Shown here: one piece after another, positions 1-64,000 of the stretch | Position numbering within the stretch: the first letter of the stretch is position 1 | Layout: every line of letters starts with the position of its first letter | Assembly (NCBI RefSeq): GCF_028683095.1 | Contig: NZ_JAJUBC010000028.1 | Span: forward strand, 1-64,000 | Reading direction: 5' to 3' | Source: Enterovibrio gelatinilyticus | Lineage (GTDB): Bacteria > Pseudomonadota > Gammaproteobacteria > Enterobacterales > Vibrionaceae | Length of the DNA stretch: 64,000 nt | Position numbers and translations under genes: made by a program | Notes under the pieces: model-generated | Database searches by the model: none | Seen by the model: only the letters and a program-made list of their open reading frames with translations | What the model was told of the DNA's origin: nothing

Positions 1-1
1 T

Positions 2-526
2 TTCCTCCTCCCATTCTCTGTTGCCGCTAATGATTTTTCTGGTCATCGGGTGGGTATTGGTTTTACCACTACTGATATTGAAAACACACAAGGTGAGCGT
101 GTTGATTGGGGATCTGGCTTCAAACTCGAGTATGGTTACGACATCAACAGAATCTTCGGTGTAAACCTTTCCTATAGCAACACCAGTGACAGTGTTCAGT
201 ACTATTTCAACTCACAACGTTTCGGTGCAGACCTCAGTACCAATACGTTCAAATTTGACGCTGACATCGGATACACCTTCCAACAGAACAATTTTTCCAT
301 TAAGCCTTATGGCGCAGTCGGTTTTGCGAATTACAAAGACACACTGGATATCCACTTTGGCGATTCCAACTCCTCGTCTCGATCCTATAAAGAGTCAGCG
401 CCTTACTTTGGTATCGGCGTTAGAGGGGCTTTAACTCAAGGTCTCTATGCCGATTTACGACTCGATTACCTGATGGATGATGCATATACCGATCAGTTTT
501 CTTTAACTGTTGGCTATAAATTCTAA
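2..526 (+). CDS. Outer-membrane beta-barrel protein (OmpA-like TM / OmpW-like small porin family), 5' end truncated by window start
   Basis: The frame is open back to the window edge. Alternating hydrophobic/aromatic beta-strand pattern, with a C-terminal ...TVGYKF ending in Phe, typical of OM barrels. An N-terminal ...FSVAANDF looks like a signal-peptide cleavage region. Confidence 0.55.
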   Translation, partial: FLLPFSVAANDFSGHRVGIGFTTTDIENTQGERVDWGSGFKLEYGYDINRIFGVNLSYSNTSDSVQYYFNSQRFGADLSTNTFKFDADIGYTFQQNNFSIKPYGAVGFANYKDTLDIHFGDSNSSSRSYKESAPYFGIGVRGALTQGLYADLRLDYLMDDAYTDQFSLTVGYKF

Positions 527-550
527 CCCTCCGCTATTAGGAAAGATCTC

Positions 551-1042
551 ATGATAAAAAAATTACTCTGTGCGGCGACACTTTTCACTAGCTCCTTTGC
601 CGCTGCGGATGTTCACTTTTCTCCTGACCTAAAAATGGGCTTACAGTGGGGTATTGGCGCGCAGCTGGGGGTTCAAGATGTGATGGGTTTCGAGGCTGTT
701 TATGGCAGCTTTGGTATATCCGACTCTCACTGGTTTTCTGACAAAGAGTCTATCAAACACTACCGAGTCGGTGTGCAGTACGAAGAGAAAAAGTATCAAG
801 CATACTCGGTACAAATGGAGGCAGGACTCGCTGAGTATAAAGGGAGCCGAAATTACTACGGTAGAGACCGCGAGGATCTCAAAGCCTACGGGCCGAGTGT
901 AGCCGCCGCACTAGTGTTTGATTACAACTTACCGATCAAAATACGTTACGGGCTTGAGTTGAATTACTTCCGACACCAAGAGACCTACTTACCAAGTGGT
1001 TTGTCTCCTCAGATCAATGTCGGCGTTATCCTTCCCCTTTAG
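551..1042 (+). CDS. Small outer-membrane beta-barrel protein, tandem paralogue of the upstream gene
   Basis: Signal peptide MIKKLLCAATLFTSSFAAA, then amphipathic beta-strand periodicity rich in Y/G/F. About 163 aa. The start lies 24 bp after the upstream OMP gene. Confidence 0.5.
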   Translation: MIKKLLCAATLFTSSFAAADVHFSPDLKMGLQWGIGAQLGVQDVMGFEAVYGSFGISDSHWFSDKESIKHYRVGVQYEEKKYQAYSVQMEAGLAEYKGSRNYYGRDREDLKAYGPSVAAALVFDYNLPIKIRYGLELNYFRHQETYLPSGLSPQINVGVILPL

Positions 1043-1209
1043 GGAGTGTTATACCCATAAATGGATATACATAATAAATGTGCGCCAACTTCAACCTTTT
1101 AGGGACAGCGCACCTTTGCCATGTTTCTATACCAAAGGGCCAATGTACATTTAGAGACACTCTGGTAAAATGCGCAAAAATTCAAATGTGAGCATGACGA
1201 GAGCCAACT

Positions 1210-2130
1210 ATGCCAATGTATGTTGTGGGACATAAAATCCCTGATTCAGATTCAATCTGCGGTGCAATTGCACTAGCGTACCTGAAAAACCAAATCGAAG
1301 AGCCAGCTATCGCTGCACGTTTGGGTGAACTATCACCTGAAACCGCGTTTATCCTAGAGCGCTTTGGCTTCGAAGCACCAGAGCTGAAACTCAGCTACGC
1401 GGGAGAAGAGGTTTACATCGTTGACCACTCTGAACTGACTCAAGCACCGGATGATATTGCGGAAGCAACCATTGTCGGTATCGTTGATCACCACAAACTG
1501 GGTGACCTGACGACGTCTACGCCTCTAGAGTGTTGGATTCGTCCTGTTGGCTGTTCTAACACAGTTATCAAAATGATGTACGACTTCTACGGCGTCGCTA
1601 TTCCTAAAGATATCGCTGGCATCATGCTTTGCGCGATCCTAAGCGATACTGTGATCTTCAAATCACCGACCTGCACCACTGCAGATATTCGTTGCGTTGA
1701 AGATCTTGCGAAGATCGCAGGCATTGAAGACGTACAAGCACTTGGCATGGATATGTTCAACGTGAAATCTGCGGTTGCTGGTACGCCTGCACGTGACCTT
1801 GTTATGCGTGATTTCAAAGACTTCAACATGAACGGTAACTTGGTAGGTATCGGCCAACTAGAAGTTGTTGACCTGTCTGTTTTTGACGAAATCAAAGCAG
1901 AATTGGAAGCTGATATCGCAGCACTTAAAGAAGAAGGCCAACGCCACTCAGTCATGCTTCTTCTAACGGACATCATGAAAGAAGGCTCTGAGCTACTTGT
2001 TGTTTCTGATGACGTGACCATTGTTGAACGTGCATACGGCCTAGAAACTGAAAATGGCCGAGTTTGGCTTGACGGTGTATTGAGCCGTAAGAAGCAAGTG
2101 GTTCCGCCACTTCAAGACAGCTTCAACTAA
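1210..2130 (+). CDS. ppaC: Manganese-dependent inorganic pyrophosphatase, family II (DHH phosphoesterase)
   Basis: DHH family motifs (HKIPDSDS, IVDHH). The C-terminus SRKKQVVPPLQDSFN closely matches the family II PPase signature tail. 306 aa. Confidence 0.9.
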   Translation: MPMYVVGHKIPDSDSICGAIALAYLKNQIEEPAIAARLGELSPETAFILERFGFEAPELKLSYAGEEVYIVDHSELTQAPDDIAEATIVGIVDHHKLGDLTTSTPLECWIRPVGCSNTVIKMMYDFYGVAIPKDIAGIMLCAILSDTVIFKSPTCTTADIRCVEDLAKIAGIEDVQALGMDMFNVKSAVAGTPARDLVMRDFKDFNMNGNLVGIGQLEVVDLSVFDEIKAELEADIAALKEEGQRHSVMLLLTDIMKEGSELLVVSDDVTIVERAYGLETENGRVWLDGVLSRKKQVVPPLQDSFN

Positions 2131-2151
2131 GTTTTTCCTTTGAAAAATAAT

Positions 2152-2176
2152 AAAGGGCGGCTTCGCCCTTTTTTAA
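2152..2176 (+). terminator. Rho-independent terminator downstream of ppaC
   Basis: aaagggcg-gctt-cgcccttt hairpin followed by a T-run (ttttt). Confidence 0.7.
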
Positions 2177-2311
2177 CGTCCTAATTTTGAACGATGTTTT
2201 TTATTGTGCATTTCTCTTTCCACTTTTTAGTGAAATATTCGACGAATCACTATTGATGGGTGTCACAAAAAAATGCATAATCGTGCAAAATTTAGCCAAG
2301 AGGAAGACACT

Positions 2312-2425
2312 GTGTCACAAAAGATTACTGCCAAATTATCCAAGTACGCCCCACTTTTCGTAATGATGGGTGTCACTATTGCATTTACCATGATCAATGC
2401 AATGTACTGGGGTGGAGTACTCTAA
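2312..2425 (+). CDS. Possible small hydrophobic protein (37 aa; VSQKITAKLSKYAPLFVMMGVTIAFTMINAMYWGGVL)
   Basis: GTG start 6 nt after an AGAGGAAG Shine-Dalgarno. An upstream extended -10-like TGcATAAT sits at ~2283. The predicted product has a single TM-like segment. A terminator follows at 2509-2536. The ORF is below the ORF-track size cutoff. Confidence 0.3.
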   Translation: MSQKITAKLSKYAPLFVMMGVTIAFTMINAMYWGGVL

Positions 2426-2508
2426 TAAGGATACGGTGCGGTGTCATCATTGACACTGCTCTTGCTCAAGTGAATGAGCACTTCCCTCGGCACGTAAACC
2501 GAATGAAT

Positions 2509-2536
2509 AAACCCAAGCCAATCGCTTGGGTTTTTG
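2509..2536 (+). terminator. Rho-independent terminator
   Basis: acccaagc-caatc-gcttgggt hairpin followed by ttttt. Confidence 0.6.
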
Positions 2537-2654
2537 TATATTTGGGATAAAAAGTTATCGCAGATGGACAAATTAGAACGATTTATCGGACGGTGAAAGA
2601 GTTAAGCTTTGCAAGGCGAAAAACTTCAGCCAGCGGATTAAATAGATTCAGAAA

Positions 2655-2684
2655 CGAAAAAAGACGCCTTAGCGTCTTTTTTCT
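2655..2684 (-). terminator. Rho-independent terminator downstream of the minus-strand tRNA-Ser (near-palindromic, likely bidirectional)
   Basis: aagacgc-ctta-gcgtctt hairpin flanked by A-run and T-run on both sides. Confidence 0.65.
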
Positions 2685-2690
2685 TAAATA

Positions 2691-2778
2691 TGGCGGTGAG
2701 TGAGAGATTCGAACTCTCGATACGTTGCCGTATACACACTTTCCAGGCGTGCTCCTTCAGCCACTCGGACAACTCACC
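2691..2778 (-). tRNA. serW: tRNA-Ser (anticodon GGA)
   Basis: The reverse complement GGTGAGTTGTCCGAGTGGCTGAAGGAGCACGCCTGGAAAGTGTGTATACGGCAACGTATCGAGAGTTCGAATCTCTCACTCACCGCCA is near-identical to E. coli tRNA-Ser(GGA). It has a long variable arm, the anticodon loop cCTGGAAag and an encoded 3' CCA. Confidence 0.93.
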
Positions 2779-3133
2779 GTGCTTGTGTCGTTAGACTTGT
2801 CGTCTCAACGGGCGCTACTATAAGTATTTACTCTTTCAGGGTCAATGCTTTGAACAACACGTAACGTTCAATTGCTCGGCATTTAGCCAGCCCCATGCAT
2901 CACTAAACAATCTCAATTAGTAGAGCTCAGAGCCGAACCTTACCTTCAGTTTGAAGAAGGAACCTCAGGTGTGGATAAAATCACGGATACCAGCGGATTG
3001 AAACTCAAATCAATGCTCACAAACCTTCGTAATATCACGTCACAGATTCAACGCGACCCTCAAATTCACAACCCCAATAATAAACCCCAGCATTGCTGCC
3101 GAGGCTCTATGTGTATCGCAACAGAACGTTATA

Positions 3134-4195
3134 TCAAGACAAGGTCTGCTCTAACGCTTTCTTCAACTCCAGCTCTGCCTTTTCTATCACCTGCTGCGCA
3201 TGCTCGCGCTGGGCTCTGCCCTCTTTGACGCGAGACAAGGTGTTATTCAAGGTTTCAATCGTCAGCTGATTCACGGTTTCCAATGAATCCAGATCAAGAA
3301 TGCCACGCTGATAGTTCTCGGCAATTTGCTCTTCCAGCGCCTTGAGCTTCTCGGCATTCTGAACATACTGCTTGTTGGTGTAGTCTTTCACCGCACGCGT
3401 CACCTTCAACGCTTTCTCTTTTTCATAATTGGAAATCGCAATCAAGAACTGGCGTTTCCATAGCGGGAAGGTGTTATGGACGATATCTTGAATATCCTCC
3501 ATCAACATTTTATTGCCTTCCTGCGAGAGGCGAATTTGAGGCGCAGTTTGAATAGCAGCAAGACGCGTCAACTCAAGGTTGTGAACACGCTTTTCAAGAC
3601 GTGCAATCGCTTGAGAAGCATCACGGTACTTTTGCGCATCAAGGGCATCACCACTTTGCTCAGATTGCGCAAGCAAATCAGGCAGGACGTTCTGTGTGAG
3701 ATCGTTCAGTTTGTATTTACCCGCCGCGATGTACTGATCTAACCCCGCAAGCAACTCTAAGTTATGATCATAAAGCGTATCTAGCTGCGTAATATCATGC
3801 GCAAGTTTTACTTCCTGCGCTTCTAAGCTGCCTGATAACTGCTCTAATTGACCTTTCACCGAATCAAAACTCGCCGAGAATTTTTTGAAAGAATCAAAAA
3901 GTTCGCCCACCAACGGAAGCCTCGATAACAGGCTCTTCTTACCAAGGTTGTCGAACTCAGCACTGTCCATGGATGACACCATGGCGTGCAGAATATCTCC
4001 TGCCTCACCGCTGTCACGAACACGGACTTGCTCTAAGACTTCATCAGAGAATGCGGTGATCTTTTCCAACGCACCTTTACCAAAGGTAATCGTGGCAACG
4101 GTATCAAACGCATCAAACTGTTCAGCCAAAGCCACGATTTGAGGTGTCACCTCAACATCCAGCACCTGACTCTGAGGATTCGTCAATTCAGTCAT
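3134..4195 (-). CDS. TelA/YaaN-like toxic-anion-resistance family protein (all-alpha, coiled-coil), last gene of the cassette operon
   Basis: 353 aa, strongly helical and Q/E/L-rich. Its size and composition fit the TelA/KlaA family (PF05816-like). SD GGGAG lies 6 nt upstream of the ATG. The gene starts 15 bp downstream of the PLD gene. Confidence 0.45.
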   Translation of the reverse strand: MTELTNPQSQVLDVEVTPQIVALAEQFDAFDTVATITFGKGALEKITAFSDEVLEQVRVRDSGEAGDILHAMVSSMDSAEFDNLGKKSLLSRLPLVGELFDSFKKFSASFDSVKGQLEQLSGSLEAQEVKLAHDITQLDTLYDHNLELLAGLDQYIAAGKYKLNDLTQNVLPDLLAQSEQSGDALDAQKYRDASQAIARLEKRVHNLELTRLAAIQTAPQIRLSQEGNKMLMEDIQDIVHNTFPLWKRQFLIAISNYEKEKALKVTRAVKDYTNKQYVQNAEKLKALEEQIAENYQRGILDLDSLETVNQLTIETLNNTLSRVKEGRAQREHAQQVIEKAELELKKALEQTLS

Positions 4196-4210
4196 TGGAT
4201 CTCCCTGTCT

Positions 4211-4915
4211 CTATGACGGCTTATGGCAGGGAAACTTCTGCCATAGCGTTTCAAACTGCCTTGAGAACGCAGTGACAAACCTGCGATCATCGGTAAGCGT
4301 AATATCTTCCTGATTATATTTGGAGGCACTGCGCGTCCAGTTAAAACTGCCGTTAATCAGTCTTTGTTCGTCAAATATCGCAAACTTATGGTGCATATGA
4401 TACTGAGTCGTATCAATTTTGACGGCAACGCCTTGTTCGGCGAGGTACTCTACGTCACTCCCTCTGTCGTACATCTTGTCGTTGTCCGTCACGATACGCA
4501 CCTTAATCCCGCGCTTGTGAGCATCAAGAATATGCTTGGTCAAATCGTTGTCTGCAATGGTAAACACGCAGATATCAATGGAATGACGAGCGAGTTTTAG
4601 CTGTTCAATAATACCCGCAGCACACGTTCTCCCAGGCGAGAACCAACTCGTTGCGGTTTCCGCTGAACTCGCGCTCATGATGTTATCTAGCACTTTCACA
4701 ACGCGTTCCAGCCAACGTACCAGAGCTGCAGCATCGCCTTGGTTTACGATTTCTTTCTGCACCAATTTGAAACTCAAATTACGCAGATAAGAACGGTCTT
4801 CATCGCCTAACACCGATTCAGCAAGCTCAGCTTGAAGCTCTCGGCGTTCATTGTCGTCTAAGCGGTAATCTTCAATCGAGGCTTCCAGCCACGCCGACCA
4901 TTTTTGTCGATTCAT
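4211..4915 (-). CDS. Phospholipase D-like (single HKD motif) Nuc-type phosphodiesterase/nuclease-family protein
   Basis: The C-terminal domain carries HMHHKFAIFD...INGSFNWT, the canonical HxK(x4)D(x6)GSxN PLD/Nuc motif, with a single copy. There is a ~100-aa N-terminal helical extension. The ATG directly abuts the upstream stop (TAAATG), with a GGAGG SD inside the upstream gene's last codons. Confidence 0.7.
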   Translation of the reverse strand: MNRQKWSAWLEASIEDYRLDDNERRELQAELAESVLGDEDRSYLRNLSFKLVQKEIVNQGDAAALVRWLERVVKVLDNIMSASSAETATSWFSPGRTCAAGIIEQLKLARHSIDICVFTIADNDLTKHILDAHKRGIKVRIVTDNDKMYDRGSDVEYLAEQGVAVKIDTTQYHMHHKFAIFDEQRLINGSFNWTRSASKYNQEDITLTDDRRFVTAFSRQFETLWQKFPCHKPS

Positions 4916-7900
4916 TTAATTGCCTCCTTGGCTGTTACCACCAAAGCGGGCAACATGTTGGTTCAGCATGGCGAGCTGTTGTACTACTTGTCCTGCACGG
5001 TCTTCGGAATCACCCATCATTTGTTGGCGTTGATATCCGTCAGTGATTTCCTGCCAACGTCCTTGTTGTTCCGGTGTCATATCACCACGCAGTTCAGCAA
5101 GTTTCAGCAGGTTTTCTTCCGTACCCGCCGCCAATGTCTGGGCTTCACCTTGATAGTGATCTTGCAGCATGGTGTTGAGTTCTTCATCGGTCATGACTGA
5201 CGATATTTTCTCGGCAAGTTTGTTCATGTTTCGATAAGAACCCTGCAGCTTAAACGGTGGCTCAACACGATACTGATCCGCCGTAGCGGCGGATTTGATG
5301 TACTGCTGATTCACCTTGAGCACGGTTTGCTGTGCCATCATCATTTTTTGCAGCGTAGAGACAATCTCATTGGATTCGGTCGCCGAATACGAATGGCTCA
5401 TGTCACTCAGTGCAATGCTCTCCCCTTCTGCCATGCGAACAAAGCGGTAAAGGTCATTCAAGTCTCTGGTCGCTAGCGGTGCAAGTACAGAATTCGACGT
5501 CAGAGAGTTCTCAATGAAGCTGAGTTCGAACGCTTGCTTCTGATCAGACAGCATGTCACCAAGGTTGTAGATATCTGCACGGTTCGACAACATATCCGGA
5601 ATTCGGAACGCTTCACCGGTTTCGGTATACGGGTTACCCGCCATCACAACCGCGAACTTCTTGCCACGCATGTCATAGGTTTTGGTTTTGCCTTTCCACG
5701 TACCTTCAATGCGACGTGTTCCATCACACAGTGAAATGAATTTCTGAAGAAATTCAGGGTGGGTGTGCTGAATATCATCAAGATACAAGAGCACGTTGTT
5801 ACCCATTTCAAAGGCGAGGTTAATTTTTTCGATTTCGCGCGCGGCGTTTTGATCAGGCGCATCAGCAGGATCAAGTGAGGTGGCTTGGTGCCCAATAGAC
5901 GGGCCATTGATCTTCATAAACACCAAGCCAAGCTTGTGTGCTACGTATTCGATCAAGGTGGTTTTACCGTAACCCGGCGGCGAAATCAGTAGCAGCATCC
6001 CCATCAAATCGGTGCGTTTCTTATCACCCATGGTGCCCATCTGTTTGGCAAAGTTATCGCCAATCAATGGCAGATAGCTTTCGCTGATGAGTTTGTTTCG
6101 AACAAAGGATGTGAGAGGACGAGGTTTGAATTCCCCGAGTCGGAAATCATCTTTCGCGGTATTAAGGAGCTCTGTGCGTTGATTGAGGTAAGCATCAAAC
6201 TGCGGAACCACCGCAGTTCTGTGATGCTCGTTACGCTGAATAAAATCATCTAACACCAGTGTTAACTGACCTTTTTCAATGCGATCATGCTCACCCAATA
6301 AGCCGTCAATGCTGCAAAGCAGCGAGAAGTCGACACTGCCGATGGAGAAATTAGAACATGATTTCAACACAGTGATGGTCGCGGCTTCCAGAACAAACGC
6401 TTCGCCATACTGCTTACGAGACGTATAAGCAGTCAACCATTGTTTGTGATCAGCAAACGCTGTTTCAATGGCTTCATCAGCTTGATGCCAACCCAGGCTG
6501 CGACGAAACTGAAGGTAGTCTTCACAAAGTGTTAGGGCATCCTGACTGACTTCAATGTTGAGTTCACTCTGACCCAGTAAGTTCACCAGATACTCTGCAG
6601 CCTCATTCGCTTGTTCAGCCTCGAGTAACGCCACCAGCTGAGTTTGCAACAGTTGATAAGCCTCTGACGAATTCAAATGTTCACGCAATAGCTGCGCATT
6701 GATGGCTTGTTGACGATAATGTTCCACTATTTGGCTATCTTGAGCGAGCAACCACAGCAACGCAGAGGAACGGGCTGATTGGCTGAATCGTAGCAATCCC
6801 GCTTGCTGGTAGATAGGTAACACTTTGTCCAAAATACGAATGGCATCGTTGTCGTGAATACCTTTCACATAACCTTCTTTGTAGCGAGGTGCAGCGAATT
6901 TTTGTATGCACTCACTCAACGTGCCTTCTTTTTGATCGGCATAGAGCTTATCGAGACTCAACCCATCGGTATTGAGTTCAGCACCGTGCAGGATCAAGTA
7001 CGCCAAATATTCTGCGCGATACACGTCTTCGCTTTCTGATGCCACATCCAAACGGGACATAGATTGGAGCGTTAGGAAGGTTTCATCTTCAACAGATTGG
7101 TAAAAATCCGTACCCGAAATGTGCGTAGACAATTGACCGTCATGGTCAACAAGACTGAGATCGAGCGGCTGTTGATTCACACTAAAACGGTGCTTACCAA
7201 GACGAAGGACTTTACCTCCCTGCTCGAAGATATCCTGATTGTCACGCAGCGAACGCAAAGACTGATCCTGCAGTGACTTGATCTTCGAATCGACACTGTC
7301 AGCCTTCACACTGTCACCCAACTCTCGAATCGTTGTCGACAGTTGATGCAGTTTCAGCACCATTGCATCTGTTGCGAAGTAGCTGTTAAGCCCCGCCACA
7401 TCATCAAAGCGTTCAACGCGCTTTTCGATGCTCGACATGGTGACGTTAGCAGCTTGCAGAAGGTTCTGAATACGACGCTGTTGAGCCGCAATCAATTGCT
7501 GTTTGTGATTATCGAGCGTTGATTGAATTTCATCTCGTTTGGCATAAATTTCAGCGAGAAACTGGTCAAAGTCAGCAAAACGAGATTCAAGCTTGTCCAA
7601 TTGACCAACCAGTTTCGCTAGCTGATTGTCACAGTCGTCAGGACTTGTTGCCTGCTCCATCGCACTGCTAACAGATTGACTAAGCAACTTAAACTGCGCA
7701 CTGAATTCAGCTTGCGCTTCTTCACTTTGAAGGCCTTTAGACTTACCACGAAGTTTCGCGGAGACAGTATTGAGCATTGACGACACTTCCGTCGTCAAAT
7801 CTAAAATCCGTGTCGCTTGTGTCGGGTCATCCGTTTCAATATCCGTGACTTCTTCCGTCACCAATTGAAGTTCGCTTCTTAGCGTTTCAACCTGATCTTG

Positions 7901-9796
7901 CAGGATCTGAATTTCAGCGGTTTTATCCACCTCTTCAAGCTGCGTTTCAATGGTCTGGATTTGCTTTTTAAAAGGCAGGTAAGCCTTTTCATCCTGCAGA
8001 AGGTTTAGCAACTGCAGATTCAGACTTTCGCGCTGCTCCTGAAGTGTTTCCAGTAAGGCATCAATCCGCTCTTCATCAATGTAATGCTGCTGACGCAACG
8101 CCATCACTGCACCCACCTGCCCTTTCACTTCTGAAAGCAAGGTAAGCAAAGTGTTGGCTTGTTCTTTCGGTGCAAGTTTGATCTTTCCGATCAGGTCAGA
8201 AACGATCCTGTTCTGATCTTCAATACTTTGTGCGGCATGACTTTGAAGCTGCTGAACCTTGGCGAATTCATCGATGATTTTGTCCGCCGTGCCCATCAGT
8301 TCACTAATGGCACCTCCCATGCCTAACGCGTATTCGTGGCCGAGCCAGGTGTAGTGATCAAGCGTTGATTGACATTGCTTGAGAAGCATTTCAAACGCCG
8401 CCTGCGTCACCTCCTCTGTCTGTGCTAATTGGCAAATTGACAAAACAGACGATAAGGCGCGAACCAGTTCAGTATTGCCAAGATTAAATAGCGGGCTGCT
8501 GCCATCACCTTTGGCATTTTCGAGGGCATAGTGTTCTGGCGTTGAAAACGGCGTATCCCAAATACGCAAAGGGTGGATAGTGGAGGCTTCCGCATTTTCA
8601 GACAATTGAAAAACAAGGAAGCGTCCATCGGGATAAAGGCTATAACCATGGCTTTCCATGGGTGCTTCGAACTTTTTCTCAATCAGGTTATAAGTGAAGG
8701 CAATGTAGTAACCGTCCACCGCATTGAAGAAGAAATACAGAATGTCTTCACCGTTGGGTGAAATGACTTTTTGGAAGAATTTGAGATTATTGGCAGGAAA
8801 ATCGAACTGCTTGCTTTCACCATTGGCGAGCACATAACCGTTTGCGTAAAGCACACCATGATCTTCAGGCAAGGATTTTGCGCTTTCACGCAGCGCATCT
8901 GCCCGTGTCACGGATTGATTAAGTGGGTTGTAAAGAAAGTAGCGGCTATGTTTTTCGCGGTTTGGCTTCACCCGCAATGCAATCAGCTCGCCAATAAAGG
9001 CATAGTCGATTTGCGCATCGGCAATACTCTGATGCGCATCTTCCACATCTTCGCGATAAATGCCTTTTCCTTCTGAGGTGTTGTCTTCAACCTTGATGGT
9101 CAAATCCCCACCCACACACTCAACGAATAGCTTATCTCGAATAGACACATGCGGATGTTCACCCAACACATGATCTTCACGCGTCGTAGCTATCCAATCA
9201 AAATCATGCTGTGTCGCGCTTTCGAGCGGTGCATGTCCGTAAGAATCCATGTACTCAGCGGAATTGGCATTCAACTGGAAGCGAAACACCTTACGGTCTT
9301 CGGGTCGGCTGCCAATTTGAAACGCGATATATAGAATACTCTCCTGACGCGAGATTTGAGATAAGCGTGCGTCCCGGTAATAGGTAAACAGCTCGGTAAA
9401 CTCATGCACGAAGCGCGCATCATTCAAGAAGCTGTTTTCTAACGTTAAAGACTCGACACGAAACGTACCTTCATTTTCATGAAGTTGATAAAGGCCAAAC
9501 ACATCATCCAATGATGGCGCTGCCTTCATACCTACCTGCACGTGGTAACCAAACAACAATTGTTGGTTTACCTGCGCCATATCGATGGGAATACATTTGG
9601 CATCAGTTTGTACATTGGCTTTACCAATCAGCGAGAGCTCTTGGCCACCAAATACGTCCTGACGTTGATGATTGAAAGACTGAGAAAGGGTTTTTAGCTG
9701 GTTGCCCTGTTGGGACAGGCGGGATTTGAGAACCTCGTACGCACCGCCTTCACTCACAGCTTGTTGAGTCGTCTCTGACATAATAATACCTATCAA
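4916..9796 (-). CDS. Giant (1626 aa) uncharacterized protein: N-terminal beta-rich domain, ~650-aa coiled-coil and C-terminal MoxR-like AAA+ ATPase
   Basis: The C-terminal region carries Walker A LISPPGYGKTTL (codons ~5950-5985), Walker B NVLLYLDDIQH and a sensor-1-like AVVMAGNPY, the pattern of the MoxR/AAA_5 clade. The central region is heptad-rich (LQ..LE..). The ORF-track start is TTG 9796, with an AGAGG SD 5 nt upstream. An alternative ATG at 9781 (MSETTQQ) has an AGGU SD. Confidence 0.6.
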   Translation of the reverse strand: MIGIIMSETTQQAVSEGGAYEVLKSRLSQQGNQLKTLSQSFNHQRQDVFGGQELSLIGKANVQTDAKCIPIDMAQVNQQLLFGYHVQVGMKAAPSLDDVFGLYQLHENEGTFRVESLTLENSFLNDARFVHEFTELFTYYRDARLSQISRQESILYIAFQIGSRPEDRKVFRFQLNANSAEYMDSYGHAPLESATQHDFDWIATTREDHVLGEHPHVSIRDKLFVECVGGDLTIKVEDNTSEGKGIYREDVEDAHQSIADAQIDYAFIGELIALRVKPNREKHSRYFLYNPLNQSVTRADALRESAKSLPEDHGVLYANGYVLANGESKQFDFPANNLKFFQKVISPNGEDILYFFFNAVDGYYIAFTYNLIEKKFEAPMESHGYSLYPDGRFLVFQLSENAEASTIHPLRIWDTPFSTPEHYALENAKGDGSSPLFNLGNTELVRALSSVLSICQLAQTEEVTQAAFEMLLKQCQSTLDHYTWLGHEYALGMGGAISELMGTADKIIDEFAKVQQLQSHAAQSIEDQNRIVSDLIGKIKLAPKEQANTLLTLLSEVKGQVGAVMALRQQHYIDEERIDALLETLQEQRESLNLQLLNLLQDEKAYLPFKKQIQTIETQLEEVDKTAEIQILQDQVETLRSELQLVTEEVTDIETDDPTQATRILDLTTEVSSMLNTVSAKLRGKSKGLQSEEAQAEFSAQFKLLSQSVSSAMEQATSPDDCDNQLAKLVGQLDKLESRFADFDQFLAEIYAKRDEIQSTLDNHKQQLIAAQQRRIQNLLQAANVTMSSIEKRVERFDDVAGLNSYFATDAMVLKLHQLSTTIRELGDSVKADSVDSKIKSLQDQSLRSLRDNQDIFEQGGKVLRLGKHRFSVNQQPLDLSLVDHDGQLSTHISGTDFYQSVEDETFLTLQSMSRLDVASESEDVYRAEYLAYLILHGAELNTDGLSLDKLYADQKEGTLSECIQKFAAPRYKEGYVKGIHDNDAIRILDKVLPIYQQAGLLRFSQSARSSALLWLLAQDSQIVEHYRQQAINAQLLREHLNSSEAYQLLQTQLVALLEAEQANEAAEYLVNLLGQSELNIEVSQDALTLCEDYLQFRRSLGWHQADEAIETAFADHKQWLTAYTSRKQYGEAFVLEAATITVLKSCSNFSIGSVDFSLLCSIDGLLGEHDRIEKGQLTLVLDDFIQRNEHHRTAVVPQFDAYLNQRTELLNTAKDDFRLGEFKPRPLTSFVRNKLISESYLPLIGDNFAKQMGTMGDKKRTDLMGMLLLISPPGYGKTTLIEYVAHKLGLVFMKINGPSIGHQATSLDPADAPDQNAAREIEKINLAFEMGNNVLLYLDDIQHTHPEFLQKFISLCDGTRRIEGTWKGKTKTYDMRGKKFAVVMAGNPYTETGEAFRIPDMLSNRADIYNLGDMLSDQKQAFELSFIENSLTSNSVLAPLATRDLNDLYRFVRMAEGESIALSDMSHSYSATESNEIVSTLQKMMMAQQTVLKVNQQYIKSAATADQYRVEPPFKLQGSYRNMNKLAEKISSVMTDEELNTMLQDHYQGEAQTLAAGTEENLLKLAELRGDMTPEQQGRWQEITDGYQRQQMMGDSEDRAGQVVQQLAMLNQHVARFGGNSQGGN

Positions 9797-9840
9797 TCCC
9801 GCCTCTTAAGAAGCGGGATTCTGCGAGAAGAAATGAAGGG

Positions 9841-11931
9841 TTATTTATCGTCTGATGACGGTTCCATTGAGCTTTGAATTTTCTTTAACAGCTCAGTTGC
9901 CCCACCTTGCGAGTTCAACAAACTTGCTAACGCAACATTGCTCAAGTCACTGCTTTTCAGTTCAGTGTTCTCCAAAATAGCTTTCAAATCTTCTGGTAGG
10001 CTTCGGTTTCCATCCACATACTCGGACACCAATGGGTTCAGCACTTTCGATTGCTCAAATTTGGCATCAATTGCAGAGGCATCCATGATGGTACGGCGAA
10101 TCTGTTCCATACCTTCACCACCAAACAGACGGATATCAGCTTTTGACAGTGCCTCTGCCAATGCTTTCGCGTTTTCACTGACCACGGTTTTCTGTGCATC
10201 AATGCGCGCGATTTCCAGATCTTTATCTTGTTGCAGTTGCATCACCCACTTATCGTGGTCGCGCGTATGCTCATCGTATTGTTGCGCCGCTTCAAAGCGT
10301 GCAGTTTGTGCTTCTGCTTCTGCCAAGCCCTTAGCACGAAGTGCCTGCGCTTCTGCTTCACCTGCACTTTGCATGGCAAACGCTTCTGCCTCGCCAGTTT
10401 CTTTAATGGCCTGAGCGCGCTCACGATCCACTTCGACTTCAGCAAGACCCGTTGCACTGATCATTTCTTTCTCAGCATGTGCCATACGCTCTTTGGCTGC
10501 GGCTTCACGTTCTTTCGCCACATAGCCTGCTTCAGCACGTTTGGTCGTGACAATATGCTCCGCTTCCGCTTCGCGTGTCTTCACGGCTAGGTCATTTTCC
10601 GCATCACGGGTTTTCACTTTAAGTTCGGCTTCATTTTCAATCAGCAAACGCTCTGCACGTTCTTTTGCTGCATCTTTCTCAGCGCGAGCACCAACCAATA
10701 ATTCAAGCTGCGCGGCTTCTGCAGCCGCTTCTGCTTCAATCATCTTCACGCGTTTCTCACGGCCTACACGCTCATTAACACGAAGGTTTTCAGTCTCTTC
10801 CTCTTCACGCGCAATTTTACGTTCAATCTCAACACGCTGAGAGCGTGTTTCGGAAACAGATTTAAGCGCTTCTTCAACCGTTGTCTCTTTCTGCATTTCA
10901 CGCTCAGCCACTTCCGTCGCTGTACGTACTTTTTCTGTTTCAACAGAACGGGTCAGCTCTTCTTGCTGAATTGCCACTTGGCGCTGATTGGCGATACGGG
11001 TCATTTCAACTTCCATTTCCACGCTTTCACGCTTCTTGGACACTTCTTCTTCCGTTTCTAATTTCGCCAACTCAGTGACGCGCAAATACTCCTGTCGCTT
11101 CTCAGCCGCTAGCGCTTCTTCTTGCGCGGTAATAATGTCGACTTCACGTTGAGTACGCGCAATACTCTCTTTTTCTTGCTTATCTAACTGCAGACGGTTT
11201 GCTTCCGCTTCAACGTTTTTCTTCTTCATCGTTGTGCGTTCATCCTGACGGATAGCATTCGTTTCTGTGTTCTTTTGAGCAGTAATTGCTGAGATTTTAC
11301 GAATACCTTCAACATCAAGAATGTTGTCCGGGCTATGAGCATCCAGCGCGGTTTGGTCAACTTTATCGATAACCACATCGTAGATTTTGAAACCATCCAT
11401 TTCGCTGCCGATAACTTCAACAACCGCATCACGGAACGCTCGGCGATTGGTCAGCAATTCTTCAAACTCAAATTGCTTTACCGCCGTTTTCAATGCTTCT
11501 GAAAATTTAGGTTGGAAGTGTTCTTTTAAACGTTCAAGATTCGAGGCTTCATGTGCTGTGAAGAGTTTGGCTACACGAACAATGTCTTCTTCTTCATGAT
11601 TTACACCGATATAAAAATCAACTCTTAAGTCCGCTCGGATGTTGTCTCGGCAGTGAAGACCTTCATATTCTTCGCCTTCCTGATCTTTACGACCACTGCG
11701 TACAACAGAGATTTTCTTACGTGTAATGTCCATATATTCGAATCGGTTAACAATCGGCCATACGAATGTGCCGGTTAACGAAGCGCGTGTACGGTGAAGT
11801 CCGTTCACAATAAGTGCGTCACCCTCACCACGTACTTTTTTATAACGAGAGGTGAGAAATACCATGACGAGAAGGAAAACGCCGATGCCAATGCCGATAA
11901 AAATGATGCTAGGGGAAATTTCCATTTCCAA
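9841..11931 (-). CDS. yqiK: Flotillin-like SPFH/band-7 domain protein (YqiK family) with long EA-rich coiled-coil
   Basis: An N-terminal TM helix is followed by an SPFH domain (…ALIVNGLHRTRASLTGTFVWPIVNRFEYMDI…), then ~400 aa of Glu/Ala/Lys/Arg-rich coiled-coil. The gene is paired with a YqiJ-like gene immediately upstream, as in the E. coli yqiJK operon. Confidence 0.8.
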   Translation of the reverse strand: MEMEISPSIIFIGIGIGVFLLVMVFLTSRYKKVRGEGDALIVNGLHRTRASLTGTFVWPIVNRFEYMDITRKKISVVRSGRKDQEGEEYEGLHCRDNIRADLRVDFYIGVNHEEEDIVRVAKLFTAHEASNLERLKEHFQPKFSEALKTAVKQFEFEELLTNRRAFRDAVVEVIGSEMDGFKIYDVVIDKVDQTALDAHSPDNILDVEGIRKISAITAQKNTETNAIRQDERTTMKKKNVEAEANRLQLDKQEKESIARTQREVDIITAQEEALAAEKRQEYLRVTELAKLETEEEVSKKRESVEMEVEMTRIANQRQVAIQQEELTRSVETEKVRTATEVAEREMQKETTVEEALKSVSETRSQRVEIERKIAREEEETENLRVNERVGREKRVKMIEAEAAAEAAQLELLVGARAEKDAAKERAERLLIENEAELKVKTRDAENDLAVKTREAEAEHIVTTKRAEAGYVAKEREAAAKERMAHAEKEMISATGLAEVEVDRERAQAIKETGEAEAFAMQSAGEAEAQALRAKGLAEAEAQTARFEAAQQYDEHTRDHDKWVMQLQQDKDLEIARIDAQKTVVSENAKALAEALSKADIRLFGGEGMEQIRRTIMDASAIDAKFEQSKVLNPLVSEYVDGNRSLPEDLKAILENTELKSSDLSNVALASLLNSQGGATELLKKIQSSMEPSSDDK

Positions 11932-11949
11932 CTCCTGATTTATATTCCG

Positions 11950-12564
11950 TTATGCTTTCGCTACCACGTAGCGATTTGAAGTGTCATCTTTGAAGACGAT
12001 GACCACTTCTTCTCCGTATTGAATCGTGCTTTCGTCTTGCAGCATGACATCAAGTAAAAACTCATTACCTTGATGCAATACCACGACTTCCCCTCTTTCT
12101 TTGTTAACGACGTTGCTGTGAACCCGCGCTTTCAGGCCAATATAGTCAACCTGAGCAAACGCCTTTTTACGGTCGAACAATGGCGCGAGTGGCTTTAACA
12201 ACAACGCAGATATTGCAAGGGAGAGGTAAGCAACGATTGGGATTGATGCGAGATCAATCAAAAGATTTGTAACGCCTGAAAACAGGCTGATATTCATTTG
12301 TGCGGAGTAAAACGACATGACGGTTGCGATAAAACACGATACACACAACGCAACCATAAGAGGGACTTTTGATAACACTTGAGGCAAAAGCAGACCTGCT
12401 CCCGGAATGTTATCAAGGTCAAAAATGTCGAGATCAGCCGTGAAGCCTTCCACCACATTAAAAACCAGATCTATGAGCATAATGAGGAAAAACACTACAA
12501 ACGGAATAAAAAATACGTTTGTAGGAAATGCCATCAGCATGCCCAGAAACTCACCAACTGCCAT
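11950..12564 (-). CDS. yqiJ: YqiJ/NfeD-like inner-membrane protein (membrane anchor plus C-terminal OB-fold), flotillin partner
   Basis: Hydrophobic N-terminal two-thirds. The C-terminus …VVIVFKDDTSNRYVVAKA resembles the E. coli YqiJ tail (…RFIVAKA). It ends 18 bp upstream of the flotillin gene. Confidence 0.7.
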   Translation of the reverse strand: MAVGEFLGMLMAFPTNVFFIPFVVFFLIMLIDLVFNVVEGFTADLDIFDLDNIPGAGLLLPQVLSKVPLMVALCVSCFIATVMSFYSAQMNISLFSGVTNLLIDLASIPIVAYLSLAISALLLKPLAPLFDRKKAFAQVDYIGLKARVHSNVVNKERGEVVVLHQGNEFLLDVMLQDESTIQYGEEVVIVFKDDTSNRYVVAKA

Positions 12565-12868
12565 ATAACGTTACTCTAAACAAAGTTTTATGTTTTATCG
12601 TTGTTTTGATGTCTAAGCTTTTTACAAAGCTGTCCAAGACTAACTGAGAATGGTCAGTTTTAAACCTATATAACAGGCTTATATGATTCGGTTCAAAAAA
12701 ATAGGCCGCCAAATTCTTATACAAGACACAAACTCGACCTTACAGCCAATGATTAAGAAATGAGACAATTACTGAGTGCTCTTCATTGCGATGACGATAA
12801 ATTTTTCGTTGAAATGAGCCTCATCGCAGAAACGAAAAAGCCCCAGCATTGCTGCTAGGGCTTCGAAT

Positions 12869-12912
12869 ATCGCGGTGAGGGAGACATGACTCGTCATTCT
12901 GCTACTCTCACC
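12869..12912 (-). pseudogene. Probable decayed tRNA-Ser remnant (internally deleted)
   Basis: atcgcggtgagggagacatgactcg… resembles the 3' end of the intact tRNA-Ser (tggcggtgagtgagagattcgaactctcg), and …ctctcacc resembles its 5' end. It is preceded by the same 'cagaaacgaaaaa + GC-hairpin' spacer architecture as the intact copies. Confidence 0.3.
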
Positions 12913-12946
12913 TTTCTGCTTCTTATGTTTTTCATAAGCCAGAAAC

Positions 12947-12977
12947 GAGAAAACCCAAGCATTTCTGCTTGGGTTTT
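12947..12977 (-). terminator. Rho-independent terminator downstream of the second tRNA-Ser
   Basis: cccaagc-atttct-gcttggg hairpin, followed by a T-run on the minus strand (gaaaa on plus). Confidence 0.6.
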
Positions 12978-12982
12978 GAATG

Positions 12983-13070
12983 TGGCGGTGAGTGAGAGAT
13001 TCGAACTCTCGATACGTTGCCGTATACACACTTTCCAGGCGTGCTCCTTCAGCCACTCGGACAACTCACC
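12983..13070 (-). tRNA. serX: tRNA-Ser (anticodon GGA), second copy, 88/88 identical to the copy at 2691-2778
   Basis: Identical 88-nt sequence. The upstream block (gacttatcgtctcaacgg…aactatag) is conserved with the copy-1 upstream block (gacttgtcgtctcaacgg…tactataag), likely the promoter region. Confidence 0.93.
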
Positions 13071-13270
13071 GTTTTGTTGGACTTATCGTCTCAACGGGGC
13101 GTAACTATAGGGAAGCGCTTTAGTCAGGTCAACGATAAATCGCAAATTTGAGCGCAAGTGTTTAAGTTTCCATCGGCTTGAGTTGTTTTTACACTGCGTT
13201 ACGCATTTTGCTCTCGCATTCTCATTCTGGCTGATAGAATATTACCCAACACTGGAACAGAGAACGAATC

Positions 13271-13846
13271 ATGACCAACTCGCTAGCACAATTTATCACT
13301 GAAAACGGATTAGAGCCTTTTGTACTGTCCGCTGAACAAACGGAAGGGTTTGTCACCGCCATGGCTGCGGCTCCTAACCTTATCGACCCAAGCGAGTGGC
13401 TTGCATTTATGTGGGGCGGTGAAGACGAAGCACCGTTCAATAACCCAGAACAACTCGAAGCGTACGCAGGTATCATCGTCGACATGTGGAACGCACAACG
13501 CCAAGCTCTGCTCGCTAATGAATGGACATGGCCAGAAGCCTGCGCATTAAGCGAAGCCGAGATTGTGAACCAAGCAACCCGTGAATACTGCGAAGGTATG
13601 CTTCAAGGCTGGACCCTAGCTCGTGATGATTGGGAAACCATTATGCCTGAGGAGTCGCCAGAGAATGCATTGCTTGGCGGCGTACTCCTTTCTATTAGCT
13701 TGCTGTTTGACCCAGAGTCCGCACTCGCGACGATGGACGAACTCGGTGCGGCAGAACTCGCGCAGTTTGAGGAAATATTTAACGGTATGCCCGTCATGCT
13801 ATGTGGTTTAACAATGCGCGGATACCAAATGGTAGAGCAGCAATAA
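13271..13846 (+). CDS. UPF0149 (YgfB/YecA N-terminal-like) family protein
   Basis: 191 aa, acidic and helical, with size and composition typical of UPF0149. It lacks a SEC-C motif. Confidence 0.5.
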   Translation: MTNSLAQFITENGLEPFVLSAEQTEGFVTAMAAAPNLIDPSEWLAFMWGGEDEAPFNNPEQLEAYAGIIVDMWNAQRQALLANEWTWPEACALSEAEIVNQATREYCEGMLQGWTLARDDWETIMPEESPENALLGGVLLSISLLFDPESALATMDELGAAELAQFEEIFNGMPVMLCGLTMRGYQMVEQQ

Positions 13847-14184
13847 TCTTAAACTAACTCGCTCACTGCAATGACTGACATTGACAAGCAATACCAATAA
13901 TAAAGCGGCCTAAACGGCTTATGCCATTCAGATTCTTCCTGCAGTCATACATTTACGCAGGAAGAATCATCAAGAGCTAAAGAAGAGATTGGTGTAGCGA
14001 GCTATTCTGTTTACAAATCTCTGACGCAGCTATTGCCGATTCTACCCAGCAAAAGTGACTGAATACTTGTTCTGATTGGTATTGTTTTGCGCAAACTTTT
14101 CGCGCAGTTTGCCAACAATCCTGATATAGTCCTGCCCCTGTTTTTATCCGCCATTACCCTGGCATTACATTCTGGAATTTTCCT

Positions 14185-15570
14185 GTGACCACACAAGCAT
14201 TCTCTACCCTGCCGTTGAAAGCCGAATTGCTTTCTACACTTACTGATATTGGCTACACGGAAATGACGCCTATCCAAGCACAAAGCCTTCCAGCCATTAT
14301 CGATGGGAAAGATGTCATTGGTCAGGGTAAAACAGGCTCAGGTAAAACTGCGGCATTTGGCCTTGGCTTGCTCAATCGCCTAAATGTAAAACGCTTCCGC
14401 GTTCAATCACTGGTTTTGTGCCCAACACGCGAGCTGGCAGATCAAGTTGCTATTGAGCTTCGTAAATTAGCCCGTGGTATCCACAACATCAAAATACTGA
14501 CGCTGTGTGGCGGTGTTCCAATGGGACCACAGATTGGCTCGCTTGAGCATGGTGCTCACATTATTGTTGGCACACCAGGCCGTATTCTTGATCACCTTGA
14601 TAAAGGCCGTCTGTCACTAGAAGAAGTGAACACACTGGTTCTTGATGAAGCTGACAGAATGCTTGAGATGGGTTTCCAACCTGCTTTGGATGCTATTTTC
14701 CAAGACATGCCAGCAAACCGCCAAACACTGCTATTCAGTGCGACCTTCCCAACGCAGATCCAAAGCATCAGCCGTCAAATCATGACCGCTCCAGTGATGG
14801 TTAAAGTTGAGTCAAACCACGATAGCAGCAGCATTTCTCAGCACTTTTATGAGTGCAACAGTAACAAAGATAAAATGCGTGCCCTACAGCTATTGCTGCT
14901 CAAACACCAACCAGAAAGCGCCGTGGTATTTTGTAATACCAAACGTGACGTTAAAGATGTAGCTGCAGTGCTCGATAACGAAGGTTTCTCTGTAGTTGCA
15001 CTGCATGGTGATCTTGAGCAACGCGACCGTGACCAAATGTTACTCAAGTTTGCTAACAAAAGTGTCACCGTTATGGTTGCTACCGACGTCGCGGCACGCG
15101 GTCTAGATATTGAAGCGCTAGATGCGGTAATCAACTACGACATGGCATTTGATACCGAAGTACACATTCACCGTATCGGTCGTACAGGTCGAGCTGGAAG
15201 CGAAGGTGCAGCACATACCTTCTTTGGCAAAGAAGATGGTTATAAGATTGCATTACTGCAAGACTACCTAAACCATGACATTAAAGGCGAAGCGCTTCCA
15301 GACGATTCAGCCATGAACAACATGCCTCGCACTCCTTTGATGACAACATTGCACATCGAAGCAGGTAAGAAAAACAAAGTTCGCCCAGGCGATATTCTCG
15401 GTGCATTGACCGGTGATGATGGAATCCAGGGCAGCGAAGTGGGTAAGATTAAAGTCACCGATTATCGTTCGTATGTTGCAGTAAAACGAAATGTTGCAAA
15501 ACACGCTTTGAATAAGCTGTCTTCAGGCAAAATCAAAGGCCGTACTTACCGCGTTTGGCAATTACGCTAA
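14185..15570 (+). CDS. dbpA: ATP-dependent RNA helicase DbpA (DEAD-box, 23S rRNA-specific)
   Basis: DEAD-box motifs: Q-motif, GKTGSGKTAAF, DEAD, SAT and HRIGRTGRAG. A C-terminal DbpA RNA-binding domain is present. The N-terminus aligns with E. coli DbpA. GTG start. Confidence 0.9.
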   Translation: MTTQAFSTLPLKAELLSTLTDIGYTEMTPIQAQSLPAIIDGKDVIGQGKTGSGKTAAFGLGLLNRLNVKRFRVQSLVLCPTRELADQVAIELRKLARGIHNIKILTLCGGVPMGPQIGSLEHGAHIIVGTPGRILDHLDKGRLSLEEVNTLVLDEADRMLEMGFQPALDAIFQDMPANRQTLLFSATFPTQIQSISRQIMTAPVMVKVESNHDSSSISQHFYECNSNKDKMRALQLLLLKHQPESAVVFCNTKRDVKDVAAVLDNEGFSVVALHGDLEQRDRDQMLLKFANKSVTVMVATDVAARGLDIEALDAVINYDMAFDTEVHIHRIGRTGRAGSEGAAHTFFGKEDGYKIALLQDYLNHDIKGEALPDDSAMNNMPRTPLMTTLHIEAGKKNKVRPGDILGALTGDDGIQGSEVGKIKVTDYRSYVAVKRNVAKHALNKLSSGKIKGRTYRVWQLR

Positions 15571-15605
15571 TCGAACAAGCTATATAGTGCGCCATATCGC
15601 ACTGT

Positions 15606-15652
15606 AAAAAATGCCCTCATCCAGAAATGGCATGAGGGCATTTTCGTTTTTT
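15606..15652. terminator. Bidirectional rho-independent terminator between convergent dbpA and the DUF336 gene
   Basis: atgccctcat-ccagaaatggc-atgagggcat 10-bp stem, followed by ttttcgtttttt. It is A-rich on the other side. Confidence 0.75.
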
Positions 15653-15668
15653 GTCCAAGCTGACTTTC

Positions 15669-16166
15669 TTATTTGCTGACTTTCTTAATTGCTGCTTCTG
15701 CACATGCTACGTCTAAATGACCGCCTGGGGCACCTCCCACACCAATAGCACCAACAACCGCACCTTTCACTGTCAATGGCAAACCACCCGCAAGTAGCAA
15801 TAGGTTGTCATCCATGTTCTGCAGAGGTTGTAAGATGGGCTTTTCGTCAATGAGCTTCATCAGTTTACCTGTTGGCTGTTTCATACTCGCCGCAGTGAAT
15901 GCTTTCTGACGAGAGCTCTCAAGCGTATGTGAACCTGCTTTATCGTCACGTAACTGCGCTAGCACACGCCCAGCCGGGTCTACAACGGTCGCTGTCACTG
16001 CGTAACCCTCTTTTTGACACTGTTCAACAGCTTTCACAGCAAGCGCTAATGCTGAATCTGTTGATAAAGAAGGGACACTAACAGTGTCGATTTTTGCTTG
16101 TGCAGAAAAAGTGGTAAAAAGCGCCGTACCAAGAACGAACGTACACATTTGGGTTGCTGATTTCAT
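15669..16166 (-). CDS. Secreted DUF336 (GlcG/HbpS-like, haem-binding/haem-degrading) protein
   Basis: Signal peptide, then the conserved C-terminal block LAGGLPL…GAIGVGGAPGGHLDVACAEAAI typical of DUF336/HbpS. A GGAG SD is present. Confidence 0.7.
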   Translation of the reverse strand: MKSATQMCTFVLGTALFTTFSAQAKIDTVSVPSLSTDSALALAVKAVEQCQKEGYAVTATVVDPAGRVLAQLRDDKAGSHTLESSRQKAFTAASMKQPTGKLMKLIDEKPILQPLQNMDDNLLLLAGGLPLTVKGAVVGAIGVGGAPGGHLDVACAEAAIKKVSK

Positions 16167-16320
16167 ACCTAAATCTCCATGAGTTCATCATATTGCTCGC
16201 AACACAATCTAACTCCCCCAAATTGCCCCATACTTTCATAAACATTACACCTTAGTAATGAACGCCAAATCCCATGTTCACTTTGGTAAGTTACGGAGAA
16301 CACAGCAAAGGAGACAACCA

Positions 16321-17001
16321 TTGAATCTACTGATCGTGGAAGATGATGTTCACATTCAGCGCTTCTTAACCCAAGGTTTCGAGCAGGAAGGATGCACGGT
16401 GACGTTGGCAAGTTCAGGCAATGAAGGGCTGTATTACGCCACTCATGATCAATTTGATGTGGTCATTTTAGACATCATGCTGCCAGAAATGGATGGCTTA
16501 GAAATGCTTCGCCAATTGAGAGGACAAGGGTTTATCGTTCCTGTCATTATTCTCAGTGCCAAACATTCAGTGGAAGAAAGAGTGAGCGGGCTCCAATGTG
16601 GTGCTGATGACTATCTAGTGAAGCCCTTTGCGTTTACCGAATTGCTCGCGCGCTGCCACACAGTGACTCGACGTGCGCAACCTGACAATGCCATTTCGAC
16701 CCAATTACATTACGACGACCTGCAATTAGACATCATCAAGAGAGAACTCATCAGGGCCAACCTCGCTATCCCCCTCAACAAACGGGAATATGCTCTCACA
16801 GAACTCTTTCTACGCAACCCCGAAAGAGTACTGTCGAAAACCGTTATCTTGGAACAAATTTGGGGGTATCAGTTCGACCCTCAAACCAATGTTGTAGATG
16901 TATTGGTGTGTAGATTGCGATCTAAGGTTGATAAAGATTTTAAGCTCCCTCTTATTCACACCATTAGAGGGGTTGGCTATGTCCTCAGAAAAGAGTGTTA
17001 G
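16321..17001 (+). CDS. OmpR/PhoB-family DNA-binding response regulator
   Basis: Receiver domain (LLIVEDD…D…ILDIMLP…K) plus a winged-helix trans_reg_C. The most likely start is TTG 16321, 7 nt after an AGGAGA SD. The ORF-track ATG 16258 would add a 21-aa N-terminal extension (MNAKSHVHFGKLRRTQQRRQP). The 3' end overlaps the kinase gene start. Confidence 0.8.
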   Translation: MNLLIVEDDVHIQRFLTQGFEQEGCTVTLASSGNEGLYYATHDQFDVVILDIMLPEMDGLEMLRQLRGQGFIVPVIILSAKHSVEERVSGLQCGADDYLVKPFAFTELLARCHTVTRRAQPDNAISTQLHYDDLQLDIIKRELIRANLAIPLNKREYALTELFLRNPERVLSKTVILEQIWGYQFDPQTNVVDVLVCRLRSKVDKDFKLPLIHTIRGVGYVLRKEC

Positions 17002-18445
17002 GAACGCTCTGACACAAACACAAAAGGCGCTTTTTTTTCGTTTTGTCGCAGTATTGCTGACCTGCTTGCTCATCGTACAAATGGTTATCGCAGTCTTGTT
17101 GCTCTATAGGATGCATAGTAATGACATCAAAATTCTTTCTTCTATGGGTGCAGAATACCAACGTATATTGACCTTTAATGGCGCCGAAAAATTAACCCAT
17201 GTGGTAGTAGCAAACCCTGAAAGGCTTCAAGAAAACAACATAACGGTGTTGAAACAAGATGTACCAAACACCACGACTTTTCACTCGGTGTCAGGTGCGG
17301 AATTAACCCCAACCGTATCAGCGTTGACTGCTTTTTCCACTAAGATCTCCAACGCTAAGTCTTCTGTACCCAACAATGAATTATCAGATACTGAAAATTG
17401 GTATCAGCAACTGATAACCGAGTCCTTTCTAACGGTGCCTTTGGTCGCCAAAGACCAAGGTTACATTATGGTGCAGCCCACTTTTTCCAATTTAGATACG
17501 GTTATCAATGAATGGTATCGAATAGGGCTTGCACTACTCGTGTTGGCCACCATCAGTCTTTTATTTGTTTGGCGACTTATCCATTCTACGCTATCTCCGT
17601 TGTTTATCTTGGCACGGCAACTTGATGACGCTAGTCAAAGCCCTCTGGAGAGTATGAGCGATACCTTGAACTTGGCGAAACAGGCCAACAAGAACGATCT
17701 TTCCAGTATCAACCGTAGCGTGAATTTATTGCTAATTCGGCTGCACAAAGTAATCAAAAGCATGGATGACACGGTAAATGCCATTGCACACGACCTGAGA
17801 ACGCCACTGTCCCGTCTGAGGCTGTCTGCTGAGAAAGGATTACTCACAGACACAGAGAGTGAGAATAGCGCTGTAGTAATGAAAGACGCCTTAGCCGACT
17901 GTTTAGAATCATCCAATCAAACCGATCAAATGCTTACTACCTTACTGAAAATCAATGATGAAGTCGCAGGACGCCTTACTCCCAAGCTTTCTCAAGTGGA
18001 TATCAATGCAACGTTGACGAAAGTTGCTGGTTGGTACGAGGAAACAGCGGAGGACCAATGCATTCAATTAGATGTTATAAAAAACGCGTCTTCAACTTTA
18101 CTAACCGATGAGGAAAAGCTCATCCAGATATTGGTTAACCTTATTGATAACGCCCTAAAGTTCACACCGAAAGGTGGCAAGATTCAATTGGCTTATTACG
18201 AGAGAAATGGCTTTGGCAGTATTGCAGTAACGGACTCTGGCATTGGCATTCAAGAAGACAAACACGCTTTAATTTTCAAGAAACTCTATCGTGCCGATGA
18301 AAGCAGAACAACTGAGGGCTACGGTCTAGGGCTCGCCCATGCTATGGCTATTGCAGAAAGTTTAGGTGGGCAATTGACGGTTGATTCAACAGTCGGCAAA
18401 GGCAGTACCTTCACGATTCGTTTAACACGAAATACGTCGCAATAA
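16979..18445 (+). CDS. Sensor histidine kinase with a periplasmic sensor domain between two TM helices
   Basis: HisKA H-box AIAHDLRTPLSRL. HATPase_c N/G boxes (LIDNALKFTP, DSGIGI, GYGLGLAHA). Likely ATG at 16979 (MSSEKSV…), overlapping the response-regulator stop. The ORF-track start 16898 lies inside the response-regulator gene. Confidence 0.8.
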   Translation: MSSEKSVRNALTQTQKALFFRFVAVLLTCLLIVQMVIAVLLLYRMHSNDIKILSSMGAEYQRILTFNGAEKLTHVVVANPERLQENNITVLKQDVPNTTTFHSVSGAELTPTVSALTAFSTKISNAKSSVPNNELSDTENWYQQLITESFLTVPLVAKDQGYIMVQPTFSNLDTVINEWYRIGLALLVLATISLLFVWRLIHSTLSPLFILARQLDDASQSPLESMSDTLNLAKQANKNDLSSINRSVNLLLIRLHKVIKSMDDTVNAIAHDLRTPLSRLRLSAEKGLLTDTESENSAVVMKDALADCLESSNQTDQMLTTLLKINDEVAGRLTPKLSQVDINATLTKVAGWYEETAEDQCIQLDVIKNASSTLLTDEEKLIQILVNLIDNALKFTPKGGKIQLAYYERNGFGSIAVTDSGIGIQEDKHALIFKKLYRADESRTTEGYGLGLAHAMAIAESLGGQLTVDSTVGKGSTFTIRLTRNTSQ

Positions 18446-18448
18446 ATA

Positions 18449-18478
18449 CATGGGCGAGTACCAGCACATCGCCCATGT
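18449..18478. terminator. Bidirectional terminator hairpin between the sensor kinase and the BASS transporter gene
   Basis: catgggcga-…-tcgcccatg 9-bp stem. Confidence 0.5.
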
Positions 18479-18489
18479 AATTCTCTAAA

Positions 18490-19353
18490 TCAGCGGGTGG
18501 AGCGAGCGGCGCAGGTATTCCTGCGGCTCATCACAATCAAGATAATCGCAGGGATGTTCATCAAAATGCCGTATAAGAGAGGCGTCAGCGCCAATTGCGG
18601 CTGATTGAGTTGAACCACAGCAACGAATATCGCCGTACCAGCATTTTGAATACCCACTTCAATGGATAGTGTTTTCGACAATGTCGTGTCACCGCCCAAC
18701 CCTTTCGCAACGACCACTCCCAACGCCATGCCGAGAAAACAAAGAAGGAGCACCGCGATAGAGGCGACGGAAAAGAGTTGATTAAACACTTTCGTGTTCG
18801 CTGCCAGGGTAATTGCCACAGTAAAAAAGAGTGCCCATAACGCCGTGCGACCAGCAAACTGAGCAAATCGCTCAAAGCCTGCCGACGAACAATAGTGCTT
18901 AATCGCCATCCCAAGCAACACAGGCAATAAAGTCACCGCTATAAGCTGCAGGATAGCTGTCTTCAAAGGAATAATGGCTGAAACATCAGACAACACAAAT
19001 GGCAGCATTAAAGGCAAGCTAAACGGAATGATCAAACTACTGATCGCCGTCATCGTTATGGAGAGTGCAGAGTCCCCGCCACAAAGGTGACAGATAGCAT
19101 TTGACGATGCACCGCCAGGCGCCAACGCCAATATCCAAAGCCCTACCGCGACCACCTCAGGCAGGTTAAATAATTGAATCAAGCAATACGCTATGCTGGG
19201 TAAACCAATGAGCTGCGCTGACAAGCCTGCAGCCACTTTACCGGGGAATTGGGAAACACGCTTAAAATCCGCCACAGTGAGAGTTAACCCCACACAGAAC
19301 ATCATCCACGCAAGCGCAACGGGCAAGCCAATGGTGAGCATGGTTTGGCTCAT
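18490..19353 (-). CDS. Bile acid:sodium symporter (BASS/SBF) family transporter
   Basis: 287 aa polytopic membrane protein with BASS-like conserved stretches (…GLWILALAPGGASSN…, …IEVGIQNAGTA…). Confidence 0.7.
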   Translation of the reverse strand: MSQTMLTIGLPVALAWMMFCVGLTLTVADFKRVSQFPGKVAAGLSAQLIGLPSIAYCLIQLFNLPEVVAVGLWILALAPGGASSNAICHLCGGDSALSITMTAISSLIIPFSLPLMLPFVLSDVSAIIPLKTAILQLIAVTLLPVLLGMAIKHYCSSAGFERFAQFAGRTALWALFFTVAITLAANTKVFNQLFSVASIAVLLLCFLGMALGVVVAKGLGGDTTLSKTLSIEVGIQNAGTAIFVAVVQLNQPQLALTPLLYGILMNIPAIILIVMSRRNTCAARSTR

Positions 19354-19451
19354 AAAATATCCTTACTGACGTAGAAACAGCCTACCCTTTGCTTTTGTTT
19401 CATTTTGCTTGTACTTGGCAGGCTGAAATATCAAAACAATCTATCAGATCA

Positions 19452-19480
19452 AAAAAGGCGAACAGTGTGTTCGCCTTTAA
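19452..19480 (-). terminator. Rho-independent terminator downstream of nadA
   Basis: aaaggcgaaca-gtgtg-ttcgccttt hairpin with a T-run on the minus strand. Confidence 0.65.
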
Positions 19481-19499
19481 ACTCGAGGGAGCATCAAAC

Positions 19500-20561
19500 T
19501 TATGCGTTGCCCTTAACTTGGAGTTGCAGATCGGCAGCGAAATCTAACATGCGATTCAGTGGGATCAGAGATTTCACGCGAATTGCTTCATCGACAAAAA
19601 TCTCGTGGTCTTGACCGCCATCTCGTAGCGCAGTCTCAATCGCTTTCAAACCGTTCATTGCCATCCAAGGACAGTGAGCACAACTACGACAGGTTGCCCC
19701 TGCTCCCGCGGTTGGCGCTTCAATCAATTCTTTATCTGGCACGACTTGCTGCATTTTGAAGAAAATGCCTTTGTCTGTCGCGACAATCATTTTCTGCTGA
19801 GGAAGTTCTTTAGCCGCCTTGATAAGCTGACTCGTTGAGCCGACAGCATCTGCCAGTTGTACCACACTTGCTGGAGACTCAGGATGAACCAGAATCGCAG
19901 CGTCAGGATACACCGCTTTCATATCACGTAGTGCTTTTGCAGAAAATTCGTCGTGTACTACACATTCACCTTGCCACAACAGCATATCAGCGCCAGTTTT
20001 TTCCGCAATATAAGCGCCTAGGTGGCGGTCAGGCCCCCAAATAATTTTCTTGTCTTGCTCGTCGAGGTGCTCGACGATTTCTAATGCAATCGATGACGTT
20101 ACTACCCAGTCAGCACGCGCTTTTACCGCAGCCGATGTATTGGCGTAAACCACCACCGTATGATCAGGGTGAGCATCGCAAAACGCAGAGAACCTGTCCT
20201 CAGGACAACCGAGATCCAGCGAACATTCGGCTTCCAGCGTTGGCATGATCACATTCTTTTCTGGCGTCAAAATTTTCGCACTTTCACCCATAAAGCGAAC
20301 ACCCGCAATAAGCAGTGTTTTCGCTGGATGTTTGTTGCCAAACTTCGCCATTTCAAGAGAGTCACCAACAAAGCCGCCCGTTTCTTCGGCCAGCGCTTGG
20401 ATTTCAGGGTCAGTGTAATAGTGGGCAATCATCACTGCGTCTTTTTCAATTAGCAGTTGTTTGATGTTTTCGATGTAGTCTGCTTTTTGCTGGGCAGACA
20501 ACACTTCTGGTTTCGGAGGGAAAGGATATACCGTCTCGGCGGTATTAATAATCTGGCTCAT
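19500..20561 (-). CDS. nadA: Quinolinate synthase A
   Basis: …YPFPPKP…[20 protein letters not shown]…SLEMAKFG aligns with the E. coli NadA N-terminus. Start chosen at ATG 20561 (MSQIINTAE). The ORF track extends 8 codons further, to 20585. Confidence 0.9.
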
Positions 20562-20732
20562 CGACTTACTCAGATTTACTAGCAATTCGAGTATTATACC
20601 CAGCTTAAGGTGAAATTTTCATCCTTTAAACTTGCACGACTTCAAGATGTTTACAACCAACGCGTTAGCGACAAAGAAAGGTTGCTTGGGATAAACATTT
20701 GAACGGGTAAATGTTATTTCTCAGCCGCAGAA

Positions 20733-20763
20733 AAAAGAAACCGGCTTAACGCCGGTTCTCGAG
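20733..20763 (-). terminator. Rho-independent terminator downstream of cpoB
   Basis: gaaaccggc-ttaa-cgccggttctc hairpin with a T-run on the minus strand (aaaaaag on plus). Confidence 0.6.
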
Positions 20764-20783
20764 AATATATTGATCAATGAAAG

Positions 20784-21512
20784 CTATTTAAGCTTCTTCT
20801 CAGCTTGATTTGCCGTTGTCGTACCAGGGTATTCTTTAACAACTGCGCTAAATAGACTTTTCGCAGTAGCCACATCACCTTGTTTCTCGGCGATCATCCC
20901 CAATTTCAACATCGCATCTGCACGCTTGCTTGACTTAGCAACTTGGCTCACCGCAGTGAAATGCGTCTTAGCCGCTGCGAGATCGCTTTTGGAGAAATAC
21001 AATTGGCCTAGCCAATAATGGGCATTGGGCTTGTAAATCGATTCAGGATATTTCGCAAGAAACGCATTGAAAGCGTCGGTAGCACCCGCGTAGTTTTTCT
21101 CTTTCAGAATGAGATTTACGGCTGCGTCGTATTGTGCGTTTTCAGATTGATCTGAAGAATATGACTCTTTCGATGCTGTATCTTCAGGCTTGGTAACCAC
21201 AGCGGGTGCTGGCTTAGCATTTCTCACCGCGTCTACCTCTCGGTAAAGCTCGCGCTGACGCTCCAACATCTGTTGTAATTCGTAGCTATTTCTTTCGACA
21301 TTACCGCGCAACTCATCCAGCTCGCCAGCCATTAGCTCTAGCTGGTTTTGCATGTCAATCTGCATCTGATTGCGCGCTTCTAATAGTCGCTCCAACCGCT
21401 CTACAGAGCTATTACTGCCTAACTCAGTCACCGGAGCAGGTGCGGCAGCCACAGGGGCCGCCACACTGACCAGTAACGCCAGCGAAAGAGAACGCAAAGT
21501 GTTACTGTTCAT
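20784..21512 (-). CDS. cpoB: Cell division coordinator CpoB (YbgF), TPR-repeat periplasmic protein
   Basis: Signal peptide, N-terminal coiled-coil and C-terminal TPR repeats (…YWLGQLYF…). It is the last gene of the tol-pal cluster. Confidence 0.85.
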   Translation of the reverse strand: MNSNTLRSLSLALLVSVAAPVAAAPAPVTELGSNSSVERLERLLEARNQMQIDMQNQLELMAGELDELRGNVERNSYELQQMLERQRELYREVDAVRNAKPAPAVVTKPEDTASKESYSSDQSENAQYDAAVNLILKEKNYAGATDAFNAFLAKYPESIYKPNAHYWLGQLYFSKSDLAAAKTHFTAVSQVAKSSKRADAMLKLGMIAEKQGDVATAKSLFSAVVKEYPGTTTANQAEKKLK

Positions 21513-21528
21513 AGGATTTACCTTCTAA

Positions 21529-22050
21529 TTAGTAAACCAGAACCGCACGACGGTTCTTAGCGTAAGCTTCTTCACCTTGGCCAAGAACCAAAGGTTTTTC
21601 TTCGCCGTAGCTCACGATAGCAATTTGAGAAGATGGAACACCCAGTGCTTGCAAGTATTTAGCTACTGCGTTTGCACGACGCTCACCCAACGCGATGTTG
21701 TACTCAGGTGTACCGCGCTCATCGGCATGACCTTCAACAACCACTTTGATCTCTGCATTTGCGCGCAGGAATACTGCGTGTGCATCTAGCATATCTTCAA
21801 ATTGTGGCAACACTGAGTAGTCATCAAAACCAAAGTAAACAGTTTGCGACTGACGCAATTCGTTGTTACGAATCTCTTGCTCAGTCAGGCTGCCTTGACC
21901 GCCATCTACTGGCGTTACAATGGTGGTTTCTGAACCTTTGTTAGTTTCAGAACCCGTGCTATCAGTAGAGCTATCGCTTGAGCTACATGCTGCCAGTGTA
22001 AACATAGGCAGCGCTACAGCCAAACCCTTAAGTACTTTGTTAAGTTGCAT
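21529..22050 (-). CDS. pal: Peptidoglycan-associated lipoprotein Pal
   Basis: Lipobox LAACSS. OmpA-like C-terminal domain (…YFGFDDYS…[22 protein letters not shown]…). Start chosen at ATG 22050 (MQLNKVLKG), with an AAGGA SD. The ORF track extends to 22080. Confidence 0.9.
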
Positions 22051-22083
22051 CTTGTTTTCCTTTATATCAAATAAGCGCAAATA

Positions 22084-23436
22084 TTATTGGTATGGGGACC
22101 ACGCAGGCGCTCTCACCCGACCATTTGTAGCTGGTAAACGTGCTTTAAATCGTCCATCAATAGAAACCAATGAAAGTACGTTGTTACGTCCGTAAACCGA
22201 GCTGTAAATTACCATGCTGCCATTTGGGGCAAGGCTTGGAGATTCATCCAACATTGTCTTAGTTAGAATTTCTACCGCACCCGACTGCAAATCTTGTTTT
22301 GCAATGTTGTAGCCCGAGTCCGAGCGGTGCACCATTACAAGGTATCTACCATCCGGAGTCAGTTGACCACCGAGATTCTGGCTGCCTTGCCAAGTGATTC
22401 GGTTAGCAGAACCATCGGCTAAATTTACTCGATAAATCTGTGGTTTACCACCCCGGTCTGACGTAAAGATCAAAGACTTCCCGTCCGGATCCCAGAAAGG
22501 CTCGGTGTTGTTCGCTCGTCCTTTGGTAATTTGCTCCATTTTACGTGTTTTCAGATCTAACACGTAGATTTGCAAACTACCGGTTTTTGACAGCACCAAA
22601 GCGAGTTTGCTTCCATCAGGAGAAAAACGCGGTGAGCCATTGTGACGCGGGAACGACGAGAGCATTTCGCGCTCACCGGTGTAGATGTTCATGATAAATA
22701 TTTGAGCTTGGCCGTTCTCAAAACTCACGTAAGCCAATTGTTTGCCATCAGGTGACCAAGCAGGAGACATTAACGGTTGCTTAGAGCGCAATACCAATAG
22801 TTCGTTATAGCCATCATAGTCAGCTATGCGAAGTTGATAAGGATGCTCCGCTTTATCATCGATAACAACGTAAGCGATTCGCGTCAAAAACGCGCCTTTC
22901 TCTCCTGTTAGCTTCTCATAAACCAAATCGGAAATACGGTGTGCATATTGGCGAAGCTGGTTAGCGGCAACAGTCTTGCGGTTATTGAGAAGAAGATGAT
23001 CTTTAGTCAGAACCAACTCGCCCGAGGTAGATAACCCTTTGCTTTGCCCGCCAGTAAGCTGCCCACGAACCACATCAATAAGCTGGTATTCAATCAGGTA
23101 CTTGCCATCAGGTGTTGGGCTGATTTTCCCGGTAACTAAGGCATCAACCCCCATCGCAGTCCAATCATTAAAGTCAACGCTAGCTTCGCTATACGGCGTT
23201 TGTGGCATTTTATCCGTCGGTACGGGGCTAAATTTACCACTACGCTGCAAGTCTGAGGCAATCACAGACGACACATCGGTGGGTAGCTTACCCTCGCCTT
23301 CCCATTTAAACGGGATAATTGCGATAGGACGTGCTGAGTTTACCCCTTCAGTGATGACCAGTTTTAGCTCAGCTTGCGCGGGTTGAATGGCCGCAAGCAC
23401 TAGCGTAATCACACCAAAGAATACGCGTTTCAACAT
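22084..23436 (-). CDS. tolB: Tol-Pal system beta-propeller protein TolB
   Basis: The N-terminus matches the TolB signal/N-domain (…LVITEGV…[11 protein letters not shown]). WD-like beta-propeller repeats follow. Confidence 0.92.
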
Positions 23437-23448
23437 GAAGAATCCCTC

Positions 23449-24543
23449 TTACTCTGGTTTGACAGTCAGCTCAATATTTTGAAGCTGAGCCGCAACATCT
23501 TTATCTTCCGGCATCGGGAAGGATGACACTTTCAATACAGCGGTTTTCGTCGCCCGACACAGTGACGCGTTTCCACCTACTTCTGTCACATCTAACAACA
23601 AGCCACTGCCGGCTATCCGCATTTTCACTACACACTCTTGACCCAGAAAACTATTGTCTACCAATAAGTTCTGGCGAATCATTTGCGTGTAAATTGCGCC
23701 ATATCTTGAAACTTCGTCACTGACAAATCGCCCTCGAGCCGAACCTCTGTTTTCAGATTCGGACTCGAGACCGCTAAAAAGCTCGTTAAGAGCAGCCTCC
23801 TGCTCTGCTTGCTTCTTACGTGCGGCTTCAGCCTTACGTTCAGCTTCTACACGAGCAGCCTCTGCTTTTCGTGCTGCTTCTTCCGCTTTTTTCTGCTCAG
23901 CGATTTTTTGCTTACGCGCCTCTTCAGCTTTGCGGGCTTCTTCTTCTGCGCGTTTTTTCTCAGCTATTTGACGTTCGCGTTCTTCTTCCGCTTTCTTGCG
24001 TTCTTGCTCAGCTCGAACACGTTCTGCTTCGGCTTTCTTCGCTGCCTCTTCGGCTTTACGCTGTTCCGCGACTTGGCGTTTACGTTCAGCTTCAGCAGCT
24101 GCAGATTTTTCTTGCGCGATACGTGTTGCTTCTTCAGCCTTACGTTGCTCTTCGGCTGCTTTCTGGCGAGCTTCAGCATTTCGTTTACGCTCTGTTTCTG
24201 CTTCGCGTGCCGCTTTCTCTGCAGTTAGCTTTTCGGCTCTTAGTTCACGCAAGCGTTTTTCTTCTTGCTCACGCTGCTTCTCTAGTAAATCGGCTTGCTG
24301 TTCTAAACGTCGTAAGCGGTCATCTTCCTGACGCTTAGCTTCATCGCGTTGCTGTCGAATTTTACGGGCTTGTTCACTGACCACACTTGGGTCAATCACC
24401 ACCGCTTCAATACTCTGTCCTGATGGCTGATGCGAGACTCTAGTGAAATCAGCCCCCCAAAGAAGCCCCACGAAAAGCGCGGTATGTAACAATACAGATA
24501 TGACCGTAGCGCCCGTATATCCTTTATTATCGTTATTCTTCAT
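23449..24543 (-). CDS. tolA: Tol-Pal system protein TolA
   Basis: N-terminal TM anchor, long K/E/A-rich helical domain II, and C-terminal domain III. Confidence 0.88.
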   Translation of the reverse strand: MKNNDNKGYTGATVISVLLHTALFVGLLWGADFTRVSHQPSGQSIEAVVIDPSVVSEQARKIRQQRDEAKRQEDDRLRRLEQQADLLEKQREQEEKRLRELRAEKLTAEKAAREAETERKRNAEARQKAAEEQRKAEEATRIAQEKSAAAEAERKRQVAEQRKAEEAAKKAEAERVRAEQERKKAEEERERQIAEKKRAEEEARKAEEARKQKIAEQKKAEEAARKAEAARVEAERKAEAARKKQAEQEAALNELFSGLESESENRGSARGRFVSDEVSRYGAIYTQMIRQNLLVDNSFLGQECVVKMRIAGSGLLLDVTEVGGNASLCRATKTAVLKVSSFPMPEDKDVAAQLQNIELTVKPE

Positions 24544-24556
24544 TCAGTTTCTCATT

Positions 24557-25003
24557 TCATGAATTATGCGGTTCGGTCATTAGCCCCACGGATGAGACTC
24601 CCGCACTACTCAATGCGTCCAATGTTAAAATGATTTCTGAATAAGGTACGCGTCCGTCGCCTCCCACTAATACGGGAGATTTAGGATTGATTTCCAATTC
24701 AGCTTTTACGCGTACCAGTATATCTTGCATAGAAAGACCACGAGCCATATCACCGTTATTGACACTCAAGCCTAAGCCGCCATTTTGATCGACTTCAACA
24801 ATAATAAAAGCACCACTGTCTTCTTCCTTCGCGAGTTCTGCGGCAGTTTTCGCCGTCGATGTCTGTGGTAACTCAACATCCACGCCTTGTGTGACAAAGG
24901 GGGCCGTTACCATGAAGATAATCAGCAACACCAACATGACATCAATGTAAGGAACGACGTTGATTTCCGCCGTCATCTTCCTACGTTTAGGTTGATAAGC
25001 CAT
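24557..25003 (-). CDS. tolR: Tol-Pal system protein TolR (ExbD family)
   Basis: …EINVVPYIDVMLVLLIIFMVTAPF… is the TolR/ExbD signature. Confidence 0.9.
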   Translation of the reverse strand: MAYQPKRRKMTAEINVVPYIDVMLVLLIIFMVTAPFVTQGVDVELPQTSTAKTAAELAKEEDSGAFIIVEVDQNGGLGLSVNNGDMARGLSMQDILVRVKAELEINPKSPVLVGGDGRVPYSEIILTLDALSSAGVSSVGLMTEPHNS

Positions 25004-25006
25004 GGC

Positions 25007-25693
25007 TTACTCCTTAGGTGCTGCAAACGCCTGACGGTGTAAAATGCTCGAAAACTCTTCCATGAAGTTCACATAGTTATTTTCGAGTTTACCAACTTTA
25101 GATGTCAGCTTGTTGTATGCCATTACCGCGGGTATTGCTGCGAACAGGCCCATTGCCGTTGCCACAAGTGCCTCTGCGATACCAGGCGCCACCATGGCGA
25201 GCGTGGCTTGCTTAACCGCACCCAGTGCAATAAACGCGTGCATGATGCCCCAAACCGTACCAAACAAGCCGATGTATGGGCTAATCGAACCGACCGTGGC
25301 AAGAAATGGCAGGTTGGTTTCCAGTGATTCCACTTCTTTCGAGAGCGAAACTCGCATGGCGCGTGACGTCCCCTCCATCACCGCATCAGGCACTTTGCCA
25401 TTGCTACGGTGCAAACGAGCGAACTCTTTAAATCCAGAGTAAAAAATTTGCTCGCTTCCTGAGAGCGAATCTTTACGCGCTTGAACTTCTTGAAAGAGTT
25501 GCGATAAATCCATGCCAGACCAAAAACGGTCTTCAAAGCGTTCCGCTTTAGTGACAGCTTGGGAAAGCACTTGAGAACGTTTGATGATCATCGCCCAAGA
25601 CATGACAGACATGCCCAGCAGCACCAACATCACTGCTTTTACTAACAGACTGGCCTGTAAGAACAGATCAAGAATTGACAGTTCAGCGCTCAC
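25007..25693 (-). CDS. tolQ: Tol-Pal system protein TolQ (MotA/ExbB family)
   Basis: Three-TM MotA/TolQ/ExbB proton-channel signature (…[13 protein letters not shown]…). Confidence 0.9.
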
Positions 25694-26096
25694 TTAAAAT
25701 CTCCGATTGAATCGATGTAGGAATAGATTTAGGTTTCTTTTTCTCAGAGTCGATACAGGCTACCTTAACCGTAGCTCGACACAACACATCACCGTTTGAA
25801 TTCACTAAATCTTGACAGAATGTCATGCTCACTCGACGTAGCTCTGACACCATAGTTTGAACAGTCAGCGCCTCATCAAGTGTTGCGCCTTTAAAAAAGT
25901 CCATATCCATGTGACGAACCACAAATGCCGTATTTTCTTCAAAGAGTGTCTGTTGATTGACACCGATACTACGTAATAGTTCGGTTCTCGCACGTTCGAA
26001 GTACTTGATATAGTTCGCATGATAAACAAGTCCACCCGTGTCTGTGTCTTCGTAGTAGACGCGAATTGGCCAGCTGAATGGAGGGCTAGTGCTCAT
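25683..26096 (-). CDS. ybgC: Tol-Pal-associated acyl-CoA thioesterase YbgC (hotdog fold)
   Basis: …[30 protein letters not shown]… is the 4HBT thioesterase signature. Overlaps the tolQ start by 11 nt. Confidence 0.88.
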
Positions 26097-26264
26097 CCGG
26101 ATAATTACCTGAAATCCATATTAAGGTTTAACGAAATACTATAACTGACTTACTCAAGATATTGAAAGCACGAAGCAACGTAGCAGGTCACGAATGGCGC
26201 AAAATAAAACAGCCTGAGGCCAATGGCACTCAGGCTGATGCATAGGTGAGCAGTCACTGCGTCT

Positions 26265-26552
26265 TTAAATGAATGCACTCGATAGGATATAAATCATCAC
26301 AATCCATGCAAATGGCGGGAAGAACACCAATTGCCACAGCCAAAAACGCGGTTTAAACCCCATACCGTGAATAAACCCAGTACACGTTGCCCAAATCAAT
26401 GCTGGGGCATTGGTGAGAGTAAACCCACCAATTTTATCCGCGAATGACTGAGGGTCCCAAATCACAAGACCCGCACATGTCACCGCCAACACCAGTGAAA
26501 ACAACATCAAAACACGCTGAAGAAGACGATCATGAAGACCGTCTAACATCAT
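26265..26552 (-). CDS. ybgE: Cyd operon protein YbgE
   Basis: A ~95-aa two-TM protein immediately downstream of cydX, as in the E. coli cydABX-ybgE operon. Start chosen at ATG 26552 (MMLDGLH…). The ORF-track ORF extends to 26645 only by reading across cydX in another frame. Confidence 0.6.
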   Translation of the reverse strand: MMLDGLHDRLLQRVLMLFSLVLAVTCAGLVIWDPQSFADKIGGFTLTNAPALIWATCTGFIHGMGFKPRFWLWQLVFFPPFAWIVMIYILSSAFI

Positions 26553-26566
26553 TGTGAATCTATTTT

Positions 26567-26671
26567 TCACTGTCGTGATCCATGGCTTCGGTGTGTTCCA
26601 GCCAAAGCGCATTGATGATACCGAACGAGCACGCCAGCAATACACCTAGAATCCAAGCGAAATACCACATG
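26567..26671 (-). CDS. cydX: Cytochrome bd-I oxidase accessory small subunit CydX (34 aa)
   Basis: Hand translation gives MWYFAWILGVFAGVLVRYHQCALAGTHRSHGSRQ*. The N-terminal MWYFAWILG matches the E. coli CydX start. A GGAG SD lies 6 nt upstream. The gene sits between cydB and ybgE. It is not in the ORF track, being too short and overlapped by a longer out-of-frame ORF. Confidence 0.8.
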   Translation of the reverse strand, partial: HVVFRLDSRCIAGVLVRYHQCALAGTHRSHGSRQ

Positions 26672-26685
26672 GTTAACTCCTTCTC

Positions 26686-27822
26686 TTAGTACAGTGAGGT
26701 TTTGTTGTCTTCGATGAACTTGTCATCCAGACGACCAAACATTTTGTAGTAACACCAAGCGGTGTAGGCAAGAATGATTGGCACCATCACGAAAGCAACA
26801 ACTGTCATGATATTCAGCGTCAATTCACTCGAGGTTGCATCCCACATGGTCAAGCTGTGCGAAGGCACTAGGCTTGATGGCATTACGAATGGGAACATTG
26901 CAAAGCCTGCGGTCAAAATAACGCCCGCAATCGCAAGGCTGTTAAACAAGAAAGCAAAGCCATCACGCTCGAAACGCGCACAAACAGCAACCAGAAGTGG
27001 CATAAACACCGCTAACGCTGGCGCAGCCCATAGCATTGGGTAGGTTTCATAGTTATTGAACAACGCGCCCGTTAGGGTCACCACGTCTTTGTTCAGTGGG
27101 TTTGACGTCGCGTGAGTCACGATTTCACTCGTGATCACATAGAACTCGATGTTCTGAGCCCAGAAGCCAGCCAGTGCAAAGCAAACTGCGGTTAGCACAG
27201 AGGTCACCTGAGCCACGGTGCGCGCACGGGTGTGCAGTGCGTCAGTGGTTTTCATCTGCAAGTACGCGGCGCCTTGGGTCAGAATCATGAACAAACTAAC
27301 CAAGCCACACAGAATCGCAAACGGGTTTAGCAGACCAAAGAAGCCGCCCTTGTATGTTGGAACCAAGAATTCACTCAGCTCAAACGGTACGCCCTGAAGC
27401 AAGTTACCAAATGCCACACCAAAAATGATTGGTGGAACAAAGCTACCAATGAAGATGCCCCAGTCCCACGTTTTACGCCAGCGTGGGTCTTCAATCTTAG
27501 AACGGTAATCGAAACCAATTGGGCGGAACCAAAGTGCCGCTAGGGTTAAGATCATCGCCAGATAGAAACCTGAGAAAGACACGGCATAGACCAAAGGCCA
27601 AGCTGCGAACAATGCACCACCCGCGGTGATTAACCAAACTTGGTTACCATCCCAGTGAGGTGCAATGGAGTTAATCATAACGCGGCGTTCGTTATCGGTT
27701 TTACCGATCACTGGCACGAGTGCGCCAACGCCCATATCAAAACCATCTGTCACGGCGAAACCGATCAGTAGAACACCGATCAGTAGCCACCAGATTAAAC
27801 GTAAAATTTCGTAATCAAACAT
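26686..27822 (-). CDS. cydB: Cytochrome bd-I ubiquinol oxidase subunit II
   Basis: N-terminus MFDYEILRLIWWLLIGVLL…DGFDMGVG…PHWDGNQVWLI is canonical CydB. Confidence 0.93.
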   Translation of the reverse strand: MFDYEILRLIWWLLIGVLLIGFAVTDGFDMGVGALVPVIGKTDNERRVMINSIAPHWDGNQVWLITAGGALFAAWPLVYAVSFSGFYLAMILTLAALWFRPIGFDYRSKIEDPRWRKTWDWGIFIGSFVPPIIFGVAFGNLLQGVPFELSEFLVPTYKGGFFGLLNPFAILCGLVSLFMILTQGAAYLQMKTTDALHTRARTVAQVTSVLTAVCFALAGFWAQNIEFYVITSEIVTHATSNPLNKDVVTLTGALFNNYETYPMLWAAPALAVFMPLLVAVCARFERDGFAFLFNSLAIAGVILTAGFAMFPFVMPSSLVPSHSLTMWDATSSELTLNIMTVVAFVMVPIILAYTAWCYYKMFGRLDDKFIEDNKTSLY

Positions 27823-27836
27823 CGCTCAAGCTCTCC

Positions 27837-29423
27837 TTATGCTTCAAGTTGACGCGCAAGATCCGTTTCCGGAGACTTTTGCTGTTCAAAGTGATAACGG
27901 CCTGTCTTCAAGCTGCTTGGTCCTTTACGCGCGAACTTAACCATCAGGTAAACTTCGGCAATAAGGAACACGGTGTACAACAGGACAATCGCAACCAGTG
28001 AGGTAATGATCTCAGAGGCTGGCAAGTTAGATGCTGCCATGTGTACCGGTAGGATTTCACCCACAGCCCATGGCTGACGACCATACTCTGCAACGAACCA
28101 ACCCGCTTCACTCGCGATCCAAGGCAGTGGGATACCGATAAGAGCAAGTTTCAGAATCCATGGTTTCTGATCAATTTTCTGGCGGCATGTTTGGAAGAAC
28201 GCCATACCAAAGATGAACAGCATCGCGAAGCCACACGCAACCATGATGCGGAAACTCCAGAACAACGGAGCCACCTGCGGAATAGAATCTTTGGCTGCTT
28301 GTTTGATTTGCGCTTCTGTTGCATCGACTACGTTGTCTGTGTGTTCTTTCAGCAATAGGCCGTAACCAAGGTCGCCCTTCACATCATCGAATGCAGCAAC
28401 GTTTTCAGCAGATTTATCACCAGAACGAAGCTTCTCAAGCAAACCATATGCAATCATACCGTTGCGAATACGCACTTCGTGTTCATCAATCAGATCACGC
28501 AAACCAGTGACTTCTTTATCAAACGAACGCGTCGCGATAATACCCATCACATAAGGGATCTTGATGGCGTAGTCGGTTTCCATGGTCTCTTGGTTTGGGA
28601 AGCCAAACAGGGTAAACGCAGCAGGAGCGGGTTCTGTGTGCCACTCTGCTTCAATTGCGGCAAGTTTCACTCGCTGCACGTCACCAAGCTCGTAGCCAGA
28701 CTCATCACCCAGCACGATAGTAGACAGGATACCCGCCATACCAAACGATGCGGCAATAGCAAATGAACGACGAGCAAATGCAACGTCGCGGCCTTTTAGT
28801 AGGTAGTAAGCACTGATACCCAGGACAAACATTGCCCCCGTGGTGTAGCCCGCAGCTACCGTGTGTACAAACTTAACCTGAGCAACTGGGTTAAGTACCA
28901 CTTCCGCAAAGCTCACCATTTCCATACGCATGCTTTCGAAATTGAATTCAGCGCCGATCGGATTTTGCATCCAACCATTCGCCACCAAAATCCAAAGCGC
29001 AGAGAAGTTTGAGCCAATTGCCATTAACCAAGTAACGGTAAGGTGTTGGCGTTTGGTTAGGCGGTCCCAACCGAAGAAGAACATACCCACAAGCGTCGAT
29101 TCGAGGAAGAAAGCCATAAGGGCTTCAATCGCTAGAGGTGCACCAAAAATGTCGCCGACGTAATGAGAGTAATATGCCCAGTTAGTACCGAACTGGAACT
29201 CCATTGTTAGGCCTGTTGCCACGCCTAGTGCGAAGTTGATACCGAAAAGCTTACCCCAGAACTTAGTCATGTCCTTGTAGATTTGCTTGTCCGTCATCAC
29301 ATACAACGACTCCATAATGGCAAGCAGGAATGCCATACCTAGAGTCAGTGGGACAAATAAGAAGTGATACATCGCGGTGAGAGCAAATTGGAACCGCGAC
29401 AGATCCACAATATCAGTTAACAT
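27837..29423 (-). CDS. cydA: Cytochrome bd-I ubiquinol oxidase subunit I
   Basis: [38 protein letters not shown]… aligns residue-for-residue with the E. coli CydA N-terminus, through the Q-loop and the GRYHFEQ tail. Start ATG 29423 with a GGAGG SD. The ORF track begins 23 codons upstream. Confidence 0.93.
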
Positions 29424-29828
29424 AGTAACTCCTTCCTCGTCAGGCTGACTGACGCGCGATACTTTCGTATCGATAAGTAAATGCTTAAACACATGCGCGC
29501 CTTACGTGACGCGCTTAACAGAGCTTCCTTACGGGAGCCGTGTGAACGACTCTCCTTTTTTATGTTGCATGTATGTTTTTCACTGGTTAGGATTTTGTTA
29601 AGCAACACCTAATATAGTGACAGCTAATACTAATCATTATGTGGAGCCGCTTCAAAGCATTTGGGTGTTTCACTCTTTGATTGCTGTCTAATTAATCAAT
29701 TTTTACTGTCTCAAATCGACCCTTTGTTAGATCTTGATCAATTTCGATGCGCAAAATTGACAACAGACGAACGAATCTAGCACGTGATTTCCGCACTAGA
29801 GAGTATGAGGTAGTAATCTGAAAATAGA

Positions 29829-29856
29829 AAAGGCCAGCAGAAATGCTGGCCTTTAT
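29829..29856 (-). terminator. Rho-independent terminator downstream of ruvB
   Basis: ggccagca-gaaa-tgctggcc hairpin with a T-rich tract on the minus strand. Confidence 0.6.
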
Positions 29857-29885
29857 GCGTCATTTTCGACGAGGTAAGCGATGAC

Positions 29886-30893
29886 CTACTCGGGTAAATC
29901 AAACCCAAAGTGCAGATAAGCACGCTGACTAGCAATACGTCCTCGCGGAGTACGTTGCAGGTAACCTTGTTGAATCAGGTATGGTTCCAGCACGTCTTCA
30001 ATCGTATCTTTTGCTTCACCTATAGCTGCAGCAAGGTTATCGAGGCCCACTGGACCACCATCGAACTTTTCAATGATCGACTTTAGAAGCTTTCTGTCCA
30101 TATAGTCGAAGCCACGATTATCAACGTCTAGCATATCCAAGGCTTTAGAAGCGATATCAGCATTGATCTCGCCATCAGCTTTTACTTCGGCGTAATCACG
30201 TACACGGCGCAGAAGGCGGTTTGCAATACGCGGTGTGCCGCGTGCACGTTTCGCAATCTCATAAGCCCCTTCTTCATCAATCACTAAGTTCAAACAGTTT
30301 GCACTTCGCTGAACAATGCCTTTCAAGTCGGCAACGTTGTAGTACTCAAGACGCTGCGTAATACCAAAACGGTCACGCAGTGGTGACGTTAGTGAGCCTG
30401 CACGGGTGGTCGCCCCTACCAACGTAAACGGTGGTAAATCAATTTTGATTGAACGCGCCGCAGGACCTTCACCGATCATGATATCCAGCTGATAGTCTTC
30501 CATCGCGGGATACAACACTTCTTCAACCACAGGGCTTAGACGGTGGATTTCATCAATGAATAATACGTCGTGAGGTTCAAGGTTGGTCAGCAATGCGGCC
30601 AAATCACCCGCTTTTTCGAGAACGGGGCCAGAGGTGGTACGGATATTCACATCCATCTCATTGGCAACAATGTTTGCTAAGGTAGTTTTCCCCAGCCCAG
30701 GTGGGCCGAAGATCAGCAAATGATCGAGTGCTTCTTCGCGCTTTCTCGCTGCATGGATGAAGATTTCCATTTGGCTGCGCACATGATCCTGACCTTTGTA
30801 GTCTTCCAACATCTTAGGTCGAATCGCACGGTCAATGATCTCGTCTTCTTTCATTGGTGGTACTGAGCTTATCAGGCGATCTGCTTCAATCAT
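29886..30893 (-). CDS. ruvB: Holliday junction branch-migration ATPase RuvB
   Basis: AAA+ Walker [10 protein letters not shown], Walker B LFIDEIHR, and an N-terminus matching RuvB. Confidence 0.95.
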
Positions 30894-30906
30894 CTCATCG
30901 GCTCCA

Positions 30907-31536
30907 TTACACCATCGAACGCAATGCGTCGCGGATGATGGCTTCGCTGGTCATGCCATCATGGGCTACCTGCTTCACCACTTTCTCAGCTTGTGCTGCT
31001 TTGTAACCAAGCGCAATCAGAGCGCTCATGGCTTCATCTTTAGGGTTGGTTGACGCTGCCACCACCGTACTTGTGCTGCTTTCACGACGGGCAGCCGCGT
31101 CAGCATGTGGTGTGAGCAAATCAAAGGCATGCCAGTTCTTCAAACGGTCACGCATTTCAATGACCAAGCGTTCCGCCGTTTTCTTACCAACACCTGGGAT
31201 TTTCACCAACGTCGACACATCTTCGCGCTCTACACTGTCAACAAACTGTGTGGCTGTCATGCCAGACAAAATAGCGAGACCCAATTTAGGCCCAACACCG
31301 TTAGCTTTAATGACTTCGCGGAACAACGCGCGCTCAACCGTGGTGTTAAAACCATAAAGCAATTGTGCATCTTCACGCACAACAAAATGGGTATAAACAA
31401 TGGCTTCTTCACCAGCGTCTGGAAGCTCATAGAAGCAACTCATCGGCATACTGACTTCATAGCCAATACCGTTGACTTCTAGAAGGATTTCAGGGGGTTG
31501 TTTTTCAAGCAGGGTTCCGCGTAATCGACCAATCAC
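30907..31536 (-). CDS. ruvA: Holliday junction DNA helicase subunit RuvA
   Basis: (M)[27 protein letters not shown]… is canonical RuvA. GTG start. Confidence 0.93.
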
Positions 31537-31583
31537 AGTGTGGACTCGTTTTTTTGGTATTAATTGACGTTAGGATAATAAAC

Positions 31584-31603
31584 AACTGGATAGATATCCA
31601 GTT
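31584..31603. promoter_or_regulatory. LexA (SOS) box upstream of ruvAB
   Basis: aaCTGGATAgATATCCAGtt is CTG-N10-CAG. Its core is essentially identical to the E. coli ruvA SOS box CTGGATATCTATCCAG. It lies 48 bp upstream of the ruvA start. Confidence 0.75.
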
Positions 31604-31756
31604 TTAATCCCTGAGCACCACCAGAAATGCCAGCGCGATCCGCGTGATTGACGCGCTTTATCCATTAGGGAAAATCGAAACTGGCAACGAAGCATGTGCG
31701 GTGCCGACCTATCTGTAAAACTGGAACCCACATACTGAGGCTTATAAATAGCAAAA

Positions 31757-31785
31757 AAAGTAGGGTGCAAACCCTACCTTTTAAT
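31757..31785. terminator. Bidirectional rho-independent terminator after the DUF3012 lipoprotein gene
   Basis: gtagggt-gcaaa-ccctac hairpin flanked by an A-run and a T-run. Confidence 0.65.
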
Positions 31786-31811
31786 TGCCTAATTGCCGGA
31801 AACGTCAAGCT

Positions 31812-31970
31812 TTAAAACACACAGTGTTTAGCGAAATCTGTTGCTTCATTGGCGGACCAATCGCCTTTTGGCTTTTCTTTTAACTCTTTGCACCAATCAT
31901 CACTGCCAACTTCTGGCGAACAACCCGCGACAAAAAATACGACCGCTAACATAGCGAACATTTTCTTCAT
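31812..31970 (-). CDS. Small lipoprotein, DUF3012-like (MKKMFAMLAVVFFVAGCSPEVGSDDWCKELKEKPKGDWSANEATDFAKHCVF)
   Basis: Lipobox FVAGCS. 52 aa with Cys-x…Cys. Start chosen at ATG 31970, preceded by a GGAAAG SD. The ORF track extends 30 codons upstream. Confidence 0.55.
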   Translation of the reverse strand: MKKMFAMLAVVFFVAGCSPEVGSDDWCKELKEKPKGDWSANEATDFAKHCVF

Positions 31971-32359
31971 GTTACTTTCCTTGTGCTTCATCTTAACGTT
32001 TCGTGAACAGCCTACGCTTAGCAAAACTGGCAACCATCTCGACTTGGTAAAGGCAATCACACGTTACCATCTGATTGCTATCAACCAACGTCGGAGAATA
32101 AACCAACGCTACACGCCCTTCGCAAGTGCATCAGACTCAGCAAAGTACAACAAAGTCACAGCAATGCACTTGAATGCACATCTCAATAGGAAAGAGTCAT
32201 CAGCAATATTGTATTGTTTCGTGAACTCAGTGACCGTAAACGTACCTACACAGGTCAATTAGTTAGCAGACTATACCCAGTCAAACTGAAGACGCTCGAT
32301 TTCTGAGACCATCAGTGCGTCCCTCCCTTTGGGCGAATTTAATGACGCCATGCTCGGTG

Positions 32360-34162
32360 TTATCCCTTTTTGATGGAGAGCACTTCATTGGATTCAGAGA
32401 CAACAAGCTGCAATGATGCAAACTCACGATACAAGGCGCTCGTTTCCATTAATTCTTGATGGGAACCACTCGCTACCAACTGGCCATCATCAAGAACCAA
32501 AATACGGTCAGCATTCACTACGGTTGCAAGGCGGTGAGCAATCACTAACGAGGTTTTCCCTTCCATCAGGGTATCCAATGCTTGTTTGACCTGATGTTCA
32601 CTGACAGCATCCAATGCGCTGGTTGCTTCATCCAACAGCAAAATAGGACGGTCTGCCAAGATAGCGCGAGCTATCGAAATGCGCTGTTTTTGCCCACCAG
32701 ACAAACGCACACCGCGTTCACCCAATTCCGTGAGGTAGCCGTGTGGTAAGGCTTCAATAAATTCATGAGCACGTGCTGCTTTACACGCTTCAATTACTTT
32801 TTCTTCACTCGCATCGGGCGCACCATACCGTACGTTTTCCAATACGTTAGTTGCAAAAATCACCGACTCTTGTGGCACCAAAGCAAACTGGTCACGAAGC
32901 GTTTTTAATGACATGTCTTTAAGCGGCACACCGTCTAACAATGTTTTTCCGTTTTGGATATCAAAAAAACGTTGAAGCAAGGTAAACACTGAGCTTTTCC
33001 CTGCCCCACTCGGCCCGACTAAAGCGACTCGCTCTCCCGCTTTTACATCAAACGATAAAGACGAGAAAACAGGCAGGTTTTCATCACCCGGATAAGTAAA
33101 TGAAACATCAGAAAACGTCACATTACCTTTCGCATGGGAAGGAAAATCAACAGGTGAATCAGGATCTTGGATATCAGATTGCATACGCGAAAGCTCTATC
33201 AAACGCTCCGTTGCACCTGCTGCGCGTTGAATGTCGCCAATCACTTCACTGATGGTTGCCACTCCCCCTGCGACTAACAAGGCATAAAACATAAAGGCGG
33301 ATAACTGACCCGCTGTCAACGAGCCATCCAACACATTTAATGCGCCAACCCATGTCACGAGAATAATCGCAACAATACTAAGCAATACCACAGAAGCCAT
33401 TAACGACGCACGGTAACGAATGCGCAGTCTCGCTGCATCCATAACTGCTTCAACACGTGATGAGAAATGAAAAGAGTCTGCCTCTTCATGACCATAAGAT
33501 TGAACGGTACGGATCTCGTGTAGTGTTTCATCGACGTGCGAACCAAGATCTGCCACTTTGTCTTGGCTCACTCTGGCTAACTGCCGCACTTTGCGCCCCA
33601 ACACGCCAATAGGTACCAACACAACAGGCACGGCGAGCAATACCAAGCCCGTTAACGTTAGGCTTGTGACCGCCATCATGATCAAGCCACCTGTGACTGA
33701 CACAGCAGATCGAAGTGCCATCGACAAACTCGACCCAACCACGGTTTGCAGCAACGTCGTATCCGCCGTAAAACGGCTGATCACTTCGCCAGTTCGCTCT
33801 TTGGCGTAAAACGTTGGAGATAAATGTAGAAGCTGTTGGTAGACCTTAATGCGGATGTCGGCGCTCACGCGTTCGCCTAGCCAACTCATAAGGTAGAAAC
33901 GGAAAAAAGTGGCAATGCCGCTGACAAAAGTAATCGCGAGGATCACTAACATCATCTGATCAAGACGCGATGCGTTGCCCGTCAGGAACCCATCATCGAC
34001 GATGAGTTTGACGCCTTGGCCGAGAGCAAGCCAGCTGAGTGAACCCAGCATGAGGAAGATAACCGCGCCAATCACACGCGAACGATAAGGCGCAAGAAAG
34101 CTAGCAATCCATGTCAAAACAGAACGCGTACTTTGAGATGCTGGTAATGTGGACGTTGGCAC
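32360..34162 (-). CDS. ABC transporter, fused permease/ATP-binding protein (type I exporter, MsbA/multidrug-like)
   Basis: Six-TM ABC_membrane domain, then Walker A GPSGAGKSS, the ABC signature LSGGQKQR and Walker B ILLLDEATSALD. Confidence 0.85.
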   Translation of the reverse strand: MPTSTLPASQSTRSVLTWIASFLAPYRSRVIGAVIFLMLGSLSWLALGQGVKLIVDDGFLTGNASRLDQMMLVILAITFVSGIATFFRFYLMSWLGERVSADIRIKVYQQLLHLSPTFYAKERTGEVISRFTADTTLLQTVVGSSLSMALRSAVSVTGGLIMMAVTSLTLTGLVLLAVPVVLVPIGVLGRKVRQLARVSQDKVADLGSHVDETLHEIRTVQSYGHEEADSFHFSSRVEAVMDAARLRIRYRASLMASVVLLSIVAIILVTWVGALNVLDGSLTAGQLSAFMFYALLVAGGVATISEVIGDIQRAAGATERLIELSRMQSDIQDPDSPVDFPSHAKGNVTFSDVSFTYPGDENLPVFSSLSFDVKAGERVALVGPSGAGKSSVFTLLQRFFDIQNGKTLLDGVPLKDMSLKTLRDQFALVPQESVIFATNVLENVRYGAPDASEEKVIEACKAARAHEFIEALPHGYLTELGERGVRLSGGQKQRISIARAILADRPILLLDEATSALDAVSEHQVKQALDTLMEGKTSLVIAHRLATVVNADRILVLDDGQLVASGSHQELMETSALYREFASLQLVVSESNEVLSIKKG

Positions 34163-34299
34163 GGCGAGTCCTTTCTACGAATGATTGGCTTACTATACCC
34201 AAACTCCCTGAATATACCCAAGAAACCTGAATAAGCTCTCCGTGCACCTGCTCACTTCAACCTTCGATTTATCCTTTGTGTAAGAATATTTAGCTTCAG

Positions 34300-34743
34300 C
34301 TAACGACGCAACTGATGTGCAAGAACGATTTTTGACACCTTGTCGTCGGAGAACCAATAAACGATGCCATTTTCGTTATCCACTAGATGCTTCGCCGACT
34401 TGCTGGCTCTAAGAGTACGTTCAACCTTGCTTCTACTCTCGCCAATCGACAGGTAATTTGCATCTTTATAACTACGGTCAAAGATAATGATTGTTCTTAC
34501 TTTGCCATCTAAATGATTAATCGTGGCATCGAATTTTTTATAGCGATATTTCGTAAAATTATCGTATTCCACTACGCGAGCCGCTTTTCCATGATGATGT
34601 TTTAACGACTGCAGCGTCGACTGTCCGACTTTTATATTTTTGTATTCCGAATCGTAATTCATCACATCATCAAACGCGTGAACAGCGTCAGATAAAACAG
34701 CGAAAAGTAAGACAATGAATAGAGCGGAGATGTGTTTGAACAT
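34300..34743 (-). CDS. Hypothetical exported protein
   Basis: Signal peptide MFKHISALFIVLLFAVLSDAVHA with start at ATG 34743. No recognisable motif. Confidence 0.45.
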   Translation of the reverse strand: MFKHISALFIVLLFAVLSDAVHAFDDVMNYDSEYKNIKVGQSTLQSLKHHHGKAARVVEYDNFTKYRYKKFDATINHLDGKVRTIIIFDRSYKDANYLSIGESRSKVERTLRASKSAKHLVDNENGIVYWFSDDKVSKIVLAHQLRR

Positions 34744-34885
34744 ATTTCTTGTCCCTAAGTATCTGCAGGTAAACAAACGTCAAAGGGACAAGTGAAACAT
34801 GTTTATTACATAAAACCGATTGTGATGGAGAACTTCGCTATCAACATCACTGAAAATTCGATGTTGTTACAGCGTTTTCCTTCAC

Positions 34886-35317
34886 TCAATCAACCTGTTC
34901 CAGATCGCCTTTTCTTGTTTGATAAAGCAAAAACGCCGCTGACACCCACACTAAACACGCCATCACAAACAAGATTCCACCATCATTGCCGACAACTTCA
35001 CCCGCTTCATTAAACACAGGCTGCGCAACGCCAATTGGCGTGAAAAGGTGGAAGAAGATAGCGCCAGTCATGGTGCCGACCGCCATGAATGCGCCGAGTG
35101 CATGAAGACGTGTGAACAGTAAGATCGATGCGATAAGTTCAGCAATGCCCACCATGTAAGCACCGTACTGACCAAACCATGCCAGCCCAGACCACTCACC
35201 CAATGTGCCAAAGATAAATGTGGTTTCAGGTGAACCTGTAAACTTGAAGAAGAGCGATTGCACAAACACAAACGCGATAAAGATGCACAAACCCCATTTA
35301 ACATATTTCATTGTCAC
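34886..35317 (-). CDS. DoxX-family membrane protein
   Basis: 143 aa, four TM helices with DoxX-like topology and composition. Confidence 0.55.
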   Translation of the reverse strand: MTMKYVKWGLCIFIAFVFVQSLFFKFTGSPETTFIFGTLGEWSGLAWFGQYGAYMVGIAELIASILLFTRLHALGAFMAVGTMTGAIFFHLFTPIGVAQPVFNEAGEVVGNDGGILFVMACLVWVSAAFLLYQTRKGDLEQVD

Positions 35318-35442
35318 TCCGCCTTATAACACCCTGAAATCAAGTCATTTAACGATAGGAAAAAGCACATGTTTTGCCACTTTTCCGAGTGAGAAGTGTG
35401 CTTCCTAACATCCATATTTTTCCCTATATCGCGTGGCAGCAC

Positions 35443-35826
35443 TCAGTACATGGTGTTCCCATTTTTTGTTTCTGATGGCACTTCTTGGATTGCATCCCAG
35501 TGCTCTACAATTTTTCCATTGTCATCAAAACGGAAAAAATCCATGGTGACGTACTGAACACTTCCAGGCCATGTTTGTAGCGTATGAAGCGCTACTAATT
35601 CGCCCTGTGCTATTGCCCGAACAAACTCAATCTCTTTATCAGGATAATCCCGTGCCATTTCGTCAAAGTAGTCGATAAATGCTTGTTTACCGTCACCTAC
35701 AAGCGGGTTGTGCTGGATGTATTCATCCCCAACATATTGCTCAACTGCCTTTGCAGGCTCGCCCATGTAAGCGGTTTGATAGAACGCAATCGCGCTCTGT
35801 TTCATTTGTTCCAAATCATGCCCCAT
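35443..35826 (-). CDS. SnoaL-like/NTF2-fold protein (predicted ester cyclase-like)
   Basis: 127 aa with an NTF2-like alpha+beta pattern (…FYQTAYMGEP…EYIQHNP…HWD…). Confidence 0.5.
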   Translation of the reverse strand: MGHDLEQMKQSAIAFYQTAYMGEPAKAVEQYVGDEYIQHNPLVGDGKQAFIDYFDEMARDYPDKEIEFVRAIAQGELVALHTLQTWPGSVQYVTMDFFRFDDNGKIVEHWDAIQEVPSETKNGNTMY

Positions 35827-36106
35827 AACTAGACCCTCTTTATCATTAAAACATTACAAGCCAAACAGGATTTATACTTATCTTCACACAACTAGAAGAT
35901 AGAAAAGTGCACGTTACTTCAGTGTCAAACGCCACCATAACGATGCGAGTCTGGCATACACAAATGTTATGAACGCACTTATCATTGAGAATGAATGAAC
36001 CTTTTTTAACACCAAATAATGCCTGATAAACTGAGGTACTTGAGATTTGGATGGGCATAAAAAAAGCAGCCAAAGCTGCTTTTTTTAAATGGATGTCGGA
36101 AATGAT

Positions 36107-36628
36107 CTAACGATAACGCCCGCGCCTAGCACTCGTCGCTTTTCCCGCCATTGCTACCAGGGTGTGGTTGGTGTGAGCATGACAGATAGCAACCGCCAAG
36201 GCATCGGCGGCGTCGGCTTGTGGTGTTGAAGGCAATTTCAGCATGTGCACAACCATGTGCTGAACTTGCTTCTTATCAGCACCACCATTGCCGACAACTG
36301 ATTGTTTGATGAGACGCGCCGCATACTCGCTAACAGGCAAGCTGGCGTTAACCGCGGCAACCATGGCAGCACCACGCGCTTGACCTAGCTTTAGAGCGGA
36401 ATCCGCGTTGCGAGCCATAAACACCTGCTCAATCGCGAAGGTGTCTGGCTGAAATTGGGTGATAACTTCACTCACACCCGCATAGATTTGACCAAGTCGC
36501 CCTGCCAAATCTTCAGAATCTGTACGAATACAACCACTGCCAAGGTATTCAAGGTGTCTACCTTGATGGCGGATCACGCCGTAGCCTGTGATCCGCGAGC
36601 CCGGGTCAATCCCGAGAATAATTGCCAC
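36107..36628 (-). CDS. ruvC: Crossover junction endodeoxyribonuclease RuvC
   Basis: [18 protein letters not shown]… is canonical RuvC, with the catalytic D8 and E67-like residues. Confidence 0.93.
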
Positions 36629-36634
36629 GAATAC

Positions 36635-37381
36635 TTATTCCAATGTTGCTGCGACTTCGTCAGAAATATCACCGTTGTGGTAAACCTCTTGCACGTCATC
36701 TAAATCTTCAAGGGCATCAATCAAACGAAGCAGCTTAGGTGCTGTGGTTTCGTCTAAATCTGCTTTAGTGGAAGGAACAAGCGTCACTTCAGCGTTCTGA
36801 GCTTCAAAGCCTGCAGCATCCAACGCATCTTTCACCGCACCAAATTCAGCTGGCGTGGTGTAAACGTCCATAGAGCCATCTTCGTGTGTTTCAACGTCGT
36901 CAGCACCGCCTTCTAGCGCAGCTTCCATCACTTCATCTTCATCCAAGCCCGGCGCGTAAGAAATCACCCCTTTCTTGTCGAACAAGTAGTTCACACTGCC
37001 GTCAGTACCGAGGTTTCCGCCTGACTTAGAGAACGCATGACGAACACCAGATACCGTGCGGTTACGGTTGTCTGTCATGCATTCAACCATCACTGCCGTG
37101 CCTGCAGGACCGTAGCCTTCATAGATGACAGTTTCCATGCCTTCGTCGCCTTCACCACCAGCGCCACGGGTTACAGCGCGGTTAACGGTGTCACGCGTCA
37201 TGTTATTCGACAGCGCTTTATCGATGGCTGCACGTAGGCGCGGATTGTTCTCAGGCTCTGCGCCACCTTCTTTGGCAGCTACGGTGATTTCACGGATGAG
37301 TTTGGTGAAGATTTTGCCGCGCTTGGCATCTTGCGCAGCTTTGCGGTGTTTGATGTTGGCGAATTTACTGTGACCTGCCAT
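36635..37381 (-). CDS. yebC: YebC/PmpR-family transcriptional regulator
   Basis: [28 protein letters not shown]… is the YebC signature. It lies immediately upstream of ruvC, as in E. coli. Confidence 0.92.
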
Positions 37382-37538
37382 TTCTCACTCCTTTTGTCAG
37401 CAGCCGACACGCCGCTGAAGTTGTTACGTTAGTTCTTGGATTTATAGCAAAACAGAACGCAAATGTCTGAGACAGCACCCATTATAGAAACAAATAAGGC
37501 CAGATAATCTGGCCTTATTGTTAGAAGAGGTGTTCGAC

Positions 37539-39326
37539 TTATGCGTCGTTTTCTTCGTTCTTCTTCGCTGCCGCGGTAACCGCAATCGCTAGTTCTTCAA
37601 GTGCTGCTGGGTTAGCAAGGCTTGGCGCATCCGTTAGCAAACACGCTGCTGCGGTAGTTTTCGGGAACGCGATAACATCACGGATGTTGTCAGTACCACA
37701 CAGCAGCATAACAAGACGGTCAAGACCGAATGCTAGACCCGCGTGCGGCGGCGTGCCGTACTTCAATGCTTCTAGTAGGAAGCCAAATTTTTCTTTCTGT
37801 TCGCCAGATTCAATACCCAGAATGTCAAACACAACAGTTTGCATGTCAGAGTTGTGAATACGCACAGAACCACCGCCCACTTCGTAGCCGTTTAGTACCA
37901 TGTCATAAGCGTTAGAAATTGCAGACGCAGGATTTGCTTTTAGCTCTTCTGCCGTCATACCCAAAGGAGACGTGAATGGGTGGTGCATCGCGTGCAGGTT
38001 ACCTTCTTCGTCTTCTTCGAACATTGGGAAATCAACAACCCAAAGTGGCGCCCACTTAGATTTGTCAGTCAGACCCAAGTCAGTACCTAGCTTCAGACGC
38101 AGTGCGCCCATCGCTTCAGTAACCACTTTCTTGCTGTCAGCGCCGAACAGGATGATGTCGCCAGTTTCAGCGCCAGTGCGCTCAAGAATACCGTTAACAA
38201 CGTCTTCGTTCAGGAATTTAGCAACCGGTGATTGAACACCTTCCATGCCTGCTGCACGGTCGTTAACCTTCATCCATGCCAAACCTTTCGCGCCGTAGAT
38301 GCCGACAAACTTGGTGTATTCATCGATTTGCTTACGAGATAGCTCAGCACCACCCGGAACACGAATAACAGCAACACGGCCTTTTTCGTCATTCGCTGGG
38401 CCAGAGAAGACTTTGAATTCAACGTCTTTTAGAAGGTCGGCAACATCAACCATTTCTAGCGGGTTACGCAGGTCTGGTTTATCTGAACCGAAACGGCGCG
38501 CAGCTTCTTCAAACGTCATGATTGGGAACTGGCCCAGATCCACGTTCAACAATTCTTGCCACATATCGCGAACCATGTTTTCAGTCACTTCACGCACTTG
38601 ATCTGCGGTCATGAACGAAGTTTCGATATCGATTTGGGTAAATTCAGGCTGGCGGTCAGCACGCAAGTCTTCATCGCGGAAGCACTTAACGATTTGGTAG
38701 TAACGGTCAAAACCAGACATCATCAGAAGCTGTTTGAACAGCTGTGGTGATTGTGGCAATGCGTAGAAGCTGCCTTTATGAACACGGCTTGGTACCAAGT
38801 AGTCACGTGCGCCTTCTGGCGTTGCTTTTGTTAGTACTGGCGTTTCGATGTCTAGGAAGCCGTTATCATCAAGGAAACGACGAACAAAGCTTGATGCTTT
38901 TGCACGCAGCTTGATGCGATCGCTCATTTCCGGACGACGCAAGTCAAGGTAACGGTGCTTAAGACGTTGTTCTTCAGAGTTGTTTTGGTTGAAGTCCAAT
39001 GGCAATGGCTCAGCGCGGTTGATAATTTCCAAACCAGTCGCTAGCAATTCTACTTCGCCTGTCGCCATGTCTTTGTTGATTTGGCTTTCAGGACGAGCGC
39101 GCACTTCACCCGTGAATTTGATACAGAATTCGTTACGCAGTTTGTTAGCGATCTCGAATACGTCTTTCATATCCGGATCAACCACCACCTGAACCACGCC
39201 TTCACGGTCACGCATATCAATGAAGATAAGACCGCCTAAATCACGACGGCGATTTACCCAGCCGCAAAGTTCTACAGTTTGCCCTACTAGGGCTTTGTTC
39301 AGGTGACCACAATATTGGGTGCGCAT
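37539..39326 (-). CDS. aspS: Aspartate--tRNA ligase
   Basis: [43 protein letters not shown]… matches the E. coli AspS N-terminus. Class II motifs are present (…[16 protein letters not shown]…, …GGGSVRIH…). Start ATG 39326. The ORF track extends 43 codons upstream. Confidence 0.93.
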
Positions 39327-39596
39327 ATGAATTTCCCGATCTGTTACTGACTGTCCTATTGCGCCGACAAGCGCAAAGCTACAAATATGGTTGTGCAGAT
39401 TGTTCTGCAAACTTCCGCCTGAGTATTCACTCACGCCAAAGTAAAAATACCTCAAAATGACGCAGCATTATAAAGGAAAAAATTGCGTTGCGGGAAATCG
39501 TAGCGAGATGAAAGCCATAAAAAACCGCAATCGCGCAAAAAAACAGCAAGGATTGACGCTGACTGCGCAACACACCCACAATAGAGACTCGACGAC

Positions 39597-40517
39597 ATGA
39601 GGGATTATCCGTTGCAACCATCGATTCCAAAACTTGCACCGCTTTCGCAACTGGCCACTCCGCCACTTCGACTAGGTATGACGCAGTGGTCGCACAATGC
39701 ATGGCAACGCAAATTTTACCCGTCTGGCACCAAAAGCGGAGAACGCTTGGCGCGTTATGCTGAAGTATTTAATACCGTAGAAGGCAACACCACATTTTAC
39801 GCCAGCCCTTCACACGCGACCGTTGCTAATTGGAAAGCAGCCACCAGCGATGCATTCCGGTTTACCTTTAAATTCCCTCAGCCCATCACTCACCAAATGA
39901 TGTTGCGACACTCAGATGCCATGGTGTCTGAATTTATCACCTTAATGCAGCCGCTACATGAACGTATTGGGTTATGGAAAATACAACTGCCGGCAGCCTT
40001 TGGCCCACAGTCTTTGCCAGACCTCAAACGTTTTCTCACCGCGATGCCAACGGCGTATAACGTGGGTGTTGAAGTGCGCCACCCTGCTTTTTTTGCCAAA
40101 GGTGACGACGAACGCGCGTTCAATAGCTTATTGATGGAATACAACGCCGACCGCATCATTATGGACAGTCGTCCTGTTTTTGCCGTGCCTGCAGACACTG
40201 ACGCACTGCTCGATGCCCAGCAGAAAAAGCCCGCGGTTCCTGTGCACGCCATCTCAACAAGCAATACACCGATGGTGCGATTCATTGGCGACCCAACACT
40301 TGAGCGAAACGATGCATTCTTTGCGAATTGGCAGAAAAAGATCCCGCAGTGGATTGAGGAAGGGAAAACACCGTATTTGATGATTCACACAGCAAACAAC
40401 GATCAAGCGCCAGAGTTAGCAGCACATTTTTATGATTTACTCACTCAGCAAATCGCGCTGCCGCCTCTGGCACCTTTGTTTCCGGAAGATATTTCTAGTC
40501 AAATAAGTTTGCTTTAG
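39597..40517 (+). CDS. yecE: DUF72 family protein YecE
   Basis: Aligns with E. coli YecE throughout (…QWSH…VEGNTTFYA…FRF.FKFP…). The true start may be ATG 39678 (MTQWSH…). The ORF-track ATG 39597 adds 27 aa. Confidence 0.8.
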   Translation: MRDYPLQPSIPKLAPLSQLATPPLRLGMTQWSHNAWQRKFYPSGTKSGERLARYAEVFNTVEGNTTFYASPSHATVANWKAATSDAFRFTFKFPQPITHQMMLRHSDAMVSEFITLMQPLHERIGLWKIQLPAAFGPQSLPDLKRFLTAMPTAYNVGVEVRHPAFFAKGDDERAFNSLLMEYNADRIIMDSRPVFAVPADTDALLDAQQKKPAVPVHAISTSNTPMVRFIGDPTLERNDAFFANWQKKIPQWIEEGKTPYLMIHTANNDQAPELAAHFYDLLTQQIALPPLAPLFPEDISSQISLL

Positions 40518-40523
40518 ATCAGG

Positions 40524-40593
40524 TACGGAGTACTGGGTACTGGGTACTGGGTACTGGGTACTGGGTACTGGGTACTGGGTACTGGGTACTGGC
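40524..40593. repeat. Heptanucleotide tandem repeat (TACTGGG) x8 perfect copies plus degenerate flanking units
   Basis: Eight perfect copies of tactggg span 40531-40586. They are flanked by gtacgga (40523-40529) and tactggc (40587-40593). The repeat lies in the intergenic region between convergent yecE and the OM barrel gene. Confidence 0.95.
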
Positions 40594-40688
40594 AGATCGT
40601 GGAAAGCACAGATAGTGACGTCAATCTCAGCGAAGGCTTTTCCTAAGCCCTAGGACCTGCTCTTCCTAGGACCTTGCTTTCCAAACAC

Positions 40689-41858
40689 CTAAAAATACCA
40701 ACTTACCTCCGCTTCGACAAAGTCATCACGTTTTAGGGAGTAAATTGGATCGGTGGCCTTGTCCGAGTCGAACATCCAACCTGTCACCGTCCAGCTCCAA
40801 TCATTCGAGAAACGACCGCTCGACTCTAAGCGCACTGTCATCGAATCTGTATCGTCTAAATCGACCGTACCCCCGACTAAGAACTCAGTGCCGTCGTGAT
40901 CATTCAGTACCCAGCGAAGTCCTGCAAACAGGTCATTTTGGCCAGCAACGGGGGCATCTTCATCGCGACTGTCGTAAAGATATTCCATCAGAAAACCCAG
41001 ATCGGTGATGCCTTCGTTCACACCTACATAGGTATATTCAAAACCTCCCGTAAACGCCGTATTTGATTCCAAGCTGTAACGACGAATGGCCTCAGCTTTC
41101 CAGAGCCAGTCACCGTAGATCGCTTGAACATCAAGGCCCACTTGCGTCATGAGCGCATAGTATGGCGATAAGGTGTTGAAGAAATATGGGTCTCGGTTAG
41201 TACCATGAAACACACTCAAACCTACGTCCCATTCATCAAACATGGTGCCATAACGCGCAGCAACATCAGGGTAAAACTCTTTATGACGAGATTCGTACTG
41301 TGCATCTGCATCGCCAGCACCAGGAACCGCTAAACGACCATCGTAACTTGCAAAGGTACGTTCGCGAAAATAGGGCAGCACGTATAAATCAAGCAAGCCA
41401 GATTCGAGTTCTAGCCCCAAGCTCATCATGGGTTGACCCAGTTTCACCTCGCCATCAATCGCTTCTACCGCATCAGTTTGATTGATCACATCAACAAGAT
41501 GTTGTGACTCTGTCACGCCCCAAAAGACGATACCGAAGCCAAAGCGCAGTTCGTAGTTATCTTCGTAGTGCATCAACAACGCTTCACGCACATCGCCATG
41601 CGTGCGCTCGTCATCCATTGAGTCCCAACGGAAGAACGGCGAAAAAGTAAAGCTCGTGTTCCCTTCGTCACTTTCCCAATAAAGCTCAGGTTCAATGGCG
41701 ATAGACGTTTGGCTTTTGTCCTGACCTTGAGCGCCAGCCTGTGAAAACTGACGCTGTTGAAAGGTCAGCTCACCTTCAAATTCAAATGCATAAGCGGGTG
41801 AGAGGAAAAGAGGCAGCGCTAACAGCGCCGCCAATGAAGTCCATGGTTTCATTCTCAC
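40689..41858 (-). CDS. Outer-membrane beta-barrel protein (DUF1302-like?), exporter-associated
   Basis: Signal peptide MRMKPWTSLAALLALPLFLSPAYA. Beta-strand periodicity rich in aromatic, Gly and Asp residues. The C-terminus …EVSWYF is an OMP signature. The start abuts the stop of the LolA-like gene. Confidence 0.6.
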   Translation of the reverse strand: MRMKPWTSLAALLALPLFLSPAYAFEFEGELTFQQRQFSQAGAQGQDKSQTSIAIEPELYWESDEGNTSFTFSPFFRWDSMDDERTHGDVREALLMHYEDNYELRFGFGIVFWGVTESQHLVDVINQTDAVEAIDGEVKLGQPMMSLGLELESGLLDLYVLPYFRERTFASYDGRLAVPGAGDADAQYESRHKEFYPDVAARYGTMFDEWDVGLSVFHGTNRDPYFFNTLSPYYALMTQVGLDVQAIYGDWLWKAEAIRRYSLESNTAFTGGFEYTYVGVNEGITDLGFLMEYLYDSRDEDAPVAGQNDLFAGLRWVLNDHDGTEFLVGGTVDLDDTDSMTVRLESSGRFSNDWSWTVTGWMFDSDKATDPIYSLKRDDFVEAEVSWYF

Positions 41859-41860
41859 TC

Positions 41861-42655
41861 CTAGCGCGCGCGCTTCAAGCTAGATTTAGAAAAGTCACCT
41901 TCATCCAAACCCGTGTTAAACGCTAGTTCTGTTGTGGTTAATTTGGTCGACTTACCCGTCTGGTGGTTCACCATCATCATCGTGTGCGCGCGCCAGTACT
42001 GATCCAGATACTGTTTGTAGTCACTGAACGTCAATGTTTTAAGCAAAGACTTACGGCGATCGTAGAACTCAGTTTTAAGCGGTCGGTAATGCTCTTGGTC
42101 AACCCACACTTTTTGGCTGGTATAACCTGAATACTTATCGGTTGGCGTTTGCACAATCACAAACGTATTTTGCCCATCAATTTCTTCTTCACCCACCAAG
42201 TCAAAGGTATATTTCTCGAGTTCAAACGAGCTCAAATCTTCGTACGCAAATTCGCTGCCCATGAATGGGCCTGACTTGTTGCGTGATGCAATACGTTTCA
42301 CGCGCTTTAGCGCAGGAAGGTAAAGCCACTGATCGTCAGCGCCAGTAATATGCGAGTAGTTAAGAAAGACGGTACCACGGACATCACGAGGTTCATCAAA
42401 GATGGTTAAGCCTTTATCGCCATCGCTTTCAACTTCAAGTGTTTTGATACGCAGTTTGCGATCACTGGTATCACCGTTCGCGTTTTCAAGCAGCATGGTC
42501 ATTTCAGCCACACTGTCACCCCAGCCTTGATCCCGCACTTTACGCTCTTTGGCGATTTCCAATCCCTTTACTTCATCGGCAACCACAGGCGCTGCTATCG
42601 CCATCATGCTAAACGCAATCACAACGGCTTTTGATAATGTTCTTATTGTTTTCAT
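41861..42655 (-). CDS. LolA-like outer-membrane lipoprotein-sorting family protein (DUF1329-like), exporter-associated
   Basis: Signal peptide MKTIRTLSKAVVIAFSMMAIAAPVVA with start ATG 42655. The ORF track reaches 42760, overlapping the MMPL gene. It is a ~260-aa periplasmic protein, and this family typically pairs with MMPL/RND exporters. Confidence 0.55.
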   Translation of the reverse strand: MKTIRTLSKAVVIAFSMMAIAAPVVADEVKGLEIAKERKVRDQGWGDSVAEMTMLLENANGDTSDRKLRIKTLEVESDGDKGLTIFDEPRDVRGTVFLNYSHITGADDQWLYLPALKRVKRIASRNKSGPFMGSEFAYEDLSSFELEKYTFDLVGEEEIDGQNTFVIVQTPTDKYSGYTSQKVWVDQEHYRPLKTEFYDRRKSLLKTLTFSDYKQYLDQYWRAHTMMMVNHQTGKSTKLTTTELAFNTGLDEGDFSKSSLKRAR

Positions 42656-42674
42656 TCTTCTCTCCTTGAATTCG

Positions 42675-45038
42675 TTACTGCGTTGCTTCTTTGCTAAACG
42701 ACTTAGATTTATCAGCCAAAGGCTCAGATTTACCGCCCAACGACTTGGATTCATTGGCATAGTTTTTCCTATCTGCTACTAGAAGCACGGCAGGTAGAAG
42801 AATAAAGTCCACGATGAGAGCAATGAATATAACGATGGCACTGAGCAGCCCCATGTCACTATTCAGACGGAAGCCGGATGTTGCTAACACGCTGAAACCA
42901 GCAACTAGCACCACGGTTGTAATCCATAGTGCGCGACCCACTGAATCAAACGCATAACGGATACCATCTTCAACATTGCGACCCTGCAAACGTGCATGGC
43001 GATATTTCGTCAGGAAATGCACCGTGTCATCCACCACCACACCCAAGGTCAAGGTGATAACAACTGAAAGCCCCAGGTTGATTTCACCTGACACAACAGC
43101 CCACAAACCAAAGCCCAAAATGGCTGGCACCAAATTTGGCACTAGACTAATCACACCAAGACGCCATGAACGTAATGCGAATACCAACAACCCAGAAATC
43201 AACACCAATGCAATCGGCAAGGTTTTCAACATACTGGCAATGTTGGTTTCACCAATGTGAGCGAACATCAGGTTCGGACCAGACGATGCCATCTCGTACT
43301 GAGGGGCATTAGCCTTAAACCATGTATCCATACGTTTTTCCAACGCAATCAAATCCACACTGCCTAGGTTGTCAGTGGTTAGTACTAATTTGACCGCAGA
43401 CTTATCAATGTTCACTTCGTTGTTTAGATCTAATCCGTACGGCAACGACATTTCGTACAACAGCAAATATTGCGCAGCAAGTTCAGGATCTTGAGGCAAG
43501 GCGTAGAATGATTCATCATCACCATGCATGTTCATGTTCAAACGTTTGAAAGTGTCGGAGATTGACGCGACATGGTCAGTCTCTGGTTGAGTTCTTAACC
43601 ACTCGGTGAAATCTTCGACTGCATTTAAAAACTCAGGATGCGTAATACCTTGTGGTTGACCCGATTTAATGGAAATACTGAGCGCGGTTGTCCCGCTAAC
43701 CGTTTCTTCCATATAATCAGCCGCTTGACGGAAAACATTGCCAGAATCGAAGTATTCAACGGCATTGTCATTGGCATGGTTTTGCATCAGCAACACCGCA
43801 CTCAATGCCACGACAATGACACTGACTGGCAGAATCTTCCTATGATTTGCAATCACGGTATCCGCTACCCATCCCATCGCTTTGTTACTGTTTTTCCGGG
43901 CAGGCTTCACCTTAAACGGCATCAATTGAAGCAATGCTGGTAATAGCGTGACAGACAAGACAAACGCGATCATCACGCCCAATGCAGCGAGATTCCCCAT
44001 GTCTCTCAATACCGGAGAGTCCGATGCATTCATCATTAAGAAGCCAATCGACGTTGTAACTGACGTGATCAATAGCGCGAGGAAATTAAGCTTAAGCGCA
44101 TAATTAATGGCCTCATTTTTGTCTTTGCCTTCACGAAGAGCATGCACATAGGACGTGATCAGGTGGACACAATCCGCCACGGCGAGAGTCATCACCAACG
44201 TCGGAACTGTCACTGTACCGTTATTCAGGTAGTGTCCTACCCAACCCAGCATCCCCATGGTGGCTGCAATGGTCAGCACAATCACGATCAGCGTCGCCAA
44301 GACAAACTTCCAAGATCGCAACATAATGCCGAGGAACACCAGTACAACAAGAAACATCATTGGTACCAGCGTTTGGCTGTCTGCTTGCGCAGCGTCAGCA
44401 AAAGCTTTATTCATGGCGATAATGCCCGCCAGATGGAAATCTACGTCAGGATAGGTTTCGTGCGCTTTAGCCAGAACATCTTTTGTAAAATTGACCACCT
44501 CCTGCACTTGCGCCGTTTGGTCACCATCCGGCAATTGAAAAGTGATATTCACAATGGCGGCTTGCGCGGTTTGACCGACGATAGCGTTAACTAAACGAGG
44601 TTCATTGAGGGCGACATCACGAATATAGTCGATTCGTGCATCGTCAAGTTCGTAATAATCTGGCGCGAGGTCTTCAACAAGCAAGTCATCCTCTTCCGCA
44701 GAGGTATGTTGATAATTCGTAATGGAGTCCACGCGACTCGCGTATGGTGTTAGCCAAGCTTCATCGGTGAGTTGTTGAATCAAGGAAAGGTTGTCTTTGG
44801 TAAACACGTCTTTGTTATGTGGCGCAACCACAATGGCAAGCGTGTCCGTTTTGTTAAATGTCGCTTCGAGTTCTTTGAACGATTGAAGCTGCGGGTTCCC
44901 TTTATCAAAGAAGATTTGGTAATCACCTCGAAAATACAAGTTTTGACTACCCATCGCCGCAACAACGGCAAACAAAACACTAAAGATCAAAAATAGCCAA
45001 GGACGTGCCGCAGGCATTCGATATAGTTCAGTTTTCAT
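42675..45038 (-). CDS. MMPL/RND-superfamily exporter (12-TM, two large periplasmic loops; HpnN-like)
   Basis: ~787 aa with duplicated 6-TM units and the MMPL architecture. Start ATG 45038 (MKTELYRMP…) with a GGAG SD. The ORF track reaches 45050. Confidence 0.75.
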   Translation of the reverse strand: MKTELYRMPAARPWLFLIFSVLFAVVAAMGSQNLYFRGDYQIFFDKGNPQLQSFKELEATFNKTDTLAIVVAPHNKDVFTKDNLSLIQQLTDEAWLTPYASRVDSITNYQHTSAEEDDLLVEDLAPDYYELDDARIDYIRDVALNEPRLVNAIVGQTAQAAIVNITFQLPDGDQTAQVQEVVNFTKDVLAKAHETYPDVDFHLAGIIAMNKAFADAAQADSQTLVPMMFLVVLVFLGIMLRSWKFVLATLIVIVLTIAATMGMLGWVGHYLNNGTVTVPTLVMTLAVADCVHLITSYVHALREGKDKNEAINYALKLNFLALLITSVTTSIGFLMMNASDSPVLRDMGNLAALGVMIAFVLSVTLLPALLQLMPFKVKPARKNSNKAMGWVADTVIANHRKILPVSVIVVALSAVLLMQNHANDNAVEYFDSGNVFRQAADYMEETVSGTTALSISIKSGQPQGITHPEFLNAVEDFTEWLRTQPETDHVASISDTFKRLNMNMHGDDESFYALPQDPELAAQYLLLYEMSLPYGLDLNNEVNIDKSAVKLVLTTDNLGSVDLIALEKRMDTWFKANAPQYEMASSGPNLMFAHIGETNIASMLKTLPIALVLISGLLVFALRSWRLGVISLVPNLVPAILGFGLWAVVSGEINLGLSVVITLTLGVVVDDTVHFLTKYRHARLQGRNVEDGIRYAFDSVGRALWITTVVLVAGFSVLATSGFRLNSDMGLLSAIVIFIALIVDFILLPAVLLVADRKNYANESKSLGGKSEPLADKSKSFSKEATQ

Positions 45039-45053
45039 CACACACTCCATTTG

Positions 45054-45281
45054 TGACGATTCGTCAAATTCTCTGCTTTAAAAAGCCAACTGATATGGCT
45101 TAGTACTTCCTAAACATAGGGTTATGTCACTCACCCTGTTCAAGCAAAACAAAATTACGCGTTCACATGGTTAGAAATTCAAATCATCGCCAGAAAAAAA
45201 CTGACGTTCCGTCAATTAATGACGAAACGTCAATGTAGTACAAAAAAGTAACAAATTAAAGCTTATTTTGACGAATCGTCA
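45054..45281. promoter_or_regulatory. Four 13-bp palindromes TGACG-N3-CGTCA (candidate TetR operators) between the TetR and MMPL genes
   Basis: The sites are tgacgattcgtca (45054-45066), tgacgttccgtca (45202-45214), tgacgaaacgtca (45220-45232) and tgacgaatcgtca (45269-45281). The first lies 16 bp upstream of the MMPL ATG, just upstream of its SD. Confidence 0.6.
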
Positions 45282-45302
45282 CAAATAAGTCAGTTGTCGC
45301 AA

Positions 45303-46076
45303 TTATGATTGATTTTCTAGAAGGGCAACTTCTTCGCCAAACAGGTCTTTTTCGGCTCGCTCCCATGTTTTTTGGTAGTCAAAATCACAAGACAAAGGCA
45401 TCCAGCGCATCCCATCAAGGAGGAAGTTGAGGTTCTGAAGCACGATATTGGTATCATGTTGACGAGATACACAGCTACTTTGCGTCGCATTATTTACCAA
45501 TGAACTGGTACCAAATGCCATCGCCCAATTTGCAAACACAATGCTATCGCTCGTGATGCCAGGTGCGAGGATGATATCTCCAGAACTCTGGCCAAGCTCG
45601 ATGAACTTATCACCAAATGACACCACAAGGTCTTCCAAAGTGTTCAGTTTTTCAAGGCGTTCAGGGGCGCTTTTTTCAGTGACCGCAGGCGTACGACTAA
45701 CCAATGCACACATCGCTAGGATGGGCGAGAGTTTCGAGAAAAGATGCATACCAGCATGCATGGCAATCAACTTTTCACGGCTTGAACCTTCAAAGTTGAG
45801 TGCGCTTGTGAATAGGGGAATTTTTTTACTCAGCGCTTGGATCGCAAGCGCAGCAAACAAATCTTCCTTGCTGTTGAAGTGATTGTAAATTGTACCTTTG
45901 GAATATGAGCTGGCTGCAGCAAGCTTATCCATATTGAGTTGTGCAAAACCTTCCCTTTCAACAATGCTACATGCTATTAGCAACAACTCATTCTCACGAT
46001 CTCGCATTGCCAATTGTTTGCGGCTCAACGTCGCGTCATCACTGATTAAATTTGATACTGCTTGCTCTAACATTGT
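45303..46076 (-). CDS. TetR/AcrR-family transcriptional regulator
   Basis: N-terminal HTH (…LIACSIVEREGFAQLNMDKLAAASSYSKGTIYNHFNSKEDLF…). Likely start ATG 46076 (MLEQAV…). The ORF track reaches 46142. Confidence 0.8.
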   Translation of the reverse strand, partial: TMLEQAVSNLISDDATLSRKQLAMRDRENELLLIACSIVEREGFAQLNMDKLAAASSYSKGTIYNHFNSKEDLFAALAIQALSKKIPLFTSALNFEGSSREKLIAMHAGMHLFSKLSPILAMCALVSRTPAVTEKSAPERLEKLNTLEDLVVSFGDKFIELGQSSGDIILAPGITSDSIVFANWAMAFGTSSLVNNATQSSCVSRQHDTNIVLQNLNFLLDGMRWMPLSCDFDYQKTWERAEKDLFGEEVALLENQS

Positions 46077-46398
46077 GAATATCCTTAGAAGATCCTTACT
46101 TTTATAGCACAAATAAGAAATAGATTGGCAGCTTGTCCTCACTTTTTGATGCGATCACATCTACCACTCTCGTACTCATTCCATTGAATATTCACGTAAA
46201 TTGAAGTCACTCGCCTAGCGTTGCTCCGCTAGACAACGCCTTTGATTCAGCCAAGAACTCATGACTCATTATGCTTTTTTGTCGAAAATCAGGAACCACA
46301 AAAGAATGTTCAACCGGATGACTCAGTAATGTCATCAAGCCATCTGCCGTACTTTTAACAGATGGACTTATTACAATCACTGAGTATATTTTGATAGG

Positions 46399-47337
46399 TT
46401 ATTGTGCTTTGGCCCAACGAACGATGTCATCTCGCGGCCAAATCATTAGATAGCTTTTAGGCGTGTACTTCCCTTCATCAAACAACCGTCGACGCTTTTT
46501 GTTCTGCAAAGCAACATGCCCTGCATCATCACATGATTCAAGCAGATAAAACGACGCGCCACCAGACTCTGGGAGCGTGCGTAAATAGGCCATTTTCGAT
46601 GATGCTTGTATTACCGAAGGGTCCCAGAACCAGCTTTGTGCAAATATGCCTGAAACGTGTGGTTCTGACTCAAGCCGTTGTGCGATCTCCAGATAAAACG
46701 CCCGCCAGCCCGGTTCAAGGAAGTCTGGATTAGTTCTTCGGTCTTCCATATGAAGTTCATACATGTTTTGTCTGTTGTTCAGCTTTCTCAGCAACATATC
46801 CGCAGCACTAACAAACTGTGCAATGCCATTCGCGGTAAGAAATCGACGCGGTAATGGTCTGGGTTCATAATGGCAAATTGAACGGCTTGGCCACATATTC
46901 AACGCGCTAATGGCTATGTCTTTTCTGAACAGATCGCTGTGAACATCAGGCTCATAGCTGCCCGTCGCAATGTCATCTGCCAAATACTCAAACCACTCTT
47001 TGATAGAGTCAATCACCATTGTCGGCATCGTCACATCATGACTAGCTAGGCCGGTCTGATCGCTTGAATCCAATGAGCGAAGACTCCGCTGCATTAAAGC
47101 CACCAGCGCGAGTTGATGAATATCTGCCTCTACGTCTTTGCTATGAGTGTTCGATAGCTGCTCAAGCCAACGATTCATCTCATCAGGGAAGTGTGAATAG
47201 GCGCGGCCGGGCATTTCATCTTGTACAAAAGACAGATATCGTTCGCGAACCGTTGATAGCGTATCGACTTGCTTATTGAGCCTGCTTTCAATCATCTCGT
47301 GTAGATCATTCAGCTTGGTTTGCAACGTCATACACAC
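46399..47337 (-). CDS. Hypothetical protein (312 aa), last gene of the FkbH/ACP operon
   Basis: No recognisable motif. The start is adjacent to or overlaps the SDR gene stop, and the gene is co-oriented with the upstream biosynthetic genes. Confidence 0.5.
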   Translation of the reverse strand: MCMTLQTKLNDLHEMIESRLNKQVDTLSTVRERYLSFVQDEMPGRAYSHFPDEMNRWLEQLSNTHSKDVEADIHQLALVALMQRSLRSLDSSDQTGLASHDVTMPTMVIDSIKEWFEYLADDIATGSYEPDVHSDLFRKDIAISALNMWPSRSICHYEPRPLPRRFLTANGIAQFVSAADMLLRKLNNRQNMYELHMEDRRTNPDFLEPGWRAFYLEIAQRLESEPHVSGIFAQSWFWDPSVIQASSKMAYLRTLPESGGASFYLLESCDDAGHVALQNKKRRRLFDEGKYTPKSYLMIWPRDDIVRWAKAQ

Positions 47338-48059
47338 TCTCCGCCAGTCACTGGTAGATTAACGCCATTGATGTATTCCGCCCCATCAGAAAGCAAAAAG
47401 ACCACAGATGATGCTACCTCCGTTGAGGTTGCATTGCGCTTCATCGGGTGAGATGCCGCGTTCTGAATCACCATATTGTCGGGAATATCCTGCAAGAATG
47501 GCGTGTCGACCATCGAGGGGGATACCGCATTCACACGAATACCTTTGCTACCAAATTCGGCCGCTAACGAACGCATCAAGCCCAATTGTGCGTATTTGGC
47601 AATGTTGTAGTCAGCCATTGCAGCAGGTGGCAGACCCAAAGTAACACTGCTCAATATGAAGACCACTCGCCCTGCCCCACGTTGCGCCATCGAGGGTAAG
47701 AAAGCTTTCGCAATCATCATACTGCTCATCATTTGCACTTCGAGCTGCTCCATGACTTGATGGCGCGATACTTTTTTAAACCGCGTCAATTTCAGTCTCG
47801 GAGCTTGCGCAAAAACAAGATGATCAGGTTTTGAACATAGTGCCATTGCGTTTGAAATAAATGCCTCGCAACTGTCAGGGTCACTTAAATCAGCGCCAAG
47901 TACATGAAGCTCGTTTTGCATGCTTGATTGCATACTTTCAAGCGCAGCAAGATTATTACACCCATGCGCGATAATACGATTGCCTTCGCTATCGAGCATC
48001 GACATGACCGCTTTGCCAATGTCCGAGCTCGCTCCCACGATTAAACTGGTTTTACTCAT
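47328..48059 (-). CDS. SDR-family oxidoreductase (3-oxoacyl-ACP reductase-like)
   Basis: Rossmann GASSDIGKA (TGxxxGxG-like), catalytic YxxxK region (…NIAKYAQ…) and the NGV…PG tail. Overlaps the dehydratase gene stop by 4 nt. Confidence 0.75.
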   Translation of the reverse strand: MSKTSLIVGASSDIGKAVMSMLDSEGNRIIAHGCNNLAALESMQSSMQNELHVLGADLSDPDSCEAFISNAMALCSKPDHLVFAQAPRLKLTRFKKVSRHQVMEQLEVQMMSSMMIAKAFLPSMAQRGAGRVVFILSSVTLGLPPAAMADYNIAKYAQLGLMRSLAAEFGSKGIRVNAVSPSMVDTPFLQDIPDNMVIQNAASHPMKRNATSTEVASSVVFLLSDGAEYINGVNLPVTGGECV

Positions 48060-48487
48060 GCCGATGACTCGCTTTCATCAATCCCTGAATGTATCCGCGC
48101 TTTCGATACCACTTGCCCGTGTTGATTTCGGATAACTGCTTTGATTTCGATACGTTTTAGAAGGGTGTGAACATCCACCACTTCTCCAACAACGGTGAGC
48201 ACATCACCCACAAAAACGGGGCGACTGAAACGCGTTTGAATATCCTGCAACAATGCATTTTCACCCGGTAAATACACACCGACCAATGTGGAATATAACG
48301 ATGCCGTCATCATGCCGTACACGACGACATCAGGATGCCCTCGCCGTTTTGCATGCTCCGCATTGGTATGAAGCGGGTTAATATCACCACTCACCAAAGT
48401 GAAAGCATTCAGCTTCTCCTCGGTAATATCAGTAGAGAATTGGTGTTTTAAGCCCACATCAATGTCATCAATACCGTATTGCTTCAT
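48056..48487 (-). CDS. MaoC-like (R)-specific enoyl-ACP/CoA hydratase/dehydratase (hotdog fold)
   Basis: …LVSGDINPLHTNAEHAKRRGHPDVVVYGMM… is the MaoC dehydratase signature. 143 aa. Confidence 0.7.
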   Translation of the reverse strand: MKQYGIDDIDVGLKHQFSTDITEEKLNAFTLVSGDINPLHTNAEHAKRRGHPDVVVYGMMTASLYSTLVGVYLPGENALLQDIQTRFSRPVFVGDVLTVVGEVVDVHTLLKRIEIKAVIRNQHGQVVSKARIHSGIDESESSA

Positions 48488-48501
48488 TCATCTGATCCCG
48501 A

Positions 48502-48750
48502 TCATGCTGCTTGAAGTTTTCGAGTGATTAAATCAACCGTATCGCCCACATTACCCGCCTGATTCAACTGTTCAATTTCCGACAAACTAAATTTAATCGC
48601 CAACTCTTTTTCAATAGCATCAATGATTTGTATCTGTGCCAGTGAATCCCAGTCTTCAGCATGGTCTGCCGTCGTATCTCGTGTCACCACTAAATCATCT
48701 TCATCCAGCACATCCGAAATGATCTCAGAAATCGCATTCAATATATCCAT
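48502..48750 (-). CDS. Acyl carrier protein (discrete, pathway-dedicated)
   Basis: 82 aa and acidic, with the phosphopantetheine-attachment context …EDWDSLAQIQII…. Confidence 0.75.
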   Translation of the reverse strand: MDILNAISEIISDVLDEDDLVVTRDTTADHAEDWDSLAQIQIIDAIEKELAIKFSLSEIEQLNQAGNVGDTVDLITRKLQAA

Positions 48751-48832
48751 ACAAGCTCCTTTATCGTGCCGCGTAATGAACCTATTTTGAGGTTGTGTAT
48801 TTGTTCTTTATTTAGCATTCGATCTGACAATT

Positions 48833-50644
48833 TCATTGGCGCATGATCATCAGCGGGAGGTCAGGTTCAGCGTGATGTTCGTCGATGACGTATTCCCACT
48901 GGCTGCTACCCTCTTCGTTCTCAGATAGACACTGAAAGCCAAGTGATGCGTAATGACCACTCACCAAACCGTTCTTCTTACTCGGCACATATTGACCAAC
49001 CAATTTACTGACATTCCGGGCTTTCGCATGGCGAACCAATTCTGAAAACATCGCCATTTCCATCTTTCTTTTGAACACTCGGCAGCTCATTAGCCATAGA
49101 TCAATCGTCAGAGTGTGTTCATGCTCGGTCCCGACAATCACGGACACAATACCATTGTCGCCAAACTTATCTTTCAATCGGCCATACAGCGAAAGGTGTT
49201 GCGGAGAGTGCATGAAAGACGAAATTTCCTGTGCACTATAGCGTTGAGTCGTGAGGTTAAATTGGTTGGTTTTATTGGTGAGCTGCGTAATGCGAGATAA
49301 CGATACATCGTCGAATGGCGCGATCATCGCCATCATGTCTAACGATTTTAGATAATCATCATAGTTTGCAAATTCACGCTGCAATTGCTGGCGTTCTTGA
49401 TTGTGCGCATACATGGCAGCTCGCGAAACATCTTCTGGATTGAGGGATACCAATTCAAATAAGCCCGCTTTGTCCAAAGCCGTGATGTATTGCGTGACAT
49501 CTTGCCCAATGTTGGGCACAGCAACCGATGAAAGATTACTCGCGACCAGCTCACGCTCACTGGCGTTATCATCAAGGAACACAAGGGAGTCGAGACCGAT
49601 ATTAAGTGACTCAGCAATCTGTTCAATATTTTGGTCTTTGTTTTCCCAATTAGCTTTGAATTCGCTGAAGTCAGAGAGCATGAGTATTGAATCAGGGTGC
49701 GAGAACCCTTGTTTCGCGTTCTCAATGTCATTTTTGCTGCAAACCGTTAAAAGTACACCGCGCTGATGAAGTGCCTTCAAGTATTGTTGCAATTCTGTGT
49801 AAGCTTCGGCCTCAGCGCTTTCATGCCCGATTTGGATGCCACTTAAGCCATCATCACCAATCACACCGCCCCACAGCGTATTATCTAAATCACAGACGAT
49901 GGCTTTCTTGCTCAACCCCAGCACTGCGAGAATTTGGTTAGCCACACTGTGCCCCAATTCAGGGAACGCATCGCTACTCATCGCATACTTGTAGGCATAC
50001 CACTGCGTTTTGTTGAACCAACGCTCTAACCCAAACCATGCAGACAAATAGTTAAGGTCATGCAAAATGAAATTTGCACGCTGTTCGGCGTATTCTGCAA
50101 ATTTGGTATTCAATGCATTGGTGAAACGTGTTTTCCCGGCGGTGGCAGACGCATCAATGTTCCCCATAGGACGGGAAAACGGCAGTTCAAAATTGTTCTG
50201 AATAATGGTGGCTTGATACTTACGGTGTAACGCCTGCCAAACGGTATGAAAGTAATCATAGGTATCCGCAACTTTATCACTAACGTCGACGTTATTATCT
50301 GTAGGCGCTGGCCATGTCGTTAGGTTCACACAGGTCGTGTGGAGATAAATAACCTGAGGGTCAAAAGCGTCGAGCGCATCATTGTCAAATACCGATTCTT
50401 GATAGAACTGGTTGTAGTCAGACTGATAGATTTCGACATTCACACCCATGTTCAGCAAAAAAAGTTCAATGTAATTGGCCACTTCACTGGTTGTGGAGCC
50501 GCCCAAGATCGCAACACGTAAAGGCGGCGCAGTCAGCGAGGCTTTCAGGGTTCGGCGCAGTTTCTTTTGACGACGCTGCAGCCACGCCACATCCAAAGGG
50601 TATGCGATCCTTACGTTCGTCGTTTCAGTCATGTTTTTCCTCAA
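48833..50644 (-). CDS. FkbH-like HAD-IIIC family phosphatase/acyl-ACP loader with C-terminal GNAT-like domain
   Basis: HAD motif I (VCDLDNTLWGGVIGDDG), motif II/III (…TVCSKN…, …VFLDDNASE…), and the …QFNLTTQRY… region typical of FkbH-like domains. 603 aa. Confidence 0.65.
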   Translation of the reverse strand: MRKNMTETTNVRIAYPLDVAWLQRRQKKLRRTLKASLTAPPLRVAILGGSTTSEVANYIELFLLNMGVNVEIYQSDYNQFYQESVFDNDALDAFDPQVIYLHTTCVNLTTWPAPTDNNVDVSDKVADTYDYFHTVWQALHRKYQATIIQNNFELPFSRPMGNIDASATAGKTRFTNALNTKFAEYAEQRANFILHDLNYLSAWFGLERWFNKTQWYAYKYAMSSDAFPELGHSVANQILAVLGLSKKAIVCDLDNTLWGGVIGDDGLSGIQIGHESAEAEAYTELQQYLKALHQRGVLLTVCSKNDIENAKQGFSHPDSILMLSDFSEFKANWENKDQNIEQIAESLNIGLDSLVFLDDNASERELVASNLSSVAVPNIGQDVTQYITALDKAGLFELVSLNPEDVSRAAMYAHNQERQQLQREFANYDDYLKSLDMMAMIAPFDDVSLSRITQLTNKTNQFNLTTQRYSAQEISSFMHSPQHLSLYGRLKDKFGDNGIVSVIVGTEHEHTLTIDLWLMSCRVFKRKMEMAMFSELVRHAKARNVSKLVGQYVPSKKNGLVSGHYASLGFQCLSENEEGSSQWEYVIDEHHAEPDLPLMIMRQ

Positions 50645-50664
50645 TCACGAATACTTACCCTCGC

Positions 50665-51696
50665 TTAAGAACGTGTTTTCCCCATTGCCCAACGTAGTGT
50701 GTCCACCACACCTGAAAGGGTGACGATAAACTGATTTAACGAGCGGCTATCCATCACTAAATTGCGCTTCAACTTCAACGGGTGTTCCGTTCTAGCATTC
50801 AACCCTTCATCCAACGTGGTCGCCGTTCTGATGCCAAGAGCGTTCAATTCTGGAAGATGTTCTGGTGACCAAATCCCACTCGGGTAGCAAAAATGCGTCA
50901 GCGCTTTTGGAGAGGCAATCTGCGCAGTTAAGACCTCTCGATTGGTTTCTATTTCGTGATGAATGGCATCGCTATCTGTCGGCAATTTGTGGGTATGTGT
51001 ATGCAGTTGAATGTTGGTCAATGGTGAAGCCATCGCTGTGTTTAACTCGTGATAATTGGCGTTATGAAAGCGCTTTGCTTGTATCGCATCATCGCCTACA
51101 CCTAACGCACTCGCTGTCGCCGACAAAAACGCCGTTTTTTGGTCGTCGTCAAAAGAGACCATTGCAGCTTCTACCAATTTTACTATGTCAGACACACTTC
51201 CTGTGAACCCATAGCGTTGACCTTGAAATTCAACATCAAACGCTTCTGTCGGTTTTTGCCACAACCAATATTGGATTAAGACATTAACTACCGGGATCTG
51301 ATGGTCACAGTAATAAGTCGTCACATATACCGTCGACGGAAACTGATACGCCTGAAAGGTGGGCAAAAGTTCAGTAATACTGGATCGCCAGCCATCATCT
51401 ACCGTGATAACAACGGGGTATTTGAAATGTGCCTCTCCGTTTAAATGGCGTTCCGCGTCATCGAGACTTATCACGTTAAAGTGCGAGCGTTCGAGATAAT
51501 CCAACAACTCATGGAGTTTCTCCTTTGAGATGAAAACACCCGGCCAGAATTGATGCTCATCTTTCAACGCCATCGAATGAAAGCAAAGGATGATTAATTT
51601 ATCTCGATGGAAATATGAAAGGGCTCTGGCAATACCTGTTCGAACAAAAAATGTATATACCGCCTCCCTCATCTTGCGCATTCCGTAGCTCTCCAA
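50665..51696 (-). CDS. Polysaccharide deacetylase (NodB homology domain, CE4) family protein
   Basis: NodB motif 1 VVITVDDGWRS and His motifs (…HTHTHK…). 343 aa. Confidence 0.7.
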   Translation of the reverse strand: MESYGMRKMREAVYTFFVRTGIARALSYFHRDKLIILCFHSMALKDEHQFWPGVFISKEKLHELLDYLERSHFNVISLDDAERHLNGEAHFKYPVVITVDDGWRSSITELLPTFQAYQFPSTVYVTTYYCDHQIPVVNVLIQYWLWQKPTEAFDVEFQGQRYGFTGSVSDIVKLVEAAMVSFDDDQKTAFLSATASALGVGDDAIQAKRFHNANYHELNTAMASPLTNIQLHTHTHKLPTDSDAIHHEIETNREVLTAQIASPKALTHFCYPSGIWSPEHLPELNALGIRTATTLDEGLNARTEHPLKLKRNLVMDSRSLNQFIVTLSGVVDTLRWAMGKTRS

Positions 51697-51961
51697 TAAA
51701 AGTTCACCAACTTAAAACGCGTTTGCGCGAAGTCGAAAATAATGGCCTTACATGCATGAATTAAAGTATAGAAGCGTGTATCAAATTTGGATCAAACAAT
51801 TGAAAAATGAGAGGAAACAGCATGCCCCGTGTATACACACGAGATTCATTACCCAAAGAAAATAAAGAGTGGTAAGACGAAAGCACCACGTATAGAGACA
51901 TCGCAGGTAAAATTCTCTACAATACGCGCCCTCTCGGTGCGGGACGGAATTCCGCGCATAA

Positions 51962-52756
<795 letters not shown>

Positions 52757-52861
52757 GTAATTAAGTAGCTGAGAGCCTAGGACCTAGGTAAAGCAAGTTT
52801 CGCTCTTCTCGCAACGAGCAAACAACATTAAATAGACTCATAACAGACAGACCAATAAGCC

Positions 52862-53833
52862 ATGTTCGATTTTTCTGATTTCTACCAATTGATTGCTAAG
52901 AACCGCCTGCAAAACTGGCTAAACGTCTTGCCGGCGCAACTTGCGGAATGGCAAGACCAACCGCATGGCGATATGCCCAAATGGATGCGCGTACTGAAAA
53001 AGATCCCTACCGATGCCCCATCAACGGTAGAACTAAAAGATCGCGTTGAAATTGGATCGGAAAACGAACTCCCAGAAGGCCAACGTGCGAAATTAGAAAA
53101 CCTACTTCGTACGTTCCACCCATGGCGTAAAGGTCCGTATAAAGTTCACGGCATTCATATTGACACCGAATGGCGCTCTGATTGGAAATGGGATCGTGTA
53201 CTTCCACATATTTCCCCGCTTAAAGGACGTTATGTTCTGGATGTCGGCTGTGGCAATGGTTATCACATGTGGCGCATGCTCGGCGAAGGTGCTGAACTCA
53301 CTGTCGGTATTGACCCTTCAGAACTGTTCTTGGTGCAGTTTGAAGCCATGCGACGCCTAATGGGCAACGACCAACGTGCACATTTGCTACCACTGGGTAT
53401 TGAGCGCCTTCCTGAACTCAAATCTTTTGATACGGTATTTAGCATGGGTGTGCTGTATCACCGTCGCTCTCCGTTAGATCACTTGATCCAATTGAAAAAC
53501 CAATTGGTCAAAAATGGCGAATTGGTTTTAGAAACATTGGTGATCGAAGGCGACGAAAATGCCGTTCTTGTTCCGATTGATCGCTATGCACAAATGCGCA
53601 ACGTGTACTTCTTCCCATCAGCAAAAGCGCTCAAAGTATGGCTAGAGAAAGTTGGCTTTGTTGATGTGCGTATTGTTGATGAGTGCACGACAACCACCGA
53701 CGAACAACGTTCGACCGAATGGATGACGCATAATTCACTGCCAGAATATTTGGATGCGAATGACCCGTCGAAAACTATAGAAGGCTACCCCGCACCTAAG
53801 CGCGCGATTTTAGTAGCAAAAAATCCTGACTAA
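52862..53833 (+). CDS. cmoB: tRNA U34 carboxymethyltransferase
   Basis: Canonical CmoB (…[18 protein letters not shown]…), 323 aa, immediately downstream of cmoA. Confidence 0.92.
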
Positions 53834-53842
53834 CCCATGACA

Positions 53843-53869
53843 AAGGACGCTTCTCGCGTCCTTTTTTTC
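53843..53869 (+). terminator. Rho-independent terminator after cmoB
   Basis: aggacgc-ttctc-gcgtcct hairpin followed by ttttttt. Confidence 0.75.
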
Positions 53870-53925
53870 AATGTAAACTAAGTACCTTCAATTGAACTCG
53901 TTAACTATCCAGCACGGAGCTCCTC

Positions 53926-54687
53926 ATGCTAACTCGCAGCGGATTGCTGATTTTGATTCTCACTGTTCTTTCTGGCTGTAGCCTGACATCTCAAGAGCAG
54001 CATCAGCAGACATTGGACGCCATCAACGATATCGAAACCAATATACAGACCGATTTAACCGCGATAAATCAAAATGCCGTTGCCCAACAAGCGCAAATCG
54101 CAACCCTTGAACAACAGCTTCTTTCGATGTCTGACACACTCAAAGTATTAAGACAGACTCAAGCTCGTACCGAGGCTAACCGCCCCGAGCCTAAAGTGGT
54201 CTACGTTGAGAAAGAAGTACCGGTGCCCGCAACACAAGACAAAACCACATTAGGTGAACAAGAATGGGTTTGGATTGATGCTGCTGGAGAGAACTTCAAA
54301 GCCCGTGTTGATACTGGTGCAACGACCTCGTCTATCAATGCCACAGACATTCAAGACTTTGAGCGTGACGGAAAGACATGGGTACGCTTTAATTTAGCGC
54401 ACGCAAAATCAGAAGATACAACGGAAGCAGATCCTGTAACCATTGAGGCTCAAGTCAAACGTTGGGTGAAAATACGCCAAGCATCGGCAGACGAACTCGA
54501 ACGCCGTCCTGTCGTAGAGTTACGTGTCAGACTGGGAGACCTGCATGAGAAAACACAATTTACGCTTGCTGACCGTTCCCAAATGGAATTTCCGGTACTG
54601 CTAGGTCGAGAGTTTTTTAAAGACATTGCTGTGGTTGATGTCAGTCAATCATATGTTCATCCAAAGTTTGTCGCCGAAAACAAATAG
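53926..54687 (+). CDS. Lipoprotein with C-terminal retropepsin-like aspartyl protease domain ('ATP-dependent zinc protease' family)
   Basis: Lipobox LSGCS, a coiled-coil linker, then …WVWIDAAGENFKARVDTGATTSSINA… carrying the DTGA retropepsin motif. Confidence 0.65.
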   Translation: MLTRSGLLILILTVLSGCSLTSQEQHQQTLDAINDIETNIQTDLTAINQNAVAQQAQIATLEQQLLSMSDTLKVLRQTQARTEANRPEPKVVYVEKEVPVPATQDKTTLGEQEWVWIDAAGENFKARVDTGATTSSINATDIQDFERDGKTWVRFNLAHAKSEDTTEADPVTIEAQVKRWVKIRQASADELERRPVVELRVRLGDLHEKTQFTLADRSQMEFPVLLGREFFKDIAVVDVSQSYVHPKFVAENK

Positions 54688-54727
54688 CCACTGACTTTAC
54701 ATTGTCAGTTAAGCGAAAGAGGAAAAA

Positions 54728-56233
54728 ATGACTTCACGCGCTCCGTTTTACATGCTTATCAGCCTGCTCATTGTTGTTGGTATGGGCATGAGTATGTATC
54801 GTCATGACGTCTACGGTGTGCCGTGGACTGCTGGTCAAAAACACCAAGTGTGGGAAGTTGAGGCCCGCGTTGAATTTGAAGCCAAAGGCGACCCCGTTAA
54901 AGTCTCTTTAGCAACGCCGGACACACAGTCTGGCTTTACGCTTATTAACGAAAACACCAGCTCTCCAGGTTACGGGTTTGCACTGGTTAACACCGAAGAT
55001 GGCCGCCGCGCTGAGTGGACGAAACGCGTAGCCAGTGGCCAACAGATCTTGTACTTCAAAAACCAAATGTTGGTGGATGAAAACGCGAAATTCCCCAATG
55101 AGCCGCCGTTAAGCAACGTTGCCCCTATCGCCCTTGATGGCCCCGTGAAAACGGCGGCAGATGCAATTTTGGCGCAAGCTATCCAACGTTCGGCGGATAA
55201 CAGCACGCTGACCCGCGAAATCATCAAACAGTTCAATGATAACGAAAGCCAAAATGCCGCTCTGCTTACCAAAGAGATGAGCAAGGCTGACGCTATTGTC
55301 GCCATCCTTTCACTCGACAATGTGCATGCTCGCGTCGTTGGCGCACTGCAATTGGAAGATGGACGCCGTCGCCAGAGCATTATCCCTATGGTCGAAACAT
55401 GGGACAACGAACACTGGCAGTTGTTTAACCTCGAAACTGGCGCAAAAGATACATCCCAAGATCTGCTGCTGTGGAATGAGAAAGGCACACCAATGTTAGA
55501 AGTCACTGGAGGTACTAACAGCCAAGTTAGTTTCTCTATCATTTCGCAAGACATTAGCCCCAAACAAGCCACCGACGAGAAGATTCAAGCAGAAAGCCTT
55601 TTAAACTTTTCGATCCATAGCCTGCCTATCGAAGAGCAAGCCATGTTCAAAACCATCATGCTTGTGCCTATTGGCGCACTGATCGTTGTGCTGCTGCGCG
55701 TGTTGGTTGGCCTTAAAACTTCCGGCACCTTCATGCCTGTTTTGATCGCGGTTGCCTTTGTGCAAACACAGCTTGTGCCCGGCATCGTTGGCTTCCTTTT
55801 GATCGTCGGCACAGGTCTGGTTATTCGCAGTTACTTGTCACGGCTGAACTTACTGTTAGTTGCGAGGATATCTGCCGTTATCATCACGGTTATTTTGATT
55901 ATCTCCGTATTTACCGTTGTCGCATTTAAGATTGGATTGGTTGAAGGCCTAAGCATTACCTTCTTCCCTATGATTATCCTTTCTTGGACCATCGAACGTA
56001 TGTCGATTATCTGGGAAGAAGAAGGCCCGAAAGAAGTCTTGGTGCAAGGCGGTGGCTCTCTACTAACAGCCGTTCTGGTTTACCTTGCCATGACCAATGA
56101 TTTCGTACGCCACATCACCTTCAATTTCATTGGGATTCAACTCGTGATTCTGGCGTTAATACTCATGCTAGGTAACTACACGGGTTATCGACTGAGTGAA
56201 TTGAAGCGCTTTAAGCCTCTCGTGAAGGACTAA
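54728..56233 (+). CDS. Inactive transglutaminase-like domain fused to 7TM helices (UUP1-like membrane protein)
   Basis: N-terminal TM, a ~300-aa periplasmic domain, and seven C-terminal TM helices. It sits between the protease and ATP-grasp genes. Confidence 0.6.
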   Translation: MTSRAPFYMLISLLIVVGMGMSMYRHDVYGVPWTAGQKHQVWEVEARVEFEAKGDPVKVSLATPDTQSGFTLINENTSSPGYGFALVNTEDGRRAEWTKRVASGQQILYFKNQMLVDENAKFPNEPPLSNVAPIALDGPVKTAADAILAQAIQRSADNSTLTREIIKQFNDNESQNAALLTKEMSKADAIVAILSLDNVHARVVGALQLEDGRRRQSIIPMVETWDNEHWQLFNLETGAKDTSQDLLLWNEKGTPMLEVTGGTNSQVSFSIISQDISPKQATDEKIQAESLLNFSIHSLPIEEQAMFKTIMLVPIGALIVVLLRVLVGLKTSGTFMPVLIAVAFVQTQLVPGIVGFLLIVGTGLVIRSYLSRLNLLLVARISAVIITVILIISVFTVVAFKIGLVEGLSITFFPMIILSWTIERMSIIWEEEGPKEVLVQGGGSLLTAVLVYLAMTNDFVRHITFNFIGIQLVILALILMLGNYTGYRLSELKRFKPLVKD

Positions 56234-56237
56234 GCGC

Positions 56238-57218
56238 ATGTTGGGATGGTTAAAAAAATACACGTCACCCTTTAAGCTCGAACGTGCCGGCATCATGGGC
56301 ATGAACCGACGTAACATCAGTTACATCGGCCGCTACAATCAGCGCAGATTGTTTCCTTTGGTGGATAACAAACTAAAAACCAAACACCTTGCCCAACAAG
56401 CAGGGGCCACGGTTCCAGAGTTGATAGGCGTCATTAACGCGCAGCACAGTGTGCCTTCTATCCACAAAATGGTAGAAAACTGGCCAGGTTTTGTTATCAA
56501 ACCCGCCCAAGGTTCTGGTGGTAAAGGAATATTGGTTGTTACTTCTAACAAAGACGGTGTTTATAAAAAACCGTCTGGTGCAGAAGTCAGCAAAAGTGAA
56601 GTGGAACGTCACATCACCAACACCTTGGCAGGCTTATTCTCCTTAGGCGGTAAAAACGATGTCGCCGTGGTTGAAAACCTCATTCAATTTGATGATGTGT
56701 TTGAGGGGTTCAGTTTCGAGGGTGTGCCAGATATTCGCGTTATCGTGTTTAAAGGTTATCCCGTCATGGCAATGATGCGCTTGTCTACCGCAGCATCTGA
56801 CGGCAAAGCCAACCTTCACCAAGGTGCTGTGGGAGTAGGCATTGATATTGGCACAGGCAAAGCTGTCCGCGCCGTTCAATTCAATCGCCCTATTGAGCAC
56901 CATCCCGATACAGGCCGCCTATTGAGTGAACTCAATGTGCCTCATTGGGAACAACTTCTAGAGCTTGCCGCGAGTGCGTGGGAAATGACAGGGCTTGGCT
57001 ACATCGGTACCGACATGGTGCTTGATAAAGAACAAGGCCCTATGGTGTTGGAGCTAAATGCTAGACCCGGCTTAGCGATTCAAATCGCCAATGGTTGTGG
57101 TCTACTGCCTAGACTGCGTCACATTGAGCATCTCGGCACGTCTGCTACACCAACAACGCCAAAAGAGCGCGTGGCGTATGCCAGAGCACATTTTAGTGAC
57201 ACACTAAATCAAAAGTAA
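56238..57218 (+). CDS. RimK-family ATP-grasp protein ('alpha-L-glutamate ligase-like')
   Basis: ATP-grasp elements (…FVIKPAQGSGGKGILVV…, …ELNARPGL…). It starts 4 nt after the upstream gene. Confidence 0.65.
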   Translation: MLGWLKKYTSPFKLERAGIMGMNRRNISYIGRYNQRRLFPLVDNKLKTKHLAQQAGATVPELIGVINAQHSVPSIHKMVENWPGFVIKPAQGSGGKGILVVTSNKDGVYKKPSGAEVSKSEVERHITNTLAGLFSLGGKNDVAVVENLIQFDDVFEGFSFEGVPDIRVIVFKGYPVMAMMRLSTAASDGKANLHQGAVGVGIDIGTGKAVRAVQFNRPIEHHPDTGRLLSELNVPHWEQLLELAASAWEMTGLGYIGTDMVLDKEQGPMVLELNARPGLAIQIANGCGLLPRLRHIEHLGTSATPTTPKERVAYARAHFSDTLNQK

Positions 57219-57247
57219 AAAATCGGGCGAAAGCCCGATTTTTTTAT
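57216..57247 (+). terminator. Rho-independent terminator after the ATP-grasp gene
   Basis: atcgggc-gaaa-gcccgat hairpin followed by ttttttt. Confidence 0.8.
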
Positions 57248-57348
57248 CCTAAACGTCAATATCTTAAAACTGATTTACCTTTACCTTGAAGCATCACTTT
57301 CATTAAGCTCAATAATCCAAGAGCACACTAAGACGTAAGGACGGGGAC

Positions 57349-58512
57349 ATGGAAGCCAATCAGTCTGTATTCGATTTTGACAAAGAAGTCGATCGCACTG
57401 CCACAAGCAGCGACAAATGGGATAAATACAAAGGCAAAGATATTCTGCCGATGTGGGTCGCCGACAGTGACTTTCAATCGCCTCCTCAAGTGATCAGTGC
57501 CATACAAGAACGTGTTGCACATGGCGTATTTGGTTATACCCATGCCCCTGAGTCACTGACAGAAATCTTTGTTTCTCGTATGGCAGAACGCTACGGTTGG
57601 GACATACAGCCCGAATGGGTGGTCTACCTTCCAGGGCTAGTCTGTGGGTTGAACATTGCCGCGCGCGCCCTAACTGATGAAGGTCAAGCCATTATCAGCC
57701 CTAGCCCTATTTATCCCCCTTTCATTTCATCCGCAAAATTTGCAGAGCGCCCTTTACTGAAAGCGCCTGTAGAGCTTGAAAATGGAAGATGGCTACCAAA
57801 CCTCAACCACATAGAAGATCAGTTGACTGGCCAAGGAGGGTTACTGCAAATGTGTAATCCTCTCAATCCGGGCGGCACAGTTTTTCGACGTGAAGAGCTA
57901 GAAGCCACACTAGAGTTTGCCGAAAAACACAACTTGCTCATCTGCAGTGATGAAATTCATTGTGACCTGATTTTGGACAAAGATTGCCAGCACATCCCTT
58001 TCGCCAGCTTGAACGAAAGTGCCGCACAACGCAGTGTCACCCTGATGGCGCCAAGCAAAACCTTTAACATTGCTGGGCTCGGCGCCTCTATCGCCATCAT
58101 TCCGAACGCCGATATTCGTGCTCGCTTTAATCGTGCCAAACGCGGCATTGTGCCCGGTGTTAACGTTCTCGCGTTCACCGCCGCTGAAGCAGCCTATCAA
58201 CACGGCGAAGGCTGGCTACAAGCCCAACTCGATTATTTGGCGGGTCATCGTGACTATTTGATGCAGGAAATTAACGCCCTACCTGGACTGAAACTCGAAC
58301 ACATCGAAGCCACCTATCTCGCGTGGATTGATTGCAGTGAGTTACCTGTCGACAATCCTTTCAGCTTCTTTGAAAAAGCCGGTGTGGGTATGTCTCCGGG
58401 ATTAGATTTTGGAAACCGAAAATTTGTGAGGCTGAATTTTGGCTGCACCAAAAAAACGCTAGAAGAAGCGCTGCTAAGAATGAAAACTGCCATTGCGGCG
58501 CTTGACCGATAG
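57349..58512 (+). CDS. MalY/PatB-family PLP-dependent C-S lyase (cystathionine beta-lyase-like aminotransferase class I/II)
   Basis: 387 aa. PLP-lysine context …LMAPSKTFNIAGL… It begins with a dipeptide/regulator-like N-terminus (…TSSDKWDKYKG…) typical of MalY/PatB. Confidence 0.75.
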   Translation: MEANQSVFDFDKEVDRTATSSDKWDKYKGKDILPMWVADSDFQSPPQVISAIQERVAHGVFGYTHAPESLTEIFVSRMAERYGWDIQPEWVVYLPGLVCGLNIAARALTDEGQAIISPSPIYPPFISSAKFAERPLLKAPVELENGRWLPNLNHIEDQLTGQGGLLQMCNPLNPGGTVFRREELEATLEFAEKHNLLICSDEIHCDLILDKDCQHIPFASLNESAAQRSVTLMAPSKTFNIAGLGASIAIIPNADIRARFNRAKRGIVPGVNVLAFTAAEAAYQHGEGWLQAQLDYLAGHRDYLMQEINALPGLKLEHIEATYLAWIDCSELPVDNPFSFFEKAGVGMSPGLDFGNRKFVRLNFGCTKKTLEEALLRMKTAIAALDR

Positions 58513-58761
58513 ATTCATGTTCAACAAATAGACGCTTAACATCAGTAACATAAGTTGCTCACAAAACAAGTGAGCAACTTATGCCGTGATGATACACCCC
58601 GCCAACGCCTCCATATCACCCGCAACAAACAGCACCATCAAAAATTTCGAAGTTTGCGACAAAATAAAACAGTTGAATAAATAGACAAATCGAATACACT
58701 GCCGGAAAAATTCGACACACGTCACATAATTGACCTTATTGTTTTTAACTGGCCGTAGCGA

Positions 58762-60072
58762 TTGACCATGCATATTTCTTCAAACGTGAATCGTTTTCTT
58801 CCCTATTCGTTCGTTCGCGTATTTATCTTGTCACTGTTGGTCACGTCAACAGCACTTCAGCTTTTCAATATGGCCCATACGCAGGGTTTGGTTACTCAAT
58901 TACAAACTAACTTTCATAGCATTTTTGAAACCATTCGCCGCTTTGGTTCTTACTACAACAACTCGTCCGACTTTGTACTTAACAAAGGTGTTCATGAGAA
59001 CGACGGTGTCAGTTTGTTGGTGAGGCAAGACAATATGTCCGTTAAGCATCTCTCCCCCGGGATACTGAAGTTACGCACGCAGTTAGAAGCGCTTGCCCCC
59101 AATAGTATATGGACAGTTGCCGTACTCGAGAACCCGAGCCTATACGCGCACTTTCTCCCTTTGAGACAGCAATACACTGACGCCTTTGAACAATATCGTT
59201 TAAACGATGTAATAGAACGTGTCGTTGTCCGTGAGCAGCTAAATAACACATACCAAGAGTTCTATGAATGCAATGTGCGCTTAAGCGAACCGTATGTTGA
59301 AAAAGTCACTGAACAACCGATCAGAACGGTGTATTACCCCATTCATAATCACCAAGCTTTGGATGCGCTCGTCTCGGTCGATTTAAATGAAAGCTACATT
59401 CAAAACCAGATTGATGCATACAACGATCTGCATTACACCACGCTTAACATTGACGGGAAAAACAATGCGTATACCACAACGGCGTTTTTTCCCTGTTCAA
59501 ATGCAATCACATTTAGTGTCGGGTTTTCTTTCACCGACATCATCATGAAAGCTCTGTGGCCTTCATTGCTGCTAGCGGTGTTGTATCAACTTGGTTCACA
59601 TGTATTGCGGAAACAAGGACGCTCAATCAAAACCGACGAAATGACCAACCTTTATCGTCGCGATTACTACGAGCCGAAACTAAAGCGCATGACCAGTTTT
59701 TCATTGCTGGTTCTCGATATTGACCATTTTAAGCAAATTAACGATCAACATGGACATGCCAAAGGCGATGAAGTACTGGCGAAATGTGCTCGAATCATCT
59801 CGTCTCAAATACGTACTGGCGATGCCGCCATACGTTGGGGAGGGGAAGAATTCATTATTGTTTTCAAAAATATGCATCAAGGCATCTTAGTCGATAAAGC
59901 GGAGCAAATTCGCCTAGCTATTGCCAACGAAAAAATAGCGGGGCTGGATGTCACCGTGTCCATTGGTGGATTAACCACACATCAGACAACGTTTGTGGAC
60001 GCCTATAAAATCGCTGATACCGCGCTATATGAATCTAAACATCGTGGCCGAAACCGAGTGACCATACTGTGA
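58762..60072 (+). CDS. Diguanylate cyclase (GGDEF) with N-terminal periplasmic sensor domain
   Basis: The C-terminus carries RRDYYE…LLVLDIDHFKQINDQHGHAKGD…GGEEFIIVF, which is the A-site GGEEF and I-site RxxD context. Confidence 0.85.
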   Translation: MTMHISSNVNRFLPYSFVRVFILSLLVTSTALQLFNMAHTQGLVTQLQTNFHSIFETIRRFGSYYNNSSDFVLNKGVHENDGVSLLVRQDNMSVKHLSPGILKLRTQLEALAPNSIWTVAVLENPSLYAHFLPLRQQYTDAFEQYRLNDVIERVVVREQLNNTYQEFYECNVRLSEPYVEKVTEQPIRTVYYPIHNHQALDALVSVDLNESYIQNQIDAYNDLHYTTLNIDGKNNAYTTTAFFPCSNAITFSVGFSFTDIIMKALWPSLLLAVLYQLGSHVLRKQGRSIKTDEMTNLYRRDYYEPKLKRMTSFSLLVLDIDHFKQINDQHGHAKGDEVLAKCARIISSQIRTGDAAIRWGGEEFIIVFKNMHQGILVDKAEQIRLAIANEKIAGLDVTVSIGGLTTHQTTFVDAYKIADTALYESKHRGRNRVTIL

Positions 60073-62141
60073 AATATTATCTTCAAGTGTCAGAGCGTTC
60101 TCACGCAGACTACGCCAAGCATGTTTTGCTTTCATTTGTATTGGTTTTGCTCAGCACCAAAGTATCGTGGTTTGCGAGAGAAGAGATCACAAACAACTTA
60201 TTGCTTTCTGTCACCACAGGAGCCATGGTTGCCGTCACTTGCATTTATGGACGAAGCGGTGTGTTAGGTGCCTTTTTGGCGCTGATGTCATACTACCTGT
60301 TCAATCCCATTCCAAGTGGCATTGGGCTGCTCTATACCTTAGTGGTGACGGCGGCACTATCTGCATCGGTATGTGTTTTCGAAAAATATCGACACCATTA
60401 TTATGCTAACCGTGTCGCGTTTTGCTATTACGTTTTCTTCACGCCGGGGTTAGGCGCATTATCACTAGCCCTATTTGCACCTGACGCTTTTTCTCTTGAA
60501 GCCGCACTCAATTTGTACCTCACCGATTCCATTGGTGTACTGATTACTGCACCCATTATCGTGCTAGCGCTTCACTGCTTCTATCATCCCAATTCTATTC
60601 GCACATTTACGCGTTCATTCATTGATGTATCGGTCTCTGAATGGATCTACAAAATGTTGGTGATTGGCAGTATTTTGTTGGTGCTTAATGTTGAAAGTAA
60701 CATTGCTAACCAAAGCTACCTGACATACTTGCTACTCGCCCCTCTTGTGATTCTCGCTGTGTTTAATTTTTCGGAATTAGCACTCGTCGTACTGATGATC
60801 ATTGGGTATAGCTTTCTATTCCAAACCAATGACCCCAGTGATCTCACTGCGCTAAATTCTAAATTGGCTGTTTTCTCCATGTTTTGTGTGATCATCTACA
60901 TCATGCTGGAATACAAATTGACGTTACGACGGCAGATAGAGAAAAACACCAAAAACCTCTACACCGACGCACAAAGTCACTTTGGTACGTTCCAAAAACT
61001 CAACGCATTAACCCTAGAGATGAATGACTTTCTCGTGTGCGCACTAGATCTGAGGCCTGCGTTTAAATACCCGCTAGAAAAGCGAGACGCGATATTGCGT
61101 CAAATCGCGTATTTCTTTAAACACAACACCGCCGTATACGACTTGAGTTTCATGCTTTATGACGTTTCCTCGTTGGTTTTTATCGTCGAAAACACGCCCA
61201 GTTCGGTGGAACAATTAGAAAGTATCCCGGAGCACTTGGATCAATACCTACAGCGTCGAAGCATCAATTACCGACCCGATCGAATTTACTATTGTCGATG
61301 CCAAAAAGGCATTCGCATAAAGCCAGCAGTCAACCGGCTTAACGTGAACATGCGCTTAGCGGATAAGCACATGGGTGCCACTGTGATTAACTGCGACGAA
61401 ACAGCAATGGATGATTACATCACCCTGCTGGACGAGCTTAGTTTTGATAACATTAGTCTGCTTAAGCAAAGCTATCTGAACCTAGCACACCCCGATAAGC
61501 AGAGTTTTGAGCTACTCAGCCAATTCTCTATGGATGGAAAAATACTCAACACCGGAGCGGTTTTTCAGTGTGCACAACGATTAGGCTACCTCGATACGCT
61601 CGAAAACATGCTGCTGTATAAACAACTTACGTACCTTGGCTCGTTAGATGAAAGCAGCTATGACACGGGTTCCATTAACCTAACGCCAGAGTTCCTATGC
61701 GACACACGAGCAGTGGATGCACTGGTGCTATGGGCTAAGCAACATACAATCAACACCCAAAAAGTCGTTATTGAAATTGTCGAATCTGGCGAGATTGAAA
61801 GTCAAAATCTACTTTTTGATAATCTCAACACCCTTAAAAACAATGGTTTCAAACTAGCACTTGATGATTTTGGCGCGGGGCATGCTTCGTATAACCAACT
61901 ACTCACTATGCCTGTAGATTCGGTAAAAATTGATGGTTCCTTGGTACGAAATTGCATTAATGACCCAATAAAATGCAAAATCATCGAGAACCTCAAATCA
62001 GTGGCGGATACTTTGAAAATCAAGGTTGTCGCAGAGTGTGTAGAAACAGACGAAGAAGCATCCTATTTGAAGGGGTTGGGAATCGACTATTTACAAGGCT
62101 ACTTGTTCCATAGGCCCACGGCAGTGGAATGGCTTCAATAA
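60069..62141 (+). CDS. Membrane-anchored EAL-domain c-di-GMP phosphodiesterase
   Basis: ~10 N-terminal TM helices. The C-terminal EAL has …EIVESGEI…, …LALDDFGAGHASYNQL… and …KIDGSLV… The GTG start overlaps the GGDEF stop (GTGA). Confidence 0.8.
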   Translation: MKYYLQVSERSHADYAKHVLLSFVLVLLSTKVSWFAREEITNNLLLSVTTGAMVAVTCIYGRSGVLGAFLALMSYYLFNPIPSGIGLLYTLVVTAALSASVCVFEKYRHHYYANRVAFCYYVFFTPGLGALSLALFAPDAFSLEAALNLYLTDSIGVLITAPIIVLALHCFYHPNSIRTFTRSFIDVSVSEWIYKMLVIGSILLVLNVESNIANQSYLTYLLLAPLVILAVFNFSELALVVLMIIGYSFLFQTNDPSDLTALNSKLAVFSMFCVIIYIMLEYKLTLRRQIEKNTKNLYTDAQSHFGTFQKLNALTLEMNDFLVCALDLRPAFKYPLEKRDAILRQIAYFFKHNTAVYDLSFMLYDVSSLVFIVENTPSSVEQLESIPEHLDQYLQRRSINYRPDRIYYCRCQKGIRIKPAVNRLNVNMRLADKHMGATVINCDETAMDDYITLLDELSFDNISLLKQSYLNLAHPDKQSFELLSQFSMDGKILNTGAVFQCAQRLGYLDTLENMLLYKQLTYLGSLDESSYDTGSINLTPEFLCDTRAVDALVLWAKQHTINTQKVVIEIVESGEIESQNLLFDNLNTLKNNGFKLALDDFGAGHASYNQLLTMPVDSVKIDGSLVRNCINDPIKCKIIENLKSVADTLKIKVVAECVETDEEASYLKGLGIDYLQGYLFHRPTAVEWLQ

Positions 62142-62175
62142 AAAGCAGTGGCAAATCCACTCATAAAGACAAAAT

Positions 62176-62205
62176 AAAATAGCACCCTTCAAGGTGCTAT
62201 ATTAT
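62176..62205. terminator. Bidirectional terminator between the EAL gene and the cytochrome c' gene
   Basis: tagcacc-cttcaa-ggtgcta hairpin flanked by A-rich and T-rich tracts. Confidence 0.65.
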
Positions 62206-62222
62206 TGAGTATCGAAACTCTA

Positions 62223-62678
62223 TTAGCGCTTCACACGAAATCCACGGTGGCAGCTTTTACAGCTACGATCTGCAGCTTTGAATGCTTTGGTCAGCGCCTT
62301 TGCATCTTGCGCTTCTGCTGCTGACGCCATATCAACAAACTGGCTGTCTAACTTAGATAAGTCTTTCTCAAATTTGTCCCACTTTGTCCAAACCGTGCTT
62401 CGGCTGCGGCTGCCCGTATCACTCCCTTCAGGAAACAAAGCAGGAAGCGTCGCTAAGGTTTCACTGTTCTGTATCGCCAGCGCTCGTATTTTCTCCCAAT
62501 CAGAATCACGACCATCTTCTAGCTTCTTCATGGTTTTTACGTTATCTGCAAATGATAAAAAGCCTTTTTGACGTTCATCGATTTGCTGAGTGAAATCGCC
62601 AGCCGTTGCGCTTGCAGCCATTAGAAAGCCTGCAGATAGCATCGAAAGCCACACCTTCGACACGCTTAGTTTTCGCAT
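62223..62678 (-). CDS. Cytochrome c' (class II c-type cytochrome, four-helix bundle)
   Basis: Signal peptide. C-terminal haem-binding CKSCHR (CxxCH), ~10 residues from the end, is the cytochrome c' hallmark. Confidence 0.75.
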   Translation of the reverse strand: MRKLSVSKVWLSMLSAGFLMAASATAGDFTQQIDERQKGFLSFADNVKTMKKLEDGRDSDWEKIRALAIQNSETLATLPALFPEGSDTGSRSRSTVWTKWDKFEKDLSKLDSQFVDMASAAEAQDAKALTKAFKAADRSCKSCHRGFRVKR

Positions 62679-62889
62679 TTATTACATCCTTCATTTATTG
62701 TAACAATTTGTTTTAATTGCCGATTAGAGATCTTCCTAGTAATCTCAAAGCGCTTTTTTCATCAAGAGAATGGCATCGAAAATTCGAACTACACGCGCCT
62801 TGGCTGACCTATAGCGCCGTTTGCTGCCCTTTCTTGCTGTGCAAAAAAGGTAAAATCCATTGATACGATATAATAACCGGATATAAAAC

Positions 62890-63513
62890 ATGAAGATATG
62901 GGATCTGCCAACCCGTCTTTACCACTGGCTACAAGCGTTACTGTTCACTTGCCTAGCTCTGAGTGGCTTCTTCGCCATAGGTCCGCATGAACGATTTGGG
63001 CTCGCACTGGCAACTCTGCTTACATGGCGGGTTATTTGGGGGTTTATTGGTAGTGAAACCAGTCGATTTCGTCAGTTCCTGCGCTCACCAAAAACCATTG
63101 TTCGATACATCAAAAACGAACAAACACACAATGGCATCGGGCATAACCCTGCTGGAGGTTGGATGGTAATTGTCATGTTGACACTGCTGATTGCACAATG
63201 TTTTGTCGGCATGTCGATGGGCGGATATTTTGATGCTTACCTGCACGACGACAGTATCTTGTATGACATGGACTTACTGATCGCTACGCACCTCTATCTC
63301 GCCTACATTTTGCTTGGTTTTGTTGCCCTGCATCTTTGCGCTATTGTTATTTACAACCTCCGAGGGAAGCCGCTAGTCAAAGCCATGATCACGGGAACGC
63401 AAACAACCATTGTGAACCATTTCAATGTCTCTTTTCGTTCCAACATTCGCGCGGGGGTTTTACTCGCAAGTATCGCAGGGTTGGTCGGGTTATTTCTGAA
63501 TATCAGCACCTGA
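62890..63513 (+). CDS. Cytochrome b561 family protein (Ni/Fe-hydrogenase b-type cytochrome-like)
   Basis: …RLYHWLQALLF… with conserved His residues in four TM helices (PF01292-like). Transcribed divergently from cytochrome c'. Confidence 0.7.
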   Translation: MKIWDLPTRLYHWLQALLFTCLALSGFFAIGPHERFGLALATLLTWRVIWGFIGSETSRFRQFLRSPKTIVRYIKNEQTHNGIGHNPAGGWMVIVMLTLLIAQCFVGMSMGGYFDAYLHDDSILYDMDLLIATHLYLAYILLGFVALHLCAIVIYNLRGKPLVKAMITGTQTTIVNHFNVSFRSNIRAGVLLASIAGLVGLFLNIST

Positions 63514-63752
63514 ATTCGAACGTTATTAACCAATTACAGCTAAACAACCTGAAGATCTAGGATTCAGTTTGATTGGGTATAGATGCCACCACTTTCGCGG
63601 AAATTGGTCTCTTTCATGGGAAATCGAGTAAGAACATTGAATAACGCCTATCCAAGGTTGGAAACACAATGAGATAGCCTGCTAAACTTTCAATTCAAGC
63701 ACTCTGCTGGTGTTTGGATATATCGCGTCAATCTCACTCAAAAGGAGTTGGT

Positions 63753-63995
63753 ATGTTAGGTGAAAAACACTCATTGTTAGACGATTTCCCTGAGCTAGAA
63801 AATCGTATAAACGCACTTATCGAAGCAGACTCAACATTTGCCGCTGACAATAAAAAATACAACGCCTTAGACAAAGAAATTAGAACGCTAGAGTTGAATA
63901 ACGGTCCGATTGGAGACGATGCAATGCATCAACTCAAACATCAACGATCAGTGATGAAAGACTCCCTTTACCAACGAATTGCCGCCGGCGAATAG
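63753..63995 (+). CDS. DUF465 (YdcH-like) family protein
   Basis: MLGEKHSLLDDFPELENRINALIEADSTFA…LDKEIRTLE matches the DUF465 pattern. AAGGAG SD before ATG 63753. The ORF track starts at 63714. Confidence 0.6.
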   Translation: MLGEKHSLLDDFPELENRINALIEADSTFAADNKKYNALDKEIRTLELNNGPIGDDAMHQLKHQRSVMKDSLYQRIAAGE

Positions 63996-64000
63996 TTCTC

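What the first reader, a model, noticed from the sequence alone, without database searches (positions are those of the whole stretch)
2691..13070. Two identical full-length tRNA-Ser(GGA) genes bracket the ~10.2 kb cassette; a decayed third copy and repeated terminator-spacer units suggest an insertion into a tandem tRNA array
The 88-nt tRNA sequences at 2691-2778 and 12983-13070 are identical and co-oriented. Each is preceded by a conserved upstream block (gacttRtcgtctcaacgg…) and followed by a 'cagaaacgaRaaa + GC hairpin' spacer. A third spacer unit at 12826-12862 is followed by an internally deleted tRNA-like remnant (12869-12912), and another spacer-like hairpin sits at 3086-3108 just beyond TelA. 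This pattern is what remains when cargo DNA is inserted within a tandem tRNA repeat. It would explain how the yqiJK-ATPase-PLD-TelA block sits in an otherwise conserved ppaC…dbpA neighbourhood. No integrase or transposase is present, so the mobilisation mechanism is unclear.
Basis: seen in the sequence. Interest (0 to 1): 0.6.

Follow-up and report, generated by a model that had tools for sequence, protein, structure and literature searches.

The report
Foreign operon between twin tRNA-Ser genes
A five-gene membrane/ATPase/nuclease operon was recently imported from another Enterovibrio species into the short gap between two resident tandem tRNA-Ser genes, with no integrase involved; this is a clear but fairly ordinary example of an integrase-free gene-transfer hotspot.

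Summary
Two identical 88-nt tRNA-Ser(GGA) genes lie on the minus strand at 2691-2778 and 12983-13070, each with its own promoter and terminator. They bracket a co-oriented five-gene operon: NfeD-like, flotillin-like, DUF3686/AAA+ ATPase, PLD and TelA. The host is Enterovibrio makurazakiensis-like, not Vibrio.

In the three closest species (E. calviensis, Enterovibrio sp. 27052020O, 'E. norvegicus' FF-33) and in Grimontia hollisae, the ppaC-to-UPF0149 interval holds only tRNA-Ser array units and no operon genes. Three of these loci have two complete tRNAs 194-253 bp apart.

The operon is 98.3-98.4% identical in nucleotides to that of E. norvegicus (four-fold-site identity 0.95-0.97). Core genes of the same two genomes are 71-81% identical (four-fold 0.35-0.52). 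This shows recent inter-species transfer.

Both tRNA units are resident. Foreign sequence starts at or inside the tRNA2/terminator unit.

The 'decayed third copy' is a degenerate RtT-type pseudo-tRNA repeat, a known kind of tRNA-operon element.

There is no integrase and no room for one. The same operon sits away from any tRNA in Vibrio, Photobacterium and Grimontia marina. Other lineages carry different cargo at this array.

Most likely mechanism (inferred): recombination anchored in the tRNA/terminator repeats. Interest is modest. The uncharacterised cargo is the more intriguing part.

The parts
2649..2690 (-). Terminator of tRNA-Ser copy 1 (AGACGC-loop-GCGTCT hairpin, T-run, then CGTTTCTG)
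   Evidence: Sequence read. CAGAAACGAAAAA motif at 2649. 100% identical over 45 nt in the conspecific L019 and 0.76 identical to the tRNA-A terminator of L002, so it is resident.
2691..2778 (-). tRNA-Ser(GGA) copy 1, the resident distal copy ('tRNA-A')
   Evidence: ARAGORN. Rfam tRNA 51.5 bits. Identical to copy 2. Its upstream 60 nt are 0.82-0.85 identical to the tRNA-A units of L001/L002/L003.
2779..2884 (-). Leader and promoter of tRNA copy 1 (TTGACC-17-TATAGT at 2845..2817), resident sequence
   Evidence: Promoter scan. Window 2684-2884 matches E. calviensis L001 9372-9572 at 89%.
2885..3078 (.). About 190 bp of non-coding DNA of unresolved origin between the tRNA-1 promoter and the TelA-distal hairpin
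   Evidence: The only BLAST matches beyond 2889 are the window itself and the conspecific L019. There is weak resemblance of 2885-2935 to the E. calviensis inter-tRNA spacer.
3079..3112 (-). Hairpin of the tRNA/RtT-terminator family just downstream of the TelA stop, preceded by GCGATA like a pseudo-tRNA 3' end
   Evidence: Direct repeat D3, 82% to 12835-12862. Exact 15-mer shared with 12841-12855. A hairpin of the same family follows TelA in E. norvegicus at L012 16667-16702.
3134..4195 (-). TelA-family protein (353 aa), last gene of the operon
   Evidence: Pfam PF05816, 260 bits. 100% aa identity and 0.95 four-fold-site identity to E. norvegicus L014.
4211..4915 (-). PLD-like (HKD, PLDc_2) protein, 234 aa
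   Evidence: Pfam PF13091, 106.6 bits. Weak similarity to NucT, DrmC, DpdK and MkoC, all below family cut-offs.
4916..9781 (-). 1621-aa DUF3686 + DUF7902 + AAA+ ATPase (databases call it 'DNA repair ATPase')
   Evidence: Pfam PF12458 527.6 bits, PF25472, AAA_5/AAA. 99.5-99.7% aa identity to E. norvegicus proteins and 100% to the Enterovibrio sp. ZSDZ42 protein. PDB matches cover only the P-loop region.
9841..11931 (-). Flotillin/YqiK-like membrane protein (694-696 aa): N-terminal TM segment, divergent SPFH region, long coiled coil
   Evidence: No Pfam hit on its own. Full-length homologues at 38-58% identity carry PF01145 Band_7 and are named flotillin/YqiK by their sources.
11950..12564 (-). 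204-aa membrane protein, first gene of the operon; NfeD/YqiJ-like by architecture only
   Evidence: No Pfam or NCBIfam hit. The AF2 single-sequence model (pLDDT 51.7) shows helices 1-125 and a C-terminal beta domain 159-203, too weak for fold search.
12565..12826 (-). Operon leader. The proximal ~170 nt are conserved with the G. marina operon, which has no tRNA nearby. The distal part is specific to Enterovibrio.
   Evidence: Alignments A5 and A6. 84.7% to E. norvegicus over 12565-12767. No sigma-70 consensus site on the minus strand.
12827..12939 (-). Degenerate RtT-type unit: short spacer, pseudo-tRNA remnant (12869-12912) and its own terminator hairpin (12837-12864)
   Evidence: It aligns at 73-78% to units in relatives whose upstream and pseudo-tRNA part scores 74-82 bits on Rfam RtT RF00391. 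The window copy itself gives no RtT hit at E<=1.
12940..12982 (-). Terminator of tRNA-Ser copy 2
   Evidence: Terminator scan 12977..12950. 0.82-0.93 identical to array terminators in most of the compared genomes (resident relatives and E. norvegicus alike), so it does not discriminate donor from recipient.
12983..13070 (-). tRNA-Ser(GGA) copy 2, the resident proximal copy ('tRNA-B') and probable site of the left crossover
   Evidence: ARAGORN. Its upstream 60 nt are 0.88 identical to the tRNA-B units of L001/L002. Sequence just downstream of its terminator is positionally homologous to the E. norvegicus clade, not to E. calviensis.
13071..13132 (-). Leader and promoter of tRNA copy 2 (TTGACC-17-TATAGT at 13132..13104), resident sequence
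   Evidence: Promoter scan. Window 12944-13960 matches L001 9672-10692 at 87.6%.

Best explanation
The window comes from an Enterovibrio makurazakiensis-like chromosome.

Resident structure. The locus was a short tandem array: ppaC, a small ORF, tRNA-Ser(GGA)-A, tRNA-Ser(GGA)-B, UPF0149, dbpA. Each tRNA is its own transcription unit with a promoter and a hairpin terminator.

Foreign segment. About 10 kb now occupies the former inter-tRNA spacer. In the direction of transcription it consists of:
- a degenerate RtT-type pseudo-tRNA/terminator unit;
- a ~260-nt leader;
- a five-gene operon: NfeD-like membrane protein, flotillin/YqiK-like protein, a 1621-aa DUF3686-DUF7902-AAA+ ATPase, a PLD/HKD protein and TelA;
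- a terminator hairpin of the tRNA-array family.

Shown. The segment is absent from the orthologous site of the closest species. Its coding part is nearly identical to the operon of E. norvegicus, a much more distant species. In that clade the operon sits beside a tRNA-Ser(GGA) in the same dbpA neighbourhood and diverges roughly in step with its flanks (most clearly for E. baiacu). So the operon was imported recently from an E. norvegicus-clade donor.

Inferred. Integration did not use a site-specific recombinase. It used host recombination on incoming DNA, most plausibly after natural transformation. The left crossover lay in the identical 88-nt tRNA gene/terminator. The right join lay somewhere in 2885-3133, either by short homology in the array-type terminator hairpin or by illegitimate joining.

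Mosaic. The 5' 350 nt of the first gene plus the leader are about 92% identical to E. norvegicus, and the RtT remnant 66-79%. This indicates either an unsampled mosaic donor or an older import whose coding part was later overwritten by an E. norvegicus sensu stricto allele.

Function of the layout (inferred). The two tRNA genes stay intact. Two terminators upstream and one downstream insulate the operon from them.
For: Empty site.
- E. calviensis L001, Enterovibrio sp. L002 and G. hollisae L007 have ppaC, the small ORF, two tRNAs 194-253 bp apart and UPF0149 (plus dbpA in L001/L002), with no tblastn hit to any cargo gene.
- Window 2684-2884 matches L001 9372-9572 and window 12937-13960 matches L001 9672-10692. 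So about 10.05 kb replaces a ~95-bp spacer.

Foreign origin.
- Against E. norvegicus GCA_005146365.1 (L014 and L020 come from the same contig), the cassette is 98.4% nt identical, in 200-nt bins mostly 0.96-1.00 (0.915-0.945 over 12200-12599).
- Against the same genome, UPF0149 is 71%, dbpA 74.5% and nadA/tol-pal/cyd 80-81.5% identical.
- Four-fold-site identity is 0.945-0.965 for four cargo genes and 0.885 for p204, against 0.35-0.52 for ten core genes.

Direction of transfer.
- In the E. norvegicus clade the operon has one conserved context.
- The window allele nests inside that clade's diversity: L023 88.8%, E. baiacu 85.9%.

Resident tRNAs.
- Upstream 60 nt of tRNA2 and tRNA1 match the tRNA-B and tRNA-A units of the close relatives at 0.82-0.88, against 0.53-0.73 for donor units.
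- Sequence immediately after the tRNA2 terminator is homologous to the donor clade only.

No integrase.
- The five genes fill 3134-12564 and none has a recombinase domain.
- None is annotated within 10 kb upstream in L019. The genes checked downstream of the array to about 19.4 kb have no recombinase domain, and from there the window is collinear with relatives.

Not a self-targeting element.
- The same operon lies with no tRNA within 7-10 kb in V. hyugaensis, V. campbellii chr2 and Photobacterium GJ3 chr2; none is seen in the G. marina contig either, though it has only ~650 bp upstream.
- It is absent from IMG/VR and from true plasmids.

Hotspot.
- Other cargo occupies the same array elsewhere. 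G. sedimenti has an 8.5-kb polysaccharide cluster next to a truncated tRNA 3' end.
- E. nigricans has yhfZ-PTE-yhfT and other genes between two tRNA-Ser copies.
- E. qingdaonensis has NorR-Hcp.

Independent assembly.
- L019 is 99.25% identical and has the same ppaC-to-cassette junction. The window's DbpA is reported on a contig of the same length as that contig.

General precedent.
- Many HGT hotspots lack integrases and show homologous recombination at their flanks (PMC5635113).
Against: - The recombination mechanism is inferred, not shown.
- The right junction is unresolved. The 190 bp at 2885-3078 match nothing except the conspecific strain. The hairpins flanking the insert share only 28 nt at 82%, which is short for RecA-dependent exchange.
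- The array terminators are too alike to place the left crossover exactly.
- The leader and remnant are much less similar to the sampled donors (66-92%) than the coding part. So a single simple event from a sampled donor does not explain everything.
- Competence of these Enterovibrio strains was not examined.
- Only two strains with this arrangement were seen.
Confidence: 0.75

Rival explanations
1. Classical tRNA-targeting genomic island. A tyrosine-recombinase element integrated at the 3' end of a tRNA-Ser or pseudo-tRNA, leaving imperfect att repeats (the two hairpins). It later lost its integrase.
For: - Imperfect 28-nt direct repeats containing a pseudo-tRNA 3' end (GCGATA) plus hairpin flank leader+operon at 12835-12862 and 3079-3106.
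- In G. sedimenti a truncated tRNA 3' end borders a different cargo.
Against: - There is no recombinase domain in any of the five genes and no spare coding space.
- None was found in the other cargos at this site or in the E. norvegicus-clade loci, apart from an unrelated IS110 in one strain.
- The same operon is not tRNA-linked in other genera.
- It is not found in viral contigs or true plasmids.
- The repeats are only 82% identical although the cargo is 98% identical to the donor.
Confidence: 0.1
2. Ancestral arrangement. The operon sat between the tRNA-Ser genes in the common ancestor and was deleted by tRNA-tRNA recombination in E. calviensis, Enterovibrio sp. 27052020O, FF-33 and Grimontia.
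For: - Direct repeats of identical tRNA genes would readily delete the intervening DNA.
- E. norvegicus also has the operon near dbpA beside a tRNA-Ser.
- The leader and remnant are older-looking, at 66-92% identity.
Against: - Four-fold-site identity of the cargo to E. norvegicus is 0.95-0.97, while core genes are saturated at 0.35-0.52.
- Even the least similar coding part (about 92%) is far above the core identity of 71-81%.
- All of the closest relatives have an empty site.
Confidence: 0.04
3. Intragenomic translocation. The operon moved within the same genome from another tRNA-Ser(GGA) locus through a circle excised by tRNA-tRNA recombination.
For: - Enterovibrio genomes carry several tRNA-Ser(GGA) copies, and in E. 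norvegicus the operon lies between two copies 13.6 kb apart.
Against: - The cargo's synonymous divergence shows it belongs to the E. norvegicus lineage, not the host lineage.
- Genes that accompany it in E. norvegicus (SodN, DUF1456, DEAD, CoA-transferase) are absent from the 64-kb window.
- A within-genome step after import cannot be excluded.
Confidence: 0.06
4. Assembly artefact. A contig was mis-joined across the identical tRNA repeats.
For: - Identical 88-nt repeats can mislead assemblers. Some short-read contigs of E. norvegicus (L016, L024) start and end at or just next to the tRNA-Ser repeats that flank this region.
Against: - An independent assembly (GCA_050336585.1, L019) has the same ppaC-tRNA1-TelA junction at 99.25% identity. 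The window's DbpA is reported on a contig of the same length.
- Unique sequence on both sides of each tRNA is continuous with resident promoters.
Confidence: 0.02

Closest known systems
Integrase-free horizontal-transfer hotspots between conserved core genes (Oliveira, Touchon & Rocha 2017, PMC5635113)
   Same: - The variable interval is bounded by conserved core genes (ppaC/small ORF and UPF0149/dbpA).
- Different lineages carry different cargo.
- There are no mobility genes.
- The donor-like tract has sharp borders, implying host recombination.
   Different: Here the recombining borders appear to be the repeated tRNA/terminator units inside the spot, not the flanking protein-coding core genes. 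Those genes keep the recipient's own divergent alleles right up to the tRNAs.
E. coli tyrT-tyrV locus with distal rtT repeats (Rfam RF00391 RtT RNA)
   Same: - Tandem identical tRNA genes are followed by repeated units that each end in a copy of the tRNA 3' end.
- Relatives of this locus have units scoring 74-82 bits on the RtT model directly downstream of tRNA-Ser(GGA).
- The window's remnant aligns to the 3' half of those units.
   Different: - The tRNA is Ser(GGA), not Tyr.
- The window copy is truncated and does not reach any RtT score.
- A 9.4-kb operon is lodged after the unit.
- The background on tyrT/rtT is from my own knowledge and from the passage read.
tRNA-linked genomic islands / integrative elements (tyrosine-recombinase mediated)
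   Same: - The cargo is next to a tRNA gene.
- It is absent from close relatives.
- It is flanked by short imperfect direct repeats that include a (pseudo)tRNA 3' end.
   Different: - There is no integrase.
- Both tRNA genes are complete, and the insert starts about 45 nt or more beyond the tRNA 3' end.
- The composition is indistinguishable from the host.
- The operon is not tRNA-associated in other genera.
SPFH/flotillin-NfeD operons (yqiJK, yuaFG; PMC2636767) and Ter/TelA stress modules (PMC7824862 citing Anantharaman et al. 2012)
   Same: - A small membrane protein gene precedes a flotillin-like gene (for the known operon logic).
- TelA is a sub-membrane component of Ter-type stress/defence systems.
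   Different: - Here these genes are fused into one operon with a giant DUF3686-AAA+ ATPase and a PLD nuclease-like protein.
- No paper in the searchable library mentions DUF3686/PF12458.
- No PADLOC model covers the set.

Membership tests
Tandem tRNA gene array (independent tRNA transcription units) | Two or more complete, co-oriented copies of the same tRNA gene | tested here: met
   ARAGORN and Rfam find two identical tRNA-Ser(GGA) genes on the minus strand.
Tandem tRNA gene array (independent tRNA transcription units) | Copies are adjacent at the orthologous site in related genomes | tested here: met
   Gaps of 245, 194 and 253 bp in L001, L002 and L007. The flanks are syntenic.
Integrase-mediated tRNA-linked genomic island | Site-specific recombinase gene inside or next to the island | tested here: not met
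   Pfam and NCBIfam on all five genes find no recombinase domain. ORFs fill 3134-12564. The flanks checked have no recombinase domain.
Integrase-mediated tRNA-linked genomic island | Insertion at the 3' end of a tRNA gene, with att direct repeats that duplicate that end | tested here: inconclusive
   Both tRNAs are complete. The only flanking repeat is a 28-nt hairpin at 82% identity, preceded by GCGATA.
Integrase-mediated tRNA-linked genomic island | Absent from the same site in close relatives | tested here: met
Integrase-mediated tRNA-linked genomic island | Composition deviating from the host | tested here: not met
   GC is 0.468 against 0.464. Tetranucleotide correlation is 0.893, only just below the range of other 9.4-kb chunks (0.907-0.959).
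Integrase-free HGT hotspot (homologous-recombination driven) | The same core-gene-bounded interval holds different accessory genes in different lineages | tested here: met
   Polysaccharide cluster in L005, yhfZ/PTE/yhfT in L011, NorR-Hcp in L009, and CoA-transferase-BCCT-FeADH plus SodN-DUF1456-DEAD in E. norvegicus.
Integrase-free HGT hotspot (homologous-recombination driven) | Imported tract much more similar to a foreign lineage than the flanking core genes are | tested here: met
   98.4% against 71-81% nt identity. Four-fold-site identity 0.95-0.97 against 0.35-0.52.
Integrase-free HGT hotspot (homologous-recombination driven) | Acquisition depends on host RecA and DNA uptake | not testable with these tools
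   Needs transformation and recA experiments.
RtT RNA (Rfam RF00391) | Match to the covariance model at or above the gathering score (45 bits) | tested here: not met
   No RtT match at E<=1 in window 2000-14000. Homologous units in L017, L007 and L010 score 74-82 bits.
RtT RNA (Rfam RF00391) | Lies downstream of a tRNA gene and ends in a copy of the tRNA 3' end followed by a terminator | tested here: met
   The remnant ends ...CTCCCTCACCGCGA and is then followed by a hairpin. It aligns at 73-78% with the relatives' units.
TelA (PF05816) | Pfam gathering score | tested here: met
   260.3 bits against a cut-off of 30, covering model positions 3-331 of 332.
SPFH/flotillin (YqiK-like) | Band_7/SPFH domain (PF01145) | tested here: inconclusive
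   No direct Pfam hit, even at E<=10. Full-length homologues at 38-58% identity carry PF01145.
NfeD/YqiJ | NfeD C-terminal OB-fold domain | tested here: inconclusive
   No profile hit. The AF2 model has pLDDT 51.7, with helices followed by a beta domain only.
Known anti-phage defence systems (PADLOC-DB 2.0) | Component models matching the system's core proteins | tested here: not met
   Only generic PLD similarities (DrmC, MkoC, DpdK) and a weak coiled-coil hit for the ATPase. Nothing for TelA, p696 or p204.

The most novel reading that the evidence does not exclude
Two readings are not excluded.

(a) Tandem tRNA/RtT-terminator arrays in Vibrionaceae act as integrase-free 'landing pads'. Their short, near-identical, strongly conserved units give foreign operons portable homology across species whose core genes are too diverged (70-80%) to recombine. 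This would explain the repeated, different cargos at this one array.

(b) The cargo is itself an undescribed membrane-anchored stress or anti-phage system: NfeD-like, flotillin-like, DUF3686-AAA+ and PLD proteins plus TelA, conserved in this order across Vibrionaceae. The ATPase has homologues (~45% identity) in Pseudomonas and other Gammaproteobacteria. Its near-identity across species would reflect recent selective spread.
Probability: 0.25. Interest if true: 0.6.

Novelty: new member of a known kind. Interest (0 to 1): 0.35.

Why it matters
- It is a clean, datable example of gene flow between Enterovibrio species whose core genes are saturated at synonymous sites. The transfer delivered a whole operon into a tRNA array without any mobile-element machinery.
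- It shows that conserved tRNA/terminator repeats can define the borders of an import. Apparent 'decayed tRNA copies' in such arrays may be RtT-type repeats, which matters for annotation.
- It flags a widely conserved but unstudied five-gene operon (TelA-PLD-DUF3686/AAA+-flotillin-NfeD-like) that is being exchanged between species. That operon is a reasonable candidate for functional work.

Tried and rejected
- Exact-protein look-ups of the window's DUF3686 and UPF0149 proteins, and of the 100%-identical P0130, found nothing on record. The source lineage was identified through ppaC and DbpA instead.
- The metagenome scan with p204 returned only three 30%-identity hits. One was checked and is an FMN reductase, so the hits are spurious.
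- The IMG/VR scan with the ATPase found nothing.
- The plasmid search hit only 1.7-2.1-Mb records, which by their size are probably second chromosomes rather than plasmids.
- Literature searches for DUF3686, PF12458 and TelA+flotillin+PLD+AAA+ returned nothing. The 2012 Ter-systems paper is not held.
- The single-sequence AF2 model of p204 was too poor for fold search.
- Pfam at E<=10 gave nothing for p696 or p204.
- GC content and GC skew do not mark the insert.
- I tried to read a circle-integration signature (hybrid hairpins) from the two flanking hairpins. The TelA-side hairpin's left half is not donor-like, so I dropped that claim.
- A gathering-threshold Rfam run on seven loci listed tRNA matches only in L007, L010 and L025, missing ARAGORN-called tRNAs in the other loci. 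I rely on ARAGORN for tRNAs.
- The long inverted repeat I1 (2507-2531 / 13386-13410) was judged a chance match between a terminator and coding sequence.

Full report
**1. The observation**

ARAGORN finds only two tRNA genes in the window. Both are tRNA-Ser(GGA) on the minus strand, at 2691-2778 and 12983-13070. They are identical over all 88 nt, and each scores 51.5 bits on the Rfam tRNA model.

Read in the tRNA's own direction, each gene has three parts:
- A TTGACC-17-TATAGT promoter-like site, at 2845..2817 and 13132..13104.
- A conserved leader block, ...CCGTTGAGACGAYAAGTC....
- A hairpin terminator ending in ...CGTTTCTG.

The motif CAGAAACGARAAA occurs exactly three times, all in this array, against 0.3 expected for up to one mismatch. 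The hairpin core CCCNAGCATTKCTGC occurs three times, against 0.04 expected: at 12954 (tRNA2 terminator), 12841 (remnant terminator) and 3085 (just beyond TelA).

**2. What lies between the tRNAs**

Five co-oriented minus-strand genes fill 3134-12564, with gaps of at most about 60 nt:
- A 204-aa membrane protein with no family hit.
- A 694-696-aa protein with no direct Pfam hit. Its full-length homologues at 38-58% identity carry Band_7/SPFH and are named flotillin/YqiK.
- A 1621-aa DUF3686-DUF7902-AAA+ ATPase.
- A PLDc_2 protein.
- TelA.

No recombinase or transposase domain is present, and no coding room is left for one. No PADLOC model covers the set beyond generic PLD similarity.

**3. Whose genome, and what the site looks like elsewhere**

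A scan of one genome per species with the UPF0149 protein returned 11 Enterovibrio/Grimontia loci. The window's DbpA is identical to that of 'Enterovibrio makurazakiensis'. A conspecific assembly (L019) is 99.25% identical over 12.1 kb and has the same ppaC-tRNA1-TelA arrangement.

In E. calviensis (L001), Enterovibrio sp. 27052020O (L002) and G. hollisae (L007), the order is ppaC, small ORF, tRNA-Ser, tRNA-Ser, UPF0149 (followed by dbpA in L001 and L002). The tRNAs are only 245, 194 and 253 bp apart, and none of the five cargo genes is present. FF-33 (L003) has one copy plus a 47-bp fragment.

Window 2684-2884 aligns to L001 9372-9572, and window 12937-13960 to L001 9672-10692. So about 10.05 kb (2885-12936) stands where E. 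calviensis has a ~95-bp spacer.

**4. The cargo is foreign and recent**

The ATPase is 99.5-99.7% identical in protein to a cluster of E. norvegicus proteins.

In those genomes the operon has one conserved context. In the orientation with UPF0149-dbpA on the right, the order is:
- LysR, tRNA-Ser, DEAD, DUF1456, DUF2753, SodN, a 92-aa ORF;
- the operon;
- tRNA-Ser, CoA-transferase-like, LysR, BCCT, Fe-ADH, Aldedh, UPF0149, dbpA.

This is the same chromosomal neighbourhood, with additional blocks.

L014 and L020 come from the same contig of one E. norvegicus genome. Against that genome, identities to the window are:

| Region | nt identity | Four-fold-site identity |
|---|---|---|
| Cassette coding region | 98.4% (200-nt bins mostly 0.96-1.00) | 0.945-0.965 (p204 0.885) |
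| UPF0149 | 71% | core genes 0.35-0.52 |
| dbpA | 74.5% | core genes 0.35-0.52 |
| SBF/nadA/tol-pal/cyd | 80-81.5% | core genes 0.35-0.52 |

Selection cannot produce this contrast, so the operon was exchanged recently. The window allele nests inside E. norvegicus-clade diversity: the group represented by L023 is 88.8% identical and E. baiacu 85.9%. For E. baiacu the cassette's divergence matches that of its flanks (86% vs ~87%); for L023 the cassette (89%) is more diverged than the flanks (94-95%). The window's own close relatives lack the operon at this site. The direction was therefore E. norvegicus clade to the E. makurazakiensis lineage. The transfer pre-dates the split of the window strain from L019.

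**5. Where the foreign DNA begins and ends**

The 60 nt upstream of tRNA2 are 0.88 identical to the proximal (tRNA-B) units of L001 and L002. The 60 nt upstream of tRNA1 are 0.82-0.85 identical to the distal (tRNA-A) units of L001-L003. Donor units score only 0.53-0.73. Both tRNA genes are therefore the resident pair.

Immediately after the tRNA2 terminator comes the string GGCTTATGAAAAACATAAG..., then the pseudo-tRNA remnant, a hairpin and the leader. This is positionally homologous to the E. norvegicus clade and not to E. calviensis. So the left crossover lies in tRNA2 or its terminator. These are too conserved everywhere to place it more finely.

High identity (98% or more) to E. norvegicus sensu stricto runs from the TelA stop codon (3134) to about 12210. 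It then falls to about 92% over 12211-12660, with some sites E. baiacu-like. It is 66-79% over 12661-12960. The import is therefore a mosaic: either the donor was an unsampled recombinant, or an older import was later overwritten in its coding part.

On the other side, homology to the donor stops at the TelA stop, apart from a hairpin of the tRNA-terminator family present in both (window 3086-3108; L012 16667-16702). The next ~190 bp (2885-3078) match only the conspecific strain. Its origin is unresolved, so the right junction lies somewhere in 2885-3133.

**6. The 'decayed third copy'**

The remnant plus its terminator (12827-12912) recurs in G. indica, G. hollisae (two copies), E. paralichthyis (two copies) and one E. 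norvegicus strain (two copies), at 73-78% identity to the window's remnant unit. In four of those genomes the units, taken upstream through the pseudo-tRNA end, score 74-82 bits on Rfam RtT (RF00391, gathering score 45). RtT is the repeat family first described distal to the E. coli tyrT tRNA genes.

The window copy keeps only the 3' half and gives no RtT hit at E<=1. So it is a tRNA-derived element of a known kind, not necessarily a third tRNA gene that decayed in place.

**7. Is the operon a tRNA-seeking mobile element? No**

The same five genes, in the same order, lie in V. hyugaensis, V. campbellii (2.06-Mb replicon) and Photobacterium sp. GJ3 (1.69-Mb replicon) with no tRNA within 7-10 kb. 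The G. marina contig also shows no tRNA, though it has only ~650 bp upstream of the operon. The operon is absent from IMG/VR.

The last ~170 nt of the leader are conserved with G. marina, so the operon brings its own upstream region. However, no sigma-70 consensus site is seen there.

**8. The site is a hotspot**

- G. sedimenti has an 8.5-kb polysaccharide export/Wzy cluster between a truncated tRNA 3' end plus terminator and the full tRNA.
- E. nigricans has yhfZ-PTE-yhfT, DEAD, a deacetylase and DUF1456 between two tRNA-Ser copies 8.3 kb apart.
- E. qingdaonensis has NorR-Hcp between the tRNA and UPF0149.

None of these cargos showed a recombinase domain. This matches the documented class of HGT hotspots that lack mobile-element genes and turn over by homologous recombination (PMC5635113).

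**9. Mechanism**

Shown:
- The cargo is an insertion relative to close relatives.
- It is of foreign origin and was acquired recently.
- Both tRNA units are resident.
- No integrase is present.

Inferred: incoming DNA, most plausibly taken up by natural transformation, recombined using the identical tRNA gene/terminator as the left anchor. The right join was made either in the array-type hairpin (28 nt, 82%) or illegitimately. I put about 0.5 on this specific mechanism and about 0.9 on 'horizontally acquired insert between resident tandem tRNAs'.

Rivals, all disfavoured for the reasons given in their entries:
- A decayed integrase island.
- Ancestral presence followed by losses.
- Intragenomic translocation.
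- Mis-assembly.

**10. Verdict**

Corrections concern the strand, the genus, the nature of the remnant and the yqiJK labels. As a kind of feature it is a new member of a known class, so interest is modest. The unstudied, inter-species-mobile five-gene cargo is the part most worth follow-up.

Noticed in passing
window 15571-18535: A second indel relative to all relatives examined. An HbpS-like haem-degrading protein (15669-16166, minus strand) plus an OmpR-type response regulator and a histidine kinase (16258-18445) sit between dbpA and the SBF transporter gene. In L001, L002 and E. norvegicus L020, dbpA is followed within about 90-145 bp by the SBF gene (about 1.6 kb in L003).
   Followed up: partly
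window 18490-19353: The SBF-family transporter gene is 95% aa / ~80% nt identical to E. norvegicus. It is only 78% aa / ~70% nt identical to E. calviensis, the reverse of every other core gene compared. It may be another imported allele next to the indel above.
   Followed up: no
L017 20540-20670 and 20722-20852; L007 9013-9143 and 9191-9321; L010 7-137 and 190-320: Tandem RtT-type repeats (Rfam RF00391, 74-82 bits) lie downstream of tRNA-Ser(GGA) in Enterovibrio and Grimontia. In the A4 alignment these copies look much more alike across genera than neighbouring intergenic DNA does, which suggests constraint or concerted evolution.
   Followed up: partly
window 12211-12660: A mosaic lies inside the imported operon. 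The first ~350 nt of the first gene and the proximal leader are only about 92% identical to every sampled E. norvegicus group, with some sites E. baiacu-like. The rest is 98-99% identical.
   Followed up: partly
window 2273-2425: A 50-aa ORF with a hydrophobic C-terminus is conserved at 67-74% aa identity beside the tRNA array in seven of the eleven related loci (L001-L007). It is followed by its own hairpin terminator at 2509-2533. It is probably a real small membrane-protein gene.
   Followed up: no
L005 1073-1140 and 1583-9573; L011 1276-9792; L009 6038-9748: Other, unrelated cargos occupy the same tRNA-Ser array in other species. G. sedimenti has a polysaccharide export/Wzy cluster bordered by a truncated tRNA 3' end. 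E. nigricans has a yhfZ-PTE-yhfT block between two tRNA-Ser copies. E. qingdaonensis has NorR-Hcp.
   Followed up: partly
L017 6717-6804 vs 20401-20488; L025 6761-6848 vs 20401-20488: tRNA-Ser(GGA) exists as two alleles differing at 4 positions. Both alleles can occur in one genome at the two ends of the same region.
   Followed up: no
L012 vs L023, cassette vs flanks: Within 'E. norvegicus', the operon of the L023 group is more diverged from the sensu stricto group (89%) than the flanking genes are (94-95%). This hints at further allele replacement at this operon inside that clade.
   Followed up: no
L017 22679-23722: One E. norvegicus strain carries an IS110-family transposase about 2 kb beyond the distal tRNA-Ser. 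It is the only mobility gene seen near any of these loci, and its tRNA is followed by two extra RtT units.
   Followed up: no
window 3134-12564: The cargo's tetranucleotide profile correlates slightly less with the rest of the window (0.893) than any other 9.4-kb chunk does (0.907-0.959), although GC content is the same. This may simply reflect the coiled-coil-rich proteins.
   Followed up: no

Follow-up and report, generated by a model that had tools for sequence, protein, structure and literature searches.

Five consecutive minus-strand genes at positions 3134–12564 of Enterovibrio gelatinilyticus contig NZ_JAJUBC010000028.1 (the window: the whole stretch of 64,000 nucleotides that we analyzed) are a real, conserved operon, which encodes a YqiJ-like membrane protein, an SPFH/flotillin protein, a giant AAA+ ATPase, a phospholipase-D-superfamily (PLD) enzyme, and a TelA-family protein. 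In our reading, it is probably a PspA-less, TelA-bearing operon of the Bac type, which would sense, repair, or remodel the stressed inner membrane. The sequence-only reading had put this module forward as an undescribed system; yet four of the five genes match both a neighborhood delineated computationally by Ravi et al. 2024 (PMC11237479) and the Pseudomonas aeruginosa operon bacABCDEF (Mace 2008, PMC2587700; Wallart 2024, PMC10948618).

In the order of transcription, the operon encodes a 204-aa YqiJ/YuaF-like membrane protein of the short NfeD type (11950–12564), a 696-aa YqiK-like SPFH/flotillin protein (9841–11931), the 1621-aa giant ATPase (4916–9781), a 234-aa single-HKD PLD-superfamily enzyme (4211–4915), and a 353-aa TelA-family protein (PF05816; 3134–4195), the latter being a lineage-specific addition. 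The first four are the counterparts of P. aeruginosa BacC (PA3730), BacD/PaFlo3 (PA3729), BacE (PA3728), and BacF (PA3727), respectively. All open reading frames lie where the sequence-only reading had placed them, co-directional and tightly packed, and the intergenic gaps of 18, 0, and 15 bp that it gave are correct; likewise, a yqiJK-like pair is indeed extended here by genes for a giant AAA+ protein, an HKD enzyme, and TelA. The 44-bp gap reported between the SPFH and ATPase genes has to be revised to 59 nt because ATG 9781, and not TTG 9796, is the most likely start codon of the giant gene. The string AUAGGUAUUAnnAUGUCAGA is kept in the Vibrio and Enterovibrio loci, TTG 9796 is not, and the NCBI protein is 1621 aa long, where the TTG 9796 start would give 1626 aa. 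At the ATPase/PLD junction, caaGGAGGcaatTAAATG contains the TAAATG and embedded SD that had been taken as signs of translational coupling, and this coupling is also kept elsewhere, with a 0-nt gap in one related locus (L084) and overlaps in two others (L085 and L087).

The five genes recur together in other genomes as one conserved, co-oriented cassette, so the grouping first seen in a single sequence holds beyond this contig. All five are found in loci L002, L003, L084, L085, and L087, and with a changed order in L045; the cassette occurs in Vibrio, Veronia, Photobacterium, and Neptuniibacter, with different flanks each time. At the center of this system is an invariant trio, namely the YqiJ-like, SPFH, and ~1,620-aa giant proteins, present in at least 586 species from many phyla. 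Eighty loci were compared, from Gamma-, Beta-, and Zetaproteobacteria, Myxococcota, Actinomycetota, Planctomycetota, Acidobacteriota, and other groups: in 76 of them the giant gene is immediately preceded by the SPFH gene, and in 70 the SPFH gene is itself immediately preceded by the YqiJ-like gene; loci lacking the expected order are mostly cut contigs, with a few (L029, L072, L073) unexplained. The accessory genes are more variable. PLD is encoded in only 14 of the 80 loci, a gene for a rhomboid membrane protease also recurs as an accessory, and YjfI (DUF2170) and PspA_IM30 are encoded in 28 and 27 loci, respectively, on the same strand and immediately upstream of the core. By association, the membrane-stress protein PspA is the strongest partner among the 80 loci. 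Searching the 64-kb window with HMMs built from these 27–28 loci detected neither PspA nor YjfI.

TelA is the only unreported addition to the described system. Its assignment is strong (PF05816 at residues 22–349, 260.3 bits, cut-off 30, E = 3e-77), the protein is predicted to be soluble, and no solved homologue was found. TelA follows the giant gene in 12 of the 80 loci, from Vibrionaceae and Xanthomonadales, as well as in L084, L085, and L087. It has been recruited in two groups, Vibrionaceae/Oceanospirillaceae and Xanthomonadales, whose TelA proteins share 25–31% identity; Xanthomonadaceae additionally encode a second TelA-like paralogue. Listeria telA contributes to resistance against nisin and cell-wall antibiotics. 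To our knowledge, the biochemical role of TelA has never been defined.

The two membrane proteins that open the operon have diverged so far that they are no longer recognized by the Pfam Band_7, Flot, and YqiJ models. Neither has a Pfam, NCBIfam, or PADLOC match, and for the SPFH protein this extends to E ≤ 10 for SPFH/flotillin models in Pfam and E ≤ 0.01 in NCBIfam. Profile–profile comparison with hhalign aligned the YqiJ-like family to E. coli YqiJ (probability 93.7%, E = 1.9e-7) and the SPFH family to E. coli YqiK over 385 columns (probability 99.9%, E = 1.8e-33), and the labels ‘flotillin’ and ‘YqiJ/NfeD’ are supported at the level of such profiles. The weak top PDB profile match of the YqiJ-like protein is B. 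subtilis YuaF, while the SPFH protein weakly matches the SPFH protein QmcA. The YqiJ-like protein has three predicted transmembrane helices followed by a C-terminal soluble β-rich domain, which the positive-inside rule predicts to be cytoplasmic. The SPFH protein consists of one N-terminal transmembrane helix (residues 9–27, followed by RYKKVR), the SPFH domain, and a long Glu/Ala-rich coiled coil, with its bulk predicted to be cytoplasmic. No transmembrane helix is predicted in the giant ATPase, PLD, or TelA.

The giant ATPase is built from an N-terminal helix, a β-propeller (DUF3686) seen with AlphaFold and Foldseek, a ~350-aa coiled coil (DUF7902), a helical middle region, one AAA+ module, and a C-terminal helical domain. 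Its ATPase motifs are intact, and both the AAA_5 and AAA models score above the Pfam cut-offs. The AAA+ fold is nearest to MoxR-type modules, and structurally the module falls in the MoxR/dynein/midasin group, apart from Vps4 and FtsH. However, MoxR ATPases such as CbbQ, NorQ, and RavA are ~300–500 aa long and typically work with a VWA partner, whereas here the module lies at the end of a protein of 1,621 aa. No VWA domain was found in the five proteins, the annotated recurrent neighbors, or the P. aeruginosa and Vibrionaceae loci. Between phyla, the giant protein retains 40–45% identity over ~1,600 aa.

The PLD enzyme (PLDc_2, E = 1e-30) has one intact HxKx4Dx6GSxN motif per chain, and this HKD motif is invariant among 15 orthologues. 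A conserved ~90-aa N-terminal helical domain, with no Pfam match, precedes a catalytic domain of the MitoPLD/Zucchini type. The sequence-only reading had seen a Nuc-type fold, but the closest solved relative is the mitochondrial cardiolipin hydrolase PLD6 (E = 4.6e-29, 37.5% identity, gapless over 136 residues), well ahead of Nuc (6e-11) and NucT (3e-9); the NCBIfam NucT model scores just 60 bits against a cut-off of 297. The two enzymes share the gapless catalytic domain, the intact HKD motif, and the single motif per chain, although MitoPLD has a membrane anchor where the bacterial protein has its soluble helical domain. MitoPLD/Zucchini is also documented as a single-strand RNA nuclease. 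Given this second activity, and weak matches to DrmC, DpdK, and NucT, the enzyme could also act as a nuclease.

The neighborhood described by Ravi et al. 2024 (PMC11237479) combines YqiJ/YuaF, a Band-7/flotillin protein, and a β-propeller/coiled-coil/AAA+ protein, often preceded by YjfI (CesT/Tir)–PspA and followed ‘in some Proteobacteria’ by an HKD phospholipase D. Its domain architectures are identical to those of four of our five genes, TelA being extra here and mentioned neither in that paper nor in the one supplementary file searched. The neighborhood was assigned computationally to envelope-stress membrane dynamics, without a mechanism. Since those authors explicitly allow widely distributed ‘abbreviated operons’ without PspA, the absence of the YjfI–PspA dyad makes the window locus a variant of the Bac-type operon, not a non-member. 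Its own link to PspA runs only through the homology of its other genes, because the window encodes neither PspA nor YjfI. A published study reports that PspA of B. subtilis is connected with the membrane through an SPFH protein.

The comparison with P. aeruginosa brings in experimental work. In bacABCDEF (PA3732–PA3727), four genes have the same order and orientation as in the window, and the window proteins are 24% identical to BacC, 34% to BacD, 44% to BacE (1636 residues), and 45% to BacF, N-terminal domain included. By these alignments, we show that bacABCDEF belongs to the flotillin/giant-AAA+/PLD system, an identification made here; the Bac papers cited here do not state the nature of BacE and BacF, and the words ‘ATPase’ and ‘phospholipase’ are absent from the BacA paper. 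There are differences. The bac operon starts with BacA (YjfI/DUF2170) and BacB (PspA_IM30), both missing from the window, and lacks TelA, while its short BacE–BacF spacing resembles that of the window; a sigma-54 site was proposed upstream of bacA, and none was found upstream of the window operon. RT-PCR showed the bac genes to be transcribed as a single unit, and in a bacA mutant the levels of all Bac proteins increase in concert. Mutating PA3731 impairs biofilm, swarming, rhamnolipid, and virulence, and osmotic shock induces PA3731. Deletion of PaFlo3 (BacD) alone in PA14 reduced biofilm by only ~20%, with no stress phenotype.

More distant relatives help to place the system. E. coli yqiJ–yqiK and B. 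subtilis yuaF–floT are homologous to the first two window genes and keep their order, but they are two-gene units without ATPase, PLD, or TelA. HflK/HflC–FtsH, our working analogy, is likewise an SPFH scaffold tied genetically to an inner-membrane AAA+ ATPase, with homology at the superfamily level only: it has a protease, a classic-clade AAA+ module, and a periplasmic SPFH domain, whereas the window system has no protease domain, a MoxR/dynein-type module, and a predicted cytoplasmic SPFH domain.

The gene content also invites other readings. An anti-phage, abortive-infection system, in which the SPFH/NfeD pair would sense infection and the giant AAA+ protein would relay the signal and release the coupled PLD nuclease with TelA as a helper, was anticipated by the sequence-only reading in the form of an ATPase-gated nuclease; we consider it unlikely. 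The tight ATPase–PLD coupling fits such a device, as does the resemblance of the variable 3′ accessories (PLD, TelA, rhomboid, and a small RHH-like protein) to effector swapping. The patchy phyletic spread, megaplasmid copies, genus-specific flanks, and relocation of the cassette among genomes would also be compatible with a mobile accessory role, for example in defense. PLD weakly matches DrmC, MkoC, DpdK, and PbeA, along with NucT, but its HKD similarity to DrmC of DISARM, DpdK of Dpd, and MkoC of Mokosh (E of 1e-10 to 1e-7) falls far under the defense-family cut-offs (for DrmC, 32 vs. 133 bits), and the partner genes of these three systems are absent. PADLOC (PADLOC-DB v2) gave no system-specific match for the core proteins; the YqiJ-like, SPFH, and TelA proteins had no match, and the giant protein returned only coiled-coil noise (JetC, 1e-4). 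No defense, integrase, or transposase genes were seen among the recurrent neighbors or in the window, where the operon is flanked by housekeeping genes, and the giant ATPase is absent from 50,697 phage records. The giant gene is also species-wide and strongly conserved in P. aeruginosa (a cluster of 3222 sequences), and this, like its conservation between phyla, is unlike fast-evolving defense genes. Because only 14 of 80 loci carry PLD, the supposed effector is dispensable. Finally, PA3728–PA3732 were up-regulated in all phage-infected samples and called ‘phage shock proteins’, but a PspA-type membrane-stress operon would be phage-induced anyway.

Resistance to, or homeostasis of, toxic anions, metals, or oxidants of the tellurite type, built around TelA on a membrane platform supplied by the flotillin module, strikes us as quite improbable. 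The family takes its name from tellurite resistance, two distinct groups have acquired TelA behind the giant gene, and knocking out SO1376/SO1377, the two-gene Shewanella YqiJK homologue, changed iron metabolism and made the cells more sensitive to H2O2. However, TelA cannot define the core function because just 12 of the 80 loci have it, TerB, TerC, and TerD do not occur among the recurrent neighbors, and P. aeruginosa SPFH mutants, including PaFlo3, survived H2O2 and TBH unchanged. It is very improbable that PLD and TelA simply sit next to a three-gene flotillin/ATPase operon to which they are functionally unrelated. Both are missing from most loci, and a terminator-like hairpin does interrupt the cluster, though upstream of the ATPase gene and not before PLD; against this, their position, strand, and near-zero spacing are kept in five genera (Enterovibrio, Vibrio, Veronia, Photobacterium, and Neptuniibacter) with flanks that all differ, P. 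aeruginosa bacE and bacF are co-transcribed and co-regulated, and Xanthomonadales recruited TelA independently. The database names, ‘DNA repair ATPase’ at NCBI and ‘ATPase involved in DNA repair’ for Pfam DUF3686, suggest instead a repair ATPase with PLD as its nuclease, which we find scarcely credible. DUF3686 was unmentioned in the literature searched, Pfam detected no DNA-binding domain, the weak matches to RuvB span only ~45 P-loop residues, and the invariant partners of the ATPase are two integral membrane proteins. P. aeruginosa recJ lies two genes downstream, but this adjacency is not kept in other loci.

For the membrane-stress operon that we favor, the mechanistic steps beyond gene content are ones that we infer. 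The YqiJ-like and SPFH proteins may assemble into a large oligomeric cage or dome that sits against the inner membrane on its cytoplasmic side and fences off a lipid microdomain, by analogy with solved SPFH assemblies (QmcA, 8z5g, has 26 chains, and flotillin is a 44-mer). The giant protein would dock at this microdomain, where its AAA+ module, probably assembled into a ring, could use ATP on membrane-bound clients, with the β-propeller and coiled-coil stalk holding these for assembly, remodelling, or release; the analogy with FtsH inside HflK/C, or with Vps4 on ESCRT-III/PspA, would be functional only. PLD, coupled to the ATPase, would modify a phosphodiester substrate, most plausibly cardiolipin or another phospholipid, and possibly a nucleic acid. 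TelA, associated with the operon in this lineage, may be an added membrane-stress effector or client, whereas in most other lineages YjfI–PspA is the encoded partner. A more specific version is tentative and rather doubtful: the flotillin cage would corral a cardiolipin-rich patch, the MoxR/dynein-like motor would load or activate a PLD6-like cardiolipin hydrolase, and TelA would be a dedicated client or effector. If true, such a lipid-remodelling machine would be the first mechanistic setting for TelA and would point to a bacterial membrane-stress enzyme as the origin of the lipid-hydrolase function of mitochondrial MitoPLD/Zucchini.

The single transcript expected by the sequence-only reading agrees with the co-oriented, conserved cassette, although transcription may be attenuated at a conserved stem-loop within it. 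This intercistronic RNA element, AAUCCCGCUUC-UUAA-GAGGCGGGAUU (9795–9820, minus strand), lies just upstream of the ribosome-binding site of the giant gene, in a region with a minimum free energy of -19.8 kcal/mol over 70 nt (z = -2.78). GC-rich hairpins with differing stems occupy the same position in seven loci (L001, L002, L003, L084, L085, L086, and L087), several of them followed by U-runs. The stem-loop may attenuate transcription or serve in RNA processing between the scaffold and enzyme genes, and it would probably set a high scaffold-to-enzyme ratio. The operon promoter must lie in the upstream non-coding region (12565–12834, minus strand), with two terminator-like hairpins forming its upstream boundary; a tRNA-Ser gene is also located upstream of the operon. 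Within 12565–12834, no sigma-54 consensus site was found and a sigma-70 scan returned no minus-strand site, with promoter-like sites in the scanned region not above shuffled expectation. At the other end, a terminator-like hairpin (3079–3106, minus strand), 28 nt past the TelA stop codon, likely marks the end of the operon. Together with the hairpins at 12835–12862 and 12948–12975, it forms one direct-repeat family.

The operon consists of five co-directional minus-strand ORFs, as the sequence-only reading had claimed, encoding a YqiJ-like protein (11950–12564, 204 aa), an SPFH protein (9841–11931, 696 aa), a giant AAA+ ATPase (4916–9796, 1626 aa counted from a TTG codon), a PLD-family enzyme (4211–4915, 234 aa), and a TelA protein (3134–4195, 353 aa). 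The claimed spacings of 18, 0, and 15 nt were also found, and the ATPase/PLD junction reads caaGGAGGcaatTAAATG, but the start of the giant gene and the gap upstream of it had to be corrected. Loci of Enterovibrio and Vibrio retain AUAGGUAUUAnnAUGUCAGA ahead of the giant gene but do not retain the TTG, and the giant protein is 100% identical to a 1621-aa Enterovibrio norvegicus protein, which argues that translation most likely starts at the ATG at 9781 rather than the TTG at 9796, leaving a gap of 59 nt to the SPFH gene. A stem-loop at 9795–9820, upstream of the giant gene, favors the same start. This element, formed by the 59-nt gap, has a 10-bp GC-rich stem (minus strand, −19.8 kcal/mol, z −2.8), and a hairpin occupies the equivalent place in seven related loci (L001, L002, L003, L084, L085, L086, and L087), or eight of eight with the window included. 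The stem sequences differ among loci, and U-runs follow some of them. The conserved hairpin and these U-runs indicate that read-through into the ATPase gene is probably attenuated; the hairpin may act in attenuation or RNA processing and so set the ratio of scaffold to enzyme. A sigma-54 promoter, as proposed for bacA of Pseudomonas aeruginosa, was not found in 12565–12834, and matches across the window are at chance level.

The YqiJ-like and SPFH proteins had no match in Pfam, NCBIfam, or PADLOC, which left their initial labels of ‘YqiJ/NfeD’ and ‘flotillin’ unverified, and single-sequence and profile searches of the PDB returned weak QmcA and YuaF matches at most. Family profiles were built from 20 diverse loci and compared by hhalign with E. 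coli K-12 proteins. The 696-aa family matched YqiK with a probability of 99.9% (E = 1.8e-33), spanning the TM, SPFH, and coiled-coil regions, and the 204-aa family matched YqiJ with a probability of 93.7% (E = 1.9e-7); these two comparisons resolved both labels. Hydropathy predicts three TM helices followed by a soluble C-terminal domain in the 204-aa protein, a single N-terminal TM helix followed by RYKKVR in the SPFH protein, and no TM segment in the giant protein, PLD, or TelA. Given this topology and the RYKKVR that follows the TM helix, the soluble parts of both membrane proteins should face the cytoplasm.

The giant protein contains DUF3686 (residues 34–482, E = 3e-158), DUF7902, and a single AAA+ module, for which AAA_5 and AAA each score above the Pfam cut-off. 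AlphaFold models of its N-terminal part (pLDDT 88) show a helix followed by a β-propeller, and every top Foldseek match of this model is a propeller; the C-terminal part (pLDDT 84) is modeled as a helical region and one AAA+ module with a pre-sensor-1 hairpin. The Walker A and Walker B motifs, sensor-1, and a candidate arginine finger are all invariant. The original description of this protein as ‘MoxR-like’ is fair at the fold level, because of the modeled AAA+ module with its pre-sensor-1 hairpin, but the VWA partner is absent. The database name ‘DNA repair ATPase’ appears unsupported and misleading: the likeness to RuvB covers only ~45 P-loop residues, and we found no literature behind the name. 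A full-text literature search found no mention of DUF3686 and, to our knowledge, neither the giant ATPase nor the PLD of this family has ever been studied biochemically.

The PLD protein belongs to PLDc_2 (E = 1e-30) and its catalytic motif, HxKx4Dx6GSxN, is invariant. It had been assigned the fold of Nuc-type nucleases; its closest solved relative is instead the mitochondrial cardiolipin hydrolase MitoPLD/PLD6 (E = 4.6e-29; 37.5% identity over 136 residues, gapless), versus 6e-11 for Nuc and 3e-9 for NucT. The enzyme is preceded by an N-terminal helical domain of ~90 aa (residues 1–95, window 4630–4915) that is conserved in orthologues with the pattern L..SL.D..L...E+.EL ... RYLRN+AF ... WLE.V.K.LD and has no Pfam match. 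This domain may be an adaptor to the ATPase or the scaffold.

A profile of the giant protein, run against a single genome from each species, matched at least 600 stretches; 586 of these were confirmed as relatives, and 80 loci were taken for neighborhood counts. Clustering at 90% identity divides the family into at least 6,471 protein clusters, and it is found in at least 586 species from many phyla, with some members on megaplasmids; the 80 loci represent Gamma-, Beta-, and Zetaproteobacteria, Myxococcota, Actinomycetota, Planctomycetota, Acidobacteriota, Eremiobacterota, and a Clostridia MAG. By profile search, 76/80 loci have the SPFH gene as the immediate upstream neighbor of the giant gene, in the same orientation, and 70/80 have the YqiJ-like gene upstream of SPFH, the loci lacking either being mostly cut contigs; PLD and TelA genes follow the giant gene in 14/80 and 12/80 loci, respectively. 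ORF clustering and Pfam identified DUF2170 (YjfI) and PspA_IM30 as immediate same-strand upstream neighbors in 28 and 27 of the 80 loci, respectively. Other recurrent accessories include a rhomboid protease (n = 7) and a small RHH-like protein (n = 8).

All five genes, in the order seen in the window, are found again in Vibrio ostreicida (L002), Veronia (L003), V. campbellii (L084), Photobacterium chitinilyticum (L085), and Neptuniibacter (L087), and the ATPase/PLD coupling is kept in the last three. No flanking gene is common to the window and L002 or L003, and L084, L085, and L087 likewise have different annotated flanks; in Algicola (L086), the trio of YqiJ-like, SPFH, and ATPase genes stands alone. 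Thus, the core is a three-gene unit, and the Vibrionaceae/Oceanospirillaceae clade has a five-gene variant that is stable and relocates. The Veronia nyctiphanis cassette appears to be decaying or to contain assembly errors: its SPFH gene is split into two overlapping ORFs (7828–9941) and its giant ATPase ORF is truncated (11266–14868; a 1184-aa NCBI protein, P0054).

In the window, the cassette is flanked by genes for a DHH/DHHA2-family protein, probably a Mn-dependent pyrophosphatase, a UPF0149 protein, a DbpA-type helicase, a two-component system, and nadA. Beyond these lie tolB/tolA, cydA, and aspS, along with genes for an MMPL transporter and for GGDEF/EAL proteins; the remainder of the 64 kb is core chromosome, and no integrase, transposase, or defense gene was found in it. 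An ORF at 54728–56233 (plus strand), unrelated to the cassette, codes for an ‘inactive transglutaminase fused to 7 TM helices’ protein (PF14400 + PF14402); additional ORFs and GGDEF and EAL genes come after it. Among 72,556 plasmid records, 13 carry the giant ATPase, all of them megaplasmids or chromids, and no homologue was found in a phage record collection. One such plasmid, the P. fluorescens SBW25 megaplasmid pQBR103 (NC_009444.1, 84440–105341; L082), carries a ten-gene fused version ordered YjfI–PspA–rhomboid–DUF2491–DUF350–DUF1190–glutathionylspermidine synthase–YqiJ-like–SPFH–giant ATPase, which joins the polyamine-type and flotillin PspA contexts that Ravi et al. kept apart.

Two tRNA-Ser(GGA) genes, 98% identical, bracket the cassette on the minus strand (2691–2778 and 12983–13070; ARAGORN), each with its own copy of the same promoter, TTGACC-17-TATAGT. 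A decayed tRNA 3′ end and terminator copy lie just upstream of the operon (~12830–12895), and terminator-type hairpins are found at 3079–3106 (after TelA), 12835–12862, and 12948–12975. The bracketing genes, together with the remnant and terminator copy, suggest that the cassette was inserted into a tandem tRNA-Ser array. A tRNA-flanked island is not a general feature of the cassette, as such bracketing was not seen in 60 other loci. An Rfam scan of the whole window at gathering thresholds returned zero matches, yet ARAGORN gives two clear tRNA-Ser genes, a discrepancy between tools that bears on any use of a blank Rfam result as evidence.

The module had been considered undescribed, but its neighborhood is already published: Ravi et al. 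2024 (PMC11237479) described a CesT/Tir (YjfI)–PspA operon with three further proteins, including a 3-TM YqiJ/YuaF protein, and noted a wider distribution for shortened operons that lack PspA. Papers on SO1377 and the Arc pathway, considered as accounts of the giant-ATPase operon, proved unrelated on inspection. In P. aeruginosa, the giant-protein homologue (P0147) represents a cluster of 3222 sequences, and its locus (L083) is ordered DUF2170 (206 aa)–PspA_IM30 (231 aa)–213 aa–688 aa–1746 aa (DUF3686/DUF7902/AAA)–230 aa (PLDc_2); next come yaeQ, recJ, and a 498-aa M4 peptidase. Taking this peptidase to be lasB, and lasB and recJ to be PA3724 and PA3725, we infer that the locus is PA3732–PA3727, i.e., the biofilm-associated cluster bacABCDEF. 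A 2024 paper (PMC10948618) enlarged that cluster to six co-transcribed genes, bacA–F (PA14_16140–16200), and does not state the products of bacE and bacF; one CF review gives PA3728 as ‘ATPase’. The window proteins share 24, 34, 44, and 45% identity with BacC, BacD, BacE, and BacF, respectively. We identify BacE as the AAA+ giant and BacF as a MitoPLD-like enzyme. Unlike Bac, which carries YjfI (DUF2170) and PspA_IM30 at its 5′ end, the window operon lacks this dyad and has TelA.

Phenotypes have been published for the P. aeruginosa member. A PA3731 mutant lost biofilm formation, swarming, rhamnolipid, and virulence, and the PA3731 protein is up on osmotic shock. A bacA mutant has all Bac proteins up 6–13-fold, and PA3728–PA3732 are among 17 genes up-regulated in all phage-infected P. 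aeruginosa samples. PA3728 (BacE) is recurrently mutated in CF isolates in three independent studies, and deletion of BacD (PaFlo3) alone has only marginal effects.

The evidence best supports a view of the locus as a PspA-less, TelA-bearing variant of a Bac-type operon, acting on the stressed inner membrane. This view draws on the genes present and their homologies, the predicted topology, the intact state of the catalytic motifs, the conserved ATPase/PLD coupling, the PspA association across phyla, and, for the P. aeruginosa member, its phenotypes and its induction by stress and phage. The SPFH/NfeD-type proteins would form a cage on the cytoplasmic membrane face, at which a ring-forming giant ATPase would dock and remodel or load clients via its propeller and stalk; the MitoPLD-like enzyme could then act on cardiolipin or another phospholipid, with TelA as a possible extra effector or client. 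The module seen in the sequence-only reading is real and conserved, but the hint of anti-phage defense by an ATPase-gated nuclease, though conceivable, has no positive support and is not favored. Zucchini-type PLDs can be nucleases, the cassette moves, and its accessory genes vary, yet the core proteins have no PADLOC match and no defense-island context, PLD is missing from most loci, the sequences are very highly conserved between phyla, and P. aeruginosa carries the system throughout the species.

For the Bac-type membrane-stress operon, then, the kind of operon is known and its mechanism uncharacterized; what is new, relative to Ravi et al. 2024 and the Bac papers, is the addition of TelA and the absence of the PspA dyad. 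As a new-system discovery this is modest, because the neighborhood is already in the literature. Contributed here are an explicit link between the Enterovibrio cassette and bacABCDEF, an identity for BacE and BacF, the recognition that the PLD resembles MitoPLD, and the recurrent association with TelA. The system is core in an important pathogen, P. aeruginosa, where it affects biofilm and virulence, and it yields concrete hypotheses for a poorly understood branch of bacterial membrane stress and for the long-obscure TelA family.

The TelA protein is assigned by Pfam (E = 3e-77) and has no match in a PDB search; in Listeria, telA aids resistance to cell-envelope antibiotics. TelA does not occur in Ravi et al. 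2024 (PMC11237479) or in one supplementary file of that paper. TelA is not a cryptic PspA/ESCRT-III homologue (hhalign probability of 0.2% against the operon-linked PspA profile), nor does it stand in for the YjfI–PspA dyad, which is present in 4/12 TelA-positive versus 24/68 TelA-negative loci and so shows no exclusion. Xanthomonadales TelA proteins share 25–31% identity with that of the window, while the ATPases of the same pairing share ~43%, which suggests that TelA was apparently recruited separately in Xanthomonadales. Six Xanthomonadaceae loci (L021, L026, L043, L045, L047, and L067) contain an extra gene of ~245 aa between the giant ATPase and TelA (~15260–16050); without a Pfam match, its product is a partial TelA-like paralogue by hhalign, with a probability of 84% over the conserved P-x-W-[KR]-[RQ]-Q region.

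Follow-up and report, generated by a model that had tools for sequence, protein, structure and literature searches.

A giant AAA+ protein encoded with a YqiK-type flotillin in Enterovibrio gelatinilyticus: domain map, operon context and a possible role at the membrane

Introduction

What is the function of a protein of more than 1600 residues that carries one AAA+ domain at its C-terminal end and is encoded beside a flotillin? The question is raised by a gene in a 64,000 nt stretch of Enterovibrio gelatinilyticus DNA (contig NZ_JAJUBC010000028.1), referred to here as the window. The product was originally predicted, from the sequence alone, to have an atypical tripartite architecture (a beta-rich N-terminal domain, a coiled coil of about 650 aa and a MoxR-like ATPase), and to be a scaffold or sensor. 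The role of bacterial flotillins is still unsettled, and a large ATPase obligately linked to one is a concrete biochemical handle. Proteins of this family are widely labelled 'DNA repair ATPase' or 'Smc', a label against which the evidence given below argues.

Results

The gene and its family

The 1626 aa reading frame predicted at 4916–9796 was found to be uninterrupted, and lies on the minus strand, which the original prediction left unstated. An alternative ATG at 9781 would give a protein of 1621 aa, and the stop codon occupies nt 4916–4918. A near-identical NCBI entry, 'DNA repair ATPase [Enterovibrio norvegicus]', starts at the ATG five codons later and is 1621 aa long, and the closest database cluster bears this name and species. 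No transmembrane (TM) segment was predicted in the ATPase (maximum Kyte-Doolittle 19-residue mean of 1.32). The features of the protein and of its operon are given in Table 1.

Table 1. Features of the ATPase gene and neighbouring operon genes in the window (~, approximate boundary).
Feature	Residues or length	Position (nt)	Strand	Basis or remark
YqiJ/DUF1449-type (NfeD-like) membrane protein, first operon gene	204 aa	11950..12564	minus	hhalign; NCBI name DUF1449
YqiK-type flotillin/SPFH protein, upstream partner	694–696 aa	9841..11931	minus	hhalign vs E. coli YqiK
Giant ATPase, whole ORF	1626 aa	4916..9796	minus	uninterrupted, from TTG at 9796
N-terminal module	aa 34–482	8351..9697	minus	Pfam DUF3686 (PF12458)
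Heptad-rich helical stalk	~aa 500–850	7247..8299	minus	heptad score and DUF7902
DUF7902 (PF25472)	aa 604–687	7736–7987	minus	Pfam E = 1.8e-17
Middle domain	~aa 851–1230	6107..7246	minus	small beta-sheet aa 882–901, then compact all-helical domain
AAA+ module	~aa 1255–1460	5417..6034	minus	Walker A/B, sensor-1, lid helices after
Walker A, GYGKTT	aa 1275–1280	5957–5974	minus	single P-loop of the protein
Walker B, LLYLDD	aa 1336–1341	5774–5791	minus	occurs once
Predicted pre-sensor-1 beta-hairpin	aa 1362–1375		minus	within AAA+ module
Sensor-1, AGNP	aa 1386–1389	5630–5641	minus	occurs once
Candidate arginine finger in NRAD		5573–5584	minus	AAA+ module
C-terminal helical extension	~aa 1461–1626	4919..5416	minus	holds invariant block PFKLQGSYRNMNK
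Single-HKD phospholipase-D-superfamily protein, downstream gene	234 aa	4211..4915	minus	Pfam PLDc_2 E = 1.1e-30
TelA-family protein, last operon gene	353 aa	3134..4195	minus	Pfam TelA E = 3.1e-77

Judged by its Pfam matches, the protein is a full-length member of the DUF3686/DUF7902/AAA 'DNA repair ATPase' family, and the same Pfam set is recorded for its listed homologues. The architecture is therefore standard rather than atypical, for a family that has its own Pfam entries, comprises 618 clusters at 50% identity, is carried by at least 599 species and has full-length members of about 1600–1900 aa.

Domain architecture upstream of the AAA+ module

No motif had originally been recognised upstream of the ATPase domain, but aa 34–482 match Pfam DUF3686 (E = 2.7e-158, profile positions 2–447 of 448) and aa 604–687 match DUF7902. 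Membership of the N-terminal part in a well-characterised family was the finding against which the original prediction had been set; the part does belong to a named family, although not to a well-characterised one. AlphaFold2 (AF2) models of monomers cover aa 1–500 and aa 881–1626. The N-terminal model (pLDDT 91.5) begins with a long helix (aa 19–49), followed by a divergent predicted beta-propeller (aa 55–414, about 27 strands); helices at aa 420–500 fold back against the first helix. This bears out the expectation that the first ~470 residues are beta-rich. The predicted propeller is rich in invariant motifs of His, Asp, Glu and Asn, and no Walker A motif was found in the N-terminus.

The stalk is shorter than was first thought. 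A crude home-made heptad score, on which its coiled-coil status rests, exceeded the 95th percentile of shuffled sequences only for about aa 520–840, with a dip at aa 681–720 and several Pro/Gly breaks. The segment is about half as long as the ~650 aa coiled coil originally predicted, and the rod would measure at most ~50 nm even if fully extended, instead of being on a 100 nm scale. Matches of the ATPase in PADLOC were weak and of coiled-coil type, i.e., JetC (E = 1e-4) and LmuB (E = 5e-3), and fell within aa 582–810.

Beyond the stalk, aa 881–1230 are modelled as a separate, compact helical bundle with small sheets, in which pLDDT is mostly above 90 and no helix exceeds 37 residues, so that the protein has at least four parts rather than three. 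The middle domain (~aa 851–1230) gave no Pfam, NCBIfam or PDB sequence match, and in alignments of homologues is strongly conserved at the block GGxVIKLGxHRFSVNxQxLDLT.

The AAA+ module and C-terminal extension

The GYGKTT, LLYLDD and AGNP motifs each occur once, and all lie within the last ~350 residues, in agreement with the C-terminal confinement originally described. The Walker B motif departs from the canonical hhhhDE of the MoxR family; it reads LYLDD, without the catalytic Glu, and both Asp residues are invariant in 60/60 homologues. A Walker B of this kind may mean that the ATPase works as a slow switch instead of a motor.

Assignment of the module to an AAA+ clade by sequence is ambiguous. 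Pfam AAA_5 (PF07728; 35.5 bits, cut-off 22) scored about the same as the generic AAA model (PF00004; 34.8 bits), both matches falling at aa 1268–1391, and AAA_3 reached 15.4 bits, under its cut-off of 27. When a profile of the ATPase was compared with E. coli proteins by hhalign, the best matches were RuvB (96%), ClpX, FtsH and Lon, which ranked above the MoxR proteins YehL (38%) and RavA (9%). In the predicted structure, the ATPase core plus lid is nearest in 3D to MoxR members, with CbbQ and NorQ as the closest folds. The MoxR assignment made originally finds support in the predicted fold but is weaker by sequence, where AAA_5 is hardly separated from generic AAA and RuvB outranks both RavA and YehL. 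Searches of PDB sequences, with the whole protein and with a profile of the AAA region, matched only ~35–50 residues around the P-loop, in p97, NVL, Rix7 and RuvB, and such matches give no help in clade assignment.

The C-terminal extension is helical in the AF2 model (pLDDT 60–90), and homologues vary in length past its invariant block.

Operon partners

The flotillin gene immediately upstream encodes a homologue of E. coli YqiK (hhalign with the family profile, 99.9%, E = 1.3e-33 over 375 columns), which confirms the flotillin partner of the original prediction. The protein has one N-terminal TM segment (aa 2–30), an SPFH-sized domain and a helical region of ~420 aa rich in E, A, K, R and Q. 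It is missed by the Pfam Band_7 and Flot HMMs, which matched 0/7 and 1/7 members, respectively, and it appears in various sources as YqiK, SPFH, flotillin or 'peptidase'. The product of the first gene shows three hydrophobic segments by hydropathy, a beta-rich C-terminal domain and a match to E. coli YqiJ by hhalign (84%, E = 7e-6, 132 columns).

Downstream, the ATG of the HKD gene directly abuts the ATPase stop codon, the other gaps in the operon being 15–44 nt. The HxK(x)4D(x)6GSxN motif of the HKD protein is intact, and among solved proteins it is most closely related to MitoPLD/Zucchini ('mitochondrial cardiolipin hydrolase', E = 4.6e-29), compared with E = 6e-11 for Nuc and 3e-9 for NucT. 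The closest of these relatives have lipid as well as RNA substrates, and those ranking next are nucleases, so a role on nucleic acids is possible. No solved relative of the TelA protein was found. A distant homology between TelA and PspA, which would have explained the occurrence of either, was rejected (hhalign probability 0.1%); the two are not strict alternates, both being present in five loci.

Gene linkage across loci

In every one of the 72 informative loci, i.e., those with enough upstream sequence, the YqiJ-like and YqiK-type genes immediately precede the ATPase gene and share its strand. The triad also occurs in Bacteroidota, Actinomycetota and Deinococcota, and the operon was re-found in Pseudomonas, Reinekea and Hymenobacter. 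What these results show directly is the domain make-up, the invariant linkage of the genes, and which of the products are soluble and which are membrane proteins.

PspA (with a YjfI/CesT-like gene), TelA, the MitoPLD-like HKD enzyme and a rhomboid intramembrane protease are variable additions to this core. PspA and/or TelA is present in 54 of the 69 loci with both flanks, the HKD gene lies downstream in 22/77 loci, TelA downstream in 21/77, and the rhomboid gene directly after the ATPase in 15/77. In 10 of the 69 loci no PspA, TelA, PLD or rhomboid gene is nearby, indicating that the client of the ATPase is not fixed in cis. According to their annotation, the proteins of both the PspA and TelA families are concerned with membrane or toxic-compound stress.

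When the ORFs of 85 loci were clustered all against all, no conserved partner emerged beyond YqiJ, SPFH, PspA/YjfI, TelA, PLD and rhomboid, and no repair genes recurred near the ATPase. The original prediction had noted that MoxR-type ATPases normally act with VWA partners and had called for a search; none of the five operon proteins matched VWA, and no VWA gene was conserved in the 85 loci. A DEAD-box helicase gene is found close to the operon both in the window and in a Neptuniibacter locus (L003). It was rejected as a conserved neighbour, as a BLAST search with the helicase from the window hit no more than three other loci, each from Pseudomonas or Phytopseudomonas.

Distribution and genomic setting

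Among 72,556 plasmid records, 13 carry the ATPase family; none of these is predicted to be conjugative and nearly all are very large, the smallest being 169 kb and some chromosome-sized. The family was found in none of 50,697 phage records, and DNA similarity revealed no homologue in 5,426 E. coli genomes. In E. gelatinilyticus the operon sits between two tRNA-Ser genes, and no synteny of its flanks with other Vibrionaceae was found, suggesting that it is accessory rather than housekeeping. Its GC content equals that of the window, and the identity of the ATPase protein follows taxonomy within the Vibrionaceae. Neighbouring genes in the window appear, from their ORF translations, to be ordinary metabolic and regulatory genes, and an Rfam search of positions 1–16000 gave no match.

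Discussion

A flotillin-based membrane module

We propose that the ATPase is the subunit that drives remodelling with ATP in a membrane-stress module built on a flotillin, a reading to which we give about an even chance. The core would combine a YqiJ/NfeD-like membrane protein and the giant cytoplasmic AAA+ protein with a scaffold of YqiK-type flotillin (SPFH); the MitoPLD-like HKD enzyme and TelA are added in this genome. The C-terminal AAA+ domains, with their CbbQ/NorQ-like predicted fold, would form a ring, a hexamer by analogy, and use the binding and hydrolysis of ATP to pull on or remodel a partner. The predicted beta-propeller, carried on a segmented helical stalk, would take the place of the separate VWA adaptor of ordinary MoxR systems and dock the machine on the cytoplasmic flotillin assembly, or on clients there, such as stress proteins of the PspA or TelA type. 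In this way a specialised patch of membrane might be assembled, turned over or repaired under envelope stress, and the HKD enzyme, where present, might change the local lipid composition, e.g., by hydrolysing cardiolipin. The invariant His, Asp, Glu and Asn motifs of the propeller would also fit an enzyme, or a sensor of ligand or metal, which counts against this reading. So do the Walker B without a catalytic Glu, the ambiguous clade of the AAA+ module, the loci that have no candidate client nearby, the RNA and nuclease links of the HKD relatives, and the accessory look of the operon in this genome.

This reading draws on the upstream linkage found in every informative locus, on the presence of the triad in other phyla and on the frequency of PspA and TelA nearby. 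It also draws on the tight packing of the genes, on a single TM segment in the YqiK homologue and none in the ATPase, and on a family that is near-absent from plasmids and absent from phages. From these we infer the oligomeric state of the ATPase, its contact with the flotillin, the identity of its substrate and its role in the stress response. Both halves of the idea have precedents: SPFH cages work with an AAA+ machine in the case of HflK/C and FtsH, and an AAA+ protein, Vps4, acts on polymers of the PspA/ESCRT-III type. As for the scaffold or sensor suggested originally, such a role at the membrane is reasonable, and the link to a flotillin is obligate in the informative loci.

A bolder version, which we hold only tentatively, makes the ATPase the dedicated motor of the flotillin assembly, in which a MoxR-like ring with a propeller on a stalk grips the cage itself, or PspA/TelA. 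Upon membrane damage the ring would build, open or dismantle the flotillin cage, and the MitoPLD-like enzyme would remodel cardiolipin locally. If true, this would be the first case of an enzymatic activity obligately tied to a flotillin of prokaryotes, and it would show a MoxR-type ATPase reaching its substrate by a new route that dispenses with the VWA adaptor.

Alternative explanations

The operon might instead serve in membrane-anchored anti-phage or anti-invader defence by abortive infection. The giant ATPase, together with the flotillin/YqiJ platform, would then sense infection at the membrane, the HKD protein would be a nuclease effector, and TelA would play a part akin to its part in Ter/TelA-linked phage resistance. 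Defence systems often include large coiled-coil ATPases, and the JetC and LmuB matches, however weak, are in keeping with this; yet the ATPase, flotillin, YqiJ and TelA gave no PADLOC-DB v2 match beyond such coiled-coil noise. The HKD protein matches nuclease-type models (NucT, DrmC, DpdK and Mokosh MkoB/C, from NCBIfam and PADLOC), as well as the solved nucleases Nuc and NucT, but the DrmC, Mko and DpdK matches are weak, the protein is far nearer to MitoPLD/Zucchini than to Nuc, and a gene found in under a third of loci is not a core effector. The position between tRNA genes, with flanks that differ among related genera, and the patchy distribution, e.g., the absence from E. coli genomes even though E. 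coli K-12 has yqiJK, would suit a defence island; ordinary neighbours, unremarkable GC content, rarity in mobile elements and protein identities that track taxonomy in the Vibrionaceae would not, and defence is rather unlikely. We also consider it unlikely, and slightly more so, that the module serves in membrane-protein quality control, a specific variant of the membrane module in which the ring acts as an unfoldase or extractor in or beside the flotillin cage and feeds proteases, with protein clients instead of PspA/TelA, by analogy with HflK/C-FtsH. Flotillin microdomains of S. aureus are reported to stabilise unfolded proteins (PMC11222466), and HflK/C to cage FtsH (PMC12330512). The name 'peptidase' given to the flotillin partner by several sources, the rhomboid gene that can follow the ATPase and the hhalign matches to RuvB, ClpX, FtsH and Lon point the same way. 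No protease domain was found in the ATPase or the core triad, however, and the rhomboid is a minority accessory. The closest predicted fold is of MoxR type, and MoxR proteins act by remodelling folded complexes, not by threading substrates, which also counts against quality control.

That the database annotation is right, and that this is an SMC-like or RuvB-like ATPase acting in DNA repair, is very improbable. The names in Pfam DUF3686, NCBI and UniRef do say 'ATPase involved in DNA repair' or 'Chromosome partition protein Smc', a nuclease-like HKD gene adjoins the ATPase gene, and RuvB_N and RuvB match weakly over the Walker A segment. But those matches span only ~45–50 residues around the P-loop, and the RuvB equivalog model scored 20.6 bits against a cut-off of 282. 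The AAA+ domain is at the C-terminus of a protein that has no split ABC head flanking the coiled coil and no P-loop at its N-terminus, no DNA-binding domain was detected in it, every locus pairs the gene with membrane proteins, repair genes do not recur in its vicinity, and no paper supporting the name was found. The 'DNA repair' label of the family is probably wrong. Just as little weight is given to a conventional MoxR chaperone that would insert a metal cofactor or activate an enzyme with the help of a VWA/MIDAS adaptor whose gene lies in another part of the genome. Such a chaperone would agree with the CbbQ/NorQ-like fold, with an AAA_5 score above the cut-off and with invariant acidic and His motifs of the propeller that could bind metal. 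It is at odds with the lack of a conserved VWA gene at any of the loci, with a score short of the AAA_3 cut-off and with RavA and YehL as the poorest hhalign matches among the E. coli proteins. Known MoxR systems also show nothing comparable to the N-terminal extension of 1,250 residues or to the invariant link with a flotillin.

Comparison with known systems

Pfam, NCBI annotation and one comparative-genomics paper already contain the architecture and operon. Added here are the assignment of the predicted fold to the CbbQ/NorQ branch, the invariant DD of Walker B, a corrected domain map, quantified operon statistics, the operon variant with TelA and the MitoPLD-like nature of the HKD partner. 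Literature searches found no experimental study of any member of the ATPase family, and no papers on DUF3686/PF12458 or linking 'DNA repair ATPase' to flotillin; the ATPase goes unmentioned in SPFH papers that deal with the evolution of these proteins in prokaryotes and with P. aeruginosa.

Within the DUF3686/DUF7902/AAA family, the window protein shares the three Pfam regions, their order and the length class, is 44–88% identical to the listed members and shows no architectural difference. The first two genes of the operon are homologous to YqiJ and YqiK, as compared with the yqiJ-yqiK operon of E. coli and yuaF-floT of B. subtilis; the E. coli K-12 operon, however, ends after yqiK and has no ATPase gene, and the flotillin is longer here (~695 aa, against 553 in E. 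coli). Compared with the CbbQ/NorQ-type MoxR ATPases, there is no VWA/MIDAS partner, an N-terminal extension of ~1,250 residues is present and Walker B reads DD, not DE. HflK/C-FtsH and Vps4-ESCRT-III likewise combine an AAA+ ring with an SPFH cage or a PspA/ESCRT-III-type polymer at the membrane, but the analogy is functional only; there is no homology beyond the AAA+ fold, and the ATPase has neither a protease domain nor an MIT domain. A long helical, heptad-rich segment is shared with SMC/MukB/JetC-type ATPases, from which the protein differs in having an AAA+ rather than an ABC fold, at one end only, and no hinge/head arrangement.

Also close is the PSP-associated operon of Ravi et al. 2024 (PMC11237479), who described the operon and the ATPase architecture computationally and proposed a membrane-linked macromolecular assembly. 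It shares the core genes, their order and the architecture of the ATPase with the operon studied here. The term TelA does not occur in that paper (count 0). The locus of the window differs in that it lacks the YjfI/CesT-PspA pair and ends in the HKD gene and TelA, a variant common to Vibrionaceae, Neptuniibacter, Oceanimonas and Oceanisphaera.

Organisation of the gene cluster

Five minus-strand genes stand close together, the third of which encodes the giant ATPase. The closest database cluster to this protein, 'DNA repair ATPase [Enterovibrio norvegicus]' (1621 aa), starts at an ATG five codons downstream of the TTG at 9796, from which 1626 residues are counted. An inverted repeat (CCCGC-TTCTTAAGAG-GCGGG) in the gap that follows the flotillin stop codon and precedes the ATPase gene may form a regulatory hairpin. 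It includes AAGAGG, 5 nt ahead of the TTG, while the Shine-Dalgarno sequence of NCBI's ATG, 15 nt past the TTG, is poorer.

Features of the operon, its flanks and the giant ATPase (nt, window positions; aa, residues of the ATPase)
Feature	Position	Strand	Basis
YqiJ/DUF1449-like	11950–12564	minus	NCBI name, hhalign
YqiK-type flotillin	9841–11931	minus	hhalign, 99.9% vs E. coli YqiK
Gap with the inverted repeat	9797–9840	minus
Giant ATPase	4916–9796	minus	ORF, Pfam, models
Single-HKD PLD-superfamily protein	4211–4915	minus	nearest solved relatives MitoPLD/Zucchini
TelA	3134–4195	minus	Pfam
tRNA-Ser(GGA), upstream	12983–13070	minus	ARAGORN
tRNA-Ser(GGA), downstream	2691–2778	minus	ARAGORN
GC-rich hairpins	3079–3106, 12835–12862, 12948–12975, 2509–2533
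DEAD-box helicase	14185–15570	plus
DUF3686	aa 34–482		Pfam, E = 2.7e-158
DUF7902	aa 604–687		Pfam
AAA_5/AAA	aa 1268–1391		Pfam
Walker A, GYGKTT	aa 1275–1280
Walker B, LLYLDD	aa 1336–1341 (5774–5791)
AGNP	aa 1386–1389

The flotillin had no match to Pfam Band_7 or Flot even at E ≤ 10, and only one of seven diverse family members scores (E = 0.005); some sources label this partner a 'peptidase'. In sequence, the eukaryotic MitoPLD/Zucchini proteins ('mitochondrial cardiolipin hydrolase', E = 4.6e-29) are much nearer to the HKD protein than are Nuc (6e-11) and NucT, which are bacterial nucleases; the ~95-residue N-terminal extension of the HKD protein gave no match.

The operon is flanked on both sides by tRNA-Ser(GGA) genes that are almost identical and form direct repeats (2684–2812 and 12976–13098). 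Each has the same TTGACC-17-TATAGT promoter-like site (2845–2817; 13132–13104) and a 28-nt leader repeat, and similar hairpins follow both genes. The stretch that they enclose has no integrase, and the GC content of the operon matches that of the whole window. This bracketing could be the trace of an old insertion into an array of tRNA genes; it was seen in none of 12 related loci, two of which have unrelated tRNA genes near one end. ARAGORN detects both tRNA-Ser genes, whereas an Rfam gathering-threshold scan of window 1–16000 returned zero matches, a discrepancy between tools. Related GC-rich palindromic hairpins of the AAACCCAAGC...GCTTGGGTTT type follow TelA, the upstream tRNA and the downstream tRNA; they might serve as common terminators or represent a REP-like element.

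Architecture of the giant ATPase

The AlphaFold2 model of aa 1–500, computed from an alignment of 60 homologues (mean pLDDT 91.5), has a long N-terminal helix, ~27 strands within aa 55–414 and C-terminal helices. A Foldseek search of the PDB gave 164 matches at E ≤ 1e-3, and among those listed beta-propellers predominate (Sec12, DCAF1, paraoxonase, CyRPA, Kelch), with TM-scores of only 0.25–0.42. We read the modelled module as a divergent propeller inserted in a helical bundle, and the published description likewise gives 'beta-propeller repeats' (Ravi et al. 2024, PMC11237479). Its many invariant His/Asp/Glu/Asn motifs would also be compatible with sensing of a ligand or metal, even with catalysis.

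By a home-made heptad score, only ~aa 520–840 rise above the 95th percentile of shuffled sequences, Pro/Gly breaks included, and the model of aa 881–1626 (pLDDT 84.5) confidently renders aa 881–1230 as a compact helical domain with helices of at most 37 residues, not a rod. The coiled coil is therefore about half the ~650 aa originally predicted, and the protein, which has no predicted transmembrane segment, comprises at least four parts (Pfam, models, heptad score) rather than three.

There is a single copy each of the Walker A, Walker B and AGNP motifs, all at the C-terminal end, so this part of the original prediction was correct. Sequence support for a MoxR-type assignment is weaker than that from the fold. 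The AAA_5 score of 35.5 bits compares with 34.8 for generic AAA, and the AAA_3 score (15.4) lies under its cut-off; matches from PDB sequence searches were confined to the P-loop region of p97, NVL and RuvB; and when the family profile was aligned to individual E. coli proteins by hhalign, RuvB, ClpX, FtsH and Lon ranked ahead of McrB, YehL and RavA. Stated cautiously, the protein represents a distinct AAA+ lineage bearing the pre-sensor-1 hairpin, its module having a predicted fold closest to CbbQ/NorQ. Both Walker B Asp residues are invariant in 60/60 aligned homologues and the usual catalytic Glu is missing throughout; because of this DD pair, slow hydrolysis and switch-like behaviour are suggested.

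Distribution and gene linkage

Searching 1.84 billion proteins with the N-terminal domain found 618 clusters (50% identity), full-length members being consistently ~1600–1900 aa. At least 599 species carry the family (one genome scanned per species), chiefly Gammaproteobacteria, with Betaproteobacteria, Myxococcota, Zetaproteobacteria and Actinomycetota; large plasmids and secondary replicons added Deinococcus, Streptomyces and Hymenobacter. No family match was found in the phage collection or in E. coli genomes.

Linkage was counted from ORFs called in 85 loci and searched with profiles from seed loci. In 72/72 informative loci, YqiJ-like and flotillin-like genes directly precede the ATPase gene in the same orientation; YjfI(CesT-like)-PspA is found in 39/72. 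Downstream are TelA (21/77), an HKD protein (22/77) and a rhomboid (15/77). PspA and/or TelA occur in 54 of 69 loci, and ten of the 69 have none of PspA, TelA, HKD or rhomboid. All-against-all ORF clustering of the 85 loci revealed no further recurrent partner. A ~79-aa ORF without a Pfam match separates the flotillin and ATPase genes in L001 (7676–7915) and 12 more loci, most of them from Pseudomonas or its relatives; the window, with a 44-nt gap, has no counterpart. The DEAD-box helicase gene a few kb from the operon also has equivalents in several Pseudomonas/Phytopseudomonas loci (L001, 15688–17118; L013, L017), and is not maintained across the 85 loci.

Possible function

Exactly this operon, abbreviated versions without PspA, and a proposed role in membrane-linked macromolecular assembly have been described (Ravi et al. 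2024, PMC11237479); the architecture is thus genuine and of interest, though within its family it is neither novel nor atypical. Pfam and NCBI already catalogue the family and one paper describes it; the literature searched yielded no experiments on the ATPase.

We give about even credence to the ATPase belonging to a flotillin-based membrane module and remodelling a partner. A defence or abortive-infection role, towards which the HKD protein's matches to nuclease-type models and the tRNA-flanked position with non-syntenic flanks point, is unlikely: the core proteins lack PADLOC matches, the HKD gene is in a minority of loci, GC content is native and the family is near absent from mobile elements. 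The rhomboid add-on would suit an unfoldase for membrane-protein quality control, a similarly unlikely alternative. The anatomy of the protein contradicts the annotated DNA-repair or SMC function, which is highly improbable, and a conventional VWA-dependent MoxR chaperone, contradicted by gene context, deserves equally little credence.

The data show the anatomy and the gene linkage; for the flotillin-based module we infer a ring, its contacts, a client and a stress role. Given the invariant linkage, the soluble ATPase and the single-pass and polytopic nature of its two partners, the protein would sit at the cytoplasmic face of the flotillin assembly, where its AAA+ ring might remodel a partner, by analogy with MoxR proteins. 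The HKD enzyme could change cardiolipin locally. The original observation was confirmed in part, and its interpretation as a scaffold or sensor acting with flotillin is partly supported. The value of the window as such is moderate to low, and would be higher for the study of bacterial flotillins.

Compared with MoxR proteins, of which a VWA partner is a hallmark, the giant ATPase has none among the operon proteins or in the clustered loci; the propeller on its stalk may stand in for this adaptor and recognise flotillin or PspA/TelA-type clients. It also departs from the MoxR Walker B hallmark, having DD in all 60 homologues.
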